Assembly (NCBI GenBank): GCA_965644495.1
Contig: CBFFSA010000010.1
Location: forward strand, 682,001-746,000
From: Perkinsela sp. CCAP 1560/9
Lineage: Eukaryota > Protista > Euglenozoa: Kinetoplastea
Reading direction: 5' to 3'
Length of the DNA: 64,000 nt
Shown: piece after piece, positions 1 through 64,000 of the stretch
Position numbering within the stretch: position 1 is the first letter of the stretch
Layout: the number at the start of each line of letters is the position of its first letter
Notes under the pieces: generated by a model
The model's database searches: none
What the model saw: the letters and a program-made list of their open reading frames with translations, nothing else
Told to the model about the DNA's origin: nothing
Translations under genes and position numbers: made by a program

Positions 1-769
1 CCAATAAAGCTAGGCTCTACACTGTATACAAAAATAAAAAAGTACTGTTACCCCCTCCCTTTATACTTCCGCAGGTTTCAGTGCTTTTGGAAGTATAAAG
101 GGAGGGCTTGAATTTTCGAAAAATACGCGAAAGAAATGTTTTTGAAAAGGGGGAAAAAGAAATTAGCCAAAAGCCAATCCTCTAATCTCCAAACATGCGG
201 GCACAATCTTTGTTTTCGTGTGCGTCTTGTAGACAATCAACGTACCGTGTACACTAGTGACTTCCGTACCTTGTTGTTTCTGTACCTTGTTGACTTTTTC
301 CAGGTAAAAAAATTTTGATGCCTCAGTCGGCGCAGGAATCGCCTTGCAGAAAATGTCCGCGCAGTCACTTTCCTGTAGCACTCGCATAGAATCCTATGAA
401 TCGCCTGCAAAGGTCAGTACTAAAAACTCAACTTTGCGAGAAATTATTATTATCGCGAGAGTAGCATCCTGTTTTTATCGTTAATGGTACGCGGCGTCGT
501 AAGGACTCGCCGACTTCGGCACTAAGAACTTCGCATGGAAATTTTGGGCGAGAAGCCATGGAGCGGCTTGTGGGGGGGTATGGGAAGACGACACGACCAC
601 GGAGTATCCATTCCCACATAAAGATCTTGAATATTTTCGTGTAAGCATTGTTGCGGTGTTCTCCAGGAAGAGAACGTAGGAAACATGATACAGAGTCTAG
701 AAGGCGGACGGCCGCTGCCTCTAGTGTCTGATAGTCTCACTCCCTAGATGGGGGAAGGGCACAGTATGC

Positions 770-926
770 AGTAAAAGATACTGCAAAGGAAAAGCGTAAG
801 TGGTTACATTCCATGGTCGCACGAGCCCACGATAAAATTACTACTACTATGAATGTACAGGACCAATTCGCAAAATTAGGTTACTTGAACCCTGCACTTG
901 CCCAGTTCCACTCTCCAGAGCTATAA
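770..926 (+). pseudogene. C-terminal remnant of a pogo-like transposase
   Basis: Translates KRKWLHSMVARAHDKITTTMNVQDQFAKLGYLNPALAQFHSPEL, clearly homologous to the C-terminus of ORF 19258..20022 (NRKWLHCTVAQAHTDVISTMDVTKQFKHLGYLNPSIAEFHSPHL). Confidence 0.7.
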
Positions 927-1652
927 ATTCCTACAGTCCGCGTGCATCAGCACAAGATTATGATTTCCCAGCAGTTTCAACGCGGCGCACAGTCGGGAAA
1001 TAGAACCCGAAACAAAGCGTCAAGAAAGCAGCACACAAGTAGTGATCAAGCGGAAAGATGAAACTGAAGTCTAAGATCCAAGAAGCAAGTTGAAAAGAAA
1101 CATAAAGTTAAACGATAAGATGAACGGTATAAACCACCAACGAGTAAGTGACCCCCATTTTTTTCGTACAGGGGGTGTAGGGGGTGTTTTGTAATGCAGA
1201 GATATTTGTACCTCCAGAGATATTTAGGCCCAGCAGTAGTAGGCGCAATGAGTTGTTTGCTGGAATCGAGGACTGGGCTTTGTTTCACGAGTCGTCCGAC
1301 GATACTTATTCCGATACTGGAATCAGCAACAGCGAGGCAAAGCGCCTTGTTTCACTCCGTCGATCAGCGAATGCATGGAACAAGCGTGTTCGCACTACAG
1401 ATGACGGTATGCAGTCTCGAGAAGATGTTGATCTTCTTACCAAGCGAGCAGCTGTTGAAGCAGCGTCATGCATGTTGTCGACCTCGACTTCATCCAACAA
1501 TACCGCGAAACCCATCATTATTAGAGGAAGCTCATTATCTCGAATGGAATTTCGGCCTGAATAGCTCGACACAAATTTGTCTACTTCGTTAACGCATCTT
1601 ACGGCATTGTGCTTTCGCAAATTGATGCAGTTGAAAGATTATTCTCCTTGGG

Positions 1653-1800
1653 ATATACATATAAATATAAACATAATACATATAAATACATATAAATATA
1701 TATAAATATACATATTTATATGAAAATAAAACATATTTATATAAAACATATTTATATGAAATACATATACAAAAATAAATATATACATATTTATATGTAT
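1653..1800. repeat. AT-rich low-complexity (ATAT/ACAT) tract
   Basis: Nearly pure A/T with recurring ACATATTTATAT units. Confidence 0.85.
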
Positions 1801-2248
1801 TAGGCTGACAACTGAGGGGGGTGCTTCGGGGGAGCATAAATCAATCGGAGCTTAACTCTCCTACTAGCGATTGCGTTTAGCGACGAATGTGAAGAAATGC
1901 AAGTAGGTCATTCGGGAGAACGCGATATGACCGAATTTAATGTCGATGGACTTCGGGATTTTCCCAACGACCAATAAATAATCCCGATATTTGATGTGCA
2001 ATGGGCCATCTCTCAGCATTAAAATTTAAAAATTTAATAAAAAGAATATTAATTAAAAAAGAAAATCAAGTAAACGAATTACCGTTATATCATTACAATT
2101 ACCGTTACGCTTCATCACAAAAGAGGATAAGTAGCGTACTAGGATATCTAACGGGGGGGGGGGTAACGGTATGTCAATTACTTGATATTAAACGGGAGGG
2201 GGTATTACTTTGCTTTCCCTAGAACTGATCAAGCCCACGAAAAAAGCA

Positions 2249-2872
2249 TCAAAGTATTTCGTCTGTCAGCCATGAGTTCGGTATATCCCACCATACACCT
2301 TTAGGAACAGCTTTTTTAGACAAAGATCCATGTAGTCTGGGATTATCTTTTATACTAAAGCTCGAACCCAACTGTGCAAGGGACGAATGTTGAAGACATA
2401 AAAAATCCACAAAACCACTGAAGTCGCAATCTGACAATGCTAAAACTCGAATGTTAGGAGGAAGATGCTCGAAATGTAGTTGTCCACTAAAAGCGTTGGA
2501 ATCCACCCACAAATGAACCAAGCCTAGAGGTAATGCGGAAAAATCGACAGTACCGCTGAGCAGGTTGTTAAATATATTCAAAGATCTCACAGACCGCGGT
2601 AAATGTTGCCAATGTAATGCTCCTCGCAATCCTTGACTACACCAGCTAATACGGATAACTTCATCTTGCTTATTGCAATTCATGCCATCCCACTCACATA
2701 CAGGTGTGGCAGTACTCCAGGACGCATGTGGATTTTCAACATCACTAATGAACTTCGCGAGTTCGTATTCCTGGGGGAGAAATGTGCCCCTTACCTTTGC
2801 TGCACGTGAAACTGAAGTCGCAGAATTATCCACACTACTGCAAAGTAGGTGCAAAGAAAACATTTCAATCAT
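2249..2872 (-). CDS. Short leucine-rich repeat protein (LRRNT-like cap + LRRs), family copy 1
   Basis: W..ATPVCEWDGMNC cap, then LxxLxIxNNxLSGxVDFxxLP repeats; near-duplicate of 5207..5830. Confidence 0.9.
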   Translation of the reverse strand: MIEMFSLHLLCSSVDNSATSVSRAAKVRGTFLPQEYELAKFISDVENPHASWSTATPVCEWDGMNCNKQDEVIRISWCSQGLRGALHWQHLPRSVRSLNIFNNLLSGTVDFSALPLGLVHLWVDSNAFSGQLHFEHLPPNIRVLALSDCDFSGFVDFLCLQHSSLAQLGSSFSIKDNPRLHGSLSKKAVPKGVWWDIPNSWLTDEIL

Positions 2873-3117
2873 AGTTTTGAGAATATCAAATTTTGGAATT
2901 CTTCATGTCTTGTTATCGTTCGAGATAACATTCGAGAACTGTGACATTGTACGTCAATCTTCACTTTGGATGTACTGCAGAAGTGTACGGTTTTGTCTGC
3001 CACCATTTGCCACCGTCTGCCACTATTTTGCAAAATTTATGCTTTTGTTTATGAGTCTAAATCAGTTGCTTTACAAATTTCCTCAATCATACTTCAATCA
3101 ATAATAATTTTTTTTTC

Positions 3118-4028
3118 AGTTTTGGACCACCGGAGACCCTTTTTATTAGGCTCTTCGTTAAACGCGGTGGTTGTTTTCAACTTAGAAGTCACTCATGATG
3201 CGCGCTTTGCGTTGAAAACTACCGCTGCGTTTAACGAAGAGCCTAAAAAAGAAAATTTAGCCTGGAAAACGGAAAGATTATAGCCAAAAATAGCCGATTT
3301 TCGGGTAAAAATGGGGTGATTTTCGCGTATTTTTGCTCTCAGAGCACTAAATCCGACACTTGCGCGTGGGAAATCACTCGTAGGCATGAATGAAAGCCTA
3401 CCGAACGTATTGGGTAGAGAATGCGACTCCAACCATACCATTCTTTCGACACAAAAATGCCCCTTTAGGTCCGAAAAATACTTTTTCACCTTTTTTAGTC
3501 AAAAATGGGTCATTTTGAGGGGCGCACCACGGTTAGAAGAAGGGATACCTTGCGAAAACAACTGCGGAGAAAGCTAGTGTAGGTCCCAAACTATCAAAAT
3601 ACAATAGGGGAAACGATTTTGGAAAAATATTTTTTTGCCATTTTTTTCGCCAAGTTGAATTTTTTTTCAAATTTTTTTTTCCGAAAAAATCCGAACTTGG
3701 CGGACCCGTCCTGCGGATACGCGGGGGGGTCACCCCCGGGTAGGGGGGTGGAAAATGCGCGCCAAGACCCCGGCTACCCTTTCTGCGTTTTTTTTTCGAA
3801 AACTAATTTTTTCGAAAAAATCTGCTCGACCATGATCCCCCCCCTGGACCCCCCCCATGGACCCCCCATTTTTTTCAATTTTTTTTTTCAGTTTTGGCCC
3901 ACCGGAGCCCCCTTTTATATTTTTTTCTTCTATTATATTACTGTGTTCCTCTTTATATTTTCACTGTTTTTGTTCACTTTTTTTTCAATAATCGAGTGTA
4001 GAGCGGTAGTTTTACAACCACCGCAATA
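3118..4028 (+). mobile_element. Non-autonomous hairpin-ended repeat (putative Helitron/Helentron-type), most complete + strand copy
   Basis: Contains a ~105-bp palindrome (TAGGCTCTTCGTTAAACGCGG...GCGTTTAACGAAGAGCCTA), GGACCCCCC units and a terminal hairpin GCGGTAGTTTTACAACCACCGC. About 10 full or partial copies occur in the window. Confidence 0.7.
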
Positions 4029-4080
4029 TTTCCTAAAGCAATACTATTTAAGAAGTCTTTAAGAACATTTTTTTGGCACA

Positions 4081-5050
4081 ATGCCCGAGCCTGTCACTAA
4101 GAAAATGTGCCCGAGATGTAAAGAATTTAAGGTTTTGCGCAACGTCCCACTTGTTGCACCAAAGCGTTGTCTTGTTTGTGCGTGTCGCATAGACGGCAGC
4201 GACACAGAACCTTGCGTATCCTGTAAGCAAGTAGTTGTACCTCTTGGCGCACAGTACTGCCCACTGTGCTTGACTCCACAAGAAGTTGAAGGACTTCCAA
4301 CCTCTGTAGTGGATCAAATTAGGTGCGAAGGCATGGACGAAGAGATGGTCATGCATACTTGCATTGCACGCAGTGTATGTTGCACAGAGTGTATGTTGGA
4401 GTTCCCTTCAACGGTGCCACGCTTAAGCGCGGGCATATTGGGAATATGCTCATTTTAATGAAAAAGCGATTTATTGTTTAGAAGGAAAAAGTGCACGTCC
4501 GTGCTGCAGAAGCAGTTGTCCGGTACTTAGATCGTGCGATCAGCAAGCCGCAGATGCGCGGGGCAAAAAACAATTTTGCCAACATGTGGGCGTCTTGCAA
4601 AGCAGATGCATCACGGGAAAGAAAATAATGTGTGAGCGTGTTGTGGTGGCTTCAAAGGAGTTACTACGCGCTACAGTCCGGTCAAAGGAGAGTATTCGCT
4701 AGCTTCTATTTTCTTCAAATGGGGGAGTTACTTCACCATATCGGAGTATCTTGCAATGAAATTTCGGACGGGATGGGGAGAGCAAACTTGTGCGAACAAT
4801 ATCATACATTTTTTCCCGCACGTACCACGACATGAAGAACACGTGGCTAGATTTGGATGATGACATATTATTTCACGAAGACAATAACGCCATCCCATTT
4901 TGGAATGAGGACGTCAAGGTGATATTCGACACAGTGCCATTATACATGGATAACCTACCCCACTGCTATCAACCCAAATACTCAACGCACGTTGCTAAAG
5001 CTTTCGTTGCGTGCATATTCAGTAGGTATGTATGTTTTGTAGGCGACTAG
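4081..5050 (+). pseudogene. Degraded two-gene transposon: 4xCxxC zinc-ribbon ORF plus DDE_Tnp_4-like transposase fragment
   Basis: 4081..4458 is homologous to 40277..40642. 4790..5050 (IFDTVPLYMD..CYQPKYSTHVAKAFVAC) is homologous to 41161..42012. Confidence 0.7.
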
Positions 5051-5206
5051 TATTTTAGTCTTTTTTTCGGTTTTTTCCAATATTTAGTTATTGTGCCTAG
5101 AACCACGTATTGTGCCTAAAGCCAGTTATTGGTGAGACAAAATCATATTAGCCGAAAGCATACAGATGAAAAAATATTTCACACGAATCAGTCCGCGAAA
5201 AAATCA

Positions 5207-5830
5207 TCAACCTATTTGGTCCGTGAGCCATGAGTTCGGTATATCCCACCACGCACATTTCGGAACAGCTTTTTTAGACAAAGATCTCTGTAGTCTGGGA
5301 TTCCCTTTTAGCTGAAGGTATGAACCCAACTGTGCAAGGGACGAATGTTGAAGATAAGAAAAATTCGCAAAACCGCTGAAGTCACAACTTGATATATTTA
5401 AAACTCTAATATTAGGAGGAAGATGTTCGAAATGTAGTTCTCCACTAAAAGCATTGGAATGCACCCACAAATTTCGCAAGCCTCGAGGCAATGCGGAAAA
5501 GTCGACACTACCGCTGAGATGGTTGTAGGAGATATCTAGAAATGTGACAGACCGCGGTAAATGTTGCCAATGTAATATTCCACGTAGCTCTCGATAAGCC
5601 CAACTGATATCTATAATTTCGCCTTGTTTATCGCATTTCGCGCCATCCCACTCACATACAGGTGTGGCAGTACTCCAGGACTCACGTGGATTTCCAACAT
5701 CACTAATGAACTTTGCGAGTTCGTGTTCCTGGGGGAGAAACGTGCCCCTTACCTTTGCTGCACGTGAAACTGAAGTCGCAGAATTATCCACACTATTGCA
5801 AAGTAGGTGCAAAGAAAACATGTGAATCAT
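5207..5830 (-). CDS. Short LRR protein, family copy 2
   Basis: 207 aa paralog of 2249..2872 with the same length and motifs. Confidence 0.9.
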   Translation of the reverse strand: MIHMFSLHLLCNSVDNSATSVSRAAKVRGTFLPQEHELAKFISDVGNPRESWSTATPVCEWDGAKCDKQGEIIDISWAYRELRGILHWQHLPRSVTFLDISYNHLSGSVDFSALPRGLRNLWVHSNAFSGELHFEHLPPNIRVLNISSCDFSGFANFSYLQHSSLAQLGSYLQLKGNPRLQRSLSKKAVPKCAWWDIPNSWLTDQIG

Positions 5831-6529
5831 AGTTTCAGATCAAATAAATTTATAGCACAAAGAGAAGTTCAAGTTTTGGAATTCATCATGTTTTGGTATG
5901 ATTCTAGATCAAGTGTGAATTGTGTGTCAACAAGCACTTTGCCACTAAGCTTTTTCTACGTTTTTTATAAGCTACATACATACAGTAATTACGGTTAGAT
6001 CAAGCAAAATGCTAAAAGATAAGTCTGCATGTATCCATTTCCCTGCCCCAGGAACGAGGCATATAAGCGGGATTCGGACTCTCTCGATTTTTTAGGGCCA
6101 ATTTTTAGCCGCACGAGCGATACAGGATGTAAATAAGCTAAAGCTTCTTTCATACTGTTTGATCACGTAGCAGCTTCGAGTCCTTCCCACTGCGTTTCCA
6201 CCCATTAATTATCCAAAGCAACCAATAAGAATGTCATGCATCGACAAACCTACCCGCTGCCTACCAGCCAATCTCACATAATTTTTTCCTTCTCACCCCC
6301 GTACAACAAACGCTCGGTTTCTTTTTGTGCTTTTACTTGTGCTTCACCAGTACTACCCTACACCGCAGCGCACATTTCCTTGCCTTACATCCACAAGTTT
6401 CTACATTTCTCCCTCTGCTACCTCAATAAGAGGGCTGAAACTGAGTAAAGCAAATTCAGGCAAATTCGGGCAAATTTTGTGGCGCCCTATTGGGTACTGG
6501 TGAGGAATACAGTTGGAAAATTTTAGGCG

Positions 6530-6810
6530 GGGAAAATCTCTCTTACTGGAGGGGGTGGGTATGCTTTTTTGGCCAGTTTCCTCTTTTCTCCCAATTTTTT
6601 TGACCATTTTTTCCATTTTTTCTTCTGAAAACGTGTTAAAACGCTTCTTTGGGTTACCCCCGAGGCCCCCAACATGCAGACACCCACCCCCTACCCCCTA
6701 TACGCCTCCTGCGGGGCTTCCGAACCAAATCTCTCTTACTGGGGGTCAGCCCAAAAAGGGCCAAATCTCTCTTACTGGGGGGGGAGGTACCTTACTGGGG
6801 GGGTATACGG
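6530..6810. mobile_element. Right part of a pogo-type MITE
   Basis: Ends TTACTGGGGGGGTATACGG|TA, the reverse complement of TA|CCGTATACCCCCCAGTAA at ~49697; same family as 16992..17281. Confidence 0.6.
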
Positions 6811-7717
6811 TATCCATATTAGAAGTACGCTTAAAATCAAGTAATTCCTTACGATTTCTCTTTCTGCTAAGATTCTGTCTTATTCGGAGGTATCATGACG
6901 CGTAAAGTAATGATTGAACAAAATTAATATTCTTTTTTCTATTTTTTTTATCCCCCAACCACTACGCCAGCTAGCGTACAACGCGTTTTACAAGACGCTT
7001 TATAAGGCTTCCTTTTCACTTTTTATAAAACATAAGAACTTTATAAACTTTCTCATTAAGATCTACATTAGAGGCCAGCTAAATCATATGGCTTTCGCTT
7101 CTTGGAAACTGCTTCAGTTTCGACACAGTTCGTCTGCTTTACAGACGAATTCAAATTTTAAATTTCAAGACGTAGCACCTTTTTGCGCAGGATCGAAATT
7201 TCATTACGCATTTCTTCTATTTCAACTCGCAACTTTTGTTACCTTTTTAATGGCATGCCGAACGTTTCTTGAATAGAGTACGCCACCCACTTTCTCAAGG
7301 TCAAGTACCTCTCAGAATCAGGAGAATCAGGACCGTCATCCACGTATTCATCGTTGCTCGGAGGAAGGTCGTAGTCGAACATACACCTTAAGAAAACAGA
7401 AAACACAGACAACAAAGAAGCCAATGTCAGAGAAGTCAATTATTATACAGGTGAGGGGCTGCGGGTGTGCATCACCGAACCCGCACCGAACCCGCACCGA
7501 ACCCGCGCTTTGCATTTGAGGTCGAACGAGATCTATTTTAGCCCAAAAAAATGGATTGTACACGTACAAAGTAGTTTAAAGTGTAGTTTTTTTAGTTTGT
7601 TACCGTACTACTGTGAAAATACGATGTACGCTGTATACGGTGCTGTATACGAACGGTGTATGCATTACACAAATCAAATGTACAATTAATATACCCTCCA
7701 CAATACATGCATAATTC

Positions 7718-8909
7718 GGTCAAAGTGAAGCATTATTGTGCCTTTTTTGAAAAAAAGTAAAGGTTTTTCAATTTTCTATTTTTCGACCGCTACTACTTAT
7801 TTCTTATGGTTTCACTTCCAGAAAGCCGAGTCTGCAAACTAATTTGAGGTCTTCATACAGTCGTCTTATTGGGTGCCCCTCGCTATTTCCAATCTTCAGA
7901 CGACCATTCACAACTTCTCCACTGAACTTTATCCGATCTTCCCTTTCTTCATCAAAGCACCCAAGGGTCCCATTCCCACTTCTTTCTTGAGCATCCCGTT
8001 CATGCGTTCAACAGTGTTGGTGTGTACACCAGTGTTGGGGTCCACCCAAAATCGTCGATGATTTACTGTCTCATGCCGCAAGTCGTTTCCGAGGGAACGA
8101 CTCGCTCGCCAGCAATCAGTGCGCGCCACGGCCCGGCTCCCAGCAGACAACTCAATGACTTGTGTATTCAGACTCTCAGCACTTCGATTTTCCAGAGGGC
8201 TTACAAATATTTCCTTCGCTTTCTGATTTCTCGTAGTACTTGTAATCACATGCACCCATTGTGACCCATTCTTACGGACGCGACGTGGTTTGTAGCTGCC
8301 CCCTTTTTTTGCGTTGAGAAGCATGTTTCGTCTTTTTGCATATGATTTATTGTTCCAGCCGCTTCTATAGTGCGAATGTCATGGGCATGAGAAATCATGG
8401 ACTCCAGTATGTGGGATATGTTCGTTACTGTTCGAGCGCTAAGCTGACATTCTAACGCAATTTGTTCCCGTCCGTTGCGACAGCTCATTCCGTAAAGAAC
8501 GTGAAGCACCTGTTTTGCTGTTCGTCGCTTAAATGCAGTAAGAAGAGGTTGTAGGTAGTAGAGTTTTCCTCGGCATTTTTTCCTCTCAGGGCATATCCAG
8601 TGCTCTCCTACAAGGTTGCAAGGGAGAGGAGCATGCTGTTTCGCGCAAGTAACTGCTTTGTACAAGAGTCCATGGTTCTTCATCCATTCAACAACGCGAG
8701 ATTCCTCCGTTGAACTGAGCAGACTATAGGAAAAAGTGTCAGTACACGCGAAATCATTGCAACGAGCGCAGTTCATAGTGAGAAACCGTGAAAAAAAATT
8801 GTGTTTTTATTGATTTGAGACACTCTAAAAGAAAACACATTTGTTTCAAATCAATATTTAAAAAACATAAAAAATATTTTTTTTGGCGCAATAATGCTTC
8901 ACTTTCACC
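7718..8909 (-). mobile_element. Merlin (IS1595/ISXO2-like) DNA transposon
   Basis: 25-bp TIR GGTCAAAGTGAAGCATTATTGTGCC / GGCGCAATAATGCTTCACTTTCACC; perfect 8-bp TSD CATAATTC (7710..7717 and 8910..8917). Confidence 0.92.
7929..8776 (-). pseudogene. Frameshifted Merlin/ISXO2-type DDE transposase
   Basis: Cys-rich N-terminus and HMQKDETCF, frameshift near 8310, then RTDCWR and HETVNHRRFWVDPNTGVHTNTVER. Confidence 0.85.
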
Positions 8910-8940
8910 CATAATTCTTTTACATTATCCTCCTTTTAAT

Positions 8941-9604
8941 ATGATGAGCCCTGTTGAGAGCAACGAAGATTTCACTTCACGTATGAAGGTAACATCTGCG
9001 AGGGATGATGACGTATACGACGTCATTGTCGCATCGCTTATGCGCACCTTCACGAAGCGCAAAACTCCTTTCGCCCCCCCAGCGCTCGTTATCACTGAGG
9101 AGGAGTTGGGAGCCAAGGTGGAAGAATGTAAGAGGCGCATATCGCGCACGATGGACAGCTACTCTGTCCAGCTACTCTGTGTGTGGCGTGGAGGTTAGCT
9201 CCCAAGTGCTGCAGCGTGTCATCTTCCACCTTGTGGAGCGCCGAGGACACCTTCTCTTGGATTGTCTGCCACGAGGGGTCTACTTCCTTGCAGAGGCGAC
9301 GCGTGATCTAGAAGCTTTCTTGGAACAGAACCCTCTCTACGCCCCTCCTCATGAAGGAGCTGTGGGGGAGTTCGTGGAGAACGTGTGGCGTTCTGTTTCA
9401 GGAAAGCGTTCCAGATCATGCACTCTGTGGCGCAAACGGAAGAGTGGCCAGGGTAAAGAAAACGTAGCAGAGGAATCCCTTTCTTCTACGGTGATCTCTT
9501 CACCCAACTTGCGCACTCAACCTTCCTCGCTCCCTCAACCTTCGCTTGGGGAAGCCTCTTTGAAGCCACGTTCCTCTCGCGTGGTGCGCTTTCCTTCCCT
9601 TTAG
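8941..9604 (+). pseudogene. Accessory ORF of the 7452..11151 element (frameshifted, unknown function)
   Basis: Two overlapping + strand ORFs (8788..9198, 9005..9604) lie upstream of the transposase inside the TIRs; no recognised domain. Confidence 0.4.
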
Positions 9605-9804
9605 TTTTCCCTCGCAGAAGCGAACGTTTCCCCCACAAAGCGTACGTAAGAGAAAAAGAGTTGTAATTCAAGAGAAGTGATAAGCTCGTTTTTTTTGAAG
9701 TTTGAAGTGCTAACCTTTATATATCATTCTTTTTTTAGATATCATGCATCTTGTATCATGAATAAGTTAGGTATCTTACCCATGAATGTCATCTTATATG
9801 TATC

Positions 9805-10899
9805 ATGAATAAGTTAGGTATCTTACCCATGAATGTCATCTTACTTTTTGGTTTCTCTCTAGGCGATATTTTATCCTGCAATTCTATCATGTACGGCATT
9901 ACCAGAGAGCAACTCACAGATTTTTTTCTTGAGCTACAGAGAGCAAGTCCTCTTGTCGCCACGGACACTGATCTCAGACGCCTTAGCTTTTCCTTAGCTA
10001 TGTGCGCTTTGAACTGCACATGGGAACAACTGTATGATTTACAGCCCATGTGGATTGCTCCCGAAACTCCTCCTCTATCCATCAGGACTCTCCGCGATGA
10101 CTTTAGCCGCATCGCTGATCTTTGCCGCTCTCCTGCTTTAATGAATCCAAAACTTCGTTTCAAGCATGGGGTATCTTGGATGTCTGACGTGACATGTATG
10201 ATGGACGTCACGACAATCCCATGTCGTGCAAGGAAGCCGCGGGACATATGGGACGAAGCCTCTCAGGAAATGAGAAAAAAAGATGCGACCTACTCCGGCA
10301 AGCACAGGGAACACTGTTTTAAAGTGGAGTTCTGGCTTACGCTTGCCGGAGTCCCTATTTTTTTTCGCGGACCCGTTCCGGGCAGTGTACATGATGCGAA
10401 AATTTATAAAGAAAGAACCACGCACGGAACATTTCTTTTTGACCATCATGATGAAATGTTTTTGGCGGATCTAGGATACGTGGATTGCAACCACTGTTTT
10501 GTTCCATTCAAGGCACCACGCAAAGGTTGCCTTGATGAACACCAGGATCGGTTCAACCGCATGCATTCTTGGATTCGTTCAAGAATCGAGCGTTGTTTCG
10601 CTCATTTCGATAAATTTCGTTTTTGTCATGGAACGGATCACGATATTACGTGGGTAAAGGATGCCGTTCAGATTGTATCTGTTGCAGTGTATGGTTTGCT
10701 TGCATCAGAACCCCAGTACGACTTTGGTAGTGAAATAAATGTACACTTACAAAATATCGATGACTCATCTTTTTGTTGGTGTAGCAAAGGGTGTGGTTTA
10801 GTCAAACCGATTGATGAACGGAGGGATTGGCTCAAAGAACACATATACGATGTGGGATATGTTCCCAAGAAACCACAGCATGGATCAAAAACTAAATAA
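9805..10899 (+). CDS. DDE_Tnp_4 (Harbinger/ISL2EU/IS5-like) transposase
   Basis: Motifs MDVTTIP, YSGKHREHCFK, GSVHDAKI, LADLGY and RSRIERCF. A 45-bp direct duplication (9752..9796 / 9799..9843) spans the start. Confidence 0.88.
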   Translation: MNKLGILPMNVILLFGFSLGDILSCNSIMYGITREQLTDFFLELQRASPLVATDTDLRRLSFSLAMCALNCTWEQLYDLQPMWIAPETPPLSIRTLRDDFSRIADLCRSPALMNPKLRFKHGVSWMSDVTCMMDVTTIPCRARKPRDIWDEASQEMRKKDATYSGKHREHCFKVEFWLTLAGVPIFFRGPVPGSVHDAKIYKERTTHGTFLFDHHDEMFLADLGYVDCNHCFVPFKAPRKGCLDEHQDRFNRMHSWIRSRIERCFAHFDKFRFCHGTDHDITWVKDAVQIVSVAVYGLLASEPQYDFGSEINVHLQNIDDSSFCWCSKGCGLVKPIDERRDWLKEHIYDVGYVPKKPQHGSKTK

Positions 10900-11399
10900 A
10901 ATTAAGTATCTAGTCGTTTTCCATGAATTGCGAAATGTAAACTACGTAGTCATATCGTATACATGGCTTATGAATTTTTGTTATTATCGTATATTATGTA
11001 CACTATGTATGTCGCACATTATGATTTCTCCTTCGATCTAACTATTTTTCTCCTTCAATGTCTGCAGCTCCGACTAATTTCGCATGCTTTCAGAGGATTT
11101 TTTTTCAACCCGCGCCGAACCCGCACCGAACCCGCGACCCGCAGCCCCTCAGGTATGTAGTTTAAAAAAGGAGAATACCTAGTAAATGTTTTTTAGCTAG
11201 TAAAGTTCTACCTAGTAAAAGATTTTTTTGATGGACGACTTCTAAAGCAAATTTAGGCAAATTCAGGCAAATTTAGAAAGGTTTCAGCCCTCTAAACCTC
11301 CTTCTGGGAGTGGGTAAAAAGGTTTCCAAACACTCAAGTCAACAAATGGCAAAGAAAACTTGAGTCGTCAAAAAACATTTGAAGATCTACATGGCACCC

Positions 11400-11895
11400 G
11401 CACACTGATAACGCATAAAACTCGCACACTAATATTGCATAATGCACACTGATAATGCATATAGGCACACTGATAATGCATATAGGCACACTGATAATGC
11501 ATATAGGCACACTGATAATGCATAAAACTCGCACACTGATAATGCATAATGCACACTGATAATGCATAATGCACACTGATAATGCATAATACACACTGAT
11601 AATGCATATAGGCACACTGATAATGCATATAGGCACACTGATAATGCATATAGGCACACTGATAATGCATAGTAACTCGCACACTGATAATGCATAATGC
11701 ACACTGATAATGCATAATGCACACTGATAATGCATAATGCACACTGATAATGCATAATGCACACTGATAATGCATAATGCACACTGATAACGCATAATGC
11801 ACACTGATAATGCATAATGCACACTGATAATGCATAATGCACACTGATAATGCATAATGCACACTGATAACGCATAATGCACACTGATAATGCAT
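11400..11895. repeat. Tandem array of ~20-bp unit GCACACTGATAATGCATAAT (about 24 copies, with 21-24 bp variants)
   Basis: Directly visible; inverted copies at 13883..13927. Confidence 0.95.
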
Positions 11896-11951
11896 GAAGC
11901 CTATATTAACACAAAGACTGTTTTTTTTGATAATTTTTGTTGCATTTTAGT

Positions 11952-12953
11952 ATGAGTGAACCACGAAGTCAACGTATAGATTCAGAGGACCGCACCATGA
12001 TTGAGGTGCTTTACAATCAACAGAATTTCACCCAAGTCCAAATTGCTGCGAAATTGAATATGAATCAATCCTCTCTGAGCCGGAAACTCGCACGCGGACT
12101 TCGAAATGATACGTACAGTGCCAGGCGCGCTGAACGAGCAGCGAAGCAGTCCATGCTGAAACGCCAGCCGCGCCCATGCATGATTAAAGGAGAGATTAAA
12201 GACAAAGTCGTGTCTCTCCTACGCAGGCGCTTTAGCCCCCAGCAAATTACAGTAGTCTTGCGCAAAGAAGATGATATTAAAGTATCCCGAACGTCAATAT
12301 ACGGGTTTATCAAGCGGGATGATGGTCAACATGGGAACTTGGAGAGTTGTCTGCGCCGTGGAGGAAGACGTGGTCAACGTCGCCGTCGGGGAACCAACCG
12401 TACCGGTATTCCGAATCGCACCGACATTGAGGAGCGACCGAATATTGTTAACAATCGGGAGCGATACGGCGATTGGGAATGTGACCTTATAGAAGGCACA
12501 AGACACAGCGGATTCTTCCTCACCTTGGTTGAGCGAAAGAGTCGGTTCGGGATACTAAAGAAGCTCACATGCAAGAAATCGGCACTGGTCGCTGAAAACA
12601 TAACCAGTGCTCTTCAAGGTTTCTTGGTTCACTCCATAACATATGATAACGGAACCGAGTTTGCAAAACACGAGAAAGTAAATCAGTCGCTTAATTGCTC
12701 TTCGTATTTTTGTAAACCGTATGCAAGTTGGGAGAAGGGGGGTGTTGAAAATTTCAACGGCGTAGTACGAGATTTCTACCCGAAACGACGTTTGTTTAGT
12801 GACATCTCGCAGAAGGATCTTGACTCCGTTTCGCGGGATATAAATGCTCGACCAAAAGAAGTGCTCCAAGAACAATCGCCATCTGAGATCGTAGAAATTC
12901 TTCGGAAAACTCGCCCACAATTTTTGGTCGACAGTTCCCAAGAGTCCTCTTGA
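11952..12953 (+). CDS. IS30-family transposase (intact)
   Basis: N-terminal HTH (QIAAKLNMNQSSLSRKL), FSPQQI, GDWECDLIEG, SITYDNGTEF and PYASWEKGGVENFNG, with D(33)E spacing. The first ATG (11952) follows a T-rich tract ending in TTTTAG. Confidence 0.95.
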   Translation: MSEPRSQRIDSEDRTMIEVLYNQQNFTQVQIAAKLNMNQSSLSRKLARGLRNDTYSARRAERAAKQSMLKRQPRPCMIKGEIKDKVVSLLRRRFSPQQITVVLRKEDDIKVSRTSIYGFIKRDDGQHGNLESCLRRGGRRGQRRRRGTNRTGIPNRTDIEERPNIVNNRERYGDWECDLIEGTRHSGFFLTLVERKSRFGILKKLTCKKSALVAENITSALQGFLVHSITYDNGTEFAKHEKVNQSLNCSSYFCKPYASWEKGGVENFNGVVRDFYPKRRLFSDISQKDLDSVSRDINARPKEVLQEQSPSEIVEILRKTRPQFLVDSSQESS

Positions 12954-13237
12954 ATCTCCGAAGGACCCATCAGTCCCTTTCTCTAGCGCTTTTTATGTGC
13001 GTATTTCACTCTTCCATGTGCGTATTTCACTCTTTACGTGCGTATACAATTTTTAAACATGTTTGGACATCTACTCAACTCCAAGCTGGGCGGGTTCTTC
13101 TCTTCTGCATAAGATGTGACTCCCTTGAAAGCGGCATGGGTTACATAATAAATTCTTCCAATTTTGAGTTTTACCAACTTTCCTTCAACTGCATATTTCC
13201 GATTCGTAGAATGGGCTTTCCATTTCTATTTTACCTT

Positions 13238-13775
13238 GCAGACGGTTGGGCTTCGCAAATTACTTCCCACTAACGTCAGACGTTTTTGTCTTGCACACGG
13301 ATAAACAAGGTCTTGGCTTTATTAAGGGTGGGGTATGGTAGAATTGTTGGGCTTCACAAATGGGTAAACAAGATCTAGGTTCATTGGCCCAGCCGGCCCC
13401 TCCGTGCGTTCGGCCTCTCATTTCCCCCAAAACAACTACCACCTTTCGCGCGACCCCCGCTAAATAGGGGGGGAAGGTGGTAGTTGTGGGGTATGGAGGC
13501 CTCTCGCAACTCCGGGGCCTCACCGGGAACAAAGGTGAAATTATTAGCCGGACGGGTGAACAAGGTCTTGGCTTTATTACGGGTTGGGTATGGTGGAATT
13601 GTTGGGCTTCGCAAATTGCTTCCCACTAACGTCAGACGTTTTTATCTTGCAGACGGGTAAACAAGGTCTTGGCTTATTACGGGTTGGGTATGGTGGAATT
13701 GTCGGGCTTCGCAAATAGCTTCCCACTAACGTCAGACGTTGTTATCTTGCAGAAGGGTAAACAAGGTCTTGGCTT
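13238..13775. repeat. ~101-bp tandem repeats interrupted by a GC-rich hairpin (13385..13530)
   Basis: CAAGGTCTTGGCTT recurs at ~13306, 13561, 13662 and 13762. The same units occur at 29290..29640 and, reversed, at 22430..22528, 22955..23045 and 24621..24730. Confidence 0.85.
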
Positions 13776-14286
13776 CCGCCTTTTTTTCTAGAGTTTTTTT
13801 TCAAGGGCCTTTCTCCAAATTTTTTGAAGGGCTCAATTTTTTTTTGAAGGGCTCAATTTTTTTTCGAAGGGCTTGCTCAAAATATGCATTATCAGTGTGC
13901 GAGTTTTATGCATTATCAGTGTGCGAGTGGCCATCTTCAAAAACCTTTCTCCTTCGTGTACAAGAGTGAAACTCTCCACTTTTTCTTTCTCTTTCGTACT
14001 CTTTCTTCTATAAACAAATAGCAAAGTATTTTTGTCCCAAACACTTTGAAATGACGTGAAAAAAATAAAAACAAACTCCCAAAAATCACTTCCCTCCCCT
14101 CTACCCTAACCCTAACCCCCTGAACCCCCTTTTTCCTTTCTCCTTCTCCTCCCCCCCTCTTCCCCCCTCCCTACCCCCTCCTCAACGACACCACCCCCAC
14201 CCCCACCACCCCCAGCTCCCTTCTCTTAGTCCTTTTCGAAAACAACCTCTTGGCTTTGCGTAACCCCGTAGCCCCCCCTACCCCCC

Positions 14287-15399
14287 CTACCCCCTCCTCA
14301 ACGACACCACCCCCACCACCACCATCACCCCCACCACGACCACCACCCCCACCACCAGCACCACCCCGAGCGCCCTCCTCCTCCCCCTCCTCGAGAGCCT
14401 CTTCGCCCGCCGCAGCTCCCCGGTCCCCCTCTCCAGGTAGTCGTTGGTGTCCCGCACCCGCGAGACGACGTCCTCCACGTAGTCCCCCTGGTCGCTGAGG
14501 ACCGTGGAGAGGTCGTGGAAGAGGGCGTGGAGACTCCGCAGGGAGGCCTCGAGGGCGTGGACCTCGGTGCGGGTCCCGGAGAGCTCGGAGAGCTTGTGGA
14601 GGGACTGGGCGAAGAGCTGGGGGGGAGGGGCGTGGAGGAGGTGGTCCACGGGGAGGGGGGGGAGAGGGGGGGAGGGGTTGGGGTTGTGGTTATTGTTGTT
14701 GTTTGGGTTGTTGTTTGGGTTGTTTTGGGTTTCATAAAGTGGTAAAGTGGCTTCCGTGGAGGTTCTGGGGTGGGGTTGGGTTTTTGTGGTGGTGAACCAG
14801 GTACGGAAAGGGAAAGGGGAGTTTCCGGTTTTAGGGCTATTTTTGGGATTTGGTGTGGGGTTAGTGTTGTGGGGGGTTGGGTTGGGATGCTTTTCGGTTT
14901 TTTCGTTTCTGTTTTGGTTTTGGTTTTTATCGATTTCTTGTTGTCTCATTTTGTTTTCTTTTTCTTCGGCCACAAGTTTAGTTTTCAGTTGTCGTACCAA
15001 CTTTGCTTTTTGTTTACGATCCGCCTCAGTTTGGGTTTCATGGAAGGTGCGGAGACAATCAAGAAACTGACGGTGTAGAAAACGCTCCTGGTTTTCTCGA
15101 ATACGAGTCCGCGCGTCGCCGGGGGAATTCTCCGCTTTTGAAACACAAATTGCATGTTGTGAACGAAGTTGTTGTAGGTGCGTTCGGATGACGTCGCTTT
15201 GAGTTCGGATTTGCTCCTCAGTTTCTCGAATTTCTTCTCTTCTGTTTTCTGAGTCACCAGGAAGGGTAGAGGAGAGGGAAGAAGCGCTCTGGTGAAGGGA
15301 CTGGAGCTGGGAGAGAGGGTCCTGGAGCACCGAGAGCTCAGTTTGGAGTTGCTTCGCCAGTGAAAAGAAGGCGTCTTGTTCTGCGGTGACGTCTGGCAT
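14287..15399 (-). CDS. Syntaxin (Qa t-SNARE)
   Basis: Habc helices (RIRENQERFLHRQFLDCL), SNARE motif LEASLRSLHALFHDLSTVLSDQGDYVEDV with the zero-layer Q, and a C-terminal TM. First ATG at 15399. Confidence 0.88.
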   Translation of the reverse strand: MPDVTAEQDAFFSLAKQLQTELSVLQDPLSQLQSLHQSASSLSSTLPGDSENRREEIRETEEQIRTQSDVIRTHLQQLRSQHAICVSKAENSPGDARTRIRENQERFLHRQFLDCLRTFHETQTEADRKQKAKLVRQLKTKLVAEEKENKMRQQEIDKNQNQNRNEKTEKHPNPTPHNTNPTPNPKNSPKTGNSPFPFRTWFTTTKTQPHPRTSTEATLPLYETQNNPNNNPNNNNNHNPNPSPPLPPLPVDHLLHAPPPQLFAQSLHKLSELSGTRTEVHALEASLRSLHALFHDLSTVLSDQGDYVEDVVSRVRDTNDYLERGTGELRRAKRLSRRGRRRALGVVLVVGVVVVVGVMVVVGVVSLRRG

Positions 15400-16991
15400 G
15401 GGGAGTGGGAGGAGAGTGGGGTGTGTGTGATAAATCAACCCCTCAAGTGTGTCTCTGTGTGAATTTTCGGGGGCATTTTGGTGGGTCGGATCTTCTTCGT
15501 GAGAACTGCATTTTCGATTTTTTAACTAGTAGTATTACGAATATCTGAGTGGACAAAGAAACAAGAAAGTTTGATTTTTGGAAGCAAAGTGATTAAAACT
15601 TGTTTTACAGAGGGATACAAAGACACTACTCACACTGTACGTATGCGTAATCGCAAGTACGCCATCTTGTAAAGGACTTATAGGCACTGAGAAATATGTA
15701 TTTACGTGCACATCTGGCTCAAACATGAGCGTAGCTTTTATGCCTCAAGTCGTTATGGCTCGTCAGTTTTCCTTGCTGCGCTGAATTCCATAGATTATTT
15801 TTCTCGGATTCTTTTGTTTCGCTAGTAAAATAGGAGAACTCTTCTTCAATATCCGAGTACCCATTTCTCCTCGAAAAAAATATTACAATAGAGTCATCGT
15901 CCTCTTCTTCATTATAGTATGTTGCCCTTAGATGGCACCGTCACTTTTTGTGCATCATATATACTGCGCTATTGTATGTATCTGCTATAAAAGTGAAGAA
16001 CCAACACAACAGTAACCAAAGCCATGCCAAGGCAGACCACTGTGCTTGGACTTAACTGAATAGAACCACTCGCATCAGAGCAATCGCTATAGCGAAACAT
16101 GCTGTTGCTCTTGGTAAACCGCCCGGGTCGCTTCATGACGCAAAGTAGTAGTAAAGTAAAAACGATGGTTCGCAGAAATTTTGTGGAAAAAAAATATTTT
16201 TTTAGAGTAAAAAAGTTACATACTAGAGTAAGAAAGTTGCTGTTTTTGCTTTAATTGACTACAAAATTTTTAAAAACGTTTTTTTCTGTTTGCCCAAAAA
16301 TTCAATTACCGTGAATCGGTAATTCCCGTGACATTGTTACCGTGACATTGTAGAACTGCGTTGACCTTTTGGACAAAAACAACCCAAATTGTCCATAAAC
16401 TGATATATCGTTTTAAGAAAGAAAAACGCACCTTTTGGACGACTCGAGACCCTCTTCTTCGGAAGCGATTTGCAAACCTCAATTTGTCACATACAGTAAA
16501 CGTCACTATTCTCAGAATGCTCAGTTGTACGTCGACACAGAAAAAACGGCTTTTTTGTCGTTTTTCGTCACTATTCTCAGAATTGGTCTGTTGAACGTTG
16601 ACAGGCACTTTTTTATGAGGTCAAATCATAATTCTCATTTTTAAAAAAGAAAACGTTTCGCAAGAAAAATGTTAGCAGCGGAGCAACAGGCCGCTTTGGG
16701 TGCACAAAAATGACCCCCAGAGATCTCCCACCATCTCCTTGGTTTGCGGAGTCGCCGCTCTATCAGAAGAACACCGCGCAGTCAAACAGTACAAGTTTTC
16801 CTTTTGTGTATTAGCGTTTTGTTTTCAGAAAAACAAAGTTTCATGACTCGTAGTCACCTAAATCAGTGTTTTCTTTTCTTTTTTTGGTCTCACTAGGACA
16901 TTTGTGTGCCTTTCATGAATGGAAGAAGAGAAAGGACAACGATAAAAATGATCTCCAGTGATCCTCTGTGACCCCCATCTATCTCCACCTA

Positions 16992-17281
16992 CCTATACCC
17001 CCCCAGTAATAGAATCGATTTTGGACCATAAAGGCCAAATCCTTGTTACTGGGTGGGGTATGCTTTTTCGGTGGGCAAAGGCCTTTTTCGTTCATGAGTG
17101 CGCTGATTTTCTGTACAGCCAACCCAGAAACCACGCGATTCGCTACTGCACAACCACCCTCATCCCGTCCAGACACCCCCCCTCCAACCACCCTCCCGAG
17201 ACAAATCCTTGTTACTGTGTGTCGGCCCAAAAATGGCGAAATCTCTGCTACTGGGGGATCCATTACTGGGGGAATATACAG
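16992..17281. mobile_element. pogo-type MITE
   Basis: TA|CCTATACCCCCCCAGTAAT ... ATTACTGGGGGAATATACAG|TA; homologous to 49699..49900. Confidence 0.7.
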
Positions 17282-17703
17282 TATCCCCAGTGATTCCCAC
17301 CGATCTCTCGCATACTCTCCAGTTAGTGAAGATGAAGCAGTGAGTTAATCAGTGAGAGAACGAAAGCGTTTTTTTTCAATTCTCATTTTTGAGTGTAAAA
17401 TTGAATTGAACGTTGACACATGACCGAAGCTCCATTCTCATTTTCCAAGGTGCATTCTCATTTTAGTCAGTTGTACGTTGACAGCCCAATTCTCATTTTT
17501 AGCGGCTATTCTCAGAATAGTGACGTTTACTGTATGCTTTTTCAAATGGAAATGTGGGTTACGCAAGACCGTAGAGGAAGGAGGAGGCGCAAGGCAAAAA
17601 GCAGAATGCGGTGCCTCCTGCCTTTTTGCCGCAGCGACGACGACTTCCTCGCGTGGGAAGCTGTAAGGGAACATGTTTCCTAGGGAGCATGTTTTTACTA
17701 TGT

Positions 17704-18222
17704 AACCCAGGCTAAAGTGGACGAGGGAGATACCAATAGTATAGATGTGGCAGTTTCCTGCAGGAAAAAAAAGGTCAGGGCGTCCGATTCACATCGGATG
17801 ATGGGACTTAGCGATCCCAGCCTCCCGAGCTAAGGCCCGCGCTAACAAAACAAAGCGCTAAATAACTAGGCCCGTTCAGGGCACTGGTTGTCCCTCGAGG
17901 ATCGTTAGTGAATGAGTGCGTCCTCACTCTACGTCCCTTGATGAGTTCTCGGTGGTGAGATTCTGACGCCCGTACTCTTCCGGAAACGGAGAGGTTGCTC
18001 AGCCCCACTTAAAAGGAGACTCAGACCGACGTAGAGGTTTCTCTGTAACGGAGATTCCTGCTACGATCCTATAGCCCTAGTTGGCCAAACGGGATATCTT
18101 AACTCTTAACTTCCTGCAGGAAAAACGGTATCTCCCTTATGGCATGGAAACTAGTGCCTAAAAAGGTGGAGATGCCGTTTTTCCCGTGGGAAACTGCCGC
18201 ACCTACATTATTGGTATCTCCT
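17704..18222. mobile_element. Palindromic MITE split by a 341-bp retroposon
   Basis: The uninterrupted counterpart is at 42679..42860. Confidence 0.75.
17770..18110 (+). mobile_element. SINE-like short retroposon
   Basis: 15-bp TSD TTCCTGCAGGAAAAA (17755..17769, 18111..18125), (TCTTAAC)2 tail and multiple hairpins; absent from the paralogous MITE at 42679. Confidence 0.75.
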
Positions 18223-18519
18223 TTACTTTTTTTGGGTCAAAAAAAAATTTTTTTTGGTCACCCCAAAAAATTCGGAGATTTTGACTGTGTCGGACCCCTC
18301 CTGCGCGTACCAGGGGGGTACCCCCAGGGGGGGGTGGAAAATTCTCGCTGCGGCCTACTCTACCACTTCCCTGCGCTCGATTTCGAAAAGCAAAATAATC
18401 GAAAAAAAAATTCGTGGTGTATGCCCCCCCCCTGGACCCCCCCCATGGACCCCTCCCCTAGACCCCCCATTTTTTTAAATTTTTTTTTCAGTTTTGGACC
18501 ACCGGAGCCCCATCAGGTT

Positions 18520-20022
18520 CTAGGTTTTTCTGATTCTAGTGAAGAATCTCAAAGTGAGGCGGGAGACGATGAGGTAGAAGAGGCGGGCGAGGAAGAAGAA
18601 GAAAACGGCGAACCGCATCTTTTTAGCAAAGAGAAACAAACATGCCAGGGAGGTCAACATGCCAGAGAAAAAAGGCCGACCCATGAAAGCGGCCGTCGGT
18701 CGAATGAGTGTATCACCACTTCTCAAAAACGTCGCATATGCAAGTACTATGAGTCTCTTCCGACTAAAATTAAGGACACAAAAAAAGGGTTAATTCCTCT
18801 CCTCAATGCATATGTCAGGGAAGCATGGCCTCAGAAACGCCTTCGTATATGTCACGAACAACAGCTGTATTCCTGGTTGTCCATGTTTTCTGATAAAAAG
18901 AATGAAGGTGGTAAACGAAAACGTTGTGAGCATCAAAGATCGAGTTGTCCGCTTCAGAAAACAAAAGAAATGCTCGCTTCTTTTATTCGAGCAAGGCGTA
19001 GTGCAAATGCAGTAGTCACGTTTTCCATGATAAAAGAAGAAGTCCATCACATTCTTTGTCGTAGGCCATCTTCAGAAATAGGAAATAAGCGAATCGTAAG
19101 CGATATGTGGGTATCCCGCTTTCTTCGCCAATTTTCCTTCAGTCTACGCATTGTCAAGAAGCAAACGATTTTGACGAAGGAGCAGTTAAATCATTCGAAA
19201 AAATCAAACGTTTTCATACTTTCATTGATCGTGCCTTAAAAACTAAAATATTTAGTTGTGTGTTCAATTTTGATGAAATTCCCGTCCCTTCGCGGCACTA
19301 TGAGGGCACTGAAAACTGTAACCCACCGAGGTGAACAAGATGTTCATGCACATGCAAATCCCAACGATCGCAAGCGTTGTGCTACGCTCATCTCCGGCGC
19401 AGGTGTTATCATAGATAGCGAAAGAAATCCCTTACGACATTTCTTTATGAAACCCCTAATTGTATGGAAAGGTAAGAAAGATCTAATGCGAAATGTTGCC
19501 TTTGATCCCAAAACGGCCTGTGCTTTTACTCCAAAGGGAGTTGTCACTGAAGAGTTTTTTAAAAGTATATTTGTTCCTTTCTTCAATCAATTACTGGAGC
19601 AACATCAAGTAGAAGGACCGACTTTACTTGTCCTTGATTCTTGCCGATCACACATTACGGCAAGCGTTCTTAGCTCTTTCTGCCTAACAAAAAATTACGT
19701 TGCTGTTCTTCCGGGTGGAACCACATCTTTGTTGCAATGGATTGATGTATACTACGCTGGTCCCTACAAAGCTGCGCACGTGAAATACTGGAACGAGGAA
19801 CATACCACCAAACGAACAGCGGCAGAAAATCGTAAGTGGCTGCATTGTACAGTAGCGCAAGCGCATACAGACGTTATATCCACCATGGATGTGACCAAGC
19901 AGTTCAAACATCTTGGCTACCTTAATCCTTCCATTGCCGAATTTCATTCACCTCATCTCTCAAACTACAATTTTGAAAATCCAACAGAAAACCTCGCGAG
20001 CATAGCAGATCATAAGAAATAA
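18520..20022 (+). pseudogene. pogo/Fot1-like (DDE_1) transposase, frameshifted
   Basis: CENPB-like HTH (SDMWVSRFLRQFSFSLR), VFNFDEIP, KPLIVWKGK, LLVLDSCRSH and LPGGTTSLLQWID. Confidence 0.85.
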
Positions 20023-20624
20023 ATTGAAGAGCATTTTATAAGATGCTCCCAACTAAGTTTGACTGCGAAACGCGGTCCTATAGATCGCTTTGTAAAAACT
20101 AGTCGGTCACAGAGGAACAATAAGACATAGGAACAATAATTTGTTTACACTTCAACAACGATGAGACTTATTTTCTACTTCAGACTATGTCTAAACTTTT
20201 CTCCTATGTTCTTCTCTTTGAATATTATAGCGTTAACGCTATAATATTATATATTATTTAAATAGCGATTTAAATAATATACCGTTCCCCGGGTTATATT
20301 GTACCCATATGATTTTTTTACTGCTTTTTCCACTTTTTACCCCCTTTTCGTCTATCTTAGCATTCAAATCAAATCAACAAACCTTGAATCACACCCCAAT
20401 CTTCACTCTCCTCTTCAAAGTCATCTTCTGTCTCTTCATTGTCGTTGTCTTCGTCCCTTTCTACTTCCTCCCTTTCTACTTCATCTTTTACGGACTTCAG
20501 AGCCAACAAAAGAGCGCGAAAGCGTTCTTGCCAGCTTGCGTTCTTAAAAAACAGCGTGTGCGATGAAACAACTTCATCAGCCTTATGCGGATGCATTGAG
20601 AGGGCACCCGCACATTTATAATGT

Positions 20625-21590
20625 TCTTTTTTAAGCTCTTCGTTAAACGCGGTGGTTGTTTTCAACTTAGAAGTCACTCATGCTGCGCGCTTCGCGTTGA
20701 AAACTACCGCTGCGTTTAACGAAGAGCCTAAAAAAGAAAATTTAGCCTGGAAAACGGAAAGATTATAGCCAAAAATAGCCGATTTTCGGGTAAAAATGGG
20801 GTGATTTTCGCGTATTTTTGCTCTCAGAGCACTAAATCCGACATTTGCGCGTGGGAAATCACTCGTAGGCATGAATGAAAGCCTGCCGAACGTATTGGGT
20901 AGAGAATGCGACTCCAACCACACCATTCTTTCGTCACAAAAATGCCCCTTCAGGTCCGAAAAATACTTTTTCACCTTTTTTAGTCAAAAATGGGTCATTT
21001 TGAGGGGCGCACCACGGTTTGAAGAAGTGATACCTTGAGAAAACAACTGCGTAGAAAGCTAGTGTAGGTCCCAAACTATCAAAATACAATAGGGGAAACG
21101 ATTTTGGAAAAATATTCTTTTTGTCATTTTTTTCGCCAAGTTGAATTTTTTTTCAAATTTTTTTTTCCGAAAATATCCGAACTTGGCGGACCCGTCATGC
21201 GGATACGCGGGGGGGTCACCCCCGGGTAGGGGGGTGGAAAATGCGCGCCAAGACCCCGGCTACCCTTTCTGCGGTTTTTTTTCGAAACTAATTTTTTCGA
21301 AAAATTTGCTCGACCATGACCCCCCGTGGACCTCCCCCTGGAACCCCCCCTGCACCCCCCCTGGACCCCCCCCCTGGACCCCGCCCATGGACCCCCCCTG
21401 GACCCCCCCCCTGGACCCCGCCCTGGACCCCCCATGGACCCCTCCCCTGGACCCTCCACCTGGACCCCGCCCTGGACCCCCCCCCTGGACTCCCCTCCCC
21501 CCCTGGACCCCCCCCTGGACCCCCCCCATGGACCCCCCCCCCTGGACCCCCCCCATGGACCCCCCATTTTTTTCAATTTTTTTTTTCAGT
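20625..21590 (+). mobile_element. Hairpin-ended repeat family copy with an expanded GGACCCCCC minisatellite (21315..21565)
   Basis: Near-identical to 3145..3890; followed by rearranged reverse copies extending to ~22330. Confidence 0.75.
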
Positions 21591-23144
21591 TATGGTTGGA
21601 GTCGCATTCTCTACCCAATACGTTCGTTAAGTTTTCATTCATGCCTACGAGTCATTTCCCACCCGCAAATATCAGATTTAGTGCTCTGAGAGCAAAAATA
21701 CGCAGAAATCACCCCATTTTTGCCAGAAAATCGGCTATTTTTGGCTATAATCTTTACGTTTTCTTCAGTTTTCCTGGCCCCTTTTTTCTTTTTTAGGCTC
21801 TTCGTTAAACGCGGTGGTAGTCTTCAACGCGAAGCTCGCAACATGTGTGACTTCTAAGTTGAAAACAACCACCGCGTATAACGAAGAAACAAAAAATTTG
21901 CGGTAGTTGCACATATTATAAATGTGCCGCTTAGTATGCATTATTGCGGTGGTTGTATAACTACCGCTGTACCCTCGAATATTGAAAAAAAAGTGAACAA
22001 AACAGTGAAAATATATAGAGGAACACGGTAATATAATAGAAGAAAAAAATGTAAAAGGGGGCTCCGGTGGTTCAAAAATGAAAAACAAATTGAAAAAAAT
22101 GGGGGGTCTAGGGGTGGGGTCCATGGGGGGGGACATACCGCACGAATTTTTTTTCGAATTTTTTGCTTTTTCGAAATCGAGCGCAGGGAAGTGGTAGAGT
22201 AGGCCGCGGCGATAATTTTCCACCCCCCCCCAGGGGGTACGCCCTCTGATACGCGCAGGAGGGGTCCGACAAGGTCAAAATTTCCGAATTTTTAGGGTGA
22301 CCAAAAAAAAAATTTGACCCAAAAAAAAAAAAAAAATTATTTTTCCAAAATCGACTCCTAAAACGTATTTTAAGAGTTTTGGACCTCAGTTACCATTCTA
22401 CGACGTTTGTTTCGACATATAACACGTGATATTGGTGAGACGCAATTTGCGAAGCCCAACAATTCCACCATGCCCAACCCCTAGCAAAGCGATGACCTTG
22501 TTTACCCGTCTGCAAGATAAAAATGTGTGCCCACTCGCACATTGATAATGCATAACGTGCCGCACATTGATAATGCATATAGCACATTGATAGTGCATAC
22601 TAAGCGGCACATTAATATTGCATAGTTACTGCACATTGATAATGCATATAGCACATTGATATTGCATACAGCACATTGATAATGCATACAGCACATTGAT
22701 AATGCATACAGCACATTGATGATGCATTATTTGGAAAATAAAGGTGTTTTCAAGAAATAGTGAACACTCGTCTCTGCTCCCGGTGAGGCCCCGGAGTTGC
22801 GAGAGGCCTCCATACCCCACAACTACCACCTTCCCCCCCTATTTAGCGGGGGTCGCGCGAGCGACCCCTGATAAATGGGGGGAAGGTGGTAGTTGTTTTG
22901 GGGAATATGAGAGGCCGAACGCACGGAGGGGCCGGCCGGGCCAGTGAACCCAGACACCATACCCAACCCCTAGCAAAGCCTAGACCTTGTTTACCCGTTT
23001 GCAAGACAAGAATGTGTGTCGTTAGTGGGAAGCAATTTGCGAAGTCGAAAGGCTGTGTGATATTAGTGTAACGAACATAAGTACATGCCCGTGTATATAA
23101 AGGACGCACATTTATGGATAAGAATCGGATGTCTTTGTCACTCT

Positions 23145-23650
23145 TATCAATGTGCTATATGCATTATCAATGTGCTATATGCATTATCAATGTGCTATAT
23201 GCATTATCAATGTGCTATATGCATTATCAATGTGCTATATGCATTATCAATGTGCTATATGCATTATCAATGTGCTATATGCATTATCAATGTGCTATAT
23301 GCATTATCAATGTGCTATATGCAATATCAATGTGCTATATGCATTATCAATGTGCTATATGCATTATCAATGTGCTATATGCATTATCAATGTGCTATAT
23401 GCATTATCAATGTGCTATATGCATTATCAATGTGCTATATGCAATATCAATGTGCTATATGCAATATCAATGTGCTATATGCATTATCAATGTGCTATAT
23501 GCAATATCAATGTGCTATATGCATTATCAATGTGCTATATGCATTATCAATGTGCTATATGCATTATCAATGTGCTATATGCATTATCAATGTGCTATAT
23601 GCATTATCAGTGTGCTATATGCATTATCAATGTGCTATATGCATTATCAA
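23145..23650. repeat. Tandem array of 20-bp TATCAATGTGCTATATGCAT (about 25 copies)
   Basis: Directly visible; inverted partner array at 22535..22730. Confidence 0.97.
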
Positions 23651-23667
23651 AGTGCCGCTTAGTATGC

Positions 23668-24600
23668 ATTGCGGTGGTTGTAAAACTACCGCTCTACACT
23701 CGATTATTGATAAAAAAGTGAACAAAAACAGTGAAAATATAAAGAGGAACACAGTAATATAATAGAAGAAAAAAATATAAAAGGGGGCTCCGGTGGTCCA
23801 AAACTGAAAATTTTTTTTGAAAAAAATGGGGGGTCCATGGGGGGGGTCCATGGGGGGGGTCCAGGGGGGGGGTCCAGGGGGGGGGTCCAGGGGGGGGGGG
23901 GCATGGTCGAGCAAATTTTTTCGAAAAAATTAGTTTTCGAAAAAAAACCGCAGAAAGGGTAGCCGGGGTCTTGGCGCGCATTTTCCACCCCCCTACCCGG
24001 GGTTGACCCCCCCGCGTATCCGCAGGACGGGTCCGCCAAGTTCGGAATTTTTCGGAAAAAATTTTTTGAAAAAAATTTCAACTTGGCGAAAAAAATGACA
24101 AAAAAAATATTTTTCCAAAATCGTTTCCCCTATTGTATTTTGATAGTTTGGGACCTACACTAGCTTTCTACGCAGTTGTTTTCGCAAGGTATCACTTCTT
24201 CGAACTGTGGTGCGCCCCTCAAAATGACCCATTTTTGACTAAAAAAGGTGAAAAAGTATTTTTCGGACCTAAAGGGGCATTTTTGTGTCGAAAGAATGGT
24301 ATGGTTGGAGTCGCATTCTCTACCCAATACGTTCGGTAGGCTTTCATTCATGCCTGCGAGTGATTTCCCACGCGCAAATGTCGGATTTAGTGCTCTGAGA
24401 GCAAAAATATGCGAAAATGACCCCATTTGTACCCGAAATTCGGCTATTTTTGGCTATAATCTTTCCGTTTTCCCGGCTAAATTTTCTTTTTTAGGCTCTT
24501 CGTTAAACGCGGCGGTAGTTTTCAACGCGAAGCGCGCAGCACGAGTGACTTCTAAGTTGAAAGCAACCACCGCGTTTAACGAAGAGCCTAAAAAAGAAAT
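23668..24600 (-). mobile_element. Full-length reverse copy of the hairpin-ended repeat family
   Basis: Reverse complement of ~3145..4026, inserted into the 20-bp array. Confidence 0.75.
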
Positions 24601-25910
24601 TTTATCAATGTGCGGGCGCCGTGTCGTTAGTGGGAAGCAATTTGCGAAGCCCAACAATTCCACCATGCCCAACCCCTAGCAGAGAGATGACCTTGTTTAC
24701 CCGTCTGCATGATAAAAATGTGTGTCGTTAGTTAAAAGGGGCATTTTTGTGACGAAAGAATGGTGTGGTTGGAGTCGCATTCTCTACCCAATACGTTCGG
24801 TAGGCTTCCATTCATCCCTACGAGTGATTTCCCACGCGCAAATGTCGGATTTAGTGCTCTGACAGCAAACATACGCGAAAATCACCCCTTTTTTACCCGA
24901 AAATCGGCTATTTTTGGCCATAATCTTTCCGTTTTCCAGGCTAAATTTTGCATAAGTAAAGGAATCTTTTTTATACTCTTCGTTAAAAGCGGCGGTAGTT
25001 TTCAACGCAAAGCGCGCAGCATGAGTGACTTCTAAGTTGAAAACAACCACTGCGTTTAACGAAGAGCATAAAAAAGATTCCTTTACTTATGTATTATTCC
25101 TTTACTTATGCAATATTCCTTTACTTATTCAATATTCGTTGACTTCCACCGCTATTTTCGCCCTCCCCAAATTGACCAAAAAATGCGAAATAGTAATTTT
25201 GGTACCCAAAGGGGTCTTTTTGTGTCGGAAGAATGGTGTGGTTGGAGCTGCATTCTCTACCCGTTACGCTCTGTGGCGTTGAATTCATGCGTACGAGTGA
25301 TTTCGCACACGCAAATATCGGATTTGGTGCTCTGAGAGCAAAAACGTCCAGAAATCGACTGTTTCTAATACAGTGGTTTCAAGATATCTTCTCTCCCTGC
25401 GGAATTTTGAGTTTTTTTGTCTGTTTTTTTCTCATTTTCGCAGCATTGGATAGATCTCGTTTCTCTTCTGAAGCGCTTTGCTGCCCTTTTTTTGTAGGGG
25501 CCCCCTGGTACCCCCTGGGTCCAAAACACATGGTTTTAGACTTCCTTTCAAGGTTCGTATTTATCAAAAATCTGGTTTTGGCTGTTTTTCGTGTCATCAT
25601 ATGAGCACTAGGGAGTCCCTATCCAAACTATCACAACATCGAGACTAAAACTATTCGAACAGTACATAATGCCCTAAATAGAGAGCAACGAGGCTCTTAT
25701 GGAAAAAATATCCAGTTGCTACATGCATCATCCCACCTCGATCGAAAAAGGTCCTTCGAGTCTCTTTGAAACCGCGCAAAACCGTGCTCAGACCGCCCGA
25801 AACCGAGTTGAAACAGCACCCGCAGCCCCTCACTTATCAAAACTGGATTTTCGAACAGGGAATTAAATGAGGCTCCATCAAAAATGTCTGCAAGTGCTAC
25901 GTTGCAAAAA

Positions 25911-25982
25911 AGCCTACTACGAGGATTGAACTCGTGACCTTCGCTTTACAAGAGCGACGCACTACCACTGTGCTAAACAGGC
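25911..25982 (-). tRNA. tRNA-Thr (TGT)
   Basis: GCCTGTT acceptor, anticodon arm TCGCT-CTTGTAA-AGCGA, GTTCAA T-loop and T-run terminator. Confidence 0.93.
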
Positions 25983-26068
25983 CTAGGAGGTGTCTGGTGC
26001 AGCCTTGCTAACGTAAGAAGTTACGTAAAATTTCCATCCCACAGCAACGTGTCATACTCTCCAGGGAA

Positions 26069-26139
26069 GCGTTGGTGGTGCAGTGGCAACATGGTACCCT
26101 CCCAAGGTATTGACCCGGGTTCGATTCCCGGCCAACGCA
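26069..26139 (+). tRNA. tRNA-Gly (CCC)
   Basis: GCGTTGG/CCAACGC acceptor, GTACC-CTCCCAA-GGTAT anticodon arm and GTTCGA T-loop. Confidence 0.95.
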
Positions 26140-26162
26140 TTTTCGCTCGCACGGTCTAAAAA

Positions 26163-26234
26163 AGCCACGTGCGAGAATCGAACTCGCGACCCCCAGTTTA
26201 CGAGACTGGTGCACTGCCACTGTGCTAACGTGGC
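26163..26234 (-). tRNA. tRNA-Thr (CGT)
   Basis: GCCACGT/ACGTGGC acceptor and CCAGT-CTCGTAA-ACTGG anticodon arm. Confidence 0.95.
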
Positions 26235-26326
26235 CCTGAACCGGGTGCGCAGTACGTTTGTTTTACCCAGTTACATCTCTACGTATCTCTCCCGGGTACG
26301 CATCTCATTCGAACATACTGCAGTCA

Positions 26327-26409
26327 GGCAAGATGGCCGAGTGGTCTAAGGCGGGAGACTCAAGATCTCTTCCACCCTGTGGGCGAGGGTTCGAACCCCT
26401 CTCTTGTCA
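26327..26409 (+). tRNA. tRNA-Leu (CAA)
   Basis: GGCAAGA/TCTTGTC acceptor, TGGCCGAGTGGTCTAAGGC D-arm, CTCAAGA anticodon loop and long variable arm. Confidence 0.95.
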
Positions 26410-26575
26410 TTTTCGGGCAAGCATTACACGGCCGTTTACTGCCTGCAATTGAATCAGCGGCTGATTGTAAAGGGGGGGCGGATATACACTATCGTTCAGC
26501 TCTAAGCCCCCGCCCTTTATTTTTCGGTCGCTCGTCGGTTTGACCTAATTCCAGCGGCAAACGAGAGATTTGCCC

Positions 26576-27178
26576 CCGAGTTCTTGCCGTGCTAAGGCAT
26601 TTTTACCCTTTTGAGGAAATTTTTACCAGCTTTCTTTTTTTACGATGCGGGGGTAGTTACGACATCACCTCTGAACTTGCTGTTAAAATTTGGCCCAGGA
26701 TGGTCTGAACGCTCTTGTGTCGACAAAATACCGGCTTTTTTCAAGAAAATGTATCAGAATATGAAAGAATCTTGGTTGTCCCTTGACTCTGATATTCTTT
26801 TTCACGAAGCTAACACTGCATTTCCTTTCTGGGATAAAGATGTTACAGTGGCTTTGGACACTGTCCCTCTTTTTGTTGATAGTTTACCTCGTTGTTACCA
26901 GCCAAAGTACGCTACGCACGTAGTTAAGGCTCTCGTGGCGTGTACAATGTCAGGATTTGTTTGCTTCACATCTGACACTTTGTATTGTGGAGCATCTTCG
27001 GATGCAGTTATTCAAGATCACAGCGGGGTCCTCAGTTTTTTGTCGAAATGCAATCTTCGCGCTCTTGCGGATGGGGGGTTTTATGACAGTCGCACTAATA
27101 GGCTGATACTGCCTCATTCAAAGGAGCCTGTGCAAGTCTTGGTTGGCATGAATTGGCATAAGTTGGCATGAGTAGCCA
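26576..27178 (+). pseudogene. Truncated DDE_Tnp_4-like transposase fragment
   Basis: Almost identical in DNA to ~41385..42018 (ALDTVPLF, CGASSD, LADGGFY). Confidence 0.75.
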
Positions 27179-27217
27179 TATTTTTGTTGACAGTTTTTAT
27201 TGACAGTACCCTTTTAT

Positions 27218-27974
27218 ACCCATGGTGGGGAACGGTCAAAGTAAAGGAATATTGCATAAGTAAAGGAATAATGCATAAGTAAAGGAATAATGCAGAAGTG
27301 AAATTTTGACCCCCGACCCCCTTATATGAGATCTCTGATTCTGAAAAATAAATAGAAGCCATGTGGAGATCTACACTTATACTACCTAAGAACCCTGTCT
27401 TTTTCAAGTTTATGAACAAAGTTTGGCCAGACTAGAGACGAGACATTTGTTCCAAAAAAAATCTTTTTGGAAAATGGTCGGGTATACTATGCCTGGTTAC
27501 CGATTGTAAAATCAAAGTAAATATATATACGGGCTAGTTGGGTTCTAAATCTGTCACTATGCACTAGTTTTACATACAAGTAAGACTTTTCATATAGAGA
27601 GTAGGTCCGCCAAAACAGCGAATAACGGTCATTTTGGGCGATTTTCTCGAGAAATGCTCATTTTGGCCCGTTTTAGGCCACTTTTGGAGGGTCACCCCTT
27701 ATATCAAAGTGATGATTTCCCGGTGAGGCCCCGGAGTTGCGAGAGGCCTCCATACCCCACAACTACATGATATATTGTTAACGCATTCGAAATGATCACA
27801 GCCTTCACAGCTCCAGTTTACATCACTTTGCGACATCCAATAAAGCAAAAAAGCAATATTCCTTTACTTATGCATTATTCCTTTACTTATGCATTATTCC
27901 TTTACTTATGCATTATTCCTTTACTTATGCATTATTCCTTTACTTATGCAATATTCGTTGACTTCCACCGTGGG
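27218..27974. mobile_element. Foldback-like element with inverted ATTCCTTTACTTATGCATT arrays
   Basis: Arrays at 27240..27295 and 27853..27955 are in opposite orientation; CCCAYGGTGG-like ends. The same unit flanks the palindrome at 24950..25130. Confidence 0.55.
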
Positions 27975-28629
27975 GAACCACAGGCTGAGTTACCTCAACT
28001 CGGAGCGTACGACGCTCGCAATGCGCATTACGTTTGTTGAACGAAAATGCGTTGCTTCCACCACTTCCATCTCCAAAAAAAATATAAAGTTGATAAAAAA
28101 GGGGGGGAAAGTTACCATAAATTGTACAAGTTACCACAAATTGTACGCGAAAACTGGGTTTTCGAAAGTAGCCATAAAATGTACAAGTTACCCAAAAATG
28201 CATGAAAAAAAAAGAGAACGGGGAGGTGTTTTTCCTGGCACACGCACCCTTATAACGCATAAAACTCGCACCCTTATAATGCATAATGTAACCTGATAAT
28301 GTATAATGTAACCTGATAACGCATAATGTAACCCGATAATGTACCTGATAATGCATAATGTAACCGGATAATTGCGGTGGTTGTAAAACTACCGCTCTAC
28401 ACTCGATTGCGGTGGTTGTAAAACTACCGCTCTACACTCGATTATTGAAAAAAAAGTGAACAAAAACAGTGAAAATAAAAAGAGGAACAGAGTAATATAA
28501 TAGAAGAAAAAAATATAAAAGGGGGCTCCGGTGGACCAAAACTGAAAAAAAAATTGAAAAAAATGGGGGGTCCATGGGGGGGGTCCAGGGGGGCCCACTC
28601 GCACCCTTATCTGTCAGCATCGTTATCTC

Positions 28630-29140
28630 CCAGCATTGTTAACATCGGGAACGATACAGTGATTGGGAGTGTGATCTAATAGAAGGTACACGCCACAGTG
28701 GATACTTTCTTACCCTGGTTGAGCGCAAAAGTTGTTTCGGGATCCTGAAAAAGATATCATGCAAGAAATCGACTCTTGTAGCAGAGACTATCACCAGCGC
28801 CCTTCAAGGCTTTTTGGTACGGACACTCACATATGATAATGGAACGCAATTCGCGAAGCACGAGAGCGTAAATCGTTCCCTTAATTGCTCGTCGTACTTT
28901 TGTAAACGGTACGCGAGCTGGGAAAAGGGTGGTGTCGAAAATTTCAATGGCGTCGTCAGAGATTTCTACCCAAAGTCTCATCCTTTCAGTAATATATCCC
29001 AAGCAGACCTTGATTCCGTATCCAGCAATATCAATGCTCGACCGAAAGTGGTGCTCCAAGACCAGTCCCCATCTGAGTTTGTGCAAAACTTACGGAAAAT
29101 TCGACCGCAAATTCTCTTGGACAGCTCGCAGGAATCTTAA
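28630..29140 (+). pseudogene. 5'-truncated second IS30-family transposase
   Basis: RERYSDWECDLIEGTRHSG...YDNGTQF...WEKGGVENFNG; a diverged paralog of 11952..12953, followed by the same 101-bp repeats, hairpin (29647..29812) and inverted array. Confidence 0.9.
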
Positions 29141-30049
29141 ATCTCTTTTCGTGTGCGTGGGCTTCTTACTTCAAATATTGTGTCATAAAACACTAATTTC
29201 CTATGAAACTGTGCGGCCTTGTTTGTATTGGATATTTGCATTTCGTGTGCGTTCTTGCATTGAATGTCGTTTTCTTTACGTATATGGGCTTCAAAAGGTC
29301 TTGGCTTTATTACGGGTTGGGTATGGTGGAAAAGTTGGGCTCAGTCAGAAAAGTTGGGCTTCAGTCGTCTTGGCTTTGTAAGGGATTGGGTATGATGGAA
29401 AAATTGGGCTACGCAAATTGCTTCCCACTAACGACACACATTTTTGTCTTGCAGACGCGTAAACAAGGTCTTGGCTTTTCTAGGGGTTGGGTATGATGGA
29501 AAGGTTGGGCTTCGCAAATTGCTTCCCACTAACGACACACATTTGTGTCTCGCAGACGGGTAAACAAAGTCTTGGCTTTTCTAGGGGTCGGGTATGATGG
29601 AAAAGTTGAGCTTCGCAAATTGCTTCCCACTAACGTCAGACTCAGTGGCCCGGCCGGCCCCTCCGTGCGTTCGGCCTCTCATATTCCCCAAAACAACTAC
29701 CACCTTCCCCCCATTTATCAGGGGTCGCTCGCGCGACCCCGGCTAAATAGGGGGGGAAGGTGGTAGTTGTGGGATATGCAGGCCTCTCGCAACTCCGGGG
29801 CCTCACCGGGAGCAGGAATGAAATACTAGCGCTCTTTAACTTGTTTCTCCCCTCCACTTTTTTTCTTTTTAACTTATTTCCCCCCCTCCACTTTTTTTTC
29901 ATGGGGTCGATTTTTTTTCGAGGGGCGGTCACTTTTTTTTTGAGGGGCTCGCAAAAAATATGCATTATAAGGGTGCGAGTTTTATGCGTTATAAGGGTGC
30001 GAGTTTTTATGCATTATCAGTGGGACAATATGCATTATCAGTGGGACAA

Positions 30050-30680
30050 GATTATTGACACGGCCAACACGTCAAGCACACGCGGTTGTCCCTCCTGGAA
30101 TTTTATACTTCGAGAGGTCAGGAAACGAGGTTTCACCTGCAGCAGGCCAACTGTAGTATATTTTTTGAAGGACGCAGGGATAATCCAACGTTCTTTTTCG
30201 AAAGGCCTTTTTTTAACTGAATCTCATAAGGCCAAGCGACTAACCTTTGCATTGAAAATGCAGAAGTGGTCTGTCGCACAGCTTCGTCACATAATTTGGT
30301 GTGACGAAAAAAAATTCACTTGCCAGCTTGGACAGGAAAGCCGCTCGTACATTTGCAGAGCAAGTGACCCCCCGAAACCACCTCTAAAAGCTTCGCACAA
30401 GTGGTTTGGGGGGGATGGAGTGAACGTTTGGATGGGTATAAGCTTTATTTATGGAATTTTTTATCATGTTTTTCCAAACAGGGACAGTAATGGGAAAATT
30501 ACCATCACTTCAGATGTTTTTAAATGCGCGATGACAAAAAGAGGGGGTTTTTTAAGTTTCTTAAAGCGTCATAGCGGGGCCCGGGTTGCTACGGATAATG
30601 CTCCTTGCCACAATGGCAGTTTTAGAACCTTTAAAGAAAACGAAGTCGTTGTTTTGGACTTTCCCCCAAAATCCCCAGAT
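30050..30680 (+). pseudogene. Tc1/IS630-like transposase fragment
   Basis: LTESHKAKRLTFA, IIWCDEKKF, VWMGIS, TDNAPCH and FPPKSPD; truncated before the catalytic E. Confidence 0.8.
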
Positions 30681-33600
30681 AGGGCGATTAAGCACATCCA
30701 AATTGTTTGGATAGCCAACGAACGGCGAACAAAACGTAGTCAAAGACTATGTTCTGCACATCTGAGTGGCATATTCGGGGTGAAATCAGAGACTCTGAAC
30801 ACCTGGGTAGACTTCCTCTGTGAGCATAACCAAGTGTATGCTCAACTGAAAGAGGAAGGAAAAATCAACGTTGTTACCGAGCAACATTGTAGAGACGTTG
30901 TCTCACATCTTTGGGATAGATCCGTTTCCCAGGAGGGTGAAAACGCCATCAACAGTATGGTCACCCAAGCAGTGGCTTCCGATACGTCACATCGCGATCC
31001 TCGCGGTGAGATCACACGAGCTTTTGTAACCGATCACTGCCCTGTAAGCAATGCGCCGGCGGGTGCGCAAATTACGCACGCCGTGGCGATGCAACTGAAA
31101 CAAAAAGAAGGTTTACTCAATGAGTATATCGACATGGAAACATCTTGCTCGGAGCATTTCCGACTCTGATGCAAAAGTACCCTTTTAAGGGTTCTACGTT
31201 TGAACCATATGAAATCAAGACAATTCTAGAGCAATCGGATTCCCGATTTGCAAAGAATGCTGGATTCATATTTTACTGCTACGATGTGCTTCGGCGCCGT
31301 GCAGTCTCATCAGCGGTAGTGCAAAATCTGAAGTATAACAAAGATATGCACAGAAGCCTCGTTAATTTTTGCAATGCTGATGCTTTCTATCACATTGTAC
31401 AACAGGCTATAAGGAACCCAAACAGTTCCGAGGCGAAACTTCTGGAAACAAAGTTTCTGCCATTTGTGCAAATATGCGCAAAAACGATACCCTTTTCGCC
31501 AGCAAAGCGAAAGGCATCACAAGGTCAGATCTACGCCTTATGCAGGCGATACGGACTGCCAACTTACTGGATCACAGTGAGTCCAAACATGAACGATAAC
31601 GTTCTAGCTCTAAGAATCATCACTAATGATGAGAGCGAAAAAATGCAGGAAATGCGGGCCAACCTTCTCAAGCGATCTGAGCTTGTGCAAGGGAATCCCG
31701 TCAGATCCACCAGCATTTTCGAACGGCAAATCCGTACTCTTCTTACCGAATTGTATGGAATGTCGAATGTAGATGAGGTAAAGAAGGAACGTGACGTTCT
31801 TAAAGGCCTCTTTGGTCGACCTCGAGCATTTTTTGGTGTCGTAGAATGCCAGAAAAGAGGTGCGCTACACTTTCATAGTGTGCTATGGACGAATCTTAGT
31901 CCACACTACGTCTTCGAATGAATTCACATTGTGAAGGAGCACGATGGTCTCGCGAAGTCTTTGGGTACGACGATGCGCTCTGATCTGCCCGAGTGGGCGC
32001 AAAGTTCAGTAAGGAGCTTTACGGCCCTGCAACGCCCGACGATGTATCGCGGAGGACTACATATCATTCCTGATGAAAAAGATGATTATTTAAGGGAACA
32101 TGTGGCCAAATGTGCTGTTGATGTTCAGCAGCACGTTGGTCACAGACCCATGTGTTTCAAAATGAAAGGAAATATAAACAAGAACAAATGCCGATATGGC
32201 ATTGCATCCGTACAATCTGTACTTCATGAAAATGAAACGGAAGTTAGAGAGGTTGAGGTTCAGATGGATGAATCTGGACAACCGGAATTCTGGCTCAAGC
32301 CTCCAACACGGCCGATTAAAAATGATACCATTTGGTCAGTACTTGATGAACGGTCTCTGATTGTGCTTCTGCGCAATAACCAGGACCCGACACAAGACAC
32401 TAAACGGGGATCCATCATCGTTCCGTACAATGAGACACTCACTGCTTGCGTAAGATGCAATACATGTGTAGTTTTCATTGGAAGCGAAGGCCCCGGCATA
32501 AAAATTATGCAATATCTCATAAAATATATGAGCAAGGACATTGGTCCACCTGTGTACATTGTACCAGCACTTCGCGCAGCCAATGACCACCTTCGAAGGG
32601 GTCTGAATTCAGAGCACAGAGTGCAAACTGGCATTCCGATGGCACGCTTACTTTTACAGAAATTGTCGAACATGACACATCGAAAGAGAATTGTCGAATA
32701 TGACACATCGGAAGCTTCAATCGAAATGGCAACTGCCTTTTGTCTCGGCCAACCCTCCGAGTACATGAGCCGTACTTCACATGGATCAATGTGAACCTGT
32801 AATGAAGTTCCTGGCAAACATCTCAAGTGAGTCAGATCACAGAGATCTAGAAATCAGTGACGATGATTCGTCACAAGACTCTGATATAGAGTTCGACAAC
32901 GGTATGGTAGAGCTCTAATGATCACCGAACATGATTGTGCAGTTCTTGCACCACTCCATGTGCGTTACATGCACAGGGGCGAAGACCTTCAAGACCTTGA
33001 CCTGTATTCCTATGCAGGCATTGTCAGCGTAAAGAAGAAAAGAGCTGAGCTAGCTCAAGAAGAGCCCGATCGTGATTAAGATTTTGAGTCAGGGACAAAT
33101 CGAAGACGTCGTCGCGGACGTCGTGCTAATGGGAGATACGCCTTTGAGGACATTGACGGCCTCCCGGAATTTGAGCCTGGAGATATTGTTGAGCAACAGT
33201 TGCCTGCTCTTTGCACACTGTGCCAGCTGTACCAGGTTTTCCCATATTGAGTTCTTCAAAAGAACCTGGGACACAAGCTCGAAGCCAGCTTCGAGTAGCG
33301 AAACACATGGTGGCATTGTTTTCCCCATGGACGAAAGGCTCACCGAGCCATGAAATGACCCCAGAAGGGTTTGAAAAGCTTCTCAATGAAGCGAAAGTAA
33401 ATACGCCTGGAAAGTATGACACAATGTGCAACTTTCTTCGGCTTTTACATGCTTCGAAGAATACAGAGAACGCGGCAGATTTGTATCGACGCAAAGATGC
33501 TTGCACTCTGGAAGAAGCAGTATTAGCACGGAACATTGCGTACGAAAATGAGCTTGAAGTGCGCGAGGTTGAACCTCATCTTCAAGATACTCTTGAAGCA

Positions 33601-33920
33601 CAGCAGAACACTGCAGTGGTCAATGAAGAGCGATTGGTTCAGCAGAATGCATACTGCGAACTACAAACGCGAGCTTTAACGGCCGCGTTAGGAGGTTCTA
33701 CTGAGAACTCCTCTGAAGAAAATGTTGATCTTGCATCGACAAGGACAAGGACGAGGTCCAATATTTCAGTCATAAATGCGCGAAAGCGCTATGCTGAAAT
33801 GATTCAAAACGAACGACTTGCAACTTCGGCTCAATCTGAGCCAAGTGCACCTGTGGACAGAGCTCATTTTAAAGAGGATCGTCCACTGGCTCGCAGTAAT
33901 CAATACGAAGAGATTACGTT
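30681..33920 (+). pseudogene. Helitron Rep (HUH endonuclease) region, disrupted; helicase absent
   Basis: Rep motifs YGLPTYWITVSPN, VVECQKRGALHFHSVLW and YLIKYMSK, spread across frameshifted or stop-interrupted ORFs. Confidence 0.85.
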
Positions 33921-34413
33921 CCGACCCAAAAAGACCCCTTGGGTTCCGAAAATTACTTTTTCGCTTTTTTTGGTCAAAAATGGGTCATATTGGGAGGCGT
34001 ACCACGGCTTCAAGAAGCGACACCTCGCAAAACCAATGGCGTAGAAAGCTAGAATAGGTCCCAAACTATAAAAACACAATAGGCGAAACAACTTTGGAAA
34101 AATATTTTTTTACCATTTTTTTCGTCAAGTTGAAAATTTTTTCAAAAAAGTTCCGAAAATATCTAAACTTGACGGACCCGCCCTGCGCATACCAGGGAGG
34201 GTCACCCCCGGGTAGGGGGGTGGAAAATACGCGCCAGGACCCCGGCTATTTTTTTGAAAATTCCGAATTTTTTTGAAAATTTTTGGACCACCGGAGCCCC
34301 TTTTATATATTTTTCTTCTATTATTACTGTGTTCTTATTTATATTTTCACTGTTTTCGTTCACTTTTTTTTCAATAATCGAGGGTAGAGCGGGAGTTATA
34401 CAACCACCGCAAT
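33920..34413 (+). mobile_element. 3' part of the hairpin-ended repeat family, joined to the Helitron Rep
   Basis: Diverged homolog of 3448..4028, ending GCGGGAGTTATACAACCACCGCAATA. Confidence 0.7.
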
Positions 34414-34820
34414 AATCGAGGGTAGAGCGGCGATGAATATTCAGCTTTATACAGCTTTATTCCCCCCGAGCTTTTAGTGTCGAATTCAATTGAACGTTGA
34501 CATACAAGTGAACGTTGACACACACTTGTTTGTATTATTCTCATTTTTCAAAGTGCATTCTCATTTTAGCCAGTTGTACGTTGACAGCCCAATTCTCATT
34601 TTTAGCGACTCTCAGAATAGTGGCATTTACTGTAGTTGTACAATTACCGCAAATTATGTATGCGCATTTTACCCTTGTACAATACACTTCACCTCAGCCC
34701 AGTTGTACAATTGCGCGAAAATTACTTTCGCAAGCTTACAGTGTTTAGCTGACAGTCCGAATCTAATTTTTCATGGCTATCTCTAATGGCTCTTGAACAA
34801 ATGTGAAAACGTCAAAGCGA

Positions 34821-35396
34821 TTATTCTTTAATCCATGAGTCGGGAATCCCCCAATAAGCATCTTGAGGAATTACGTTTCTGGAGACTGTACCCTTTAGAG
34901 CAGGGTTATTCAGTAGGTCGAAACCTGACGCGGTTTTTGCAAGAGATGAATGTTGAATGCTTAAAAAGTCGACATGACCGCTGAAACGACAACTCGACGC
35001 ATTCAAAACAGTAACCGTGGGAGGAAGATCTTTAAAATGCAATTCTCCGCTAAACAAATTTTCACCAATCCACATTCTCTGCAATCCCCGGGGTAGCGCA
35101 GAAAAATCTACGTTGCCGCAGAGCTGGTTGTTATGAATGTTCAACAAAATAAGTGATTGGGGTAGATGTTCCCAATGCAACACACCACGTAACTGTCGAG
35201 AACTCCAATTGATTTCAGTAACATCACCCTTATCGTTGCACTTCACTCCATCCCACTCACAGGCAGGCGTAGCAGTACTCCATGAGGGATACGGATTTTC
35301 AATTTCACTAATGAATTTGGCAAGGTCGTACTCTAATGGTAATTTCATGCCCCTGACTTTACCTGCACGCGAAGTTGAAATCACAGAAATATCCAT
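34821..35396 (-). CDS. Short LRR protein, family copy 3
   Basis: SRAGKVRG..LPLEYDLAKFI, CEWDGVKC and LRRs; first ATG at 35396. Confidence 0.88.
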   Translation of the reverse strand: MDISVISTSRAGKVRGMKLPLEYDLAKFISEIENPYPSWSTATPACEWDGVKCNDKGDVTEINWSSRQLRGVLHWEHLPQSLILLNIHNNQLCGNVDFSALPRGLQRMWIGENLFSGELHFKDLPPTVTVLNASSCRFSGHVDFLSIQHSSLAKTASGFDLLNNPALKGTVSRNVIPQDAYWGIPDSWIKE

Positions 35397-35661
35397 CCTT
35401 TTCGCCAAAACAGTATAGGAAATCTTAGAAAACCTGAAATTTTAGTAAGAGTAGAAGAATTTTAGTTGGAACCAAAAGTACTAGTAGCTGTCCTACTATG
35501 AATAAGGCGAAGTGATTCGCTTTTTGACGATATTTCGTGACAAGCAAGATAAACAACATGAGTACAGCACCTCCTTTTTACTCTCGTTAATTGCGTAAAC
35601 CTAGTTGAGTAGCTAATATTTAACTAAACAACAATTTACCAACATTATTTTTTTCTTCCCT

Positions 35662-38190
35662 TTATCCATACAGTCGTAATACGAGGAACGTCCCAATTAG
35701 TGGCAGCAGTACCCACCACAGGAGAAGGGCAACCACCCATGTCGTTCTGGTCAGGACCATCATACAAGCCTCCCTCTGACTTTTTGTGAGGTATTCCACC
35801 CAACGCGTCGCAAACGACTCAGTGGCACTCAGCGGTGTCAGTCGCACAACGCGTGTGAGATCCGCACTGGCAAGCAGTGGAGTCGTTGTACACCGGGCTG
35901 TGGGACTCGGAACAAAAGGCTTCTCACCCCCGTCGCCGTGCTCCACACAAGAGAGGGATAGGCTCGTGATGGGGGCGTGATGGAGCCGGGCGTGAGGTCC
36001 CAGGCAGACCCCCCAGGGGAGGTACACGCGAAAAACGGTCCCTTCGCTGGTGCCGAGAAGCAATCCATAAGGGGTTGGTTGTGTTGTCGTTTTCTTTTTT
36101 GACGTAAAAGTCCGGGGTGGGGACCACCTCATCTCGTGTGTACACGAAGTACAAGTCAAGAATTTGTGTTCTGTGTCGTTGGAGCGAAGAGGTGACACAG
36201 ATGACGGCGTACACGCCAAAGGTAATGCGTCGCTTTGTTCCAGCAACGCAGGAAAAAAGGTCAATGCTGTGACACTGTCCTTGCTTAAAAACGAGCTACG
36301 GACGTACCGTAGTCGGATGTGTTGGTTTTCAAAACTGTTCTCTGTGTCGCAGAAATGGGGCGTGGGTGGCTTTGTCAAAGGCGAGTAAGTCGTGTGCGCA
36401 CGCTCGAGCCCCAACACCAGCAGCACACTCCCGGTGGATGTGTGGTTGAGCACCACGTAAAGCGTCTCTCCGTTTTGTGGATCAAATCGGCAGTGTGACC
36501 AACGCACGGGTGAGGAAGAGGTTGGCTTTCGAGATGCTAACCAGGAGGAAGGGACAAGGGAAGTGGACACACCGTGAGGAGAGCTGAGTTCCGGGGGGAG
36601 GGTGTGGTAACTACACAGCAGGGTCATGGCCGCGCAGGCAGGGCACAGAACGTACAGAAACACCCCTCCACGAGAACTAGTGACGGCCAGGAGTGTTTGA
36701 ATGCATGTGCTACGTGGGTATGTTCTACTCTCTGATATGTTGGACTCGCCAAGGGAAGACTCTGACAAGGTTTTCGCCGAAGTCCTAGAGCTGCACTTAG
36801 CGTGAAGATTCGTGTCTGGGTTCTCGCTGCGCCTTTGCTCGAAGCCGGCACCTCTTCCTAGGAAAGTGTTCATATCCAGTACGTAGGGAAGTGAACGGGA
36901 AGGTGCCAGGCGTGTCGAAGGGGTATCATGATTCGATGGACTTTCCTCACACCCGCAACAGTAAGAGGTGTGAGACTCGGAACGCAACCCGGTGGGAAGT
37001 TCATCGTCCTGGTAAATATTCGCAATAGTGTTCCGGTCCAATTCTCTCCTGGGATCGTCTTTCGATGCAGCATGGTCTCTCCGACTATTTCTCCGCAACT
37101 CCTGTTGAGACGGGGAAAGGGGGGTTTTGGATTCTGGATCCTCTTTTGACTCTGTAGTGGCTTCTTTTGTGGCGTATGAACAGCGATTAGGACTGGAAAG
37201 AAAGTGATGGCGTCGAGCTCGACAACTTCGCTTCTCACAGGGGAGATATGTCGCATGAAGGTGTGATAGAGTAGAAGACGTAGATGAAATACGGGCAGAG
37301 GAAGACAAAGTAGACGATTGTGTGTTTTCCGTGCGAGATGCCACGAGGCTGACCTCGATCACCTTTATTCCGCCATCGTCTTGGGAGAGGACATAGCGAA
37401 CCAGCGTTGTCATACGCCCGCAAGGGTCCGCGTGTTGGACAGACACCAAGGCAATGCACTTTTTATTGGGCTGCATGAGAGAAGTAGAGGTGAGGTCGAG
37501 AACGTTGATTTCCTGGGAGTCGAAAACAGGGTTTCTTACACTGCTTCGTTGACCGTCTTCCTTGTTCGTGTGTCGACTACACGAAGCGGCTAACTCCATC
37601 GTTCGGAAAGAAAGACCTTTTGGGTGGCTGAGTGCGGAAAGAAACGTAGAAGAGAGGCAAGGTATACGAGTGGAATTTGGTTCCAGACCATAATCATGTC
37701 TCTCGTCTGGTATTTGCGTGGTTAGTGAATCCCACACAGATTGGTGTCGCGACAGTGAAACTGTGGAAACCTGTAGAGTACAGTCATCAGTAGGTACTCC
37801 CTTCTTGGTGCCTGCCACTCGGTCGGTTTGTGGGGCAACTTCAGTAGGAAGTCGATGTTCATTCGAGATTGGTGGCGTCCGGCTAGGATGCAAAAATATG
37901 TACTGCACGGCATTGGGAATCCCAAATGAACGGCCTCCACCCCCCGCTACCAGTAAAACGGTAGAGTTTATCCATTGAACCGTAAATACTGGGTAGGCTA
38001 TTTTAAGGACAGCAGGAAATGAAACTGACACCGAGGTGTCACCTGAAGGACACAGTGCGGGTAAATTTCTTTTGATGTTTTTTTGCCATAGCATTCTGCG
38101 TTCAACGTGTTCGCAGAAAATTTCGATTGGAAATTGTACGTGTGGATTTTCGGCTGGCTGGGGCATCGAATTCGAGTGCACTGGCATCAT
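35662..38190 (-). CDS. SEC12: Sec12/PREB-like Sar1 GEF (WD40 propeller with large insertions, C-terminal TM)
   Basis: N-terminal YPVFTVQW..LLVAGGGGRSFGIPN resembles the Sec12 K-loop GGGGxxxxGxxN; WD-like LHHAPITSL...ASAD; hydrophobic C-terminus. Confidence 0.62.
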   Translation of the reverse strand: MMPVHSNSMPQPAENPHVQFPIEIFCEHVERRMLWQKNIKRNLPALCPSGDTSVSVSFPAVLKIAYPVFTVQWINSTVLLVAGGGGRSFGIPNAVQYIFLHPSRTPPISNEHRLPTEVAPQTDRVAGTKKGVPTDDCTLQVSTVSLSRHQSVWDSLTTQIPDERHDYGLEPNSTRIPCLSSTFLSALSHPKGLSFRTMELAASCSRHTNKEDGQRSSVRNPVFDSQEINVLDLTSTSLMQPNKKCIALVSVQHADPCGRMTTLVRYVLSQDDGGIKVIEVSLVASRTENTQSSTLSSSARISSTSSTLSHLHATYLPCEKRSCRARRHHFLSSPNRCSYATKEATTESKEDPESKTPLSPSQQELRRNSRRDHAASKDDPRRELDRNTIANIYQDDELPTGLRSESHTSYCCGCEESPSNHDTPSTRLAPSRSLPYVLDMNTFLGRGAGFEQRRSENPDTNLHAKCSSRTSAKTLSESSLGESNISESRTYPRSTCIQTLLAVTSSRGGVFLYVLCPACAAMTLLCSYHTLPPELSSPHGVSTSLVPSSWLASRKPTSSSPVRWSHCRFDPQNGETLYVVLNHTSTGSVLLVLGLERAHTTYSPLTKPPTPHFCDTENSFENQHIRLRYVRSSFLSKDSVTALTFFPALLEQSDALPLACTPSSVSPLRSNDTEHKFLTCTSCTHEMRWSPPRTFTSKKKTTTQPTPYGLLLGTSEGTVFRVYLPWGVCLGPHARLHHAPITSLSLSCVEHGDGGEKPFVPSPTARCTTTPLLASADLTRVVRLTPLSATESFATRWVEYLTKSQREACMMVLTRTTWVVALLLWWVLLPLIGTFLVLRLYG

Positions 38191-39978
38191 AGTACAATCC
38201 TTTCTGCCAAAACGTTTACACAATTAACAACCCGTATAGTAAAAAATGTCTCTAAACGTTTTATATACTCCCCCCCTCATTAATTTTCATAAATGACCCT
38301 AAACATTTTTCCTCAAAACTATATTTTTTAACGATAAAGATACAGTTTCTGTACCTTGTTGATTTTTTTATCATGACACGTTTTTCACGATCTCTACATG
38401 AGTATGTTCAGATTGTGAGACATACTTCGTCCCCCATCTCCCCCATCACCGTTTCTGCGAAAAGTGTGCTCAACAGAGCAAGAAACGTGGCCCCAGTGAT
38501 AAGAAATAGACCATAGCTCTCCTGGAGCATAGCATGAGAACACTGGCCTTCCAGATCCAGACTTTAAAAAGAAATCCTCCTTACCGCTGAGGCCTTCCAA
38601 CTCAAAAAGCCTTGTGCTGTCTGCAATAAACATTTTTCTCCATTCAAAATGAAACACACGAAGTGTTCTTCATGCCACTTTGGGTCCAGTAAACCGGCCA
38701 CGCCTCTCCCTTACAAGGCGCGAAGACCGGCCTCCCCGGCTAAAATAACCATGTTTCCTGAAGGTAAACCAGTCGTACTAAAGCCGGACAATCACCGCAC
38801 ATTAAAGAACTCCTAGACCATATTCTCGGGGCCCTTTGACCGAAGAGCGGAACCGCAGCTGGGTCTCAGAGTCGATGAAAGATTTTCAGGAATTATAATT
38901 TTCACCCAATCCTAACAGCTCCCCAATTCCGCGGTTCCAAAGCAGATCCTAGGCTCCTTGTTGTTGTTGGGATCCTTACAGATTCCTATGCGAGGAAGTC
39001 GTCGTCGCTACGGCAAAAAGGCAGAAGGCTCCGCCTTCTGCTTTTTGCCTTGCGCCTCCTCCTTCCTCTACAGTTTTGCAGATCGCAAATGTAACAGGTC
39101 TTAGCGTTGATCAAATCACACTCGCTGACGGGTCAACGAAGTAGAGACATAGCCGGCCGAATCTCTGCGTACGACCGGCGTTGAATGCGCTGTAATGGCC
39201 GTTGATAACGGTCGTCATACGACAGGAAAATGCTCTGCCGGCTCGCCCCGTATGAAACTGAAACATTACCTTCAGCAAGATTGTAGTACAGGACGAATCT
39301 GAGTGACAACCTCCCCCCCTATTTAACGGGGGTCGCGTGAGCGACCCCTGATAAATGGGGGGAAGGTGGTAGTTGTTTTGGGGAATATGAGAGGTCGAAC
39401 GCACGGAGGGGCCGGCCGGGCCAATAAACCCAGACCTTGTTTACCCGTCTGCGACATAAACTGGTGAATGCTGCAAAAAAAATTAAGTTGAGGTGTCAAA
39501 GAAATTCACTATTGTGATATATATTATAAATGTGCTATATGCATTATAAATGTGCTATATGCATTAGCAATGTGCAGCTTAATATGCATTATAAATGTCC
39601 GGGTGCCCTCTTGCAACTCCGGGGCCTCACCGGGAGCAAAAGTGAATTTATTTATTTCCATTTTTTGGCAACGTGAAAAACCTAAAATTTCCAGTCAACC
39701 TCAAATTTCGCGAAAACCAACGAAAAATGATCATACTTTTTAAGGGGTGAATTTTTTTAAGGGGTCGAAAAATTTCTACGGGCTCGAAAAAAATTTAAGA
39801 GCTCGATTTTTTTCCAACTTTTATGCCAGATAAAGGTGCAGAATTTATCCAATATAAAAGTGCAGCTTAATATATATGTAAAGGTGCATTATGCAATATA
39901 AAGGTGCAGATTAGTATGCAATATAAGTGGCCACTTTTTATGCCAGATAAAGGTGCGAGTGGGGTCCCCTAGAATAAT

Positions 39979-42018
39979 GGCCGTTGTGGCTTGCACTGGC
40001 TGGCACAAGTTGGCACTGGATTGTAGTGGACCCCCTGCAATTTGGCGTCTTTTTCGGGTCCACCCGGGTCCACTCGGGGTCACGGTGGGCCACTAGGGGC
40101 CATGGTGGGCCAAAGTGTAGCACTGATACTGGTCTTTGTTGATCATTTAGTATAAGTTTAGTTGATCAAATATGGATTGTTACTGCTATTTCTTAAACGT
40201 TGCTCCCTTGTGATGCAAAATGATAATCATTATTATTATTTTCTAGATTCGAACTCTCCACCTATTCAAATTTATTGTGATGGGAAAAATGTATTGTCCT
40301 CGCTGCAAGGTGGACCGCCACGTATCTTTGGGGGAACCTATACGGTGTGTAATGTGTGCATGCACCATTAAAAGTGATGCAAAAGATCCTTGCATCCAAT
40401 GTCAAAGGGTCTCGGTAATCATAGGAACGAACTACTGTCCTCTATGCAATGCTCCACAGGACTCGGAACGACTTCTGCCCAGTGCCATCTCTCTCTCTCT
40501 GCGGAAGCAATATGCGCATACTTCAACCACCCTCTTCACCCCGAAGAACGCAACTCCTTGCAAGAATTTCTTCGAAACATGTGGCGCATGTACGAAGGTG
40601 TGCGTGCGAACGAGAAAAAGAGACTACGCGACGATCAAGTAGCTTTGGTGGAAAGCTTTTTATCGACTTTGGGGGATGCAAACCTTGAAGTTGATCGAAA
40701 GTTTGTTCATCAAATTCAAGGTGATGTCAAGGATAAACTTTCGGCAACACTGGAAGCAAGTGAAGTCTAATCCCTTAAAGATGACCTTCTGCAACGTCGC
40801 ATCATCAAAGACCGAAAGACTGACAACTTCCACCTCTTCCACGTTGCGAGACCTCCGCCTCGTAGTTCCATCTCCGCAGAAGCTGAGGTTGAAATCGTAG
40901 AAATACGCGATACAAATGGAAGAAACGAGGTTAGCGGTCCGAAACGTCATCGGAGCGACAGTATTGCCTAAACCCGTTCTCCACATACTCTTCACTTTAA
41001 AAACAGTAAGTAAAGTAAAGCTGTAAGGCATGGAAAAGGAAGCATTGTAAGTGCAAGATAAGATTGTTCAAGCAAGTTTAAGATACAACAGTTTATGTAC
41101 ATTATGTTCAAGATATACAAATAATTTATATTGTGTATTAAAATGCTATTTCCTTGACACATGGTTTTAAAACGTATTGTTATTAACAAAGACTACATTG
41201 CTCTTCTGTTCTGTTCTTTTATCTTTATGGTGCCCTTTTCAGATACCTCGGCGCTGAGTAGTGGCTCGAATCCCGAACCTTTCTCTGTCCCTCCATCTGA
41301 ATCTGATGTGGAACCGGATGCACGTGAACCTGATGCCCCATATGAGATGAAGTATTCTGAGCTTTCTCTCTGTGGGCTAAGCCACCGAGTTCTTGCCCTG
41401 CTAAGGCATTTTTACCCTTTCGAGGAAATTTTTGCCAGCTTTCTTTTTTTACGATGCGGGGGTAGTTACGACATCACCTCTGAACTTATGCTGTTAAAAT
41501 TTGGCCCAGGATGGTCTGAACGCTCTTGTGCCGACAAAATACCGGCTTTTTTCAAGAAAATGTATCAGAATATGAAAGAATCTTGGTTGTCCCTTGACTC
41601 TGATATTCTTTTTCACGAAGCTAACACTGCATTTCCTTTCTGGGATAAAGATGTTACAGTGGCTTTGGGCACTGTCCTTCTTTTTGTTGATAGCTTACCT
41701 CGTTGTTACCAGCCAAAGTACGCTACGCACGTAGTTAAGGCTCTCGTGGCGTGTACAATGTCAGGATTTGTTTGCTTCACATCTGACACTTTGTATTGTG
41801 GAGCATCTTCGGATGCAGTTATTCAAGATCACAGCGGGGTCCTCAGTTTTTTGTCGAAATGCAATCTTCGCGCTCTTGCGGATGGGAGGTTTTATGACAG
41901 TCGCACTAATAGGCTGATACTGCCTCATTCAAAGGAGACTGTGCAAGTCTTGGTTGGCATGAGTTGGCATGAATTGGCACAAGTTGGCATGAATTGGCAT
42001 AAGTTGGCATGAGTAGCC
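39979..42018 (+). mobile_element. Two-gene element: double zinc-ribbon ORF (40277..40770, frameshifted) plus DDE_Tnp_4-like transposase (41161..42012, C-terminally truncated)
   Basis: Four CxxC pairs; LGTVLLF, YQPKY, CGASSD and LADGRFY motifs; TTGGCA repeats near both ends; weak AT|GGC...GCC|AT boundaries. Confidence 0.6.
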
Positions 42019-42678
42019 ATATTTTTGTTTTATCAGCCAATTTAAATCTTTTTTCGGTGCGTTCTACAAAATTTAGTTACAAATGTATATTCGTTAAAAG
42101 TCATCTAAAGGACGACAACCTGGTGTCGTTTATCTCGGGACTGCAGGTGACAATACAGAACAAACACACCTACTTGAAGCACCTCATTTCAGTGCTAACA
42201 AAAGCGCAAAGACCGGCAACCCATTCGGAGTTGCTAGCAAAGACGCTGGTCCGGTCCAGCGCGTCGATACCGCTGCGACAGGCGCGCCCGATAACCAAAG
42301 AACAAATAACTACCTTATTGAGGGAGATACTACTCCCTCGCTACCCAGTATTAATAAAATTTGGCCCGAAAAAAGTTTTTCCGGAAAAGGTTTTTTTCGC
42401 AAAGAACCAAAGGCAGCACCATAAGGAAAGAAGAATTTTAGGAAAGAAAAACGCACCTTTTGGACGACTCGAGACCCCCTTCGGAAGCGATTTACAAACC
42501 CGAATTTCCCACGTATGATTTTTGCAACTTGAAGTTTGGGATACGCAAGACCGTAGAGGAAGGGGGAGGCGCAAGGCAAAAGGCAGAAGGCGGAGCCTTC
42601 CGCCTTTTTGCCGCAGAGACGACGACTTCCTCGCGTGGGAAGCTGTATGGAGTCCTAGGGAACATGTTTTTCCTATGT

Positions 42679-42860
42679 AACCCAGGGCAAAGTGGACGAG
42701 GGAGATACCAAAAGTTTAGGTGCGGCAGTTTCCAAAGGAAAAACAGTATCTCCCTTATGGCATGAAGGCAAGCGCCTAAAACGGTAGAGATGCCGTTTTT
42801 CCTTTGGAAACTGCCGCAGCTAAACTATTGGTATCTCCCTCGTCCACTTTGCCCTGGGTT
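42679..42860. mobile_element. Palindromic MITE (~180 bp)
   Basis: AACCCAGGGCAAAGTGGACGAGGGAGATACCA ... TGGTATCTCCCTCGTCCACTTTGCCCTGGGTT, with ~74-bp arms. Confidence 0.85.
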
Positions 42861-42905
42861 GCCTCGCATGACTCCCGAAATGAAGCTTAAATCCGTATTT
42901 ACATA

Positions 42906-43841
42906 TAAACCCCCGCTCACGAAAAGTGACCCCCCACTTTTTTTTCGTACAAATGTCCGTTTGAGCTGATTTTTGTTGCATTTTGCAGATCTCAACACAA
43001 GGACTTTGCGCGTGAAGAAATGAGACAAAAAGAAACGAATACGCACAATTTAGAGAAGAATTAACATTTTTTTACTTTTTCGCCCTTCAATCTTATACAC
43101 TCCTTAAGTCGAGAATCAAAACTTAATACTGTTTTGTCGATCACTTTTTGAGTTAAAGAAGACCATGCTTTACGTACACATCGGATAAGTGAAGGCTTGT
43201 CCGATGGCGTTTGTTCGTCTACCGCCTCTTGGACCATAGACCAGACGTTTTCTATGGGGGAAAGGTCGGGCGAGTTGGGGGGCCAGTTTCTTAGAACATC
43301 ACTCATTCGATTCTCAATATACTCTTTGGAGGCACGGGCAGTATGTGCCGTTGCCCCATCCTGTTGAAATACACTATTAGGGGGGAAATCTACCTGTTTT
43401 GATGTTTCTATGTACGTCTTACTTGTAATAGATGTGTCATTTGGTAGAATAAACAAATACCTCCACCCACAGGACTCAAAGTGTATTCCCCGCTAGATTT
43501 TTTTTCGTTCAGATATTTTTTGATTATCCTTCTAGAGACGTTAAAATCACGGGATAATTGTTTTATCGGAACACCTTCTGCATGTCTCATCTTCAAAAGA
43601 ACCTTACCACTATCCGTAAGCGCCCCTTTTGGAAGCCGATATGGTGATTTGGTCATTTTTGGAAGAAAAAGTTGAAAAGCCAATTATTTTTTTTGACTAA
43701 ATTTTAAAATTTTAAAATGAGCTAAAAACAGCGGGAACGTGCAGATCTCGAAATTTTGAACGAAACCGTGGTATGATAACCCACCCACGCCCCCATGTGC
43801 TAAAAATAAGGGGGGGTCACTTATTCGTGAGCGGGGGTTTA
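42906..43841 (-). mobile_element. Internally deleted Tc1/mariner element
   Basis: TIR TAAACCCCCGCTCACGAA(T)AAGTGACCCCCC at both ends; ORF pieces 43408..43683 (HTH) and 43061..43456 (FQQDGATAH, WPPNSPDLSPIENVW). Confidence 0.9.
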
Positions 43842-44662
43842 TTTCCGCACCCCGGGTTAATCGGGCTGCGAAGCAACGGTTTAGGTGTTATTATAATTTT
43901 AGATCTACAATTCTATTTTCTGCACATATTTTTTTCATGGCTACTGTAAAGTGGCCATAGGCCAGGGGCATTGTATACAATGCAGGGGCTTAGCGACCCC
44001 CGCCTTCCGAGCTTTTCCGTCCACAGCAACGGTTTTTTGCGCATATTCTTTTGTCTCGTATCTGAGTTTTCTGTGGTTTTCTTGGTGCCGTGCGAATCCT
44101 AGGATTTCTTTGTCCAGGTAATTTTTTGATTAACTTGCGCGCGCTTCTATATTTAATATGGTATCACGATCTTTAAATCAATGGAAAATCACATTTCTAA
44201 TAAGAGTCACGGATATTATTTTGCTTTCACGTTTCTACATTTTTTTTTCGTAACGTTTTTTTTTCATGACTGCACCCACATCCCTACGTGACAAATGGCC
44301 TAGCCATCATCATGACTGCACATGCGTTTACTCCCGAGTCGAAAACCACCTCAAAAGTAATTAAAATCACCTTCGATGAGTTTCTTTCGTTTCAATGATT
44401 TTCGTTTTGACACGTGGGCGTTTTGATGAGTACTCACGGAAGTGTCCTCGTACCCCAATTTTTTTGAATAGGACCGAAATGCGGGACAGCGATATTCCTG
44501 TTCCCGGAACAGTGTTCCGTGTTCCATGGAACCCCGATGTATGAATGAAGAAATAGTGTTGCATACAGATATTTTCCATCGAATTCTTCGCAGATATTGT
44601 CAGCAAAAAGGTATCGAAAGTTGGTTTTGAGCGAACCACCTCCCGATATTAAACTTTAAGGT

Positions 44663-45271
44663 TCAGACCAATATATTAGTTCTTTGCCACCCAAACGTCC
44701 TAAGTGAATCCGGAAGGTCACGTATGTATACAAAACCGGAAAGGTCTATGTTATCATTTAAACGTAATTCTTTCATACTATGCGGTAAATGACACAAGTC
44801 GACCGTCCCACTAAATTTATTCAAAGAAAAGTTTGCGTCCGTGATGGTAGGCGGCAGTGCCTCAAGCTCAAGTACTCCAGAAAACTCGTTTTCTTGTAGC
44901 TGCAACCCCTTCATATTTCGTGGCAATGCAACGATATCAACCGAGCCATGAAGCTCATTGTTCGCCAAACTTAGGTGTTTTACAGAGTTCGGAATATATT
45001 CCCATGAAACGTTTCCATTAAGTTTATATCCATACCAATAAATATCTTGCACATTTTCGTTCTTGTCGCACACAACACCTTTCCAGGAACCTGTTGATAC
45101 CGATGCGTCCCATGTGGGATGTCTATTTGCGAAGGTCTGAACAAAACGAGCAAGTTCATATTCCGAAGGAAGTTGAACTCCACGTACCTTACCTGCTAAA
45201 GGGGGGTGAGTGTCACGGCACAAAAAACCTGGATTTGTAGGTACACGACTTTGCAGATCTGTGAGAAACAT
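44663..45271 (-). CDS. Short LRR protein, family copy 4
   Basis: LAGKVRGVQLPSEYELARFV, WKGVVC and LRRs; first ATG at 45271. Confidence 0.88.
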   Translation of the reverse strand: MFLTDLQSRVPTNPGFLCRDTHPPLAGKVRGVQLPSEYELARFVQTFANRHPTWDASVSTGSWKGVVCDKNENVQDIYWYGYKLNGNVSWEYIPNSVKHLSLANNELHGSVDIVALPRNMKGLQLQENEFSGVLELEALPPTITDANFSLNKFSGTVDLCHLPHSMKELRLNDNIDLSGFVYIRDLPDSLRTFGWQRTNILV

Positions 45272-45461
45272 TACGCGAAAAACGCAAAAAGTGTTGATAG
45301 AATAAAAGACGAATAAATTCCTCCTCAAAAGTAATGTGCACTAAACAGTAGTTACAAGTAAACGGTAGTTACTGTACCACCCCGTTTATAATAGCCTCGC
45401 TTTTGCCCAATGAAACCTATAAAGGGGGGAGGGTGATTACTAAGTGTCCCAAGGCCACTTA

Positions 45462-46437
45462 GAGGGGTGACTCCTGCCCGGGCGCTCCCAGTAAACTTCT
45501 ACGGAGATCCGACTTGGTAAAATGATTTTTTCTCAAAGAGGTCCGGAATCCTCAATGCCCCTTGGATGGAACATGCTGGGCTAACATGACAAAGAGATAG
45601 AAAGGGAGTCCGGCGTTGGGCTGTCGTCCGTGATGGGGCATGGCGACCCCAGCCTTCCGAAGTAAGGACTTCCAGCTAGCTGCAGGGATTTATCCATTAC
45701 TATTCCTGCTTAACCCCTACTCGCGGAGTCGTTAACCGCGTTCCGGGGTTGTAAGACGGCGTGGTAGGTCCATCTCCAGGAATACGTTGTTAGCACCACC
45801 TTTTCTCGCGTGCCAACCTTGTAACCTCGATGGAGGTGGAACTGCACTCGTGCAAGCTGTGGTCGAATCCCACCCCATCTCCGGAGGAGTGGAGGCGTAA
45901 AAAACTTCGTTTCTCCAGTCAGGACCGTCCCGGACTAACAATCTGGGGTAGTGGAGTTTTAGCGGGTGAGCTAGCAGAGTCCCTGACGCAGTCCGATACT
46001 ACAACACTCTGCTCATTCGACCAAGAAAATCCCACCGGTTGGACGGTCCTTAACGTTATGTGTATTGCGGTGGTTGTTTAACTACCGATGTACCCTCGAT
46101 TATTAAAAAAAAGTGAACAAATTTTCCACCCCCACGTGAGGGTGACCCCCCCTGGTATCCGCAGGAAGGGTCCGCCAAGTTCGGATTTTTCACGAAAAAA
46201 AAGTTGGAAAAAATCCTAGGCGGGATCCTAGGCGCTCCCACCCAGAGTCACCCCTCTAAGCACAATGTATTATTAACATGGTTTATTACATGTCGAAACC
46301 CTCGTTTAAGTTCTGCAGAATAACAATACCAGTAACATGATTTCTGTATTTCCGATTGAAGCAAAAAATATTAAGAAACTAAGGAAGAAAATTTTGACGA
46401 AAGATATCCTAGGCGCTCCCACCCAGAGTCACCCCTC
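45462..46437. mobile_element. Harbinger/Tourist-like non-autonomous element with captured fragments
   Basis: TTA|GAGGGGTGACTC ... GAGTCACCCCTC|TTA; a second right end lies at 46245..46256. Confidence 0.65.
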
Positions 46438-46899
46438 TTAGTATATCTACCCCCCTCCCAGCAACAGGAGCGGGAGACGTCCCTTTTTTAGAAGCAACAG
46501 AGCAACTTTTCTAGCAATCACACGGTAAGAAGTCGCATTTTGAGGTCAAGACACCATTATTCTAGCAACTGCAGATAAGCAACGGCGCGATTTTTTTTCT
46601 GCTTTTTAGACAAAATTTAGTATACCGTATCCACTTAGTATACCTACTAGGTATACTATCCTGGAACATGGTTTACTATCACCGCCCTCCGACGAAAATG
46701 GAAATACTCATCGAAACGACCCCTGCACATGGTAGTTTGGATGAGTACTTTCTTCCGTGGTGCATCCGTGGTCAGCTCCCCCTCTGATTAATTTTGATAA
46801 ATGGTATTTTTTTGAGCATTTCGAAGCATTTTTTTTATCAAAAGTTTTGTGTTTTAAAAAATGATAATTTTTTTTGGTAGTAAGTTTCATCGCTTTAAA

Positions 46900-48783
46900 A
46901 TGCCTCGGAAACGCATGTCACATGAAATGGGTGGCATGGACGAATTTACGTCGATAGGAGGACGTCCTGCACTCAGTTGGCTAATGAAAAAAAATAGGTG
47001 GCTTAATTCTCTGTTCGAAAGAGACGGAAACAATGACTTGGCAACAGAGGTTTTTTTTCCGTTCGAACGCCTTGCACAAAGTTATATCGATGCTTCCGTA
47101 AACTAATTTATGGTGGAGGTGGGTCTTTTCCATGCCTCGGAGGCGAAAAGTATAGCTGAAGCAGAAGGAGTTGAAAGAACCTTCATTCTGTGTAAATCAT
47201 TCGGTGAGTTGCATTCTATTGAAGCAGATGGTTTACCTCTTTTTTGGGATAAAAAGACGAATCGAATGCAGTTCCAAATACTAGGTATTCACCATCCTCA
47301 TGCAAATAATAATCTTCCGCAGGTCGAAATCGAACCGGAAGAAGTAAACGAAAACAGAGTTGCAGTACGCAAAAACCTATCTTTAGAGGTAAAGCAGTCG
47401 GTGTGCGATGCCGTTGACTTTTTAATGAGCTGAAGCTCGATATTTGTGCGTAACCGAAGGCCTAGCATTAATGAATCGCATTGGACAAACATTTGCCCAC
47501 GAATCAAGGAACTTTTTTTTCATTTTCTGATCGCATCGATTATCAGTGTATTCGTCGTTGGTGGCAAAGGCGCAATTTGTACGCGCAATCTCTTCAACCT
47601 TTGACAATCAACAACAAGCGCCCAAGCATATTCTCTCATTATGTGGATCTTATTAGTGCACTACTGCTTGAATTATGCCTTCATGGCATTCCAGTGAGCA
47701 AATGTCTTCTTTGGGTTGTAATGAGCGAGACCTTGCGAGAACCTAGTGAAGAATGGAAGGATATAGTTTCTAAAATATTAGATGCATCTCTCGAAAATCA
47801 AAAAGAAAACGATTCACTCAACAGTGAAAGTACAGAACTTATTGCGCCTTTCTGTCCTTCATATCCTACGGTTGTATCTTGGCTCAAGAAAATGAACATT
47901 TATTTTAAGAGTGCCAAAGCCACGATGCAAAGTTCATTTCCCGCAAATATTGAGGAGCTCGGAAGAAACGTGCTCCTTCGTATATGCGATCTAGTTCGGC
48001 AAGAGTGGAATGGACAAATATTCACGTCTTTGCTTGTCAATATGGACGAAACCTCTGTAGCCTACAATTGTCTACCTGAGCGTACCCTCGCTCCGAGCGG
48101 ACTGCAAGTCGGCAGTATGGCACTCGCTGACAAAAGAAGCGCAACGCTGATAGCTACAGCAGCATTTAATGGATGTATTCTTCTTCCGTTCGTAATTTGG
48201 AATGGAAAGGAGCGCCATCGCGGAGCTCATGTACAAACATGTACGGACACAGTACAATGCCAAACGGAAAACCATTATACATGGTTATGGCCTGTATTTT
48301 TTTGGTTATGCCTGTATATCAACAGGCGCGCTTCTTGAATATGTAGAAAAAATTCTCTACCCTTATTACATTGAGCAGGTTTCTGAGCTTCATTTAAAAA
48401 ACAACGAACCGCTAATACTTTTGATAGACTGTTGCAGCGTGCACATCTCGGAAGCCACGAAATCTCAAATAGTCAATGAATGTCGCCATGGCGGAAAATT
48501 TTATTGGATTCGTGTCTTATACATGTATGTCCCAGAAAATTGCCCTGGAAAGCTCCAACCGTGCGATGTTGGAGTTTTTAATCGTCTGAAACCTCAAATC
48601 CGATATCACAGAACTTGCGTTCTTTTCAAATATTGCAAAGAGAAACGTCTGCGTGGTGAACGCATTGGAGATGCGAAATCCCTTGGGGCTCGAATATCGA
48701 AGGGGCAATTGTTGTTTGCTATTGGCGAGGCATTCCAGTGGATGACATCCCCGAAACAAGTACAAGCGACTGTAAATGCATAG
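46900..48783 (+). pseudogene. pogo-like (DDE_1) transposase, multiply disrupted
   Basis: LVNMDET, LPFVIWNGK, LLIDCCSVH and LQPCDVGVF motifs. Confidence 0.82.
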
Positions 48784-50581
48784 GAACGGTGTGGCATTAG
48801 CTTGAATACCTTGAGCGACGCATCGACTACAACCGAAGCATGGGCCCGTAGACGCAACCTGTTCAACGGTATCCCATCAGAAGCAGAAGAAGAGGGGCAA
48901 GAACCAGATTTTGTCGAAATTTCTCAGAACTAGATGTTCTGTCCTCCGTGGGTCTCTCTGCAATAAAATAAAAATAATCTCTCGGAGATGTAAGTTTCAA
49001 TGGGCGTTCAGGTATGGAATATGATTTTTTGATTCTGAATGGGGTATTAATTTTGTAACTCTTCTTTATCTTTTCGAACGGTTAAATTATTTTGCGCGCA
49101 ATCACTAGCCCCAATTATTATATGAGCCATTGTACATTGCTGCAGGTTGCACGGATGAAGAAAAGTTTGTCTGAGTTCTCAATCTTTTTAGTTAATTCGA
49201 CATTCCATTCTAGTATATTTTGATAAATAATAATAATAAATTGTGTACATTTATCATTTATCATTATCAAAATTAATCAGTCGGGGAGTAAATTGTTGCC
49301 AGGTTCTGACGCTAAATAATACACAATCCTGCGGAAGTGGCAGACATGGGTTCGACGCAGGTCGCCAAAAAGTATAATTATGCCCCAGGGCTACGCTCAC
49401 AGTTGGGCCCTTCTCGCAAACGGGGGCTTTTGCCTCTAGATGTGGGCTTCGCTCACAGTTTAGCCTTCCTCGCAAACAGGGGCTTTTGCCTCCGGACGTG
49501 GGCTACGCGAGTTGGGCCTTGCCTCCAGACATGTAAACTTCTCCCCCTAGATCTCCCCCTGGACCCCCCCATGGACTCCCCCCCATGAACCACTCCCCCA
49601 TGGACAACCCCCATAGACCCCCCCCCCCTAGACGCCCCATTTTGGACCACCGGGGCCCCCTTTTATATTTTTTTCTTCCAACTTTTTCTTCTTTATTACC
49701 GTATACCCCCCAGTAATAGAATCGATTTTGGACCCAAATGGTCAAATCTCTGTTACTGGGGGGGGTATGCTTTTTTGGTGGGAAAAGAACTTTTTTGCTC
49801 ATGGGTGCTTTGATTTTCTGTCCAGACAACCCCGCAACTACGCCATTCGCTCCCGCGCAACCACCCTCACCCAGCCCAGCGACCCCCACCCCCTCAAACA
49901 CCCCCTCCCCACTCCAACCACCCTCCCGAGCCAATCCACTCGTTGAGAGGCTGCAAGAAGCCTTTCGGCTACGCAGCGTCGTTGAGAGGCTCTCCTCGCC
50001 GTCCATCCAGCGGGGGCATTCGGCGCGTCTGACGCGCTGCACGGGTGTGCGGAGCGGCGGCCCCTCTTCAACGGAAAGAAGAGTATCCGGCCCTAGCGCC
50101 AGCCGGAAACGGACATACATAAAAGGTTAAGAGTATCAGTGCCCTCCAGAAAATGTGTTAAGTCATATTCTCGCGGTAGTTGTGCTCCGCGCACCTTCCC
50201 TGGGCGTGAGTGGTGCGAGCTACTGCAGGAAGTATCTGCAGTGTGCTAAAGGAAAAAGCTTTCTTGTGATTTTCTACTGCAGGGAAAAAAACACGAACCG
50301 CGTAAAAATTAGAGTCAACGTCGTTGACTATTCGTTGAACGAAGGCGACTTCAGACAAGCACAAATTTGCAAAGGATTATGAATAATCAGTTGTACTATA
50401 TCTACCTAAGAGGATACAAAAATAGAACGAAATATAAAATTTGACTACAATTCCGTCTCATACATGGCAGATCTTTTCGTCCAGAAAAGACAGTTCTTGG
50501 TAGACATATGAAGGGTTGTGGGTGTCACACTTAAGCTTGCGTGATCTCAGTTTGCTCGTTACCCACAACATCTCACACATG

Positions 50582-53500
50582 TGAGGAGCTGCGAGTGAGG
50601 CCCAAAAAGAGATCACTTGAGATCACGCGAGATCACACACACACACACACAACACTGAAGGCATTACCCTTCAGTTGAGAAACTGTTCAAGCTTCACTAA
50701 ATATATGCTCCTAAAACTAGAACTAATAGAATTTGATTCCCACACCATCGTGCGCCCTATTGGTAGATATATTTTTCCATTACTTTCGTTTTGAGTACAC
50801 CACTGAGTTTACAGGTTGGATGTTCGGAAATGTTTCTTTTCGCTTTGTTCAAATTCTGCGTTAGCAAGCGAAGACGCGGTGTCTAGTAACTTACCTTTTC
50901 TCTTACGCCGCATCCGACGCTCCTCACGGGTTGGGTTCGTGGTTTTCTTTTCTATTGTTTTAAGGCACGCTATCCACTCATATTCGGAGTGGGCCGATTC
51001 ATTTCCTCGGTTCAGGTTTTTTCTTCGTTTAGAAATAGGTTCCGAACTAACGAGCTTTTTACTTAAGGTATCCGCTTCTTCATTCCATTTATTCCCACAA
51101 TGGCCTCGGACCTTAATAAAGGTGATGGTTCTCCCCTGACAATGCGCTGATCGAATAAAACTATCCAGAAAACTAAGCAGATCGGAATTCGATCCTTCAA
51201 AACCAACCAGTCGATCTTTCCTTCGGCGCATATTTACAAAATTCCACACATAATACGAATCTGTGTGTACAACAACATTTTCAACTTCTTTTAGTTTACT
51301 CAAACCAAATAGGGCAGCGTGAATTTCGGCTCTTTCAGGAGATTTGGTTTCCAGGTAGGATAGGGAGGACGAAAAACTTTCATGCTTCTCTGCGTTTACT
51401 ATTACACATCCAACTGCTACCTTTACCCTTGTGTCCGTATCATCGGAGATAGAAGCATTCACGTACGCATGCATTTCCTCTGGTTTTACAGGAAAAGGGG
51501 TTTCCCCTTCTTCGATAAATTGTAATTTATTACACACTGTTTCTTTTAAAGCGTTTTTGTATGCTAGTTTCCATTTAGGACTTTTGTAGCCAATATAAGA
51601 CTCTGAGGGCTCGAGTCTCTCTGAGAGGTTTTCAATTAATTTGGCCCAGTGTGCGCGATCAGAGGCATATACAAGCATTTCTTCCATCTCAATCCCAAGG
51701 TCTTGTGCGCATGCTTCGGAAGGCGATGGAAATCTCGCCTTTTCCCGGGAGCCCCATCCTACTAAAGAGCGGTAGATCTCAGAGTGCCTAATTTGGTGAC
51801 CCACAAGGCGCGCCCGATTAATACGATGTATTGTATTGAAATGTAGCGTGTTGTGGTACAGAGATTCAATAGGATAACAATGCCCATTCTCATCAACTCC
51901 TACGGCGTCACACACGATGCGCCTCATGTTGTTTACTTGTACTTCAACGTTTCTCACCTGCGATGCCGATATCACCATGGATGACGTACCGTAGTTTAGT
52001 ATGGGATAGACAAGGGTGTCAAAAATTCGAAGCTTAGCCTTTACGCGAAGAGGCGAGATCCAAATACCTCGTAGTTTGCTAAAACACGCCCACGTCAAAC
52101 GTAATCTGTCGGTTAATGTTAATTTAGGCTCGGTTTCATGCTGAACATGCCCCAGATGGCGGTACGATTTTACTTTCGGAATGTTCCCACAAGTTGATGA
52201 AAGGAGATCGCCATCCTTATTCTCATTCTTCGAGATGGACATCCATGCCGTTTTGTTGACACCAGCGGCTATACTCAAATTAGCTTTGGATGCTTCAGTA
52301 GCGACGCTGTCGACCATCCTTTCTAATGAACGTTTGGAGTCGGAAAACAGGATCAAATCATCAGCGTAATCAATATCAGTCACTCGTGTTGATTTATATC
52401 CACGTTTTCTGGTTCCGGCGGAGCTCAGCGTTAGTCCATCATCTTTAATTTTCAATGCCGCGTGAAGGATGCGATCGAGAACCATGATAAATAAATACGG
52501 AGCCAGCACATCCCCTTGCAAAATACCCGAGGTAATAGGAAAGGAGCTGGTTTTCCCAAACGGGGTACGTACAATGGCCTCTAAGCCCTCGTAGGCCGAC
52601 ATTGCAAGGGTTGTCATTCGAGGTCCTACGTGGAACGAATGTAACGCTGCCCTGATAGATGAGTGTGAAAGCGATGGAAAGGCACTCGCGAAGTCGATGA
52701 AAGCAATCATGACATTTTCGTGACTTCGATTCCGTCTTGATTTCGTGAGGATTTCATTGAGAATAATTTGGGCTCCACAGGTGGACCTCTCCGGGCGGAA
52801 ACCATATTGATTTTCCCGTAGAACTCGCTCGGTCGAGGGCCGAATACGATTCAAAATCATACCGTTAATTAGCTTGAGGATAACGTTGACAAGACATATT
52901 GGGCGCCAATTCCGCAGCTCGGAAAGATCACTTTTTTTCGGTACGGGGACTTGCAGAACGGTTTTCCAGAGATGGTGCGTCTTTCCCGTTTCAAGGGCTT
53001 TGTTGATGATTCCAAGAAGGAGATGGCGTAAAGAATTTTCTTCGAGTATGGATATGTACGCTTCCGCTGGTATCTCGTCGAGTCCTGGAGCTTTTCCTCG
53101 TTTAAGTCTACGCGCAGCGCATGCAAGTTCATCTTCTGTGAAAGGTGAATCCATGATTTCTCCTTCAAAGTTTTTGGCCTCATCAAATTCAACTTTTGTG
53201 TCTCCAACACCTCGGTTAGCAATTTTAGAGAAGAAGTCCTTAACGGCTGCTAGTCGTTTCCGGTTTGATTGACCTGCGCAATAATTAAAAACTGTTTTCC
53301 TCATTCCGCATATTTCGCGAATGAATCTCCAAGGGCTGGAATGGTTTTTCCGTAGTTTTTCTTGGAGAATTGCACATTCAGCTTCAATTGTGTCCTCAAT
53401 TTGCTCACGGCTCTTGTCTACAAGACCTTTGAATGTATGCGCATTTCGACTAGATTTGTACAGGGCGCTGAGTGATAATATTTCCTCTTGTTTGTTTGTT

Positions 53501-54597
53501 TCTTCTCGTTGCCCATTGGATTTACTTAAGTCACTTGGTGCATCGAAATCCGGAAGTGTTTTCTGTGCCGCATATAGTATCCCCTCTGATAAAACCTCCC
53601 ACGGGTCGGGTCTTCCCTCTCCGATTACTTTGAAAACAGCTTGTTGGGTACATTTATTGAATTCCTTGCAAATATTTTCTGATTTTAGGTTGTACCATGG
53701 CAAATGATTGCCAGGTTGTGTTTCATGCGCTTTCCACTTAATCTTGAGACGGGTGACAACCGAGCAGTGCTGCGTTGGGAAAGGAGCAAGTAAAACTTTA
53801 TGATGTTGTATTGCTGACGCGTATCGATTGGAAATTATAATATGATCTAATTGTCTCTCAGCGCCATTGGGAAGTTTACAAGTCCACTTTCGAGAGCTTG
53901 GTGAGAGAGTGTGGGCAGACTTGCAACCAACGTCTACAAGTAAGGCGCGAAATCGAGCTACAGCTGCTTTGTCTTCAGCAGTTTTGTTGACCAGCGTTAA
54001 AGGGGAATTAAAATCTCCAATTAAGATCGTAGGTCGTTGGGGGTTCGTGGATTCAAGATCGCGAACGGCCTTTCTTAAAGAAGCGTCGAAGGTAGATTTC
54101 ATTTCCTTAGAAGAATCCCTAATGGGACCGTACACATTGAATAGTGTAGCGTTCCCGTTTTCCCAAGGAAACTGTGCAGTCATAATCCGTTCTGAGATAA
54201 CCCGCACCTTTTCCAATGGAAAAGTACTAACGAGCGCCATTCCGTTGTAAGAACGGTCGGACGTTGCTGAGGAAAAATATAAGTAATACGTAACGCCGGT
54301 GTCCTCCGTTTGCTGACGTAGAATCTCACCAAAGAGACGAGAATCAAAACGGAACCTCGTTTCCTGCAACCCCAGTATGTGAATCCTCTTGCTACTCATA
54401 AGGTTCAATATTTCCTTCAATCGGACACACGATCGAATAGAAAACAAATCCCCCCCCTCTAATTTTAATGAGGTCACATTCAGGGTCGCTATGGACAACT
54501 TCTCCTTCCGCGAGATCTCCGGGAGCGGATTTGGCTCGGGAGGGCGGTTGGACGATGTCAAAACGAGATCACGTGAGATCATACCCGCAGCCCCTCA
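50582..54597. mobile_element. TIR shell enclosing the LINE
   Basis: TG|TGAGGAGCTGCGAGT ... ACCCGCAGCCCCTCA|TG; GAGATCAC repeats inside both ends; same TIR family as 7452..11151. Confidence 0.75.
50809..54582 (-). CDS. Non-LTR retrotransposon polyprotein: AP endonuclease, reverse transcriptase and RNase H
   Basis: ATLNV, LGLQET, IGDFN, LDHII; KAPGLD, WRPICL, QYGFRP, FIDFASAF, GILQGDVLAPYLF, YADD; RNase H VHTDS and KVRGHCG..NEEAD. (TG)n tail at ~50637..50650. Confidence 0.96.
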   Translation of the reverse strand: MISRDLVLTSSNRPPEPNPLPEISRKEKLSIATLNVTSLKLEGGDLFSIRSCVRLKEILNLMSSKRIHILGLQETRFRFDSRLFGEILRQQTEDTGVTYYLYFSSATSDRSYNGMALVSTFPLEKVRVISERIMTAQFPWENGNATLFNVYGPIRDSSKEMKSTFDASLRKAVRDLESTNPQRPTILIGDFNSPLTLVNKTAEDKAAVARFRALLVDVGCKSAHTLSPSSRKWTCKLPNGAERQLDHIIISNRYASAIQHHKVLLAPFPTQHCSVVTRLKIKWKAHETQPGNHLPWYNLKSENICKEFNKCTQQAVFKVIGEGRPDPWEVLSEGILYAAQKTLPDFDAPSDLSKSNGQREETNKQEEILSLSALYKSSRNAHTFKGLVDKSREQIEDTIEAECAILQEKLRKNHSSPWRFIREICGMRKTVFNYCAGQSNRKRLAAVKDFFSKIANRGVGDTKVEFDEAKNFEGEIMDSPFTEDELACAARRLKRGKAPGLDEIPAEAYISILEENSLRHLLLGIINKALETGKTHHLWKTVLQVPVPKKSDLSELRNWRPICLVNVILKLINGMILNRIRPSTERVLRENQYGFRPERSTCGAQIILNEILTKSRRNRSHENVMIAFIDFASAFPSLSHSSIRAALHSFHVGPRMTTLAMSAYEGLEAIVRTPFGKTSSFPITSGILQGDVLAPYLFIMVLDRILHAALKIKDDGLTLSSAGTRKRGYKSTRVTDIDYADDLILFSDSKRSLERMVDSVATEASKANLSIAAGVNKTAWMSISKNENKDGDLLSSTCGNIPKVKSYRHLGHVQHETEPKLTLTDRLRLTWACFSKLRGIWISPLRVKAKLRIFDTLVYPILNYGTSSMVISASQVRNVEVQVNNMRRIVCDAVGVDENGHCYPIESLYHNTLHFNTIHRINRARLVGHQIRHSEIYRSLVGWGSREKARFPSPSEACAQDLGIEMEEMLVYASDRAHWAKLIENLSERLEPSESYIGYKSPKWKLAYKNALKETVCNKLQFIEEGETPFPVKPEEMHAYVNASISDDTDTRVKVAVGCVIVNAEKHESFSSSLSYLETKSPERAEIHAALFGLSKLKEVENVVVHTDSYYVWNFVNMRRRKDRLVGFEGSNSDLLSFLDSFIRSAHCQGRTITFIKVRGHCGNKWNEEADTLSKKLVSSEPISKRRKNLNRGNESAHSEYEWIACLKTIEKKTTNPTREERRMRRKRKGKLLDTASSLANAEFEQSEKKHFRTSNL

Positions 54598-54885
54598 TGT
54601 GTCCATTTTTTAGGCTTTTCGTTAAATACAACGGTAGCTTTGTGCAACGTGCAGACAATGCCGGTGAACTTACCATTGAAAACAACCACCAGGTTTAACG
54701 AAACTTCTAAACGAGCATTACAACGCGCAAAAATTCGGAAGAATGCTTACAAGCTCAAATATATCTAATGGAAAGATCCACAGAAAACTTCTAAAAGCTA
54801 AGGAACAATGTTACATAAACAGAATAATGCCTAGTGAATGGCTTAAACAAAGAATTGAAGCATGAAACACAGAAAACACACCTGA

Positions 54886-56754
54886 TCATTTTTTGATTTT
54901 TTGAACGTGGTGACTTTGAAATAAAAGCGATCCATCGGAGCTCAAGTCCGAATCGGATGTGCACTCAGAACTATCCGTCCCATCTGACTCCCCAGCTAAA
55001 TAAAACCCTTGAGGTGCGCCTGAAGTAGGCTGGGTTTTTGTGTTTGATAAACGGTCAGGCCTCGTGCCCTCGGGTGTTGAGGAAGAACGTCCTGCGCGTT
55101 TTGTGCTCTCTTGGAATTTACGCTGAACCGCCTCAGTGATTTGCTTTGTACCCAATCGCAGGGCTTTGCGGGGAGAAATATTTCTTGTTTCTACTTTTTC
55201 GCGGGTTGCAGGAAGCTTTTCGTTTGTTGACGGTGTTGAGTTAAGTCCCACTGGATCTGGTAAAGTGACACCCGTTTTGATGCGCGATTTCTTTGTATGC
55301 TTGGATGGTAGAACTACCGGGGAGGCGTCGAGAAGTAATTTAGAGGCGGATGTCTCAAGGTTTCCCTGTTTTCTATCGCGCTTTGTTGATTTTGATTTTT
55401 CTTTGGAGGATTTTCTCTCAACGGGAGACTCAGCATACGAAGGCTGGGCGGCGATCTGAGGCTTTTTAGAGGGAGAAAAGAATTTATCAATCACTGAATT
55501 TTTAACGTTCTTGCTCGCTGTTTCTTGCTCTTGGAGAATTATAATATCCGTTCGAGGCCTCAAGGCGTTTTCTTGTCTTTCTTTGTTTTTAGATTTTTTC
55601 TTTTTCACCTCTTCGGCCGATGCAGAAACATCTGCGGGTAATAAGCAATTCCATCCGGTTGAATTTGACGTCGCCTCAACATTGCTGATAATATTGTCCT
55701 CGGAAGCTCTGACATCATCTTTTTTGTGGAGCACCTTCCAAGTTGCCTGCAAGTTCTGGGCTTTTTCCCATTGTACAAAGGGAATAGAATCTTCTTCTGA
55801 GGGGCTGAGCTCAGAATGCTTTGATTTCACCTCCATGTCCTTTGGTTTTGCTTTTGTTTCAGCATCTGTCGCTTTGGCAGATTTTGGAGAATGTGATTTC
55901 ATAGTCTTCGTGGTGTGCGACGCATGTCCACTTACCTGGGGTATCTCATCTTTTTGTTTTTGTGGCTTTTTTTTATCTTTCATTCTTTCTGAATCACGAG
56001 ATTTCTTAGTCTTGTGTGTCCCTAGCAATTGAGGTGCAACTTCCATTGCTGTTGACAAATCATTTTCCGGTTGAATCTCCCTTTTACCTGATACCGCGGC
56101 ACTGGATAAACCAAATGATTTCAATGTTTCTTCCTTTGACGTGATCCCCGATTTCTGATTTTCCTTATCGTCGTCGGTTATTTGGACTGCCTTCTTCTTT
56201 CCTTTTCTCGGCGAAACAGCCAAGGATTCCGTATCGAGCTCTCGCGATCCCTTTGCGGAATGTGAAGGCCCTAGCGGCTTTTCCACACTCGAGGGTTGTC
56301 TATTTTTTTCTTCCGTGTGAAAGCTCTCCGTACACAACGCATGGGCTTTTTCAAGCCCATTGCGATGTAAATAATCCAAAATAAAACTTTCCAGCGCAAC
56401 AGAACGGGAATGTGAAGCATTTTGCGAAACTAATTTTTCAGGTTCCTGTGCGGGTAAGAGACTTGACGAAGCGGAAGACATCATGGGATATAGCCAACGA
56501 GCATCGGGAACAAAATTTCCTTGTGGATAAAATCCCTGAGGCATCGATAGCGGAAATGGGGAAAACGCACTTGTATGCGGAGGAGCTGAAAAGGGAGGCA
56601 GCGTGGTCGTGGGGAGGGGATAGTACAATACAGGGGGGAAGGGGTGAGTGGGGGCTTCCGTGGCTGCTATCGGGGAGTTAAGGGGAAGTGAATTGGGAGG
56701 AATTTGGGTTGGTGTGGGTCTGAGAGGTGTGGTGACGTCCGCGGGGGTAGACAT
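54886..56754 (-). CDS. Hypothetical low-complexity Lys/Ser-rich protein with a LisH-like motif
   Basis: 622-aa open frame; LESFILDYLHRNGLEKAHAL resembles LisH; lies outside the LINE boundaries. Confidence 0.65.
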   Translation of the reverse strand: MSTPADVTTPLRPTPTQIPPNSLPLNSPIAATEAPTHPFPPVLYYPLPTTTLPPFSAPPHTSAFSPFPLSMPQGFYPQGNFVPDARWLYPMMSSASSSLLPAQEPEKLVSQNASHSRSVALESFILDYLHRNGLEKAHALCTESFHTEEKNRQPSSVEKPLGPSHSAKGSRELDTESLAVSPRKGKKKAVQITDDDKENQKSGITSKEETLKSFGLSSAAVSGKREIQPENDLSTAMEVAPQLLGTHKTKKSRDSERMKDKKKPQKQKDEIPQVSGHASHTTKTMKSHSPKSAKATDAETKAKPKDMEVKSKHSELSPSEEDSIPFVQWEKAQNLQATWKVLHKKDDVRASEDNIISNVEATSNSTGWNCLLPADVSASAEEVKKKKSKNKERQENALRPRTDIIILQEQETASKNVKNSVIDKFFSPSKKPQIAAQPSYAESPVERKSSKEKSKSTKRDRKQGNLETSASKLLLDASPVVLPSKHTKKSRIKTGVTLPDPVGLNSTPSTNEKLPATREKVETRNISPRKALRLGTKQITEAVQRKFQESTKRAGRSSSTPEGTRPDRLSNTKTQPTSGAPQGFYLAGESDGTDSSECTSDSDLSSDGSLLFQSHHVQKIKK

Positions 56755-57065
56755 GGTGATGTGAGAAAAGATGTGAAGAAATGGATTGAGCTAGGTTTTA
56801 AAAAACGGTTTCGATACTTTTTTATTGCATCGCAAGCAATAAAAATGAGCATGGGAGATAATTTTTTTCTAATCCTTCAAGGAAGGAATCTAAAAAAAAT
56901 CTTTATTGGGAATTTGGCAGGAAGAGAACAAAATGGCAAACCGTTCGTTCTAGTTATTCTTTTAGGACTTTTTTATATAGAGGTCGAGTAAGAACAATGC
57001 AGCGATTAACGCAATGCGTCGTTTTTATTGCTCTAAAATTTATGTGCAATTTTTGGGGAGAATTT

Positions 57066-57653
57066 CTACTGTTCAGAATCCGGTACGACAATTCGAATCT
57101 GTGTTCCTTTTATTGAGAGGCAAAGATCATCTCCTATTTCTGATAGGTTCAATACTCCTTCAAGTCCAGAATTCTCGTTCACATTAAGAAATCGGAGTGT
57201 AGAGGGAAGCTTTGAAAAATCAACCACACCCGTGAAAAAATTCTCAAAAAGAAAGAGGGTATCCATTAAAGGTGGAAGTTGGGTAAAGTCAAGCTCCCCA
57301 AAATGGGCATTTTTACCGATATTCAGAATTTGAAAATTCTGAGGCAGGGCGCCAAGAGGCAACTTGCCAGATAGATAATTTCCTGTGGCGTAAAATTGTA
57401 AAGTGGAAGAAGGAAGATATAACCATTGAAAACGGCCTTTTAAAAGTCGCTCGGACCAATCGATATCTGAGATTTTACCATCCCTATTACACGCAACTCC
57501 ATCCCAACTGCAAACAGGAACCTCATTCGTCCATGAACTGTGGACACATGAGACGTTCTTAATAAATTGCATGATGTCAAATTCTTGCGGAAATTGGCAG
57601 CCTCTCGTTCGTCCAGCGCGACTCAAAGGTGTGGGAGCGTCTTCAGTGTTCAT
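57066..57653 (-). CDS. Short LRR protein, family copy 5
   Basis: SRAGRTRGCQFPQEFDI, CSWDGVAC and LRRs; first ATG at 57653. Confidence 0.87.
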   Translation of the reverse strand: MNTEDAPTPLSRAGRTRGCQFPQEFDIMQFIKNVSCVHSSWTNEVPVCSWDGVACNRDGKISDIDWSERLLKGRFQWLYLPSSTLQFYATGNYLSGKLPLGALPQNFQILNIGKNAHFGELDFTQLPPLMDTLFLFENFFTGVVDFSKLPSTLRFLNVNENSGLEGVLNLSEIGDDLCLSIKGTQIRIVVPDSEQ

Positions 57654-57777
57654 GACTTGTGGTGTAAAAACGTGAATCAAATAACGATTTTAGTTAATAA
57701 CACAAAGAAGGAAAAAAAAATTGATCCCTTCTATCTCAAAGTAACGCAATAAAATTTTTCACTCACCAAATACGTTT

Positions 57778-58089
57778 TCAAACGTTTGAATCCTTCAGTG
57801 TGGTGGTAGAATTTCCACCACTCACATTTTCATTACTTTTCAAAGTCTCTGTAATGTGATGCATTTCCCCCAGCAAAGCTCTTTCTGTGGAAGAAAAAGC
57901 ACCAAAGTCAAGAATGTCTTTCAAAAAAGAATCTTGTGCAGTTTCCTTCGAGCAGTCTTCAAGAAAGGAACAAAAACGGCGGTAGGGATCATTGTCTTCA
58001 TTTGGGGATTCAGCACTTTCAGTTTGCGCCTCGGTGGAATCGAAGTCCGCAAGAGAAGGGTCAATGGGAACGTAATTTCTAAATTTCAT
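57778..58089 (-). CDS. Cwf18/CCDC12-like splicing factor
   Basis: N-terminal MKFRNYVPIDPSL matches the family's FRNYxPxD motif; the remainder is divergent. Confidence 0.5.
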   Translation of the reverse strand: MKFRNYVPIDPSLADFDSTEAQTESAESPNEDNDPYRRFCSFLEDCSKETAQDSFLKDILDFGAFSSTERALLGEMHHITETLKSNENVSGGNSTTTLKDSNV

Positions 58090-58618
58090 CAATTAAGTAT
58101 CAAAAAAAGACAAGGAGCGTACTAATAAAAAAACGTGCCTTTTTTGAGATAGGAAAGTTCTGAACTATTTCGAATATCTCTTATGAAGCCAAAATCTGAT
58201 CATTCACTTATATATGAACCAAATGTTTCCTTCGTCAATGCGCCACAATGTACTATAACTTAGCTATTTACTAGTCAATCTGCCGATGATCTATCTGCCA
58301 AAGTTCGTGTCGTTTTCCAAATGTGCCACAATCTGTATAGCCAAAATACCAGTCCTACTTCTATAGTTTCTCGGCCTAAACTACTCTCACCTTATCACTG
58401 AATATTACTTACAAGTCTAAACCCTACGTCAAAACAACATTTCGAAAAAAAATCGGAGCATCAAATTTGACAAAAGAAATGTTTAAAGGCAGCAAACTTT
58501 ATTCCTTTTTTATTCCTTTTTTCTTCTCCGCACAAAAAGAAAATACTTTTTTACACTTAAAGAAACATTTATTTACTCTCTTCTTTTTTCCCTTTACGTC
58601 ATTTCTTCATCCCTTTTT

Positions 58619-59143
58619 TCACACCTGCCCACATCCCGCAATCACTACCGGGCGTCGTGTCGACCCGCTCTGCGAGCCCTCCGCCTCCATCTGCTTCAGC
58701 AGTCCCTCCCCAGACTTCAGCTGGCCAAACACCACGTGCTTCCCGTTCAACCAGTCCGTCGGGGCGGTGCATATAAAAAACTGCGACCCGTTCGTGTTGG
58801 GGCCGGCATTGGCCATGGAGAGGCACCCGAACCCGGTGTGCTTGCCCGCTTTCCCGGCAAAGCTCTCATCGGCGAATTTCGCGCCATAGATGGACTCTCC
58901 CCCGGTGCCATTCCCCGCGGTGAAGTCCCCGCCTTGGCACATAAATCCAGGGATGATGCGGTGGAAGGCACTGTTTTTGAAATGCAGCGGTTTGCCTGAG
59001 CGACCGGATCCTTTCTCTCCGGTGCACAGGGCCCGGAAGTTCTCTGCGGTCTTCGGGACGGCGTCGGCGTAGAGTTCGAACTCGAGACGCCCGGCCGCGG
59101 TGCCGCCGATGGAGATGTCGAAAAAGACGTGGGGGTTGGTCAT
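58619..59143 (-). CDS. CYPA: Cyclophilin A-type peptidyl-prolyl isomerase
   Basis: [32 protein letters not shown] and [16 protein letters not shown]. Confidence 0.98.
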
Positions 59144-59441
59144 TGGAAGGAGAGAGAGAGAGAGAATGAGAAAATGGAATGGTTAGTATTGGAAAAGGGT
59201 AAATTTTGAAACAAGATGTTGTGTTTTTAAAGTTTTTCTCCAGTGAAAATGAAAAACTATATACGAGTATATTTTGAAGAACAAAACAAGCACAACTCGT
59301 CGATCCAGTCTCTTTAAAGTTCAATCAATTGTGGAAAGTGTGAAAGTTTGTCAAAAATGTCGAATGTGAGAATTTGTGAAAGTAAATCTCGTGGAAAGGG
59401 CTCTCTCCGTTGGGGGGAAGCGCTCGTACCACGCCTTGTTG

Positions 59442-60113
59442 CTATTCTTCAGGAATCACAATTCCTCCCTCCACCTCAACTTTTCCCACGCTGAGAGATG
59501 TGCGTGAAATATTGTGCTTTGGCCCGTACCGACGGGGCAACAGTTCAAACAACTGAGATGCTACATTCCCTTGAATCTCAACAAATCCTTCGGCTGACAC
59601 TGTACTACCGCAGCAGAAATGTTTTTTCATATCACTGCTAAAGGATTTTAAAGAGATTTCAGGAAACGATAAGAGTCCTTTGAGAACCGTAACATATTTG
59701 TTGCGGCTTCTTCGTAGCACAGAAATAGTAATTTTGGGTAAGGGAGTCTTCTTATGAGAAGATTTTCCTTTTGAATCATCCTTTGCAGTTTCCTCATTCT
59801 CTTCGGTATTTTCCGGTAGCACCTTTGCGCCACGTTTTTTACGAGAACGATCTTTTCGATCGGCTACATCAATTCCTTTTTTAATCAGATGGGGCTTACA
59901 GGAAGCCCAAACGCCTCCATATTCGCAATACTCAAAGGGAAGTGTACAACTTGGACAATATTCCACTTCAATTGGTTCCGCATGTGAGGGAAAATCCGAT
60001 ACTGTAACATCAGGTAAAGTTGTTGTAGCAGCCTCTGAAGTCGATGTTGGGTAAGAATCTATTTCTTCTTTCGCAGGCGGGAGTAGTGCCGCACCAAGTT
60101 CCTGCAAATTCAT
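59442..60113 (-). CDS. DENR: Density-regulated protein / Tma22 (SUI1 domain)
   Basis: VEYCPSCTLPFEYCEY zinc site and C-terminal SUI1 domain (KYVTVLKGL, FCCGSTV, IQG). Confidence 0.92.
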   Translation of the reverse strand: MNLQELGAALLPPAKEEIDSYPTSTSEAATTTLPDVTVSDFPSHAEPIEVEYCPSCTLPFEYCEYGGVWASCKPHLIKKGIDVADRKDRSRKKRGAKVLPENTEENEETAKDDSKGKSSHKKTPLPKITISVLRRSRNKYVTVLKGLLSFPEISLKSFSSDMKKHFCCGSTVSAEGFVEIQGNVASQLFELLPRRYGPKHNISRTSLSVGKVEVEGGIVIPEE

Positions 60114-60277
60114 AAAGAAAAGGTGTGACAAAAATACGGTAAAGCATGTAATACAAAGTCAATAGTATGCGCTTCCCTTCCACTACCTAAACAACATACA
60201 CGCCCACTCCGAAATCATCTTTTTTGAAACACTTTTTTTTCAAATTCTTCTTTCTTCACTAAGCCAGTTTCCATCCC

Positions 60278-61942
60278 TCACACCTTCCCCTCCTCCTCCT
60301 CCTCATACCCCTCCGTCTTCATATCCAAAATCCCCAACTCCTCATCCTCCTCCCTCGTCCTCACCATCCTCTCCTCCACCAACTGCTCATCCCCATTCTC
60401 CCCCACCTCCACCCCCTCCCTCCCCCTCCGTTGCACGTAAATATTCCCCGAGGGGTCCTCCAGCACCACCTGAAACGGGTACGGCCCCTCCCCGCTCGCC
60501 AGCCCCCGCAGCCCCCCCATCAGCCCCTCCCACCGCCGCCCCCTCTCCGCCTCCCCACTGTCCCCGGCCACGAACGCGGCCGCGGTCCCCCGGAGGGTCT
60601 CCCCCATCCGGGTCAGCAGCCCCTCGAGCGTGGTGAAGCACCCCGAGCGCCACCCCCCGCCGGGGTGCATCTCGAGCTCCAGCCCCGGGACCCGCACCAG
60701 GGCGGTCTCGCTCTGCAGCACGTCCCGGTTCAGGTCCGCGGGGGACCGCACGGTGAGGGTGAGCCGGGTCTTGTGCGGGGCGATCCCCCCGCCGCGCTTG
60801 ACCTCCGTGCTGCGGTAGCCGCAGTGGGGGCAGGCGTACCCGAGGAGGAGGGCGTCGCCGAAGTGGGGGATCGCGAGGGGGTGGATGGTGCAGGCGCCCA
60901 GGGAGGCGCAGGAGGGGCAGGACTCGGAGAGGGTGTAGACCGAGGGGGGGTCGGGGGGAGGGGTGGGGGGAGTGGAGGGAGTAGGGAGTTCGTGGTTGGT
61001 GGTGGTGGTGGTGGTAGTAGTAGTAGTGGGAGTGGGAGTGGGAGTGGGAGTGGGAGTAGGGGGTGGGTGGGTGGTGGAGGTCGTGGGGGGGAGTTGGCCC
61101 GCGTTGATGTATTGGTTTTGGGAAGGGGTACGGGTGGTGGTGGGGTTGGTTGTTGGGATTGTGGAGATGGGTGGGGGGTTGGGTATCTCAGAGAGATGAG
61201 GGGGTGATGAGGAAGGGGGTGATGAGGAAGGCGTTTTATTGTTTGGTTGGGGGGTTGTGTCTTTGGGGGGAGGGGTTGACTCGGAGGCCATGTATTCAGG
61301 TTCAGGGGGTTCGGAGGCCAGTCCTAAGGCCTCACGTTGGACAGGGGTACGGAAAAAGTGCCGCTCCGAGAGTTGAGGGTCTAGATTTCCGGTATGGTAG
61401 ATGGCCTCGATGTTGCTATTTCCGCTGGGGTCGTTTATGAGCAAAGTAAAAGGGTTAGGTGTTTCGTCCCGGAGGTTCATGAACTCTTCGACACGAGCAA
61501 GAAAAGCACACAGGGTGGCCTTCTCCTCGTCTCCAATATCCGTTCGCTGGTCCGTGCTCTCCTTTACGTCGCTGTAAATTTGCTTCAGGACACCCTCCAC
61601 TGTACGAATGGAACCACGCATGCTTGAACTTGGGGGAATCTCTAATTGCAGTTCAGGAATTCTAAGTTCTGCATGAGGAGATGTCACCACTTGACGGTTG
61701 AGATCGTTTCGAGTTTTACACAACAGTGTAATTTCTATGCCTTCTGGGGGAAACGTCCCCACGAACTGTACTTCTCGGTTCGTATGTCCACATTCTTTTG
61801 TGTCGTCGCAACTAAAGCTCGAAAGTAAAACGTCGCGAAAATGTGGGATAGTTGTGAGAAGCATTCGTGTCATGCCACTTCCTTCGCAAGCAGGGCACAT
61901 AGAGGAAACCTCAACTGGCTCATTTTGGGGAACTTCAGGCAT
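60278..61942 (-). CDS. ZPR1: Zinc finger protein ZPR1
   Basis: Two ZPR1 domains (SMCPAC..IPHFRDV..DLNRQVV..DPSGNS; SCPSC..IPHF..CPHCGYRSTEVK..DPSGN) with a long Pro/Thr linker. Confidence 0.95.
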   Translation of the reverse strand: MPEVPQNEPVEVSSMCPACEGSGMTRMLLTTIPHFRDVLLSSFSCDDTKECGHTNREVQFVGTFPPEGIEITLLCKTRNDLNRQVVTSPHAELRIPELQLEIPPSSSMRGSIRTVEGVLKQIYSDVKESTDQRTDIGDEEKATLCAFLARVEEFMNLRDETPNPFTLLINDPSGNSNIEAIYHTGNLDPQLSERHFFRTPVQREALGLASEPPEPEYMASESTPPPKDTTPQPNNKTPSSSPPSSSPPHLSEIPNPPPISTIPTTNPTTTRTPSQNQYINAGQLPPTTSTTHPPPTPTPTPTPTPTTTTTTTTTTNHELPTPSTPPTPPPDPPSVYTLSESCPSCASLGACTIHPLAIPHFGDALLLGYACPHCGYRSTEVKRGGGIAPHKTRLTLTVRSPADLNRDVLQSETALVRVPGLELEMHPGGGWRSGCFTTLEGLLTRMGETLRGTAAAFVAGDSGEAERGRRWEGLMGGLRGLASGEGPYPFQVVLEDPSGNIYVQRRGREGVEVGENGDEQLVEERMVRTREEDEELGILDMKTEGYEEEEEGKV

Positions 61943-62060
61943 TAATATTCACAAAGAAGAAAAAAAGGAAAAGCCTGCCAAAGAAACATAATATTCGCTT
62001 GGCACTTCCTATCAAATTTTTTGTATGAAAGACTGAAAAAAATATTTACTACAGAACATG

Positions 62061-63029
62061 TAAACCGGGGGTCAGTTCAATACTAAGGTTAGTTTAATAT
62101 TAAGATCTACTTTAATATTAAGATTGGCACTTTAATATTAAAATGACACTTTAATATTAAGATTCACTTCAATATTAAGATTTGATTTTTTTAAGGATTT
62201 TCTTTGGTTCTTTAATTTTTCTGATTTTTTTGGTGGACCTTATTGCTTCACAATTAACGGCACTATCGCTGCGTAGCCACGGAGAAGTAATCAACGAATG
62301 TTACAGAGTCGTCGAAGATTATGTTGAGGTTTGCTCTCTTAAGGATGACGAAGGTGTATGCAACCCTCCGACTTGAGCGATTCTCTGCTTTATAAATCTG
62401 AAAACTGTGACTCTGAAAGTCGGCCGAGTGACAGTGCCGAGTCCGAAGAAGATAATGGTTCTGAAAGCTCCGAAGAATCGGATGAAAAATCGAATGACAG
62501 AGATTCAGAGGATTCAGGTGAACTTTCAAAAAATGTGGATAGAACTAAAATTTGCCCTTACGAAAAGCAAGCAAAAGATAATGGTGTTCGCGTTCGAGTG
62601 GAATCTACGGCCAAAATCAAGCGGGCGATCTCACGTGTGTGGGATAGCTGGAGTGTAGAGATACAACGCAAGTATGGATCCATACAAGTGTTGAACAAAT
62701 GGATTAAAGGCAGATTTCCAAACTCCCGTATTCATATTAGCAACAAAAATCAGTTGCAAAACTATTCTGAATTAACACGTGGCATCAAGAAGGCTTGTGA
62801 AACGGTGCACCAGATCATGTAAAATGATTATATCCTTTTACTGTAATAAATTTCGGTGAAAGGGGACTTTTTTCCCCCCAAAAAAACTTGAATTTTTTTC
62901 ATGGTGGCTTCTCAAACAAAATTTCAGTATTATCCAAGCGAGTGATTATGACAACCCTGCGATTCGCTTATTGATGACGCGGGGTTTATTAGCGTTTTCA
63001 ATCTTAATATTAGACTGACCCCCGGTTTA
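62061..63029 (+). mobile_element. Internally deleted pogo-like element
   Basis: TIR TAAACCGGGGGTCAGT / ACTGACCCCCGGTTTA; TTAATATTAAGAT subterminal repeats; ORF 62358..62822 resembles the N-terminus of the 18520..19239 transposase. Confidence 0.75.
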
Positions 63030-63140
63030 GGTGAAAGCAGTTTTTTTCAACGAAGTACAAGGGGGAGTGTCACAGTACATGATACACATTTGTAAGTGCA
63101 CGAAATTCCGTCACTTGCATTCTCACATTTCCTGTCATAC

Positions 63141-63737
63141 TTAATCTAGATCACAGACTAAAATTTTCGTATCCCACAGCGCCCGGTAGGACATATCCCG
63201 CGGCAGCTTTTCCGGCTCCAGTTTCCCCGTCAGTTCCGCGTTATTCCGCACCGCAAACGTACTTAGACGCCGCGGCAGACGGTTTAGATCCACCCATCCT
63301 GCAAATTGATTCTCGGACAGGATTAGCTCCTCCATGGTCTCCGGCAATTTTGTTAACTCCAGCGACCCGGAGAATCGGTTATAGGACAGATCCAGCACCA
63401 CGAGCCCTGGGGGGAGGTCGACAAAATCCACACTCCCATATAGCTTGTTGTCGTAAAAATTTAACTCCTTGAGGGAGCGCGGTAGATATTCCCACTGGAG
63501 AGTGCCACTAAGGCCGCGGCTGAACCAATCAATGACTCGGGTTGCACCTTTTAGGTCGCGTTCCGCGCCATCCCACTGCTTGTTGTGTGTGGTCCATGAG
63601 GCGTGGGGGTTGGTGATGTTGGCAATAAAACGCACAAGATTGTATTCGTCTGGGAGTTCCACGTTGCGTGTTTTGGATGACTTGAGCGGGGGCTGCGGGG
63701 CATCGGAGAAATGTAGGAGTGGTGGGGAAACGATCAT
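63141..63737 (-). CDS. Short LRR protein, family copy 6
   Basis: SKTRNVELPDEYNLVRFI, IDWFSRGLSGTLQWEYLP and LRRs. Confidence 0.88.
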   Translation of the reverse strand: MIVSPPLLHFSDAPQPPLKSSKTRNVELPDEYNLVRFIANITNPHASWTTHNKQWDGAERDLKGATRVIDWFSRGLSGTLQWEYLPRSLKELNFYDNKLYGSVDFVDLPPGLVVLDLSYNRFSGSLELTKLPETMEELILSENQFAGWVDLNRLPRRLSTFAVRNNAELTGKLEPEKLPRDMSYRALWDTKILVCDLD

Positions 63738-64000
63738 GGGGAGAGACGGTGTGTTGTAAGAGTAGAAACAAAGCTAAATCGGTGTTTTTCTTAATATTTT
63801 AATTCCTAATAAGTTTATAATATTTTCTTCTGTATACGGGCGTAAAGTACGCCACTGTGTTTTACGTATGCGGCGAATATTTTATGTATTATTCGTCAAT
63901 GTAAGACTACTGAACCCAGCAAGACGTTCATTCGCTCAGCCGAAGCTGTGGCTCGTTGGATGAACCGCTCATTGCACGATGATACAGGGGTGAACAGAAA

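Follow-up and report, generated by a model that had tools for sequence, protein, structure and literature searches.

Bacterial IS30 elements are about 1.0–1.25 kb long, carry a transposase gene only, end in terminal repeats of about 20–30 bp and duplicate 2–3 bp of their target. Links between prokaryotic insertion sequence families and eukaryotic transposons are established for IS630/Tc1, IS5/Harbinger, IS1595/Merlin, IS3/IS3EU and IS481/IS481EU. The eukaryotic transposons Ac/Ds, En/Spm and P have subterminal repeat arrays with multiple transposase-binding motifs, and ORF-less derivatives that keep the ends only. IS481EU and IS3EU are eukaryotic DNA transposon superfamilies tied to bacterial IS481 and IS3, and the papers on them make no mention of IS30 (PMC10045372; PMC13343696). 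A screen of 430 eukaryote genomes for every insertion sequence family found only scattered IS607 pieces and no IS30, and its authors ascribed the barrier between insertion sequences and eukaryotes to incompatibility at the level of transcription; an IS5-like element of a bdelloid rotifer is mentioned in the same paper (Gilbert and Cordaux 2013; PMC3673617). Our own literature search, which did not reach into Repbase and Dfam, turned up no account of IS30 elements in eukaryotes.

Here we describe an IS30-type element in a 64,000-nucleotide stretch of DNA, referred to throughout as the window. The segment from 11393 to 13931 is very probably an intact member of a DNA transposon family that derives from bacterial IS30, lives in a kinetoplastid's nuclear genome and goes back to one or two transfers from bacteria. 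The host can be identified as a kinetoplastid by eukaryotic neighbours together with a KMP-11 gene and a spliced-leader relic. The KMP-11 match (E 3.8e-43) lies on a contig that also bears IS30 copies (C1), the spliced-leader relic is found in the window at 262–301, and the ORFs of the window include syntaxin/SNARE, ZPR1, an APE-type LINE, and Tc1/Tc5-like and Harbinger-like sequences. This check for eukaryotic genes covered the window's contig (C10) and C1; the other copy-bearing contigs, including five with the remaining copies of the compact family D described below, were assigned by binning alone. A search for the paraflagellar rod family gave no match here, and none in the control genomes either.

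The window element belongs to family A and measures 2,539 bp, of which 0.5 kb is a subterminal array and 0.9 kb consists of 3′ repeats (Table 1). Its ends were placed with the help of other copies, one of which (L034) is flanked by a CTT duplication and two of which (L033 and L042) share the 3′ end. The inverted ends are imperfect, 47 nt (11395–11441 against 13883–13929) being 91% complementary. The first-pass annotation had recognized the inverted ends, and it had also described the array of about 500 bp, a long hairpin, an inverted array and 101-bp repeats. All of these were recovered: the hairpin folds as DNA at about 13395–13518 with −42.6 kcal/mol (z −5.3), the inverted array at the 3′ end has two copies, and the repeat has a 100-bp unit, with a third, partial copy in addition to the 2.2 copies. 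The 3′ boundary of the element lies one base further in than first given, since the last C of that reading already belongs to the target duplication as its opening base. Because the terminal repeats consist of the same motif as the array, the 20-mer is a putative transposase-binding site, and the variant of the motif that occupies the array position differs in each sister family. Repeats of the T-rich TTTTTTGAAGGGCTCAATTT type are kept beside the right end in other copies.

Table 1. Coordinates of the IS30-type elements in the window and of their parts
Feature	Position	Strand	Basis
Family A element, autonomous in structure	11393..13931	+	Ends set by comparing copies
Target-site duplication CAT, left copy	11390..11392	.	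Direct sequence reading
Target-site duplication CAT, right copy	13932..13934	.	Direct sequence reading
Left terminal inverted repeat, GGCACCC then two 20-24-mer units	11393..11441	+	
Right terminal inverted repeat, two 24-mer units and GAGTGGC	13883..13931	-	
Subterminal 20-mer GCACACTGATAATGCATAAT array, 23.9 direct copies	11400..11896	+	
T-rich (polypyrimidine) tract, AG-ended, adjoining the ATG	11918..11951	+	
IS30-family transposase ORF, intact, 333 aa, DD33E	11952..12953	+	NF033563, alignment, bacterial relatives
21-bp tandem repeat, 2.7 copies, directly 3′ of the stop codon	12992..13045	+	
100-bp repeat, first diverged unit(s), including partial copy 13218-13317	13218..13361	+	Repeat families D1, D2
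Hairpin module	13385..13525	+	Repeat copies genome-wide, fold
100-bp repeat units, two (2.2 copies)	13551..13775	+	
T-rich 20-22-bp repeats, TTTTTTGAAGGGCTCAATTT type, adjoining the right end	13794..13878	+	
Family B non-autonomous element, arrays and hairpin module, no ORF	22530..24620	-	GTG flanks 22527-22529, 24621-24623
933-bp high-copy repeat 'X', unrelated, nested within the family B terminal 20-mer	23671..24603	+	
Family C element, 5′ half of transposase gene deleted, right end rearranged	28237..30046	+	

The idea that the element has 'modular ends' fared less well, for the modules are present but those on the 3′ side are copies of independent repeats. The hairpin module is a copy, with a deletion of about 22 nt, of a 163-bp palindromic repeat that is found also outside IS30-type elements and has at least 45 copies genome-wide (92–100% identity), many of them stand-alone or in tandem; the hairpin as a private functional module is weakened by this abundance. 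The hairpin copies, about 95–100% alike, are too similar to show covariation, a double change being seen in only 1 of 57 pairs. An Rfam search over the element, run with a lenient E-value threshold of 1 in place of the gathering scores, returned chance-level hairpin matches only. The 100-bp unit builds a satellite array on another contig (C19:68010-77782). Neither the hairpin nor the 100-bp repeat is private to the element, both being abundant independent repeats, and since much of the element's excess length consists of repeats that also live elsewhere in the genome, the 'modular ends' may represent cargo and not function.

Two sister elements lie in the same window. The transposase-less derivative reported earlier exists, as a family B element on the reverse strand, and its flanking duplication is GTG rather than the GT first read. 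The truncated second transposase also stands, as part of a family C element: the relic (28635–29145; C10:710640-711137) shows 81% identity and one TAA stop, and is followed at 29295–29814 by 3′ modules of the same kind as those of the window element.

The earlier call of an intact DD33E transposase of the IS30 family is borne out in full. The ORF matches the NCBIfam IS30 transposase model NF033563 with 253.2 bits (cut-off 80, E 3.5e-75) over model positions 1–266 of 267. The catalytic residues are D178, D232 and E266, the last two separated by 33 residues (233–265); among 24 aligned sequences, which took in 18 bacterial IS30 proteins, D178 and D232 never vary, and E266 is kept in at least 90%. 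The clade I proteins, to which we return below, end in a Ser/acidic tail, VDSSQES, that the bacterial relatives are without. The basic patch RRGGRRGQRRRRG, found in the bacterial relatives too, could serve in nuclear import. The label 'eukaryote-adapted' that had been attached to the window element has indirect signs only in its favour.

Insertion was accompanied by target duplications of 3 bp, which are perfect in 14 insertions: CAT (the window copy) and CTT in family A; GTG, AGA, GTC, GAC and CCC in family B; GAC in family C; and CCT, GAC, CTT, GGA, GAT and TAC in family D. The AGA insertion splits a repeat of which about 55 other copies run straight through with a single AGA. The rule holds for all paired copies examined except two doubtful pairs, L142 and L131, the latter in low-complexity DNA. 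The 2-bp duplication (AT) proposed at first for the window copy is in fact CAT on both sides, and 2 bp is rejected, as the last base of the element would then have to vary (C, T or G after GAGTGG-C). The sequencing runs examined showed no empty-site allele of the window copy. Terminal repeats are imperfect and about 27 bp long in family D, and composite in family A, with 47 nt in the window element.

Across the 21-Mb assembly, at least 76 sequences match the IS30 HMM, 55 of them above the cut-off and about 19 full length without stops; at the protein level there are 120 matches, on many contigs including that of the window. Two deep clades and no fewer than six families can be told apart among the IS30 matches. 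Counts of termini gave 39 for families A/B, against 0 with a reversed control pattern, and 13 for family D. Families A and C, with a dN/dS of about 0.08 at a dS of about 2, diverged under purifying selection, and short ORF-less elements made of array plus hairpin have transposed. Family D is the most compact form, 1,424 bp in which the IS30 ORF stands alone between inverted ends, and at least seven near-identical ORFs are intact. It includes copies 99.3–99.6% identical across the 1,424 bp, its copies show a dS of 0–0.04, and the flanks read for six of them showed perfect 3-bp duplications in all six. As these near-identical copies are intact, family D moved recently.

Protein comparison points to a bacterial source. 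The nearest relatives are bacterial IS30 transposases dominated by Verrucomicrobiota, at 40–49% identity over the full length (about 46% for the proteins nearest to the window transposase), and the nearest named ones are Akkermansiaceae, Puniceicoccaceae and Opitutales MAGs. A single clade with 99% support unites both eukaryotic clades and the Verrucomicrobiota-rich bacterial group and leaves out 22 further IS30 proteins from bacteria and archaea; the eukaryotic clades branch amid bacterial IS30 diversity. The direction as well as the number of transfers depends on this tree, in which the three lineages meet in a trichotomy, and an AU test did not reject a single eukaryotic clade (p 0.41), so that on these sequences one acquisition and two cannot be told apart. 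A viral vector was also considered, and a scan of viral contigs gave only one match, at 33%, and hence no lead. The tree, the at least 76 copies and the 3-bp duplications uphold the core proposal of the first-pass annotation, that a horizontally acquired IS30 became a resident eukaryotic family with non-autonomous derivatives.

Among the alternatives, the one that survives best, though we consider it unlikely, is that the family is a dead fossil, taken up and amplified long ago and immobile now, with the window copy intact by chance. Most clade I copies are indeed broken by stops and deletions, in the family F transposase the catalytic E is replaced by K, and no run recorded as RNA holds the window stretch. 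Against this stand the intact window ORF with all its catalytic residues, a second family A copy 98% identical to it, the near-identical family D with its intact ORFs and perfect duplications, and, in runs X1 and X2, a derivative with a deletion (joint 11962 to 13588) that the examined loci do not contain.

A vertical origin is less probable still. Descent from early eukaryotes has been proposed for Tc1/mariner and IS630, and an ancient, vertically inherited eukaryotic superfamily, instead of a lineage-specific transfer, would fit the great depth of the two clades (41% identity, stems of 0.6 substitutions per site) and the fact that neither is nested within the sampled bacterial group. It sits poorly with the strongly supported grouping with one bacterial subgroup to the exclusion of other IS30 subgroups, and with the absence of eukaryotic relatives from the top 120 hits when a collection of 5.8 billion proteins was searched twice, and from Atlas clusters. 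The screen of 430 eukaryote genomes, in which IS607 alone was found, argues the same way (PMC3673617).

Very improbable, in our view, is that the IS30 gene is captured cargo or domesticated and that another transposase, for example Harbinger, drives the mobile unit. A Harbinger-like ORF lies directly upstream of the window copy (9805–10899), with a syntaxin gene as the other flank. Harbinger elements also give 3-bp duplications, typically TWA. However, this DDE_Tnp_4-type ORF lies outside the duplication-bounded element and the duplications (CAT, CTT, GTG, AGA and others) are not TWA, which speaks against membership of PIF/Harbinger; the end motif changes along with the transposase, family by family; and family D has no content besides an IS30 ORF between its ends.

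Finally, the chimeric join with bacterial DNA against which the first-pass annotation had warned is contradicted. Contigs of four independent runs extend across the two junctions of the window copy; they are short Logan contigs, and no single record covers the entire element. The window copy is therefore not a chimeric join. Although the closest proteins from outside were found in a metagenome-style assembly made from the same sample (ERZ24900291) and the transposase shares 46% identity with bacterial IS30 proteins, an origin in a co-sequenced bacterium (prey or symbiont), by contamination or by misassembly into eukaryotic contigs, is hardly credible given these bridged junctions, the location between the Harbinger-like ORF and the syntaxin gene, copies of graded divergence on many contigs of 0.2–4 Mb, the mutual nesting of IS30-type elements and an abundant host repeat, each being found inside the other, a closest bacterial protein of at most 49% identity in the 5.8-billion-protein collection, and a GC3 of the IS30-type ORFs (42–49%) like that of resident eukaryotic TEs (43%) rather than host genes (66–70%).

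We therefore return to the favoured reading, a bacterial IS30 that settled in a kinetoplastid nucleus. Under this model, an IS30 element would have been acquired once or twice from bacteria whose nearest sampled relatives are mostly aquatic Verrucomicrobiota, and would have diversified within the lineage into the two clades and their families, with end motifs of their own and ORF-less derivatives. The N-terminal helix-turn-helix region would bind the 20-mers, and the DDE domain would cut and join the ends as in bacterial IS30, with a staggered 3-bp cut of the target. The cut-and-paste mode named in the first-pass annotation is conjectural. Bacterial IS30 transposes through joined-end intermediates, either circles or dimers; abutted family D ends, as a trace of such forms, were absent from the assembly, in which transient forms would not register. 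Kinetoplastids transcribe their genes polycistronically and produce mRNAs via spliced-leader trans-splicing. The transposase gene may thus be expressed without a promoter of its own, by polycistronic transcription and trans-splicing at the pyrimidine tract 5′ of the ATG, and the T-rich tract of the window element is a candidate spliced-leader trans-splice acceptor. Within clade I, families A, C, F and G have a comparable tract in front of the ATG, with no AG between the two in families C and G. Whether these elements constitute an uncatalogued superfamily, 'IS30EU', founded by a bacteria-to-kinetoplastid transfer, still active and perhaps owing its success to polycistronic transcription and trans-splicing, is in our judgement evenly balanced.

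The IS30 family was previously known from prokaryotes only, and colonizations of eukaryotes by bacterial transposons have very rarely been documented. IS30 would add another link between a prokaryotic insertion sequence family and a group of eukaryotic transposons. In this genome, a DDE insertion sequence did not just land; it radiated into several families, each with an end motif of its own, and has non-autonomous derivatives and recent movers. Hosts with trans-splicing and polycistronic transcription may be permissive to promoter-less bacterial genes, and if the IS30EU reading is true, promoter-independent polycistronic transcription and trans-splicing in the host would remove the supposed transcriptional barrier against bacterial insertion sequences. 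The compact 1.4-kb family D could serve as a genetic tool for kinetoplastids.

Set beside known systems, the elements share with bacterial IS30 (ISfinder; NF033563) a single ORF, N-terminal helix-turn-helix regions, the DD33E signature, terminal inverted repeats and a 3-bp duplication. They differ in living in a eukaryote nucleus, in having the inner end motif multiplied into arrays of up to 25 copies, in the tail of the clade I proteins, and in their repeat cargo and ORF-less derivative families; the window element, at 2.5 kb, exceeds the bacterial size more than twofold, whereas family D is close to it. Like IS481EU and IS3EU, they encode an integrase-like DDE transposase clearly related to one prokaryotic family, which here is IS30 (253 bits) and not IS481 (62 bits with model NF033577, cut-off 224), and there was no IS3 match. 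Like the IS607-like and rotifer IS5-like cases, they represent prokaryotic insertion sequence families in eukaryotic nuclear genomes after horizontal transfer; the IS607-like cases, however, are mostly few, fragmentary and of serine-recombinase type, in contrast to a DDE insertion sequence with several families, dozens of copies and non-autonomous derivatives. With Ac/Ds, En/Spm and P they have in common motif arrays within the ends, although binding of the 20-mer is putative here, and short ORF-less derivatives, built around transposases of unrelated superfamilies.

The window carries an IS30-type transposon, family A of this genome, whose reading frame matched the NCBIfam IS30-family transposase model over essentially its whole length (E 3.5e-75, 253 bits against a cut-off of 80). 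The IS481 and IS21 models scored far under their cut-offs, and Pfam gave only weak HTH_32 and rve signals. When the window protein was aligned with five other copies from the genome and 18 bacterial IS30 proteins, D178 and D232 were invariant and E266 nearly so, with 33 residues between the latter two, bearing out the intact DD33E transposase described in the first-pass annotation. The alignment also revealed an arginine-rich patch (residues 140-156) common to the bacterial relatives, which could act as a nuclear import signal without new evolution, and a C-terminal Ser/acidic tail present in the proteins of clade I, the clade of family A, and absent from the bacterial proteins. The ORF composition resembles that of resident transposable elements rather than host genes.

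The ends of the element were redefined by setting the window copy against further copies in this assembly. The base following GAGTGGC differs among copies (C, T or G), and the same three bases border the interval from GGCACCC to GAGTGGC on each side: CAT for the window copy, CTT for a deletion derivative carried by contig C5. Duplications of 3 bp also flank family B (GTG in the window; AGA, GTC, GAC and CCC at other loci), family C (GAC) and family D, in all six copies examined (CCT, GAC, CTT, GGA, GAT and TAC). The variable terminal base and the identical 3-bp flanks across families therefore set the element at 11393-13931 with a 3-bp duplication, correcting the 2-bp duplication (AT) and 3′ end first proposed; the derivative placed at 22529-24620 with a GT duplication is present, but its bounds are 22530-24620 and its duplication GTG. 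IS30 elements duplicate 2-3 bp of target (ISfinder), a range that includes the 3 bp found here. The AGA insertion of family B breaks an unrelated high-copy repeat at its end; some 55 further copies of that repeat are uninterrupted with a single AGA and serve as a many-fold empty site. Two more candidate end pairs, at loci L131 (in low-complexity DNA) and L142, are mismatched at their 3-bp flanks and may not be true pairs.

Features of the window element, its neighbours and associated repeats (window positions unless a contig of the assembly, G000, is named)
Feature	Position	Strand	Details
IS30-family transposase ORF	11952-12953	+	333 residues counted from first ATG
Inverted ends of element			47 nt each, 91% complementary
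20-mer array of element			496 bp, about 24 direct copies
100-bp repeat of element			two copies and a fraction
Imperfect hairpin of element			stable; fold z-score -5.3
End motif at 3′ terminus			two inverted copies
Hairpin repeat, window copy	13385-13525
Hairpin repeat elsewhere	G000:C11:157813-158573; C8:197985-198147		first is tandem
Repeat X, high-copy	23671-24603; also 3142-4027, 20624-21397 and others		~930 bp
Further IS30-type termini	20603; 39538-39607		another motif variant (GCACATTTATAATGCATA); terminus at 39607 abuts right arm of hairpin repeat
Harbinger-type (DDE_Tnp_4) ORFs	9805-10899; 41161-42012		first intact (364 aa), directly left of IS30 element
Syntaxin/SNARE gene	14287-15438	-	long N-, T-, P-rich low-complexity insert between syntaxin and SNARE domains
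APE-type LINE ORF	50809-54582	-	1,257 aa, intact-looking; endonuclease, reverse transcriptase and RNase H domains

Searched at the protein level, the whole assembly gave 120 matches on many contigs, at 100% to 28% identity, and the IS30 model returned 76 (E < 1e-10), 55 of them over the curated cut-off and about 19 spanning the whole model without a stop. The intact proteins form two deep clades. Clade I comprises family A (two intact copies, 98% identical), C (74%), a relative of C (67%), F and G (56-60%), as well as the ORF-less family B; clade II comprises D and E, about 41% identical to A. Every clade I family carries an array of its own motif variant at the same position between left end and ATG, as would be expected if the ends evolve in step with the DNA-binding domain. 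The compact family D measures 1,424 bp, with imperfect ends of ~27 bp and a 315-aa ORF; at least seven of its ORFs are intact in the genome, 13 right termini are present, and six aligned copies are 97.8-99.6% identical across their full length. One family F copy (L007, G000:C20:191585-192505) has an open 340-aa frame with lysine for the catalytic glutamate (GGVKRFNG), and may be an inactive or re-purposed transposase.

The 110 contigs of the assembly total 21 Mb; that of the window, C10, is 767 kb long. A syntaxin gene with a SNARE domain directly adjoins the element on its right, and other ORFs of the window encode ZPR1, an APE-type LINE with RNase H, Tc1/Tc5-like transposase domains and two Harbinger-like proteins; a spliced-leader-like relic lies at 262-301. 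Contig C1, which also bears IS30 copies, encodes the kinetoplastid membrane protein KMP-11 (E 3.8e-43; no match in 14 control genomes). Eukaryotic genes were examined on these two contigs, the other copy-bearing contigs being assigned to the organism by assembly binning. Both junctions are crossed, with no differences at the joins, by short contigs of four public runs belonging to one study (left, 11264-11421 and 11269-11463; right, 13902-14194 and 13902-14229), so that the check for a chimeric join with bacterial DNA found none. Nesting runs both ways between IS30-type elements and the host repeat X, each occurring inside the other. Together, the copies on many contigs, the eukaryotic neighbours, the bridged junctions and this mutual nesting led us to reject a contaminant or chimera. 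Separately, 1,026 bp of the window (10478-11503) recur inverted ~90 kb away at 99.3% identity (L039, G000:C10:603598-604623); this duplicate takes in the left flank, with part of the Harbinger-like ORF, plus the element's first 111 bp, and its end within the 20-mer array suggests recombination or aborted transposition.

The closest outside proteins in a collection of 5.8 billion were bacterial IS30 transposases (46% identity for family A, up to 49% for D), mostly on metagenome contigs of 1.0-1.5 kb; the sole closer matches came from a metagenome-style assembly containing the same locus. Among species genomes, the best matches were to Akkermansiaceae, Puniceicoccaceae, Opitutales and other Verrucomicrobiota MAGs (40-46%), followed by Neisseria, Bacteroidota and others (34-37%). 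Atlas clusters were all bacterial, and no viral relative was found. Maximum-likelihood analysis, with 22 distant IS30 proteins as the root, joined both eukaryotic clades and a Verrucomicrobiota-rich group into one clade with 99% support, within which the three-way order was not fixed; a tree holding all eukaryotic sequences together was not rejected (AU p 0.41). This nesting inside bacterial diversity argues for transfer from bacteria to the eukaryote, with one or two transfers possible, and together with the genome-wide copies it upholds the core of the first-pass interpretation, that a horizontally acquired IS30 is resident in a eukaryote.

Families A and C differ by a dN of 0.16 and a dS of about 2; the resulting dN/dS of about 0.08 implies purifying selection on the transposase during their divergence, which, as they share one element architecture, occurred in the eukaryotic lineage. 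The dS among family D copies (0-0.04) indicates recent movement. Non-autonomous elements, as originally proposed, also exist: an internal deletion of A from 12053 to 13284 was matched by eye to the C5 copy, and a second, joining 11962 to 13588 with GCGT between, occurs only in contigs of runs X1 and X2 and was not seen among the assembly loci examined. Family B consists of two arrays flanking the hairpin module, and its insertions are independent.

The proposed ends, 20-mer array, ~100-bp repeats, hairpin and inverted array were all found, and the terminal repeats are built from the same motif as the 20-mer array. The 'modular ends' need qualification. The hairpin module is ~95-100% identical across families A, B, C and G, and transposase identity among these families is only 56-74%. 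It belongs to a 163-bp palindromic repeat without an Rfam match, with at least 45 genome copies (92-100% identity) within IS30-type elements, in tandem or alone, many with no IS30-type sequence nearby. The 100-bp unit forms a ~10-kb satellite array (G000:C19:68010-77782), and read depth across both modules far exceeds that of the rest of the element. The modules are thus independent, abundant repeat families carried in the elements. They always lie downstream of the ORF and share one orientation; they may have undergone a single capture and then homogenisation, may insert site-specifically, or may serve the element. Repeat X, which terminates in an A-rich tail (...GCCTAAAAAAGAAAA) and may be a retroposon, interrupts the terminal 20-mer in IS30-type elements in at least six places, each time at the same position immediately ahead of ATCAATGTGCG, which suggests a preferred target.

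Direct evidence exists for a DDE enzyme of IS30 type whose catalytic residues are intact, for inverted ends of its own, for 3-bp duplications and for many independent insertions. By analogy with the bacterial family, the N-terminal helix-turn-helix region would recognise the inner part of the ends, multiplied here into arrays, and the DDE domain would join the element's ends to target DNA cut at a 3-bp stagger. Transposition of bacterial IS30 passes through joined-end intermediates, a route that may also apply here; the assembly contains no fixed joined ends. In kinetoplastids, transcription runs through long polycistronic units, from which each mRNA is released by spliced-leader trans-splicing at a pyrimidine tract and a following AG. 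A T-rich tract directly precedes the ATG in all four ORF-bearing clade I families, with AG two bases before the ATG in the window copy and no AG there in families C and G. Trans-splicing at this candidate acceptor would allow a promoter-less bacterial gene to be expressed wherever it inserted within a transcription unit, and so would address the transcriptional barrier to insertion sequences in eukaryotes discussed in PMC3673617.

Overall, the first observation is confirmed once its end and duplication are corrected, and its interpretation is supported in its core. Full-text literature searches turned up no account of IS30-type elements in eukaryotes; an earlier entry in Repbase or Dfam is possible. 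A 2013 screen of 430 eukaryote genomes recovered IS607 only (PMC3673617), and the known IS-to-eukaryote links given in the IS481EU paper (PMC10045372) and a 2026 survey (PMC13343696) do not include IS30. We rate the element, of high interest to transposon and kinetoplastid specialists, as a case of an already known IS family occurring in a new domain of life with its end architecture expanded.
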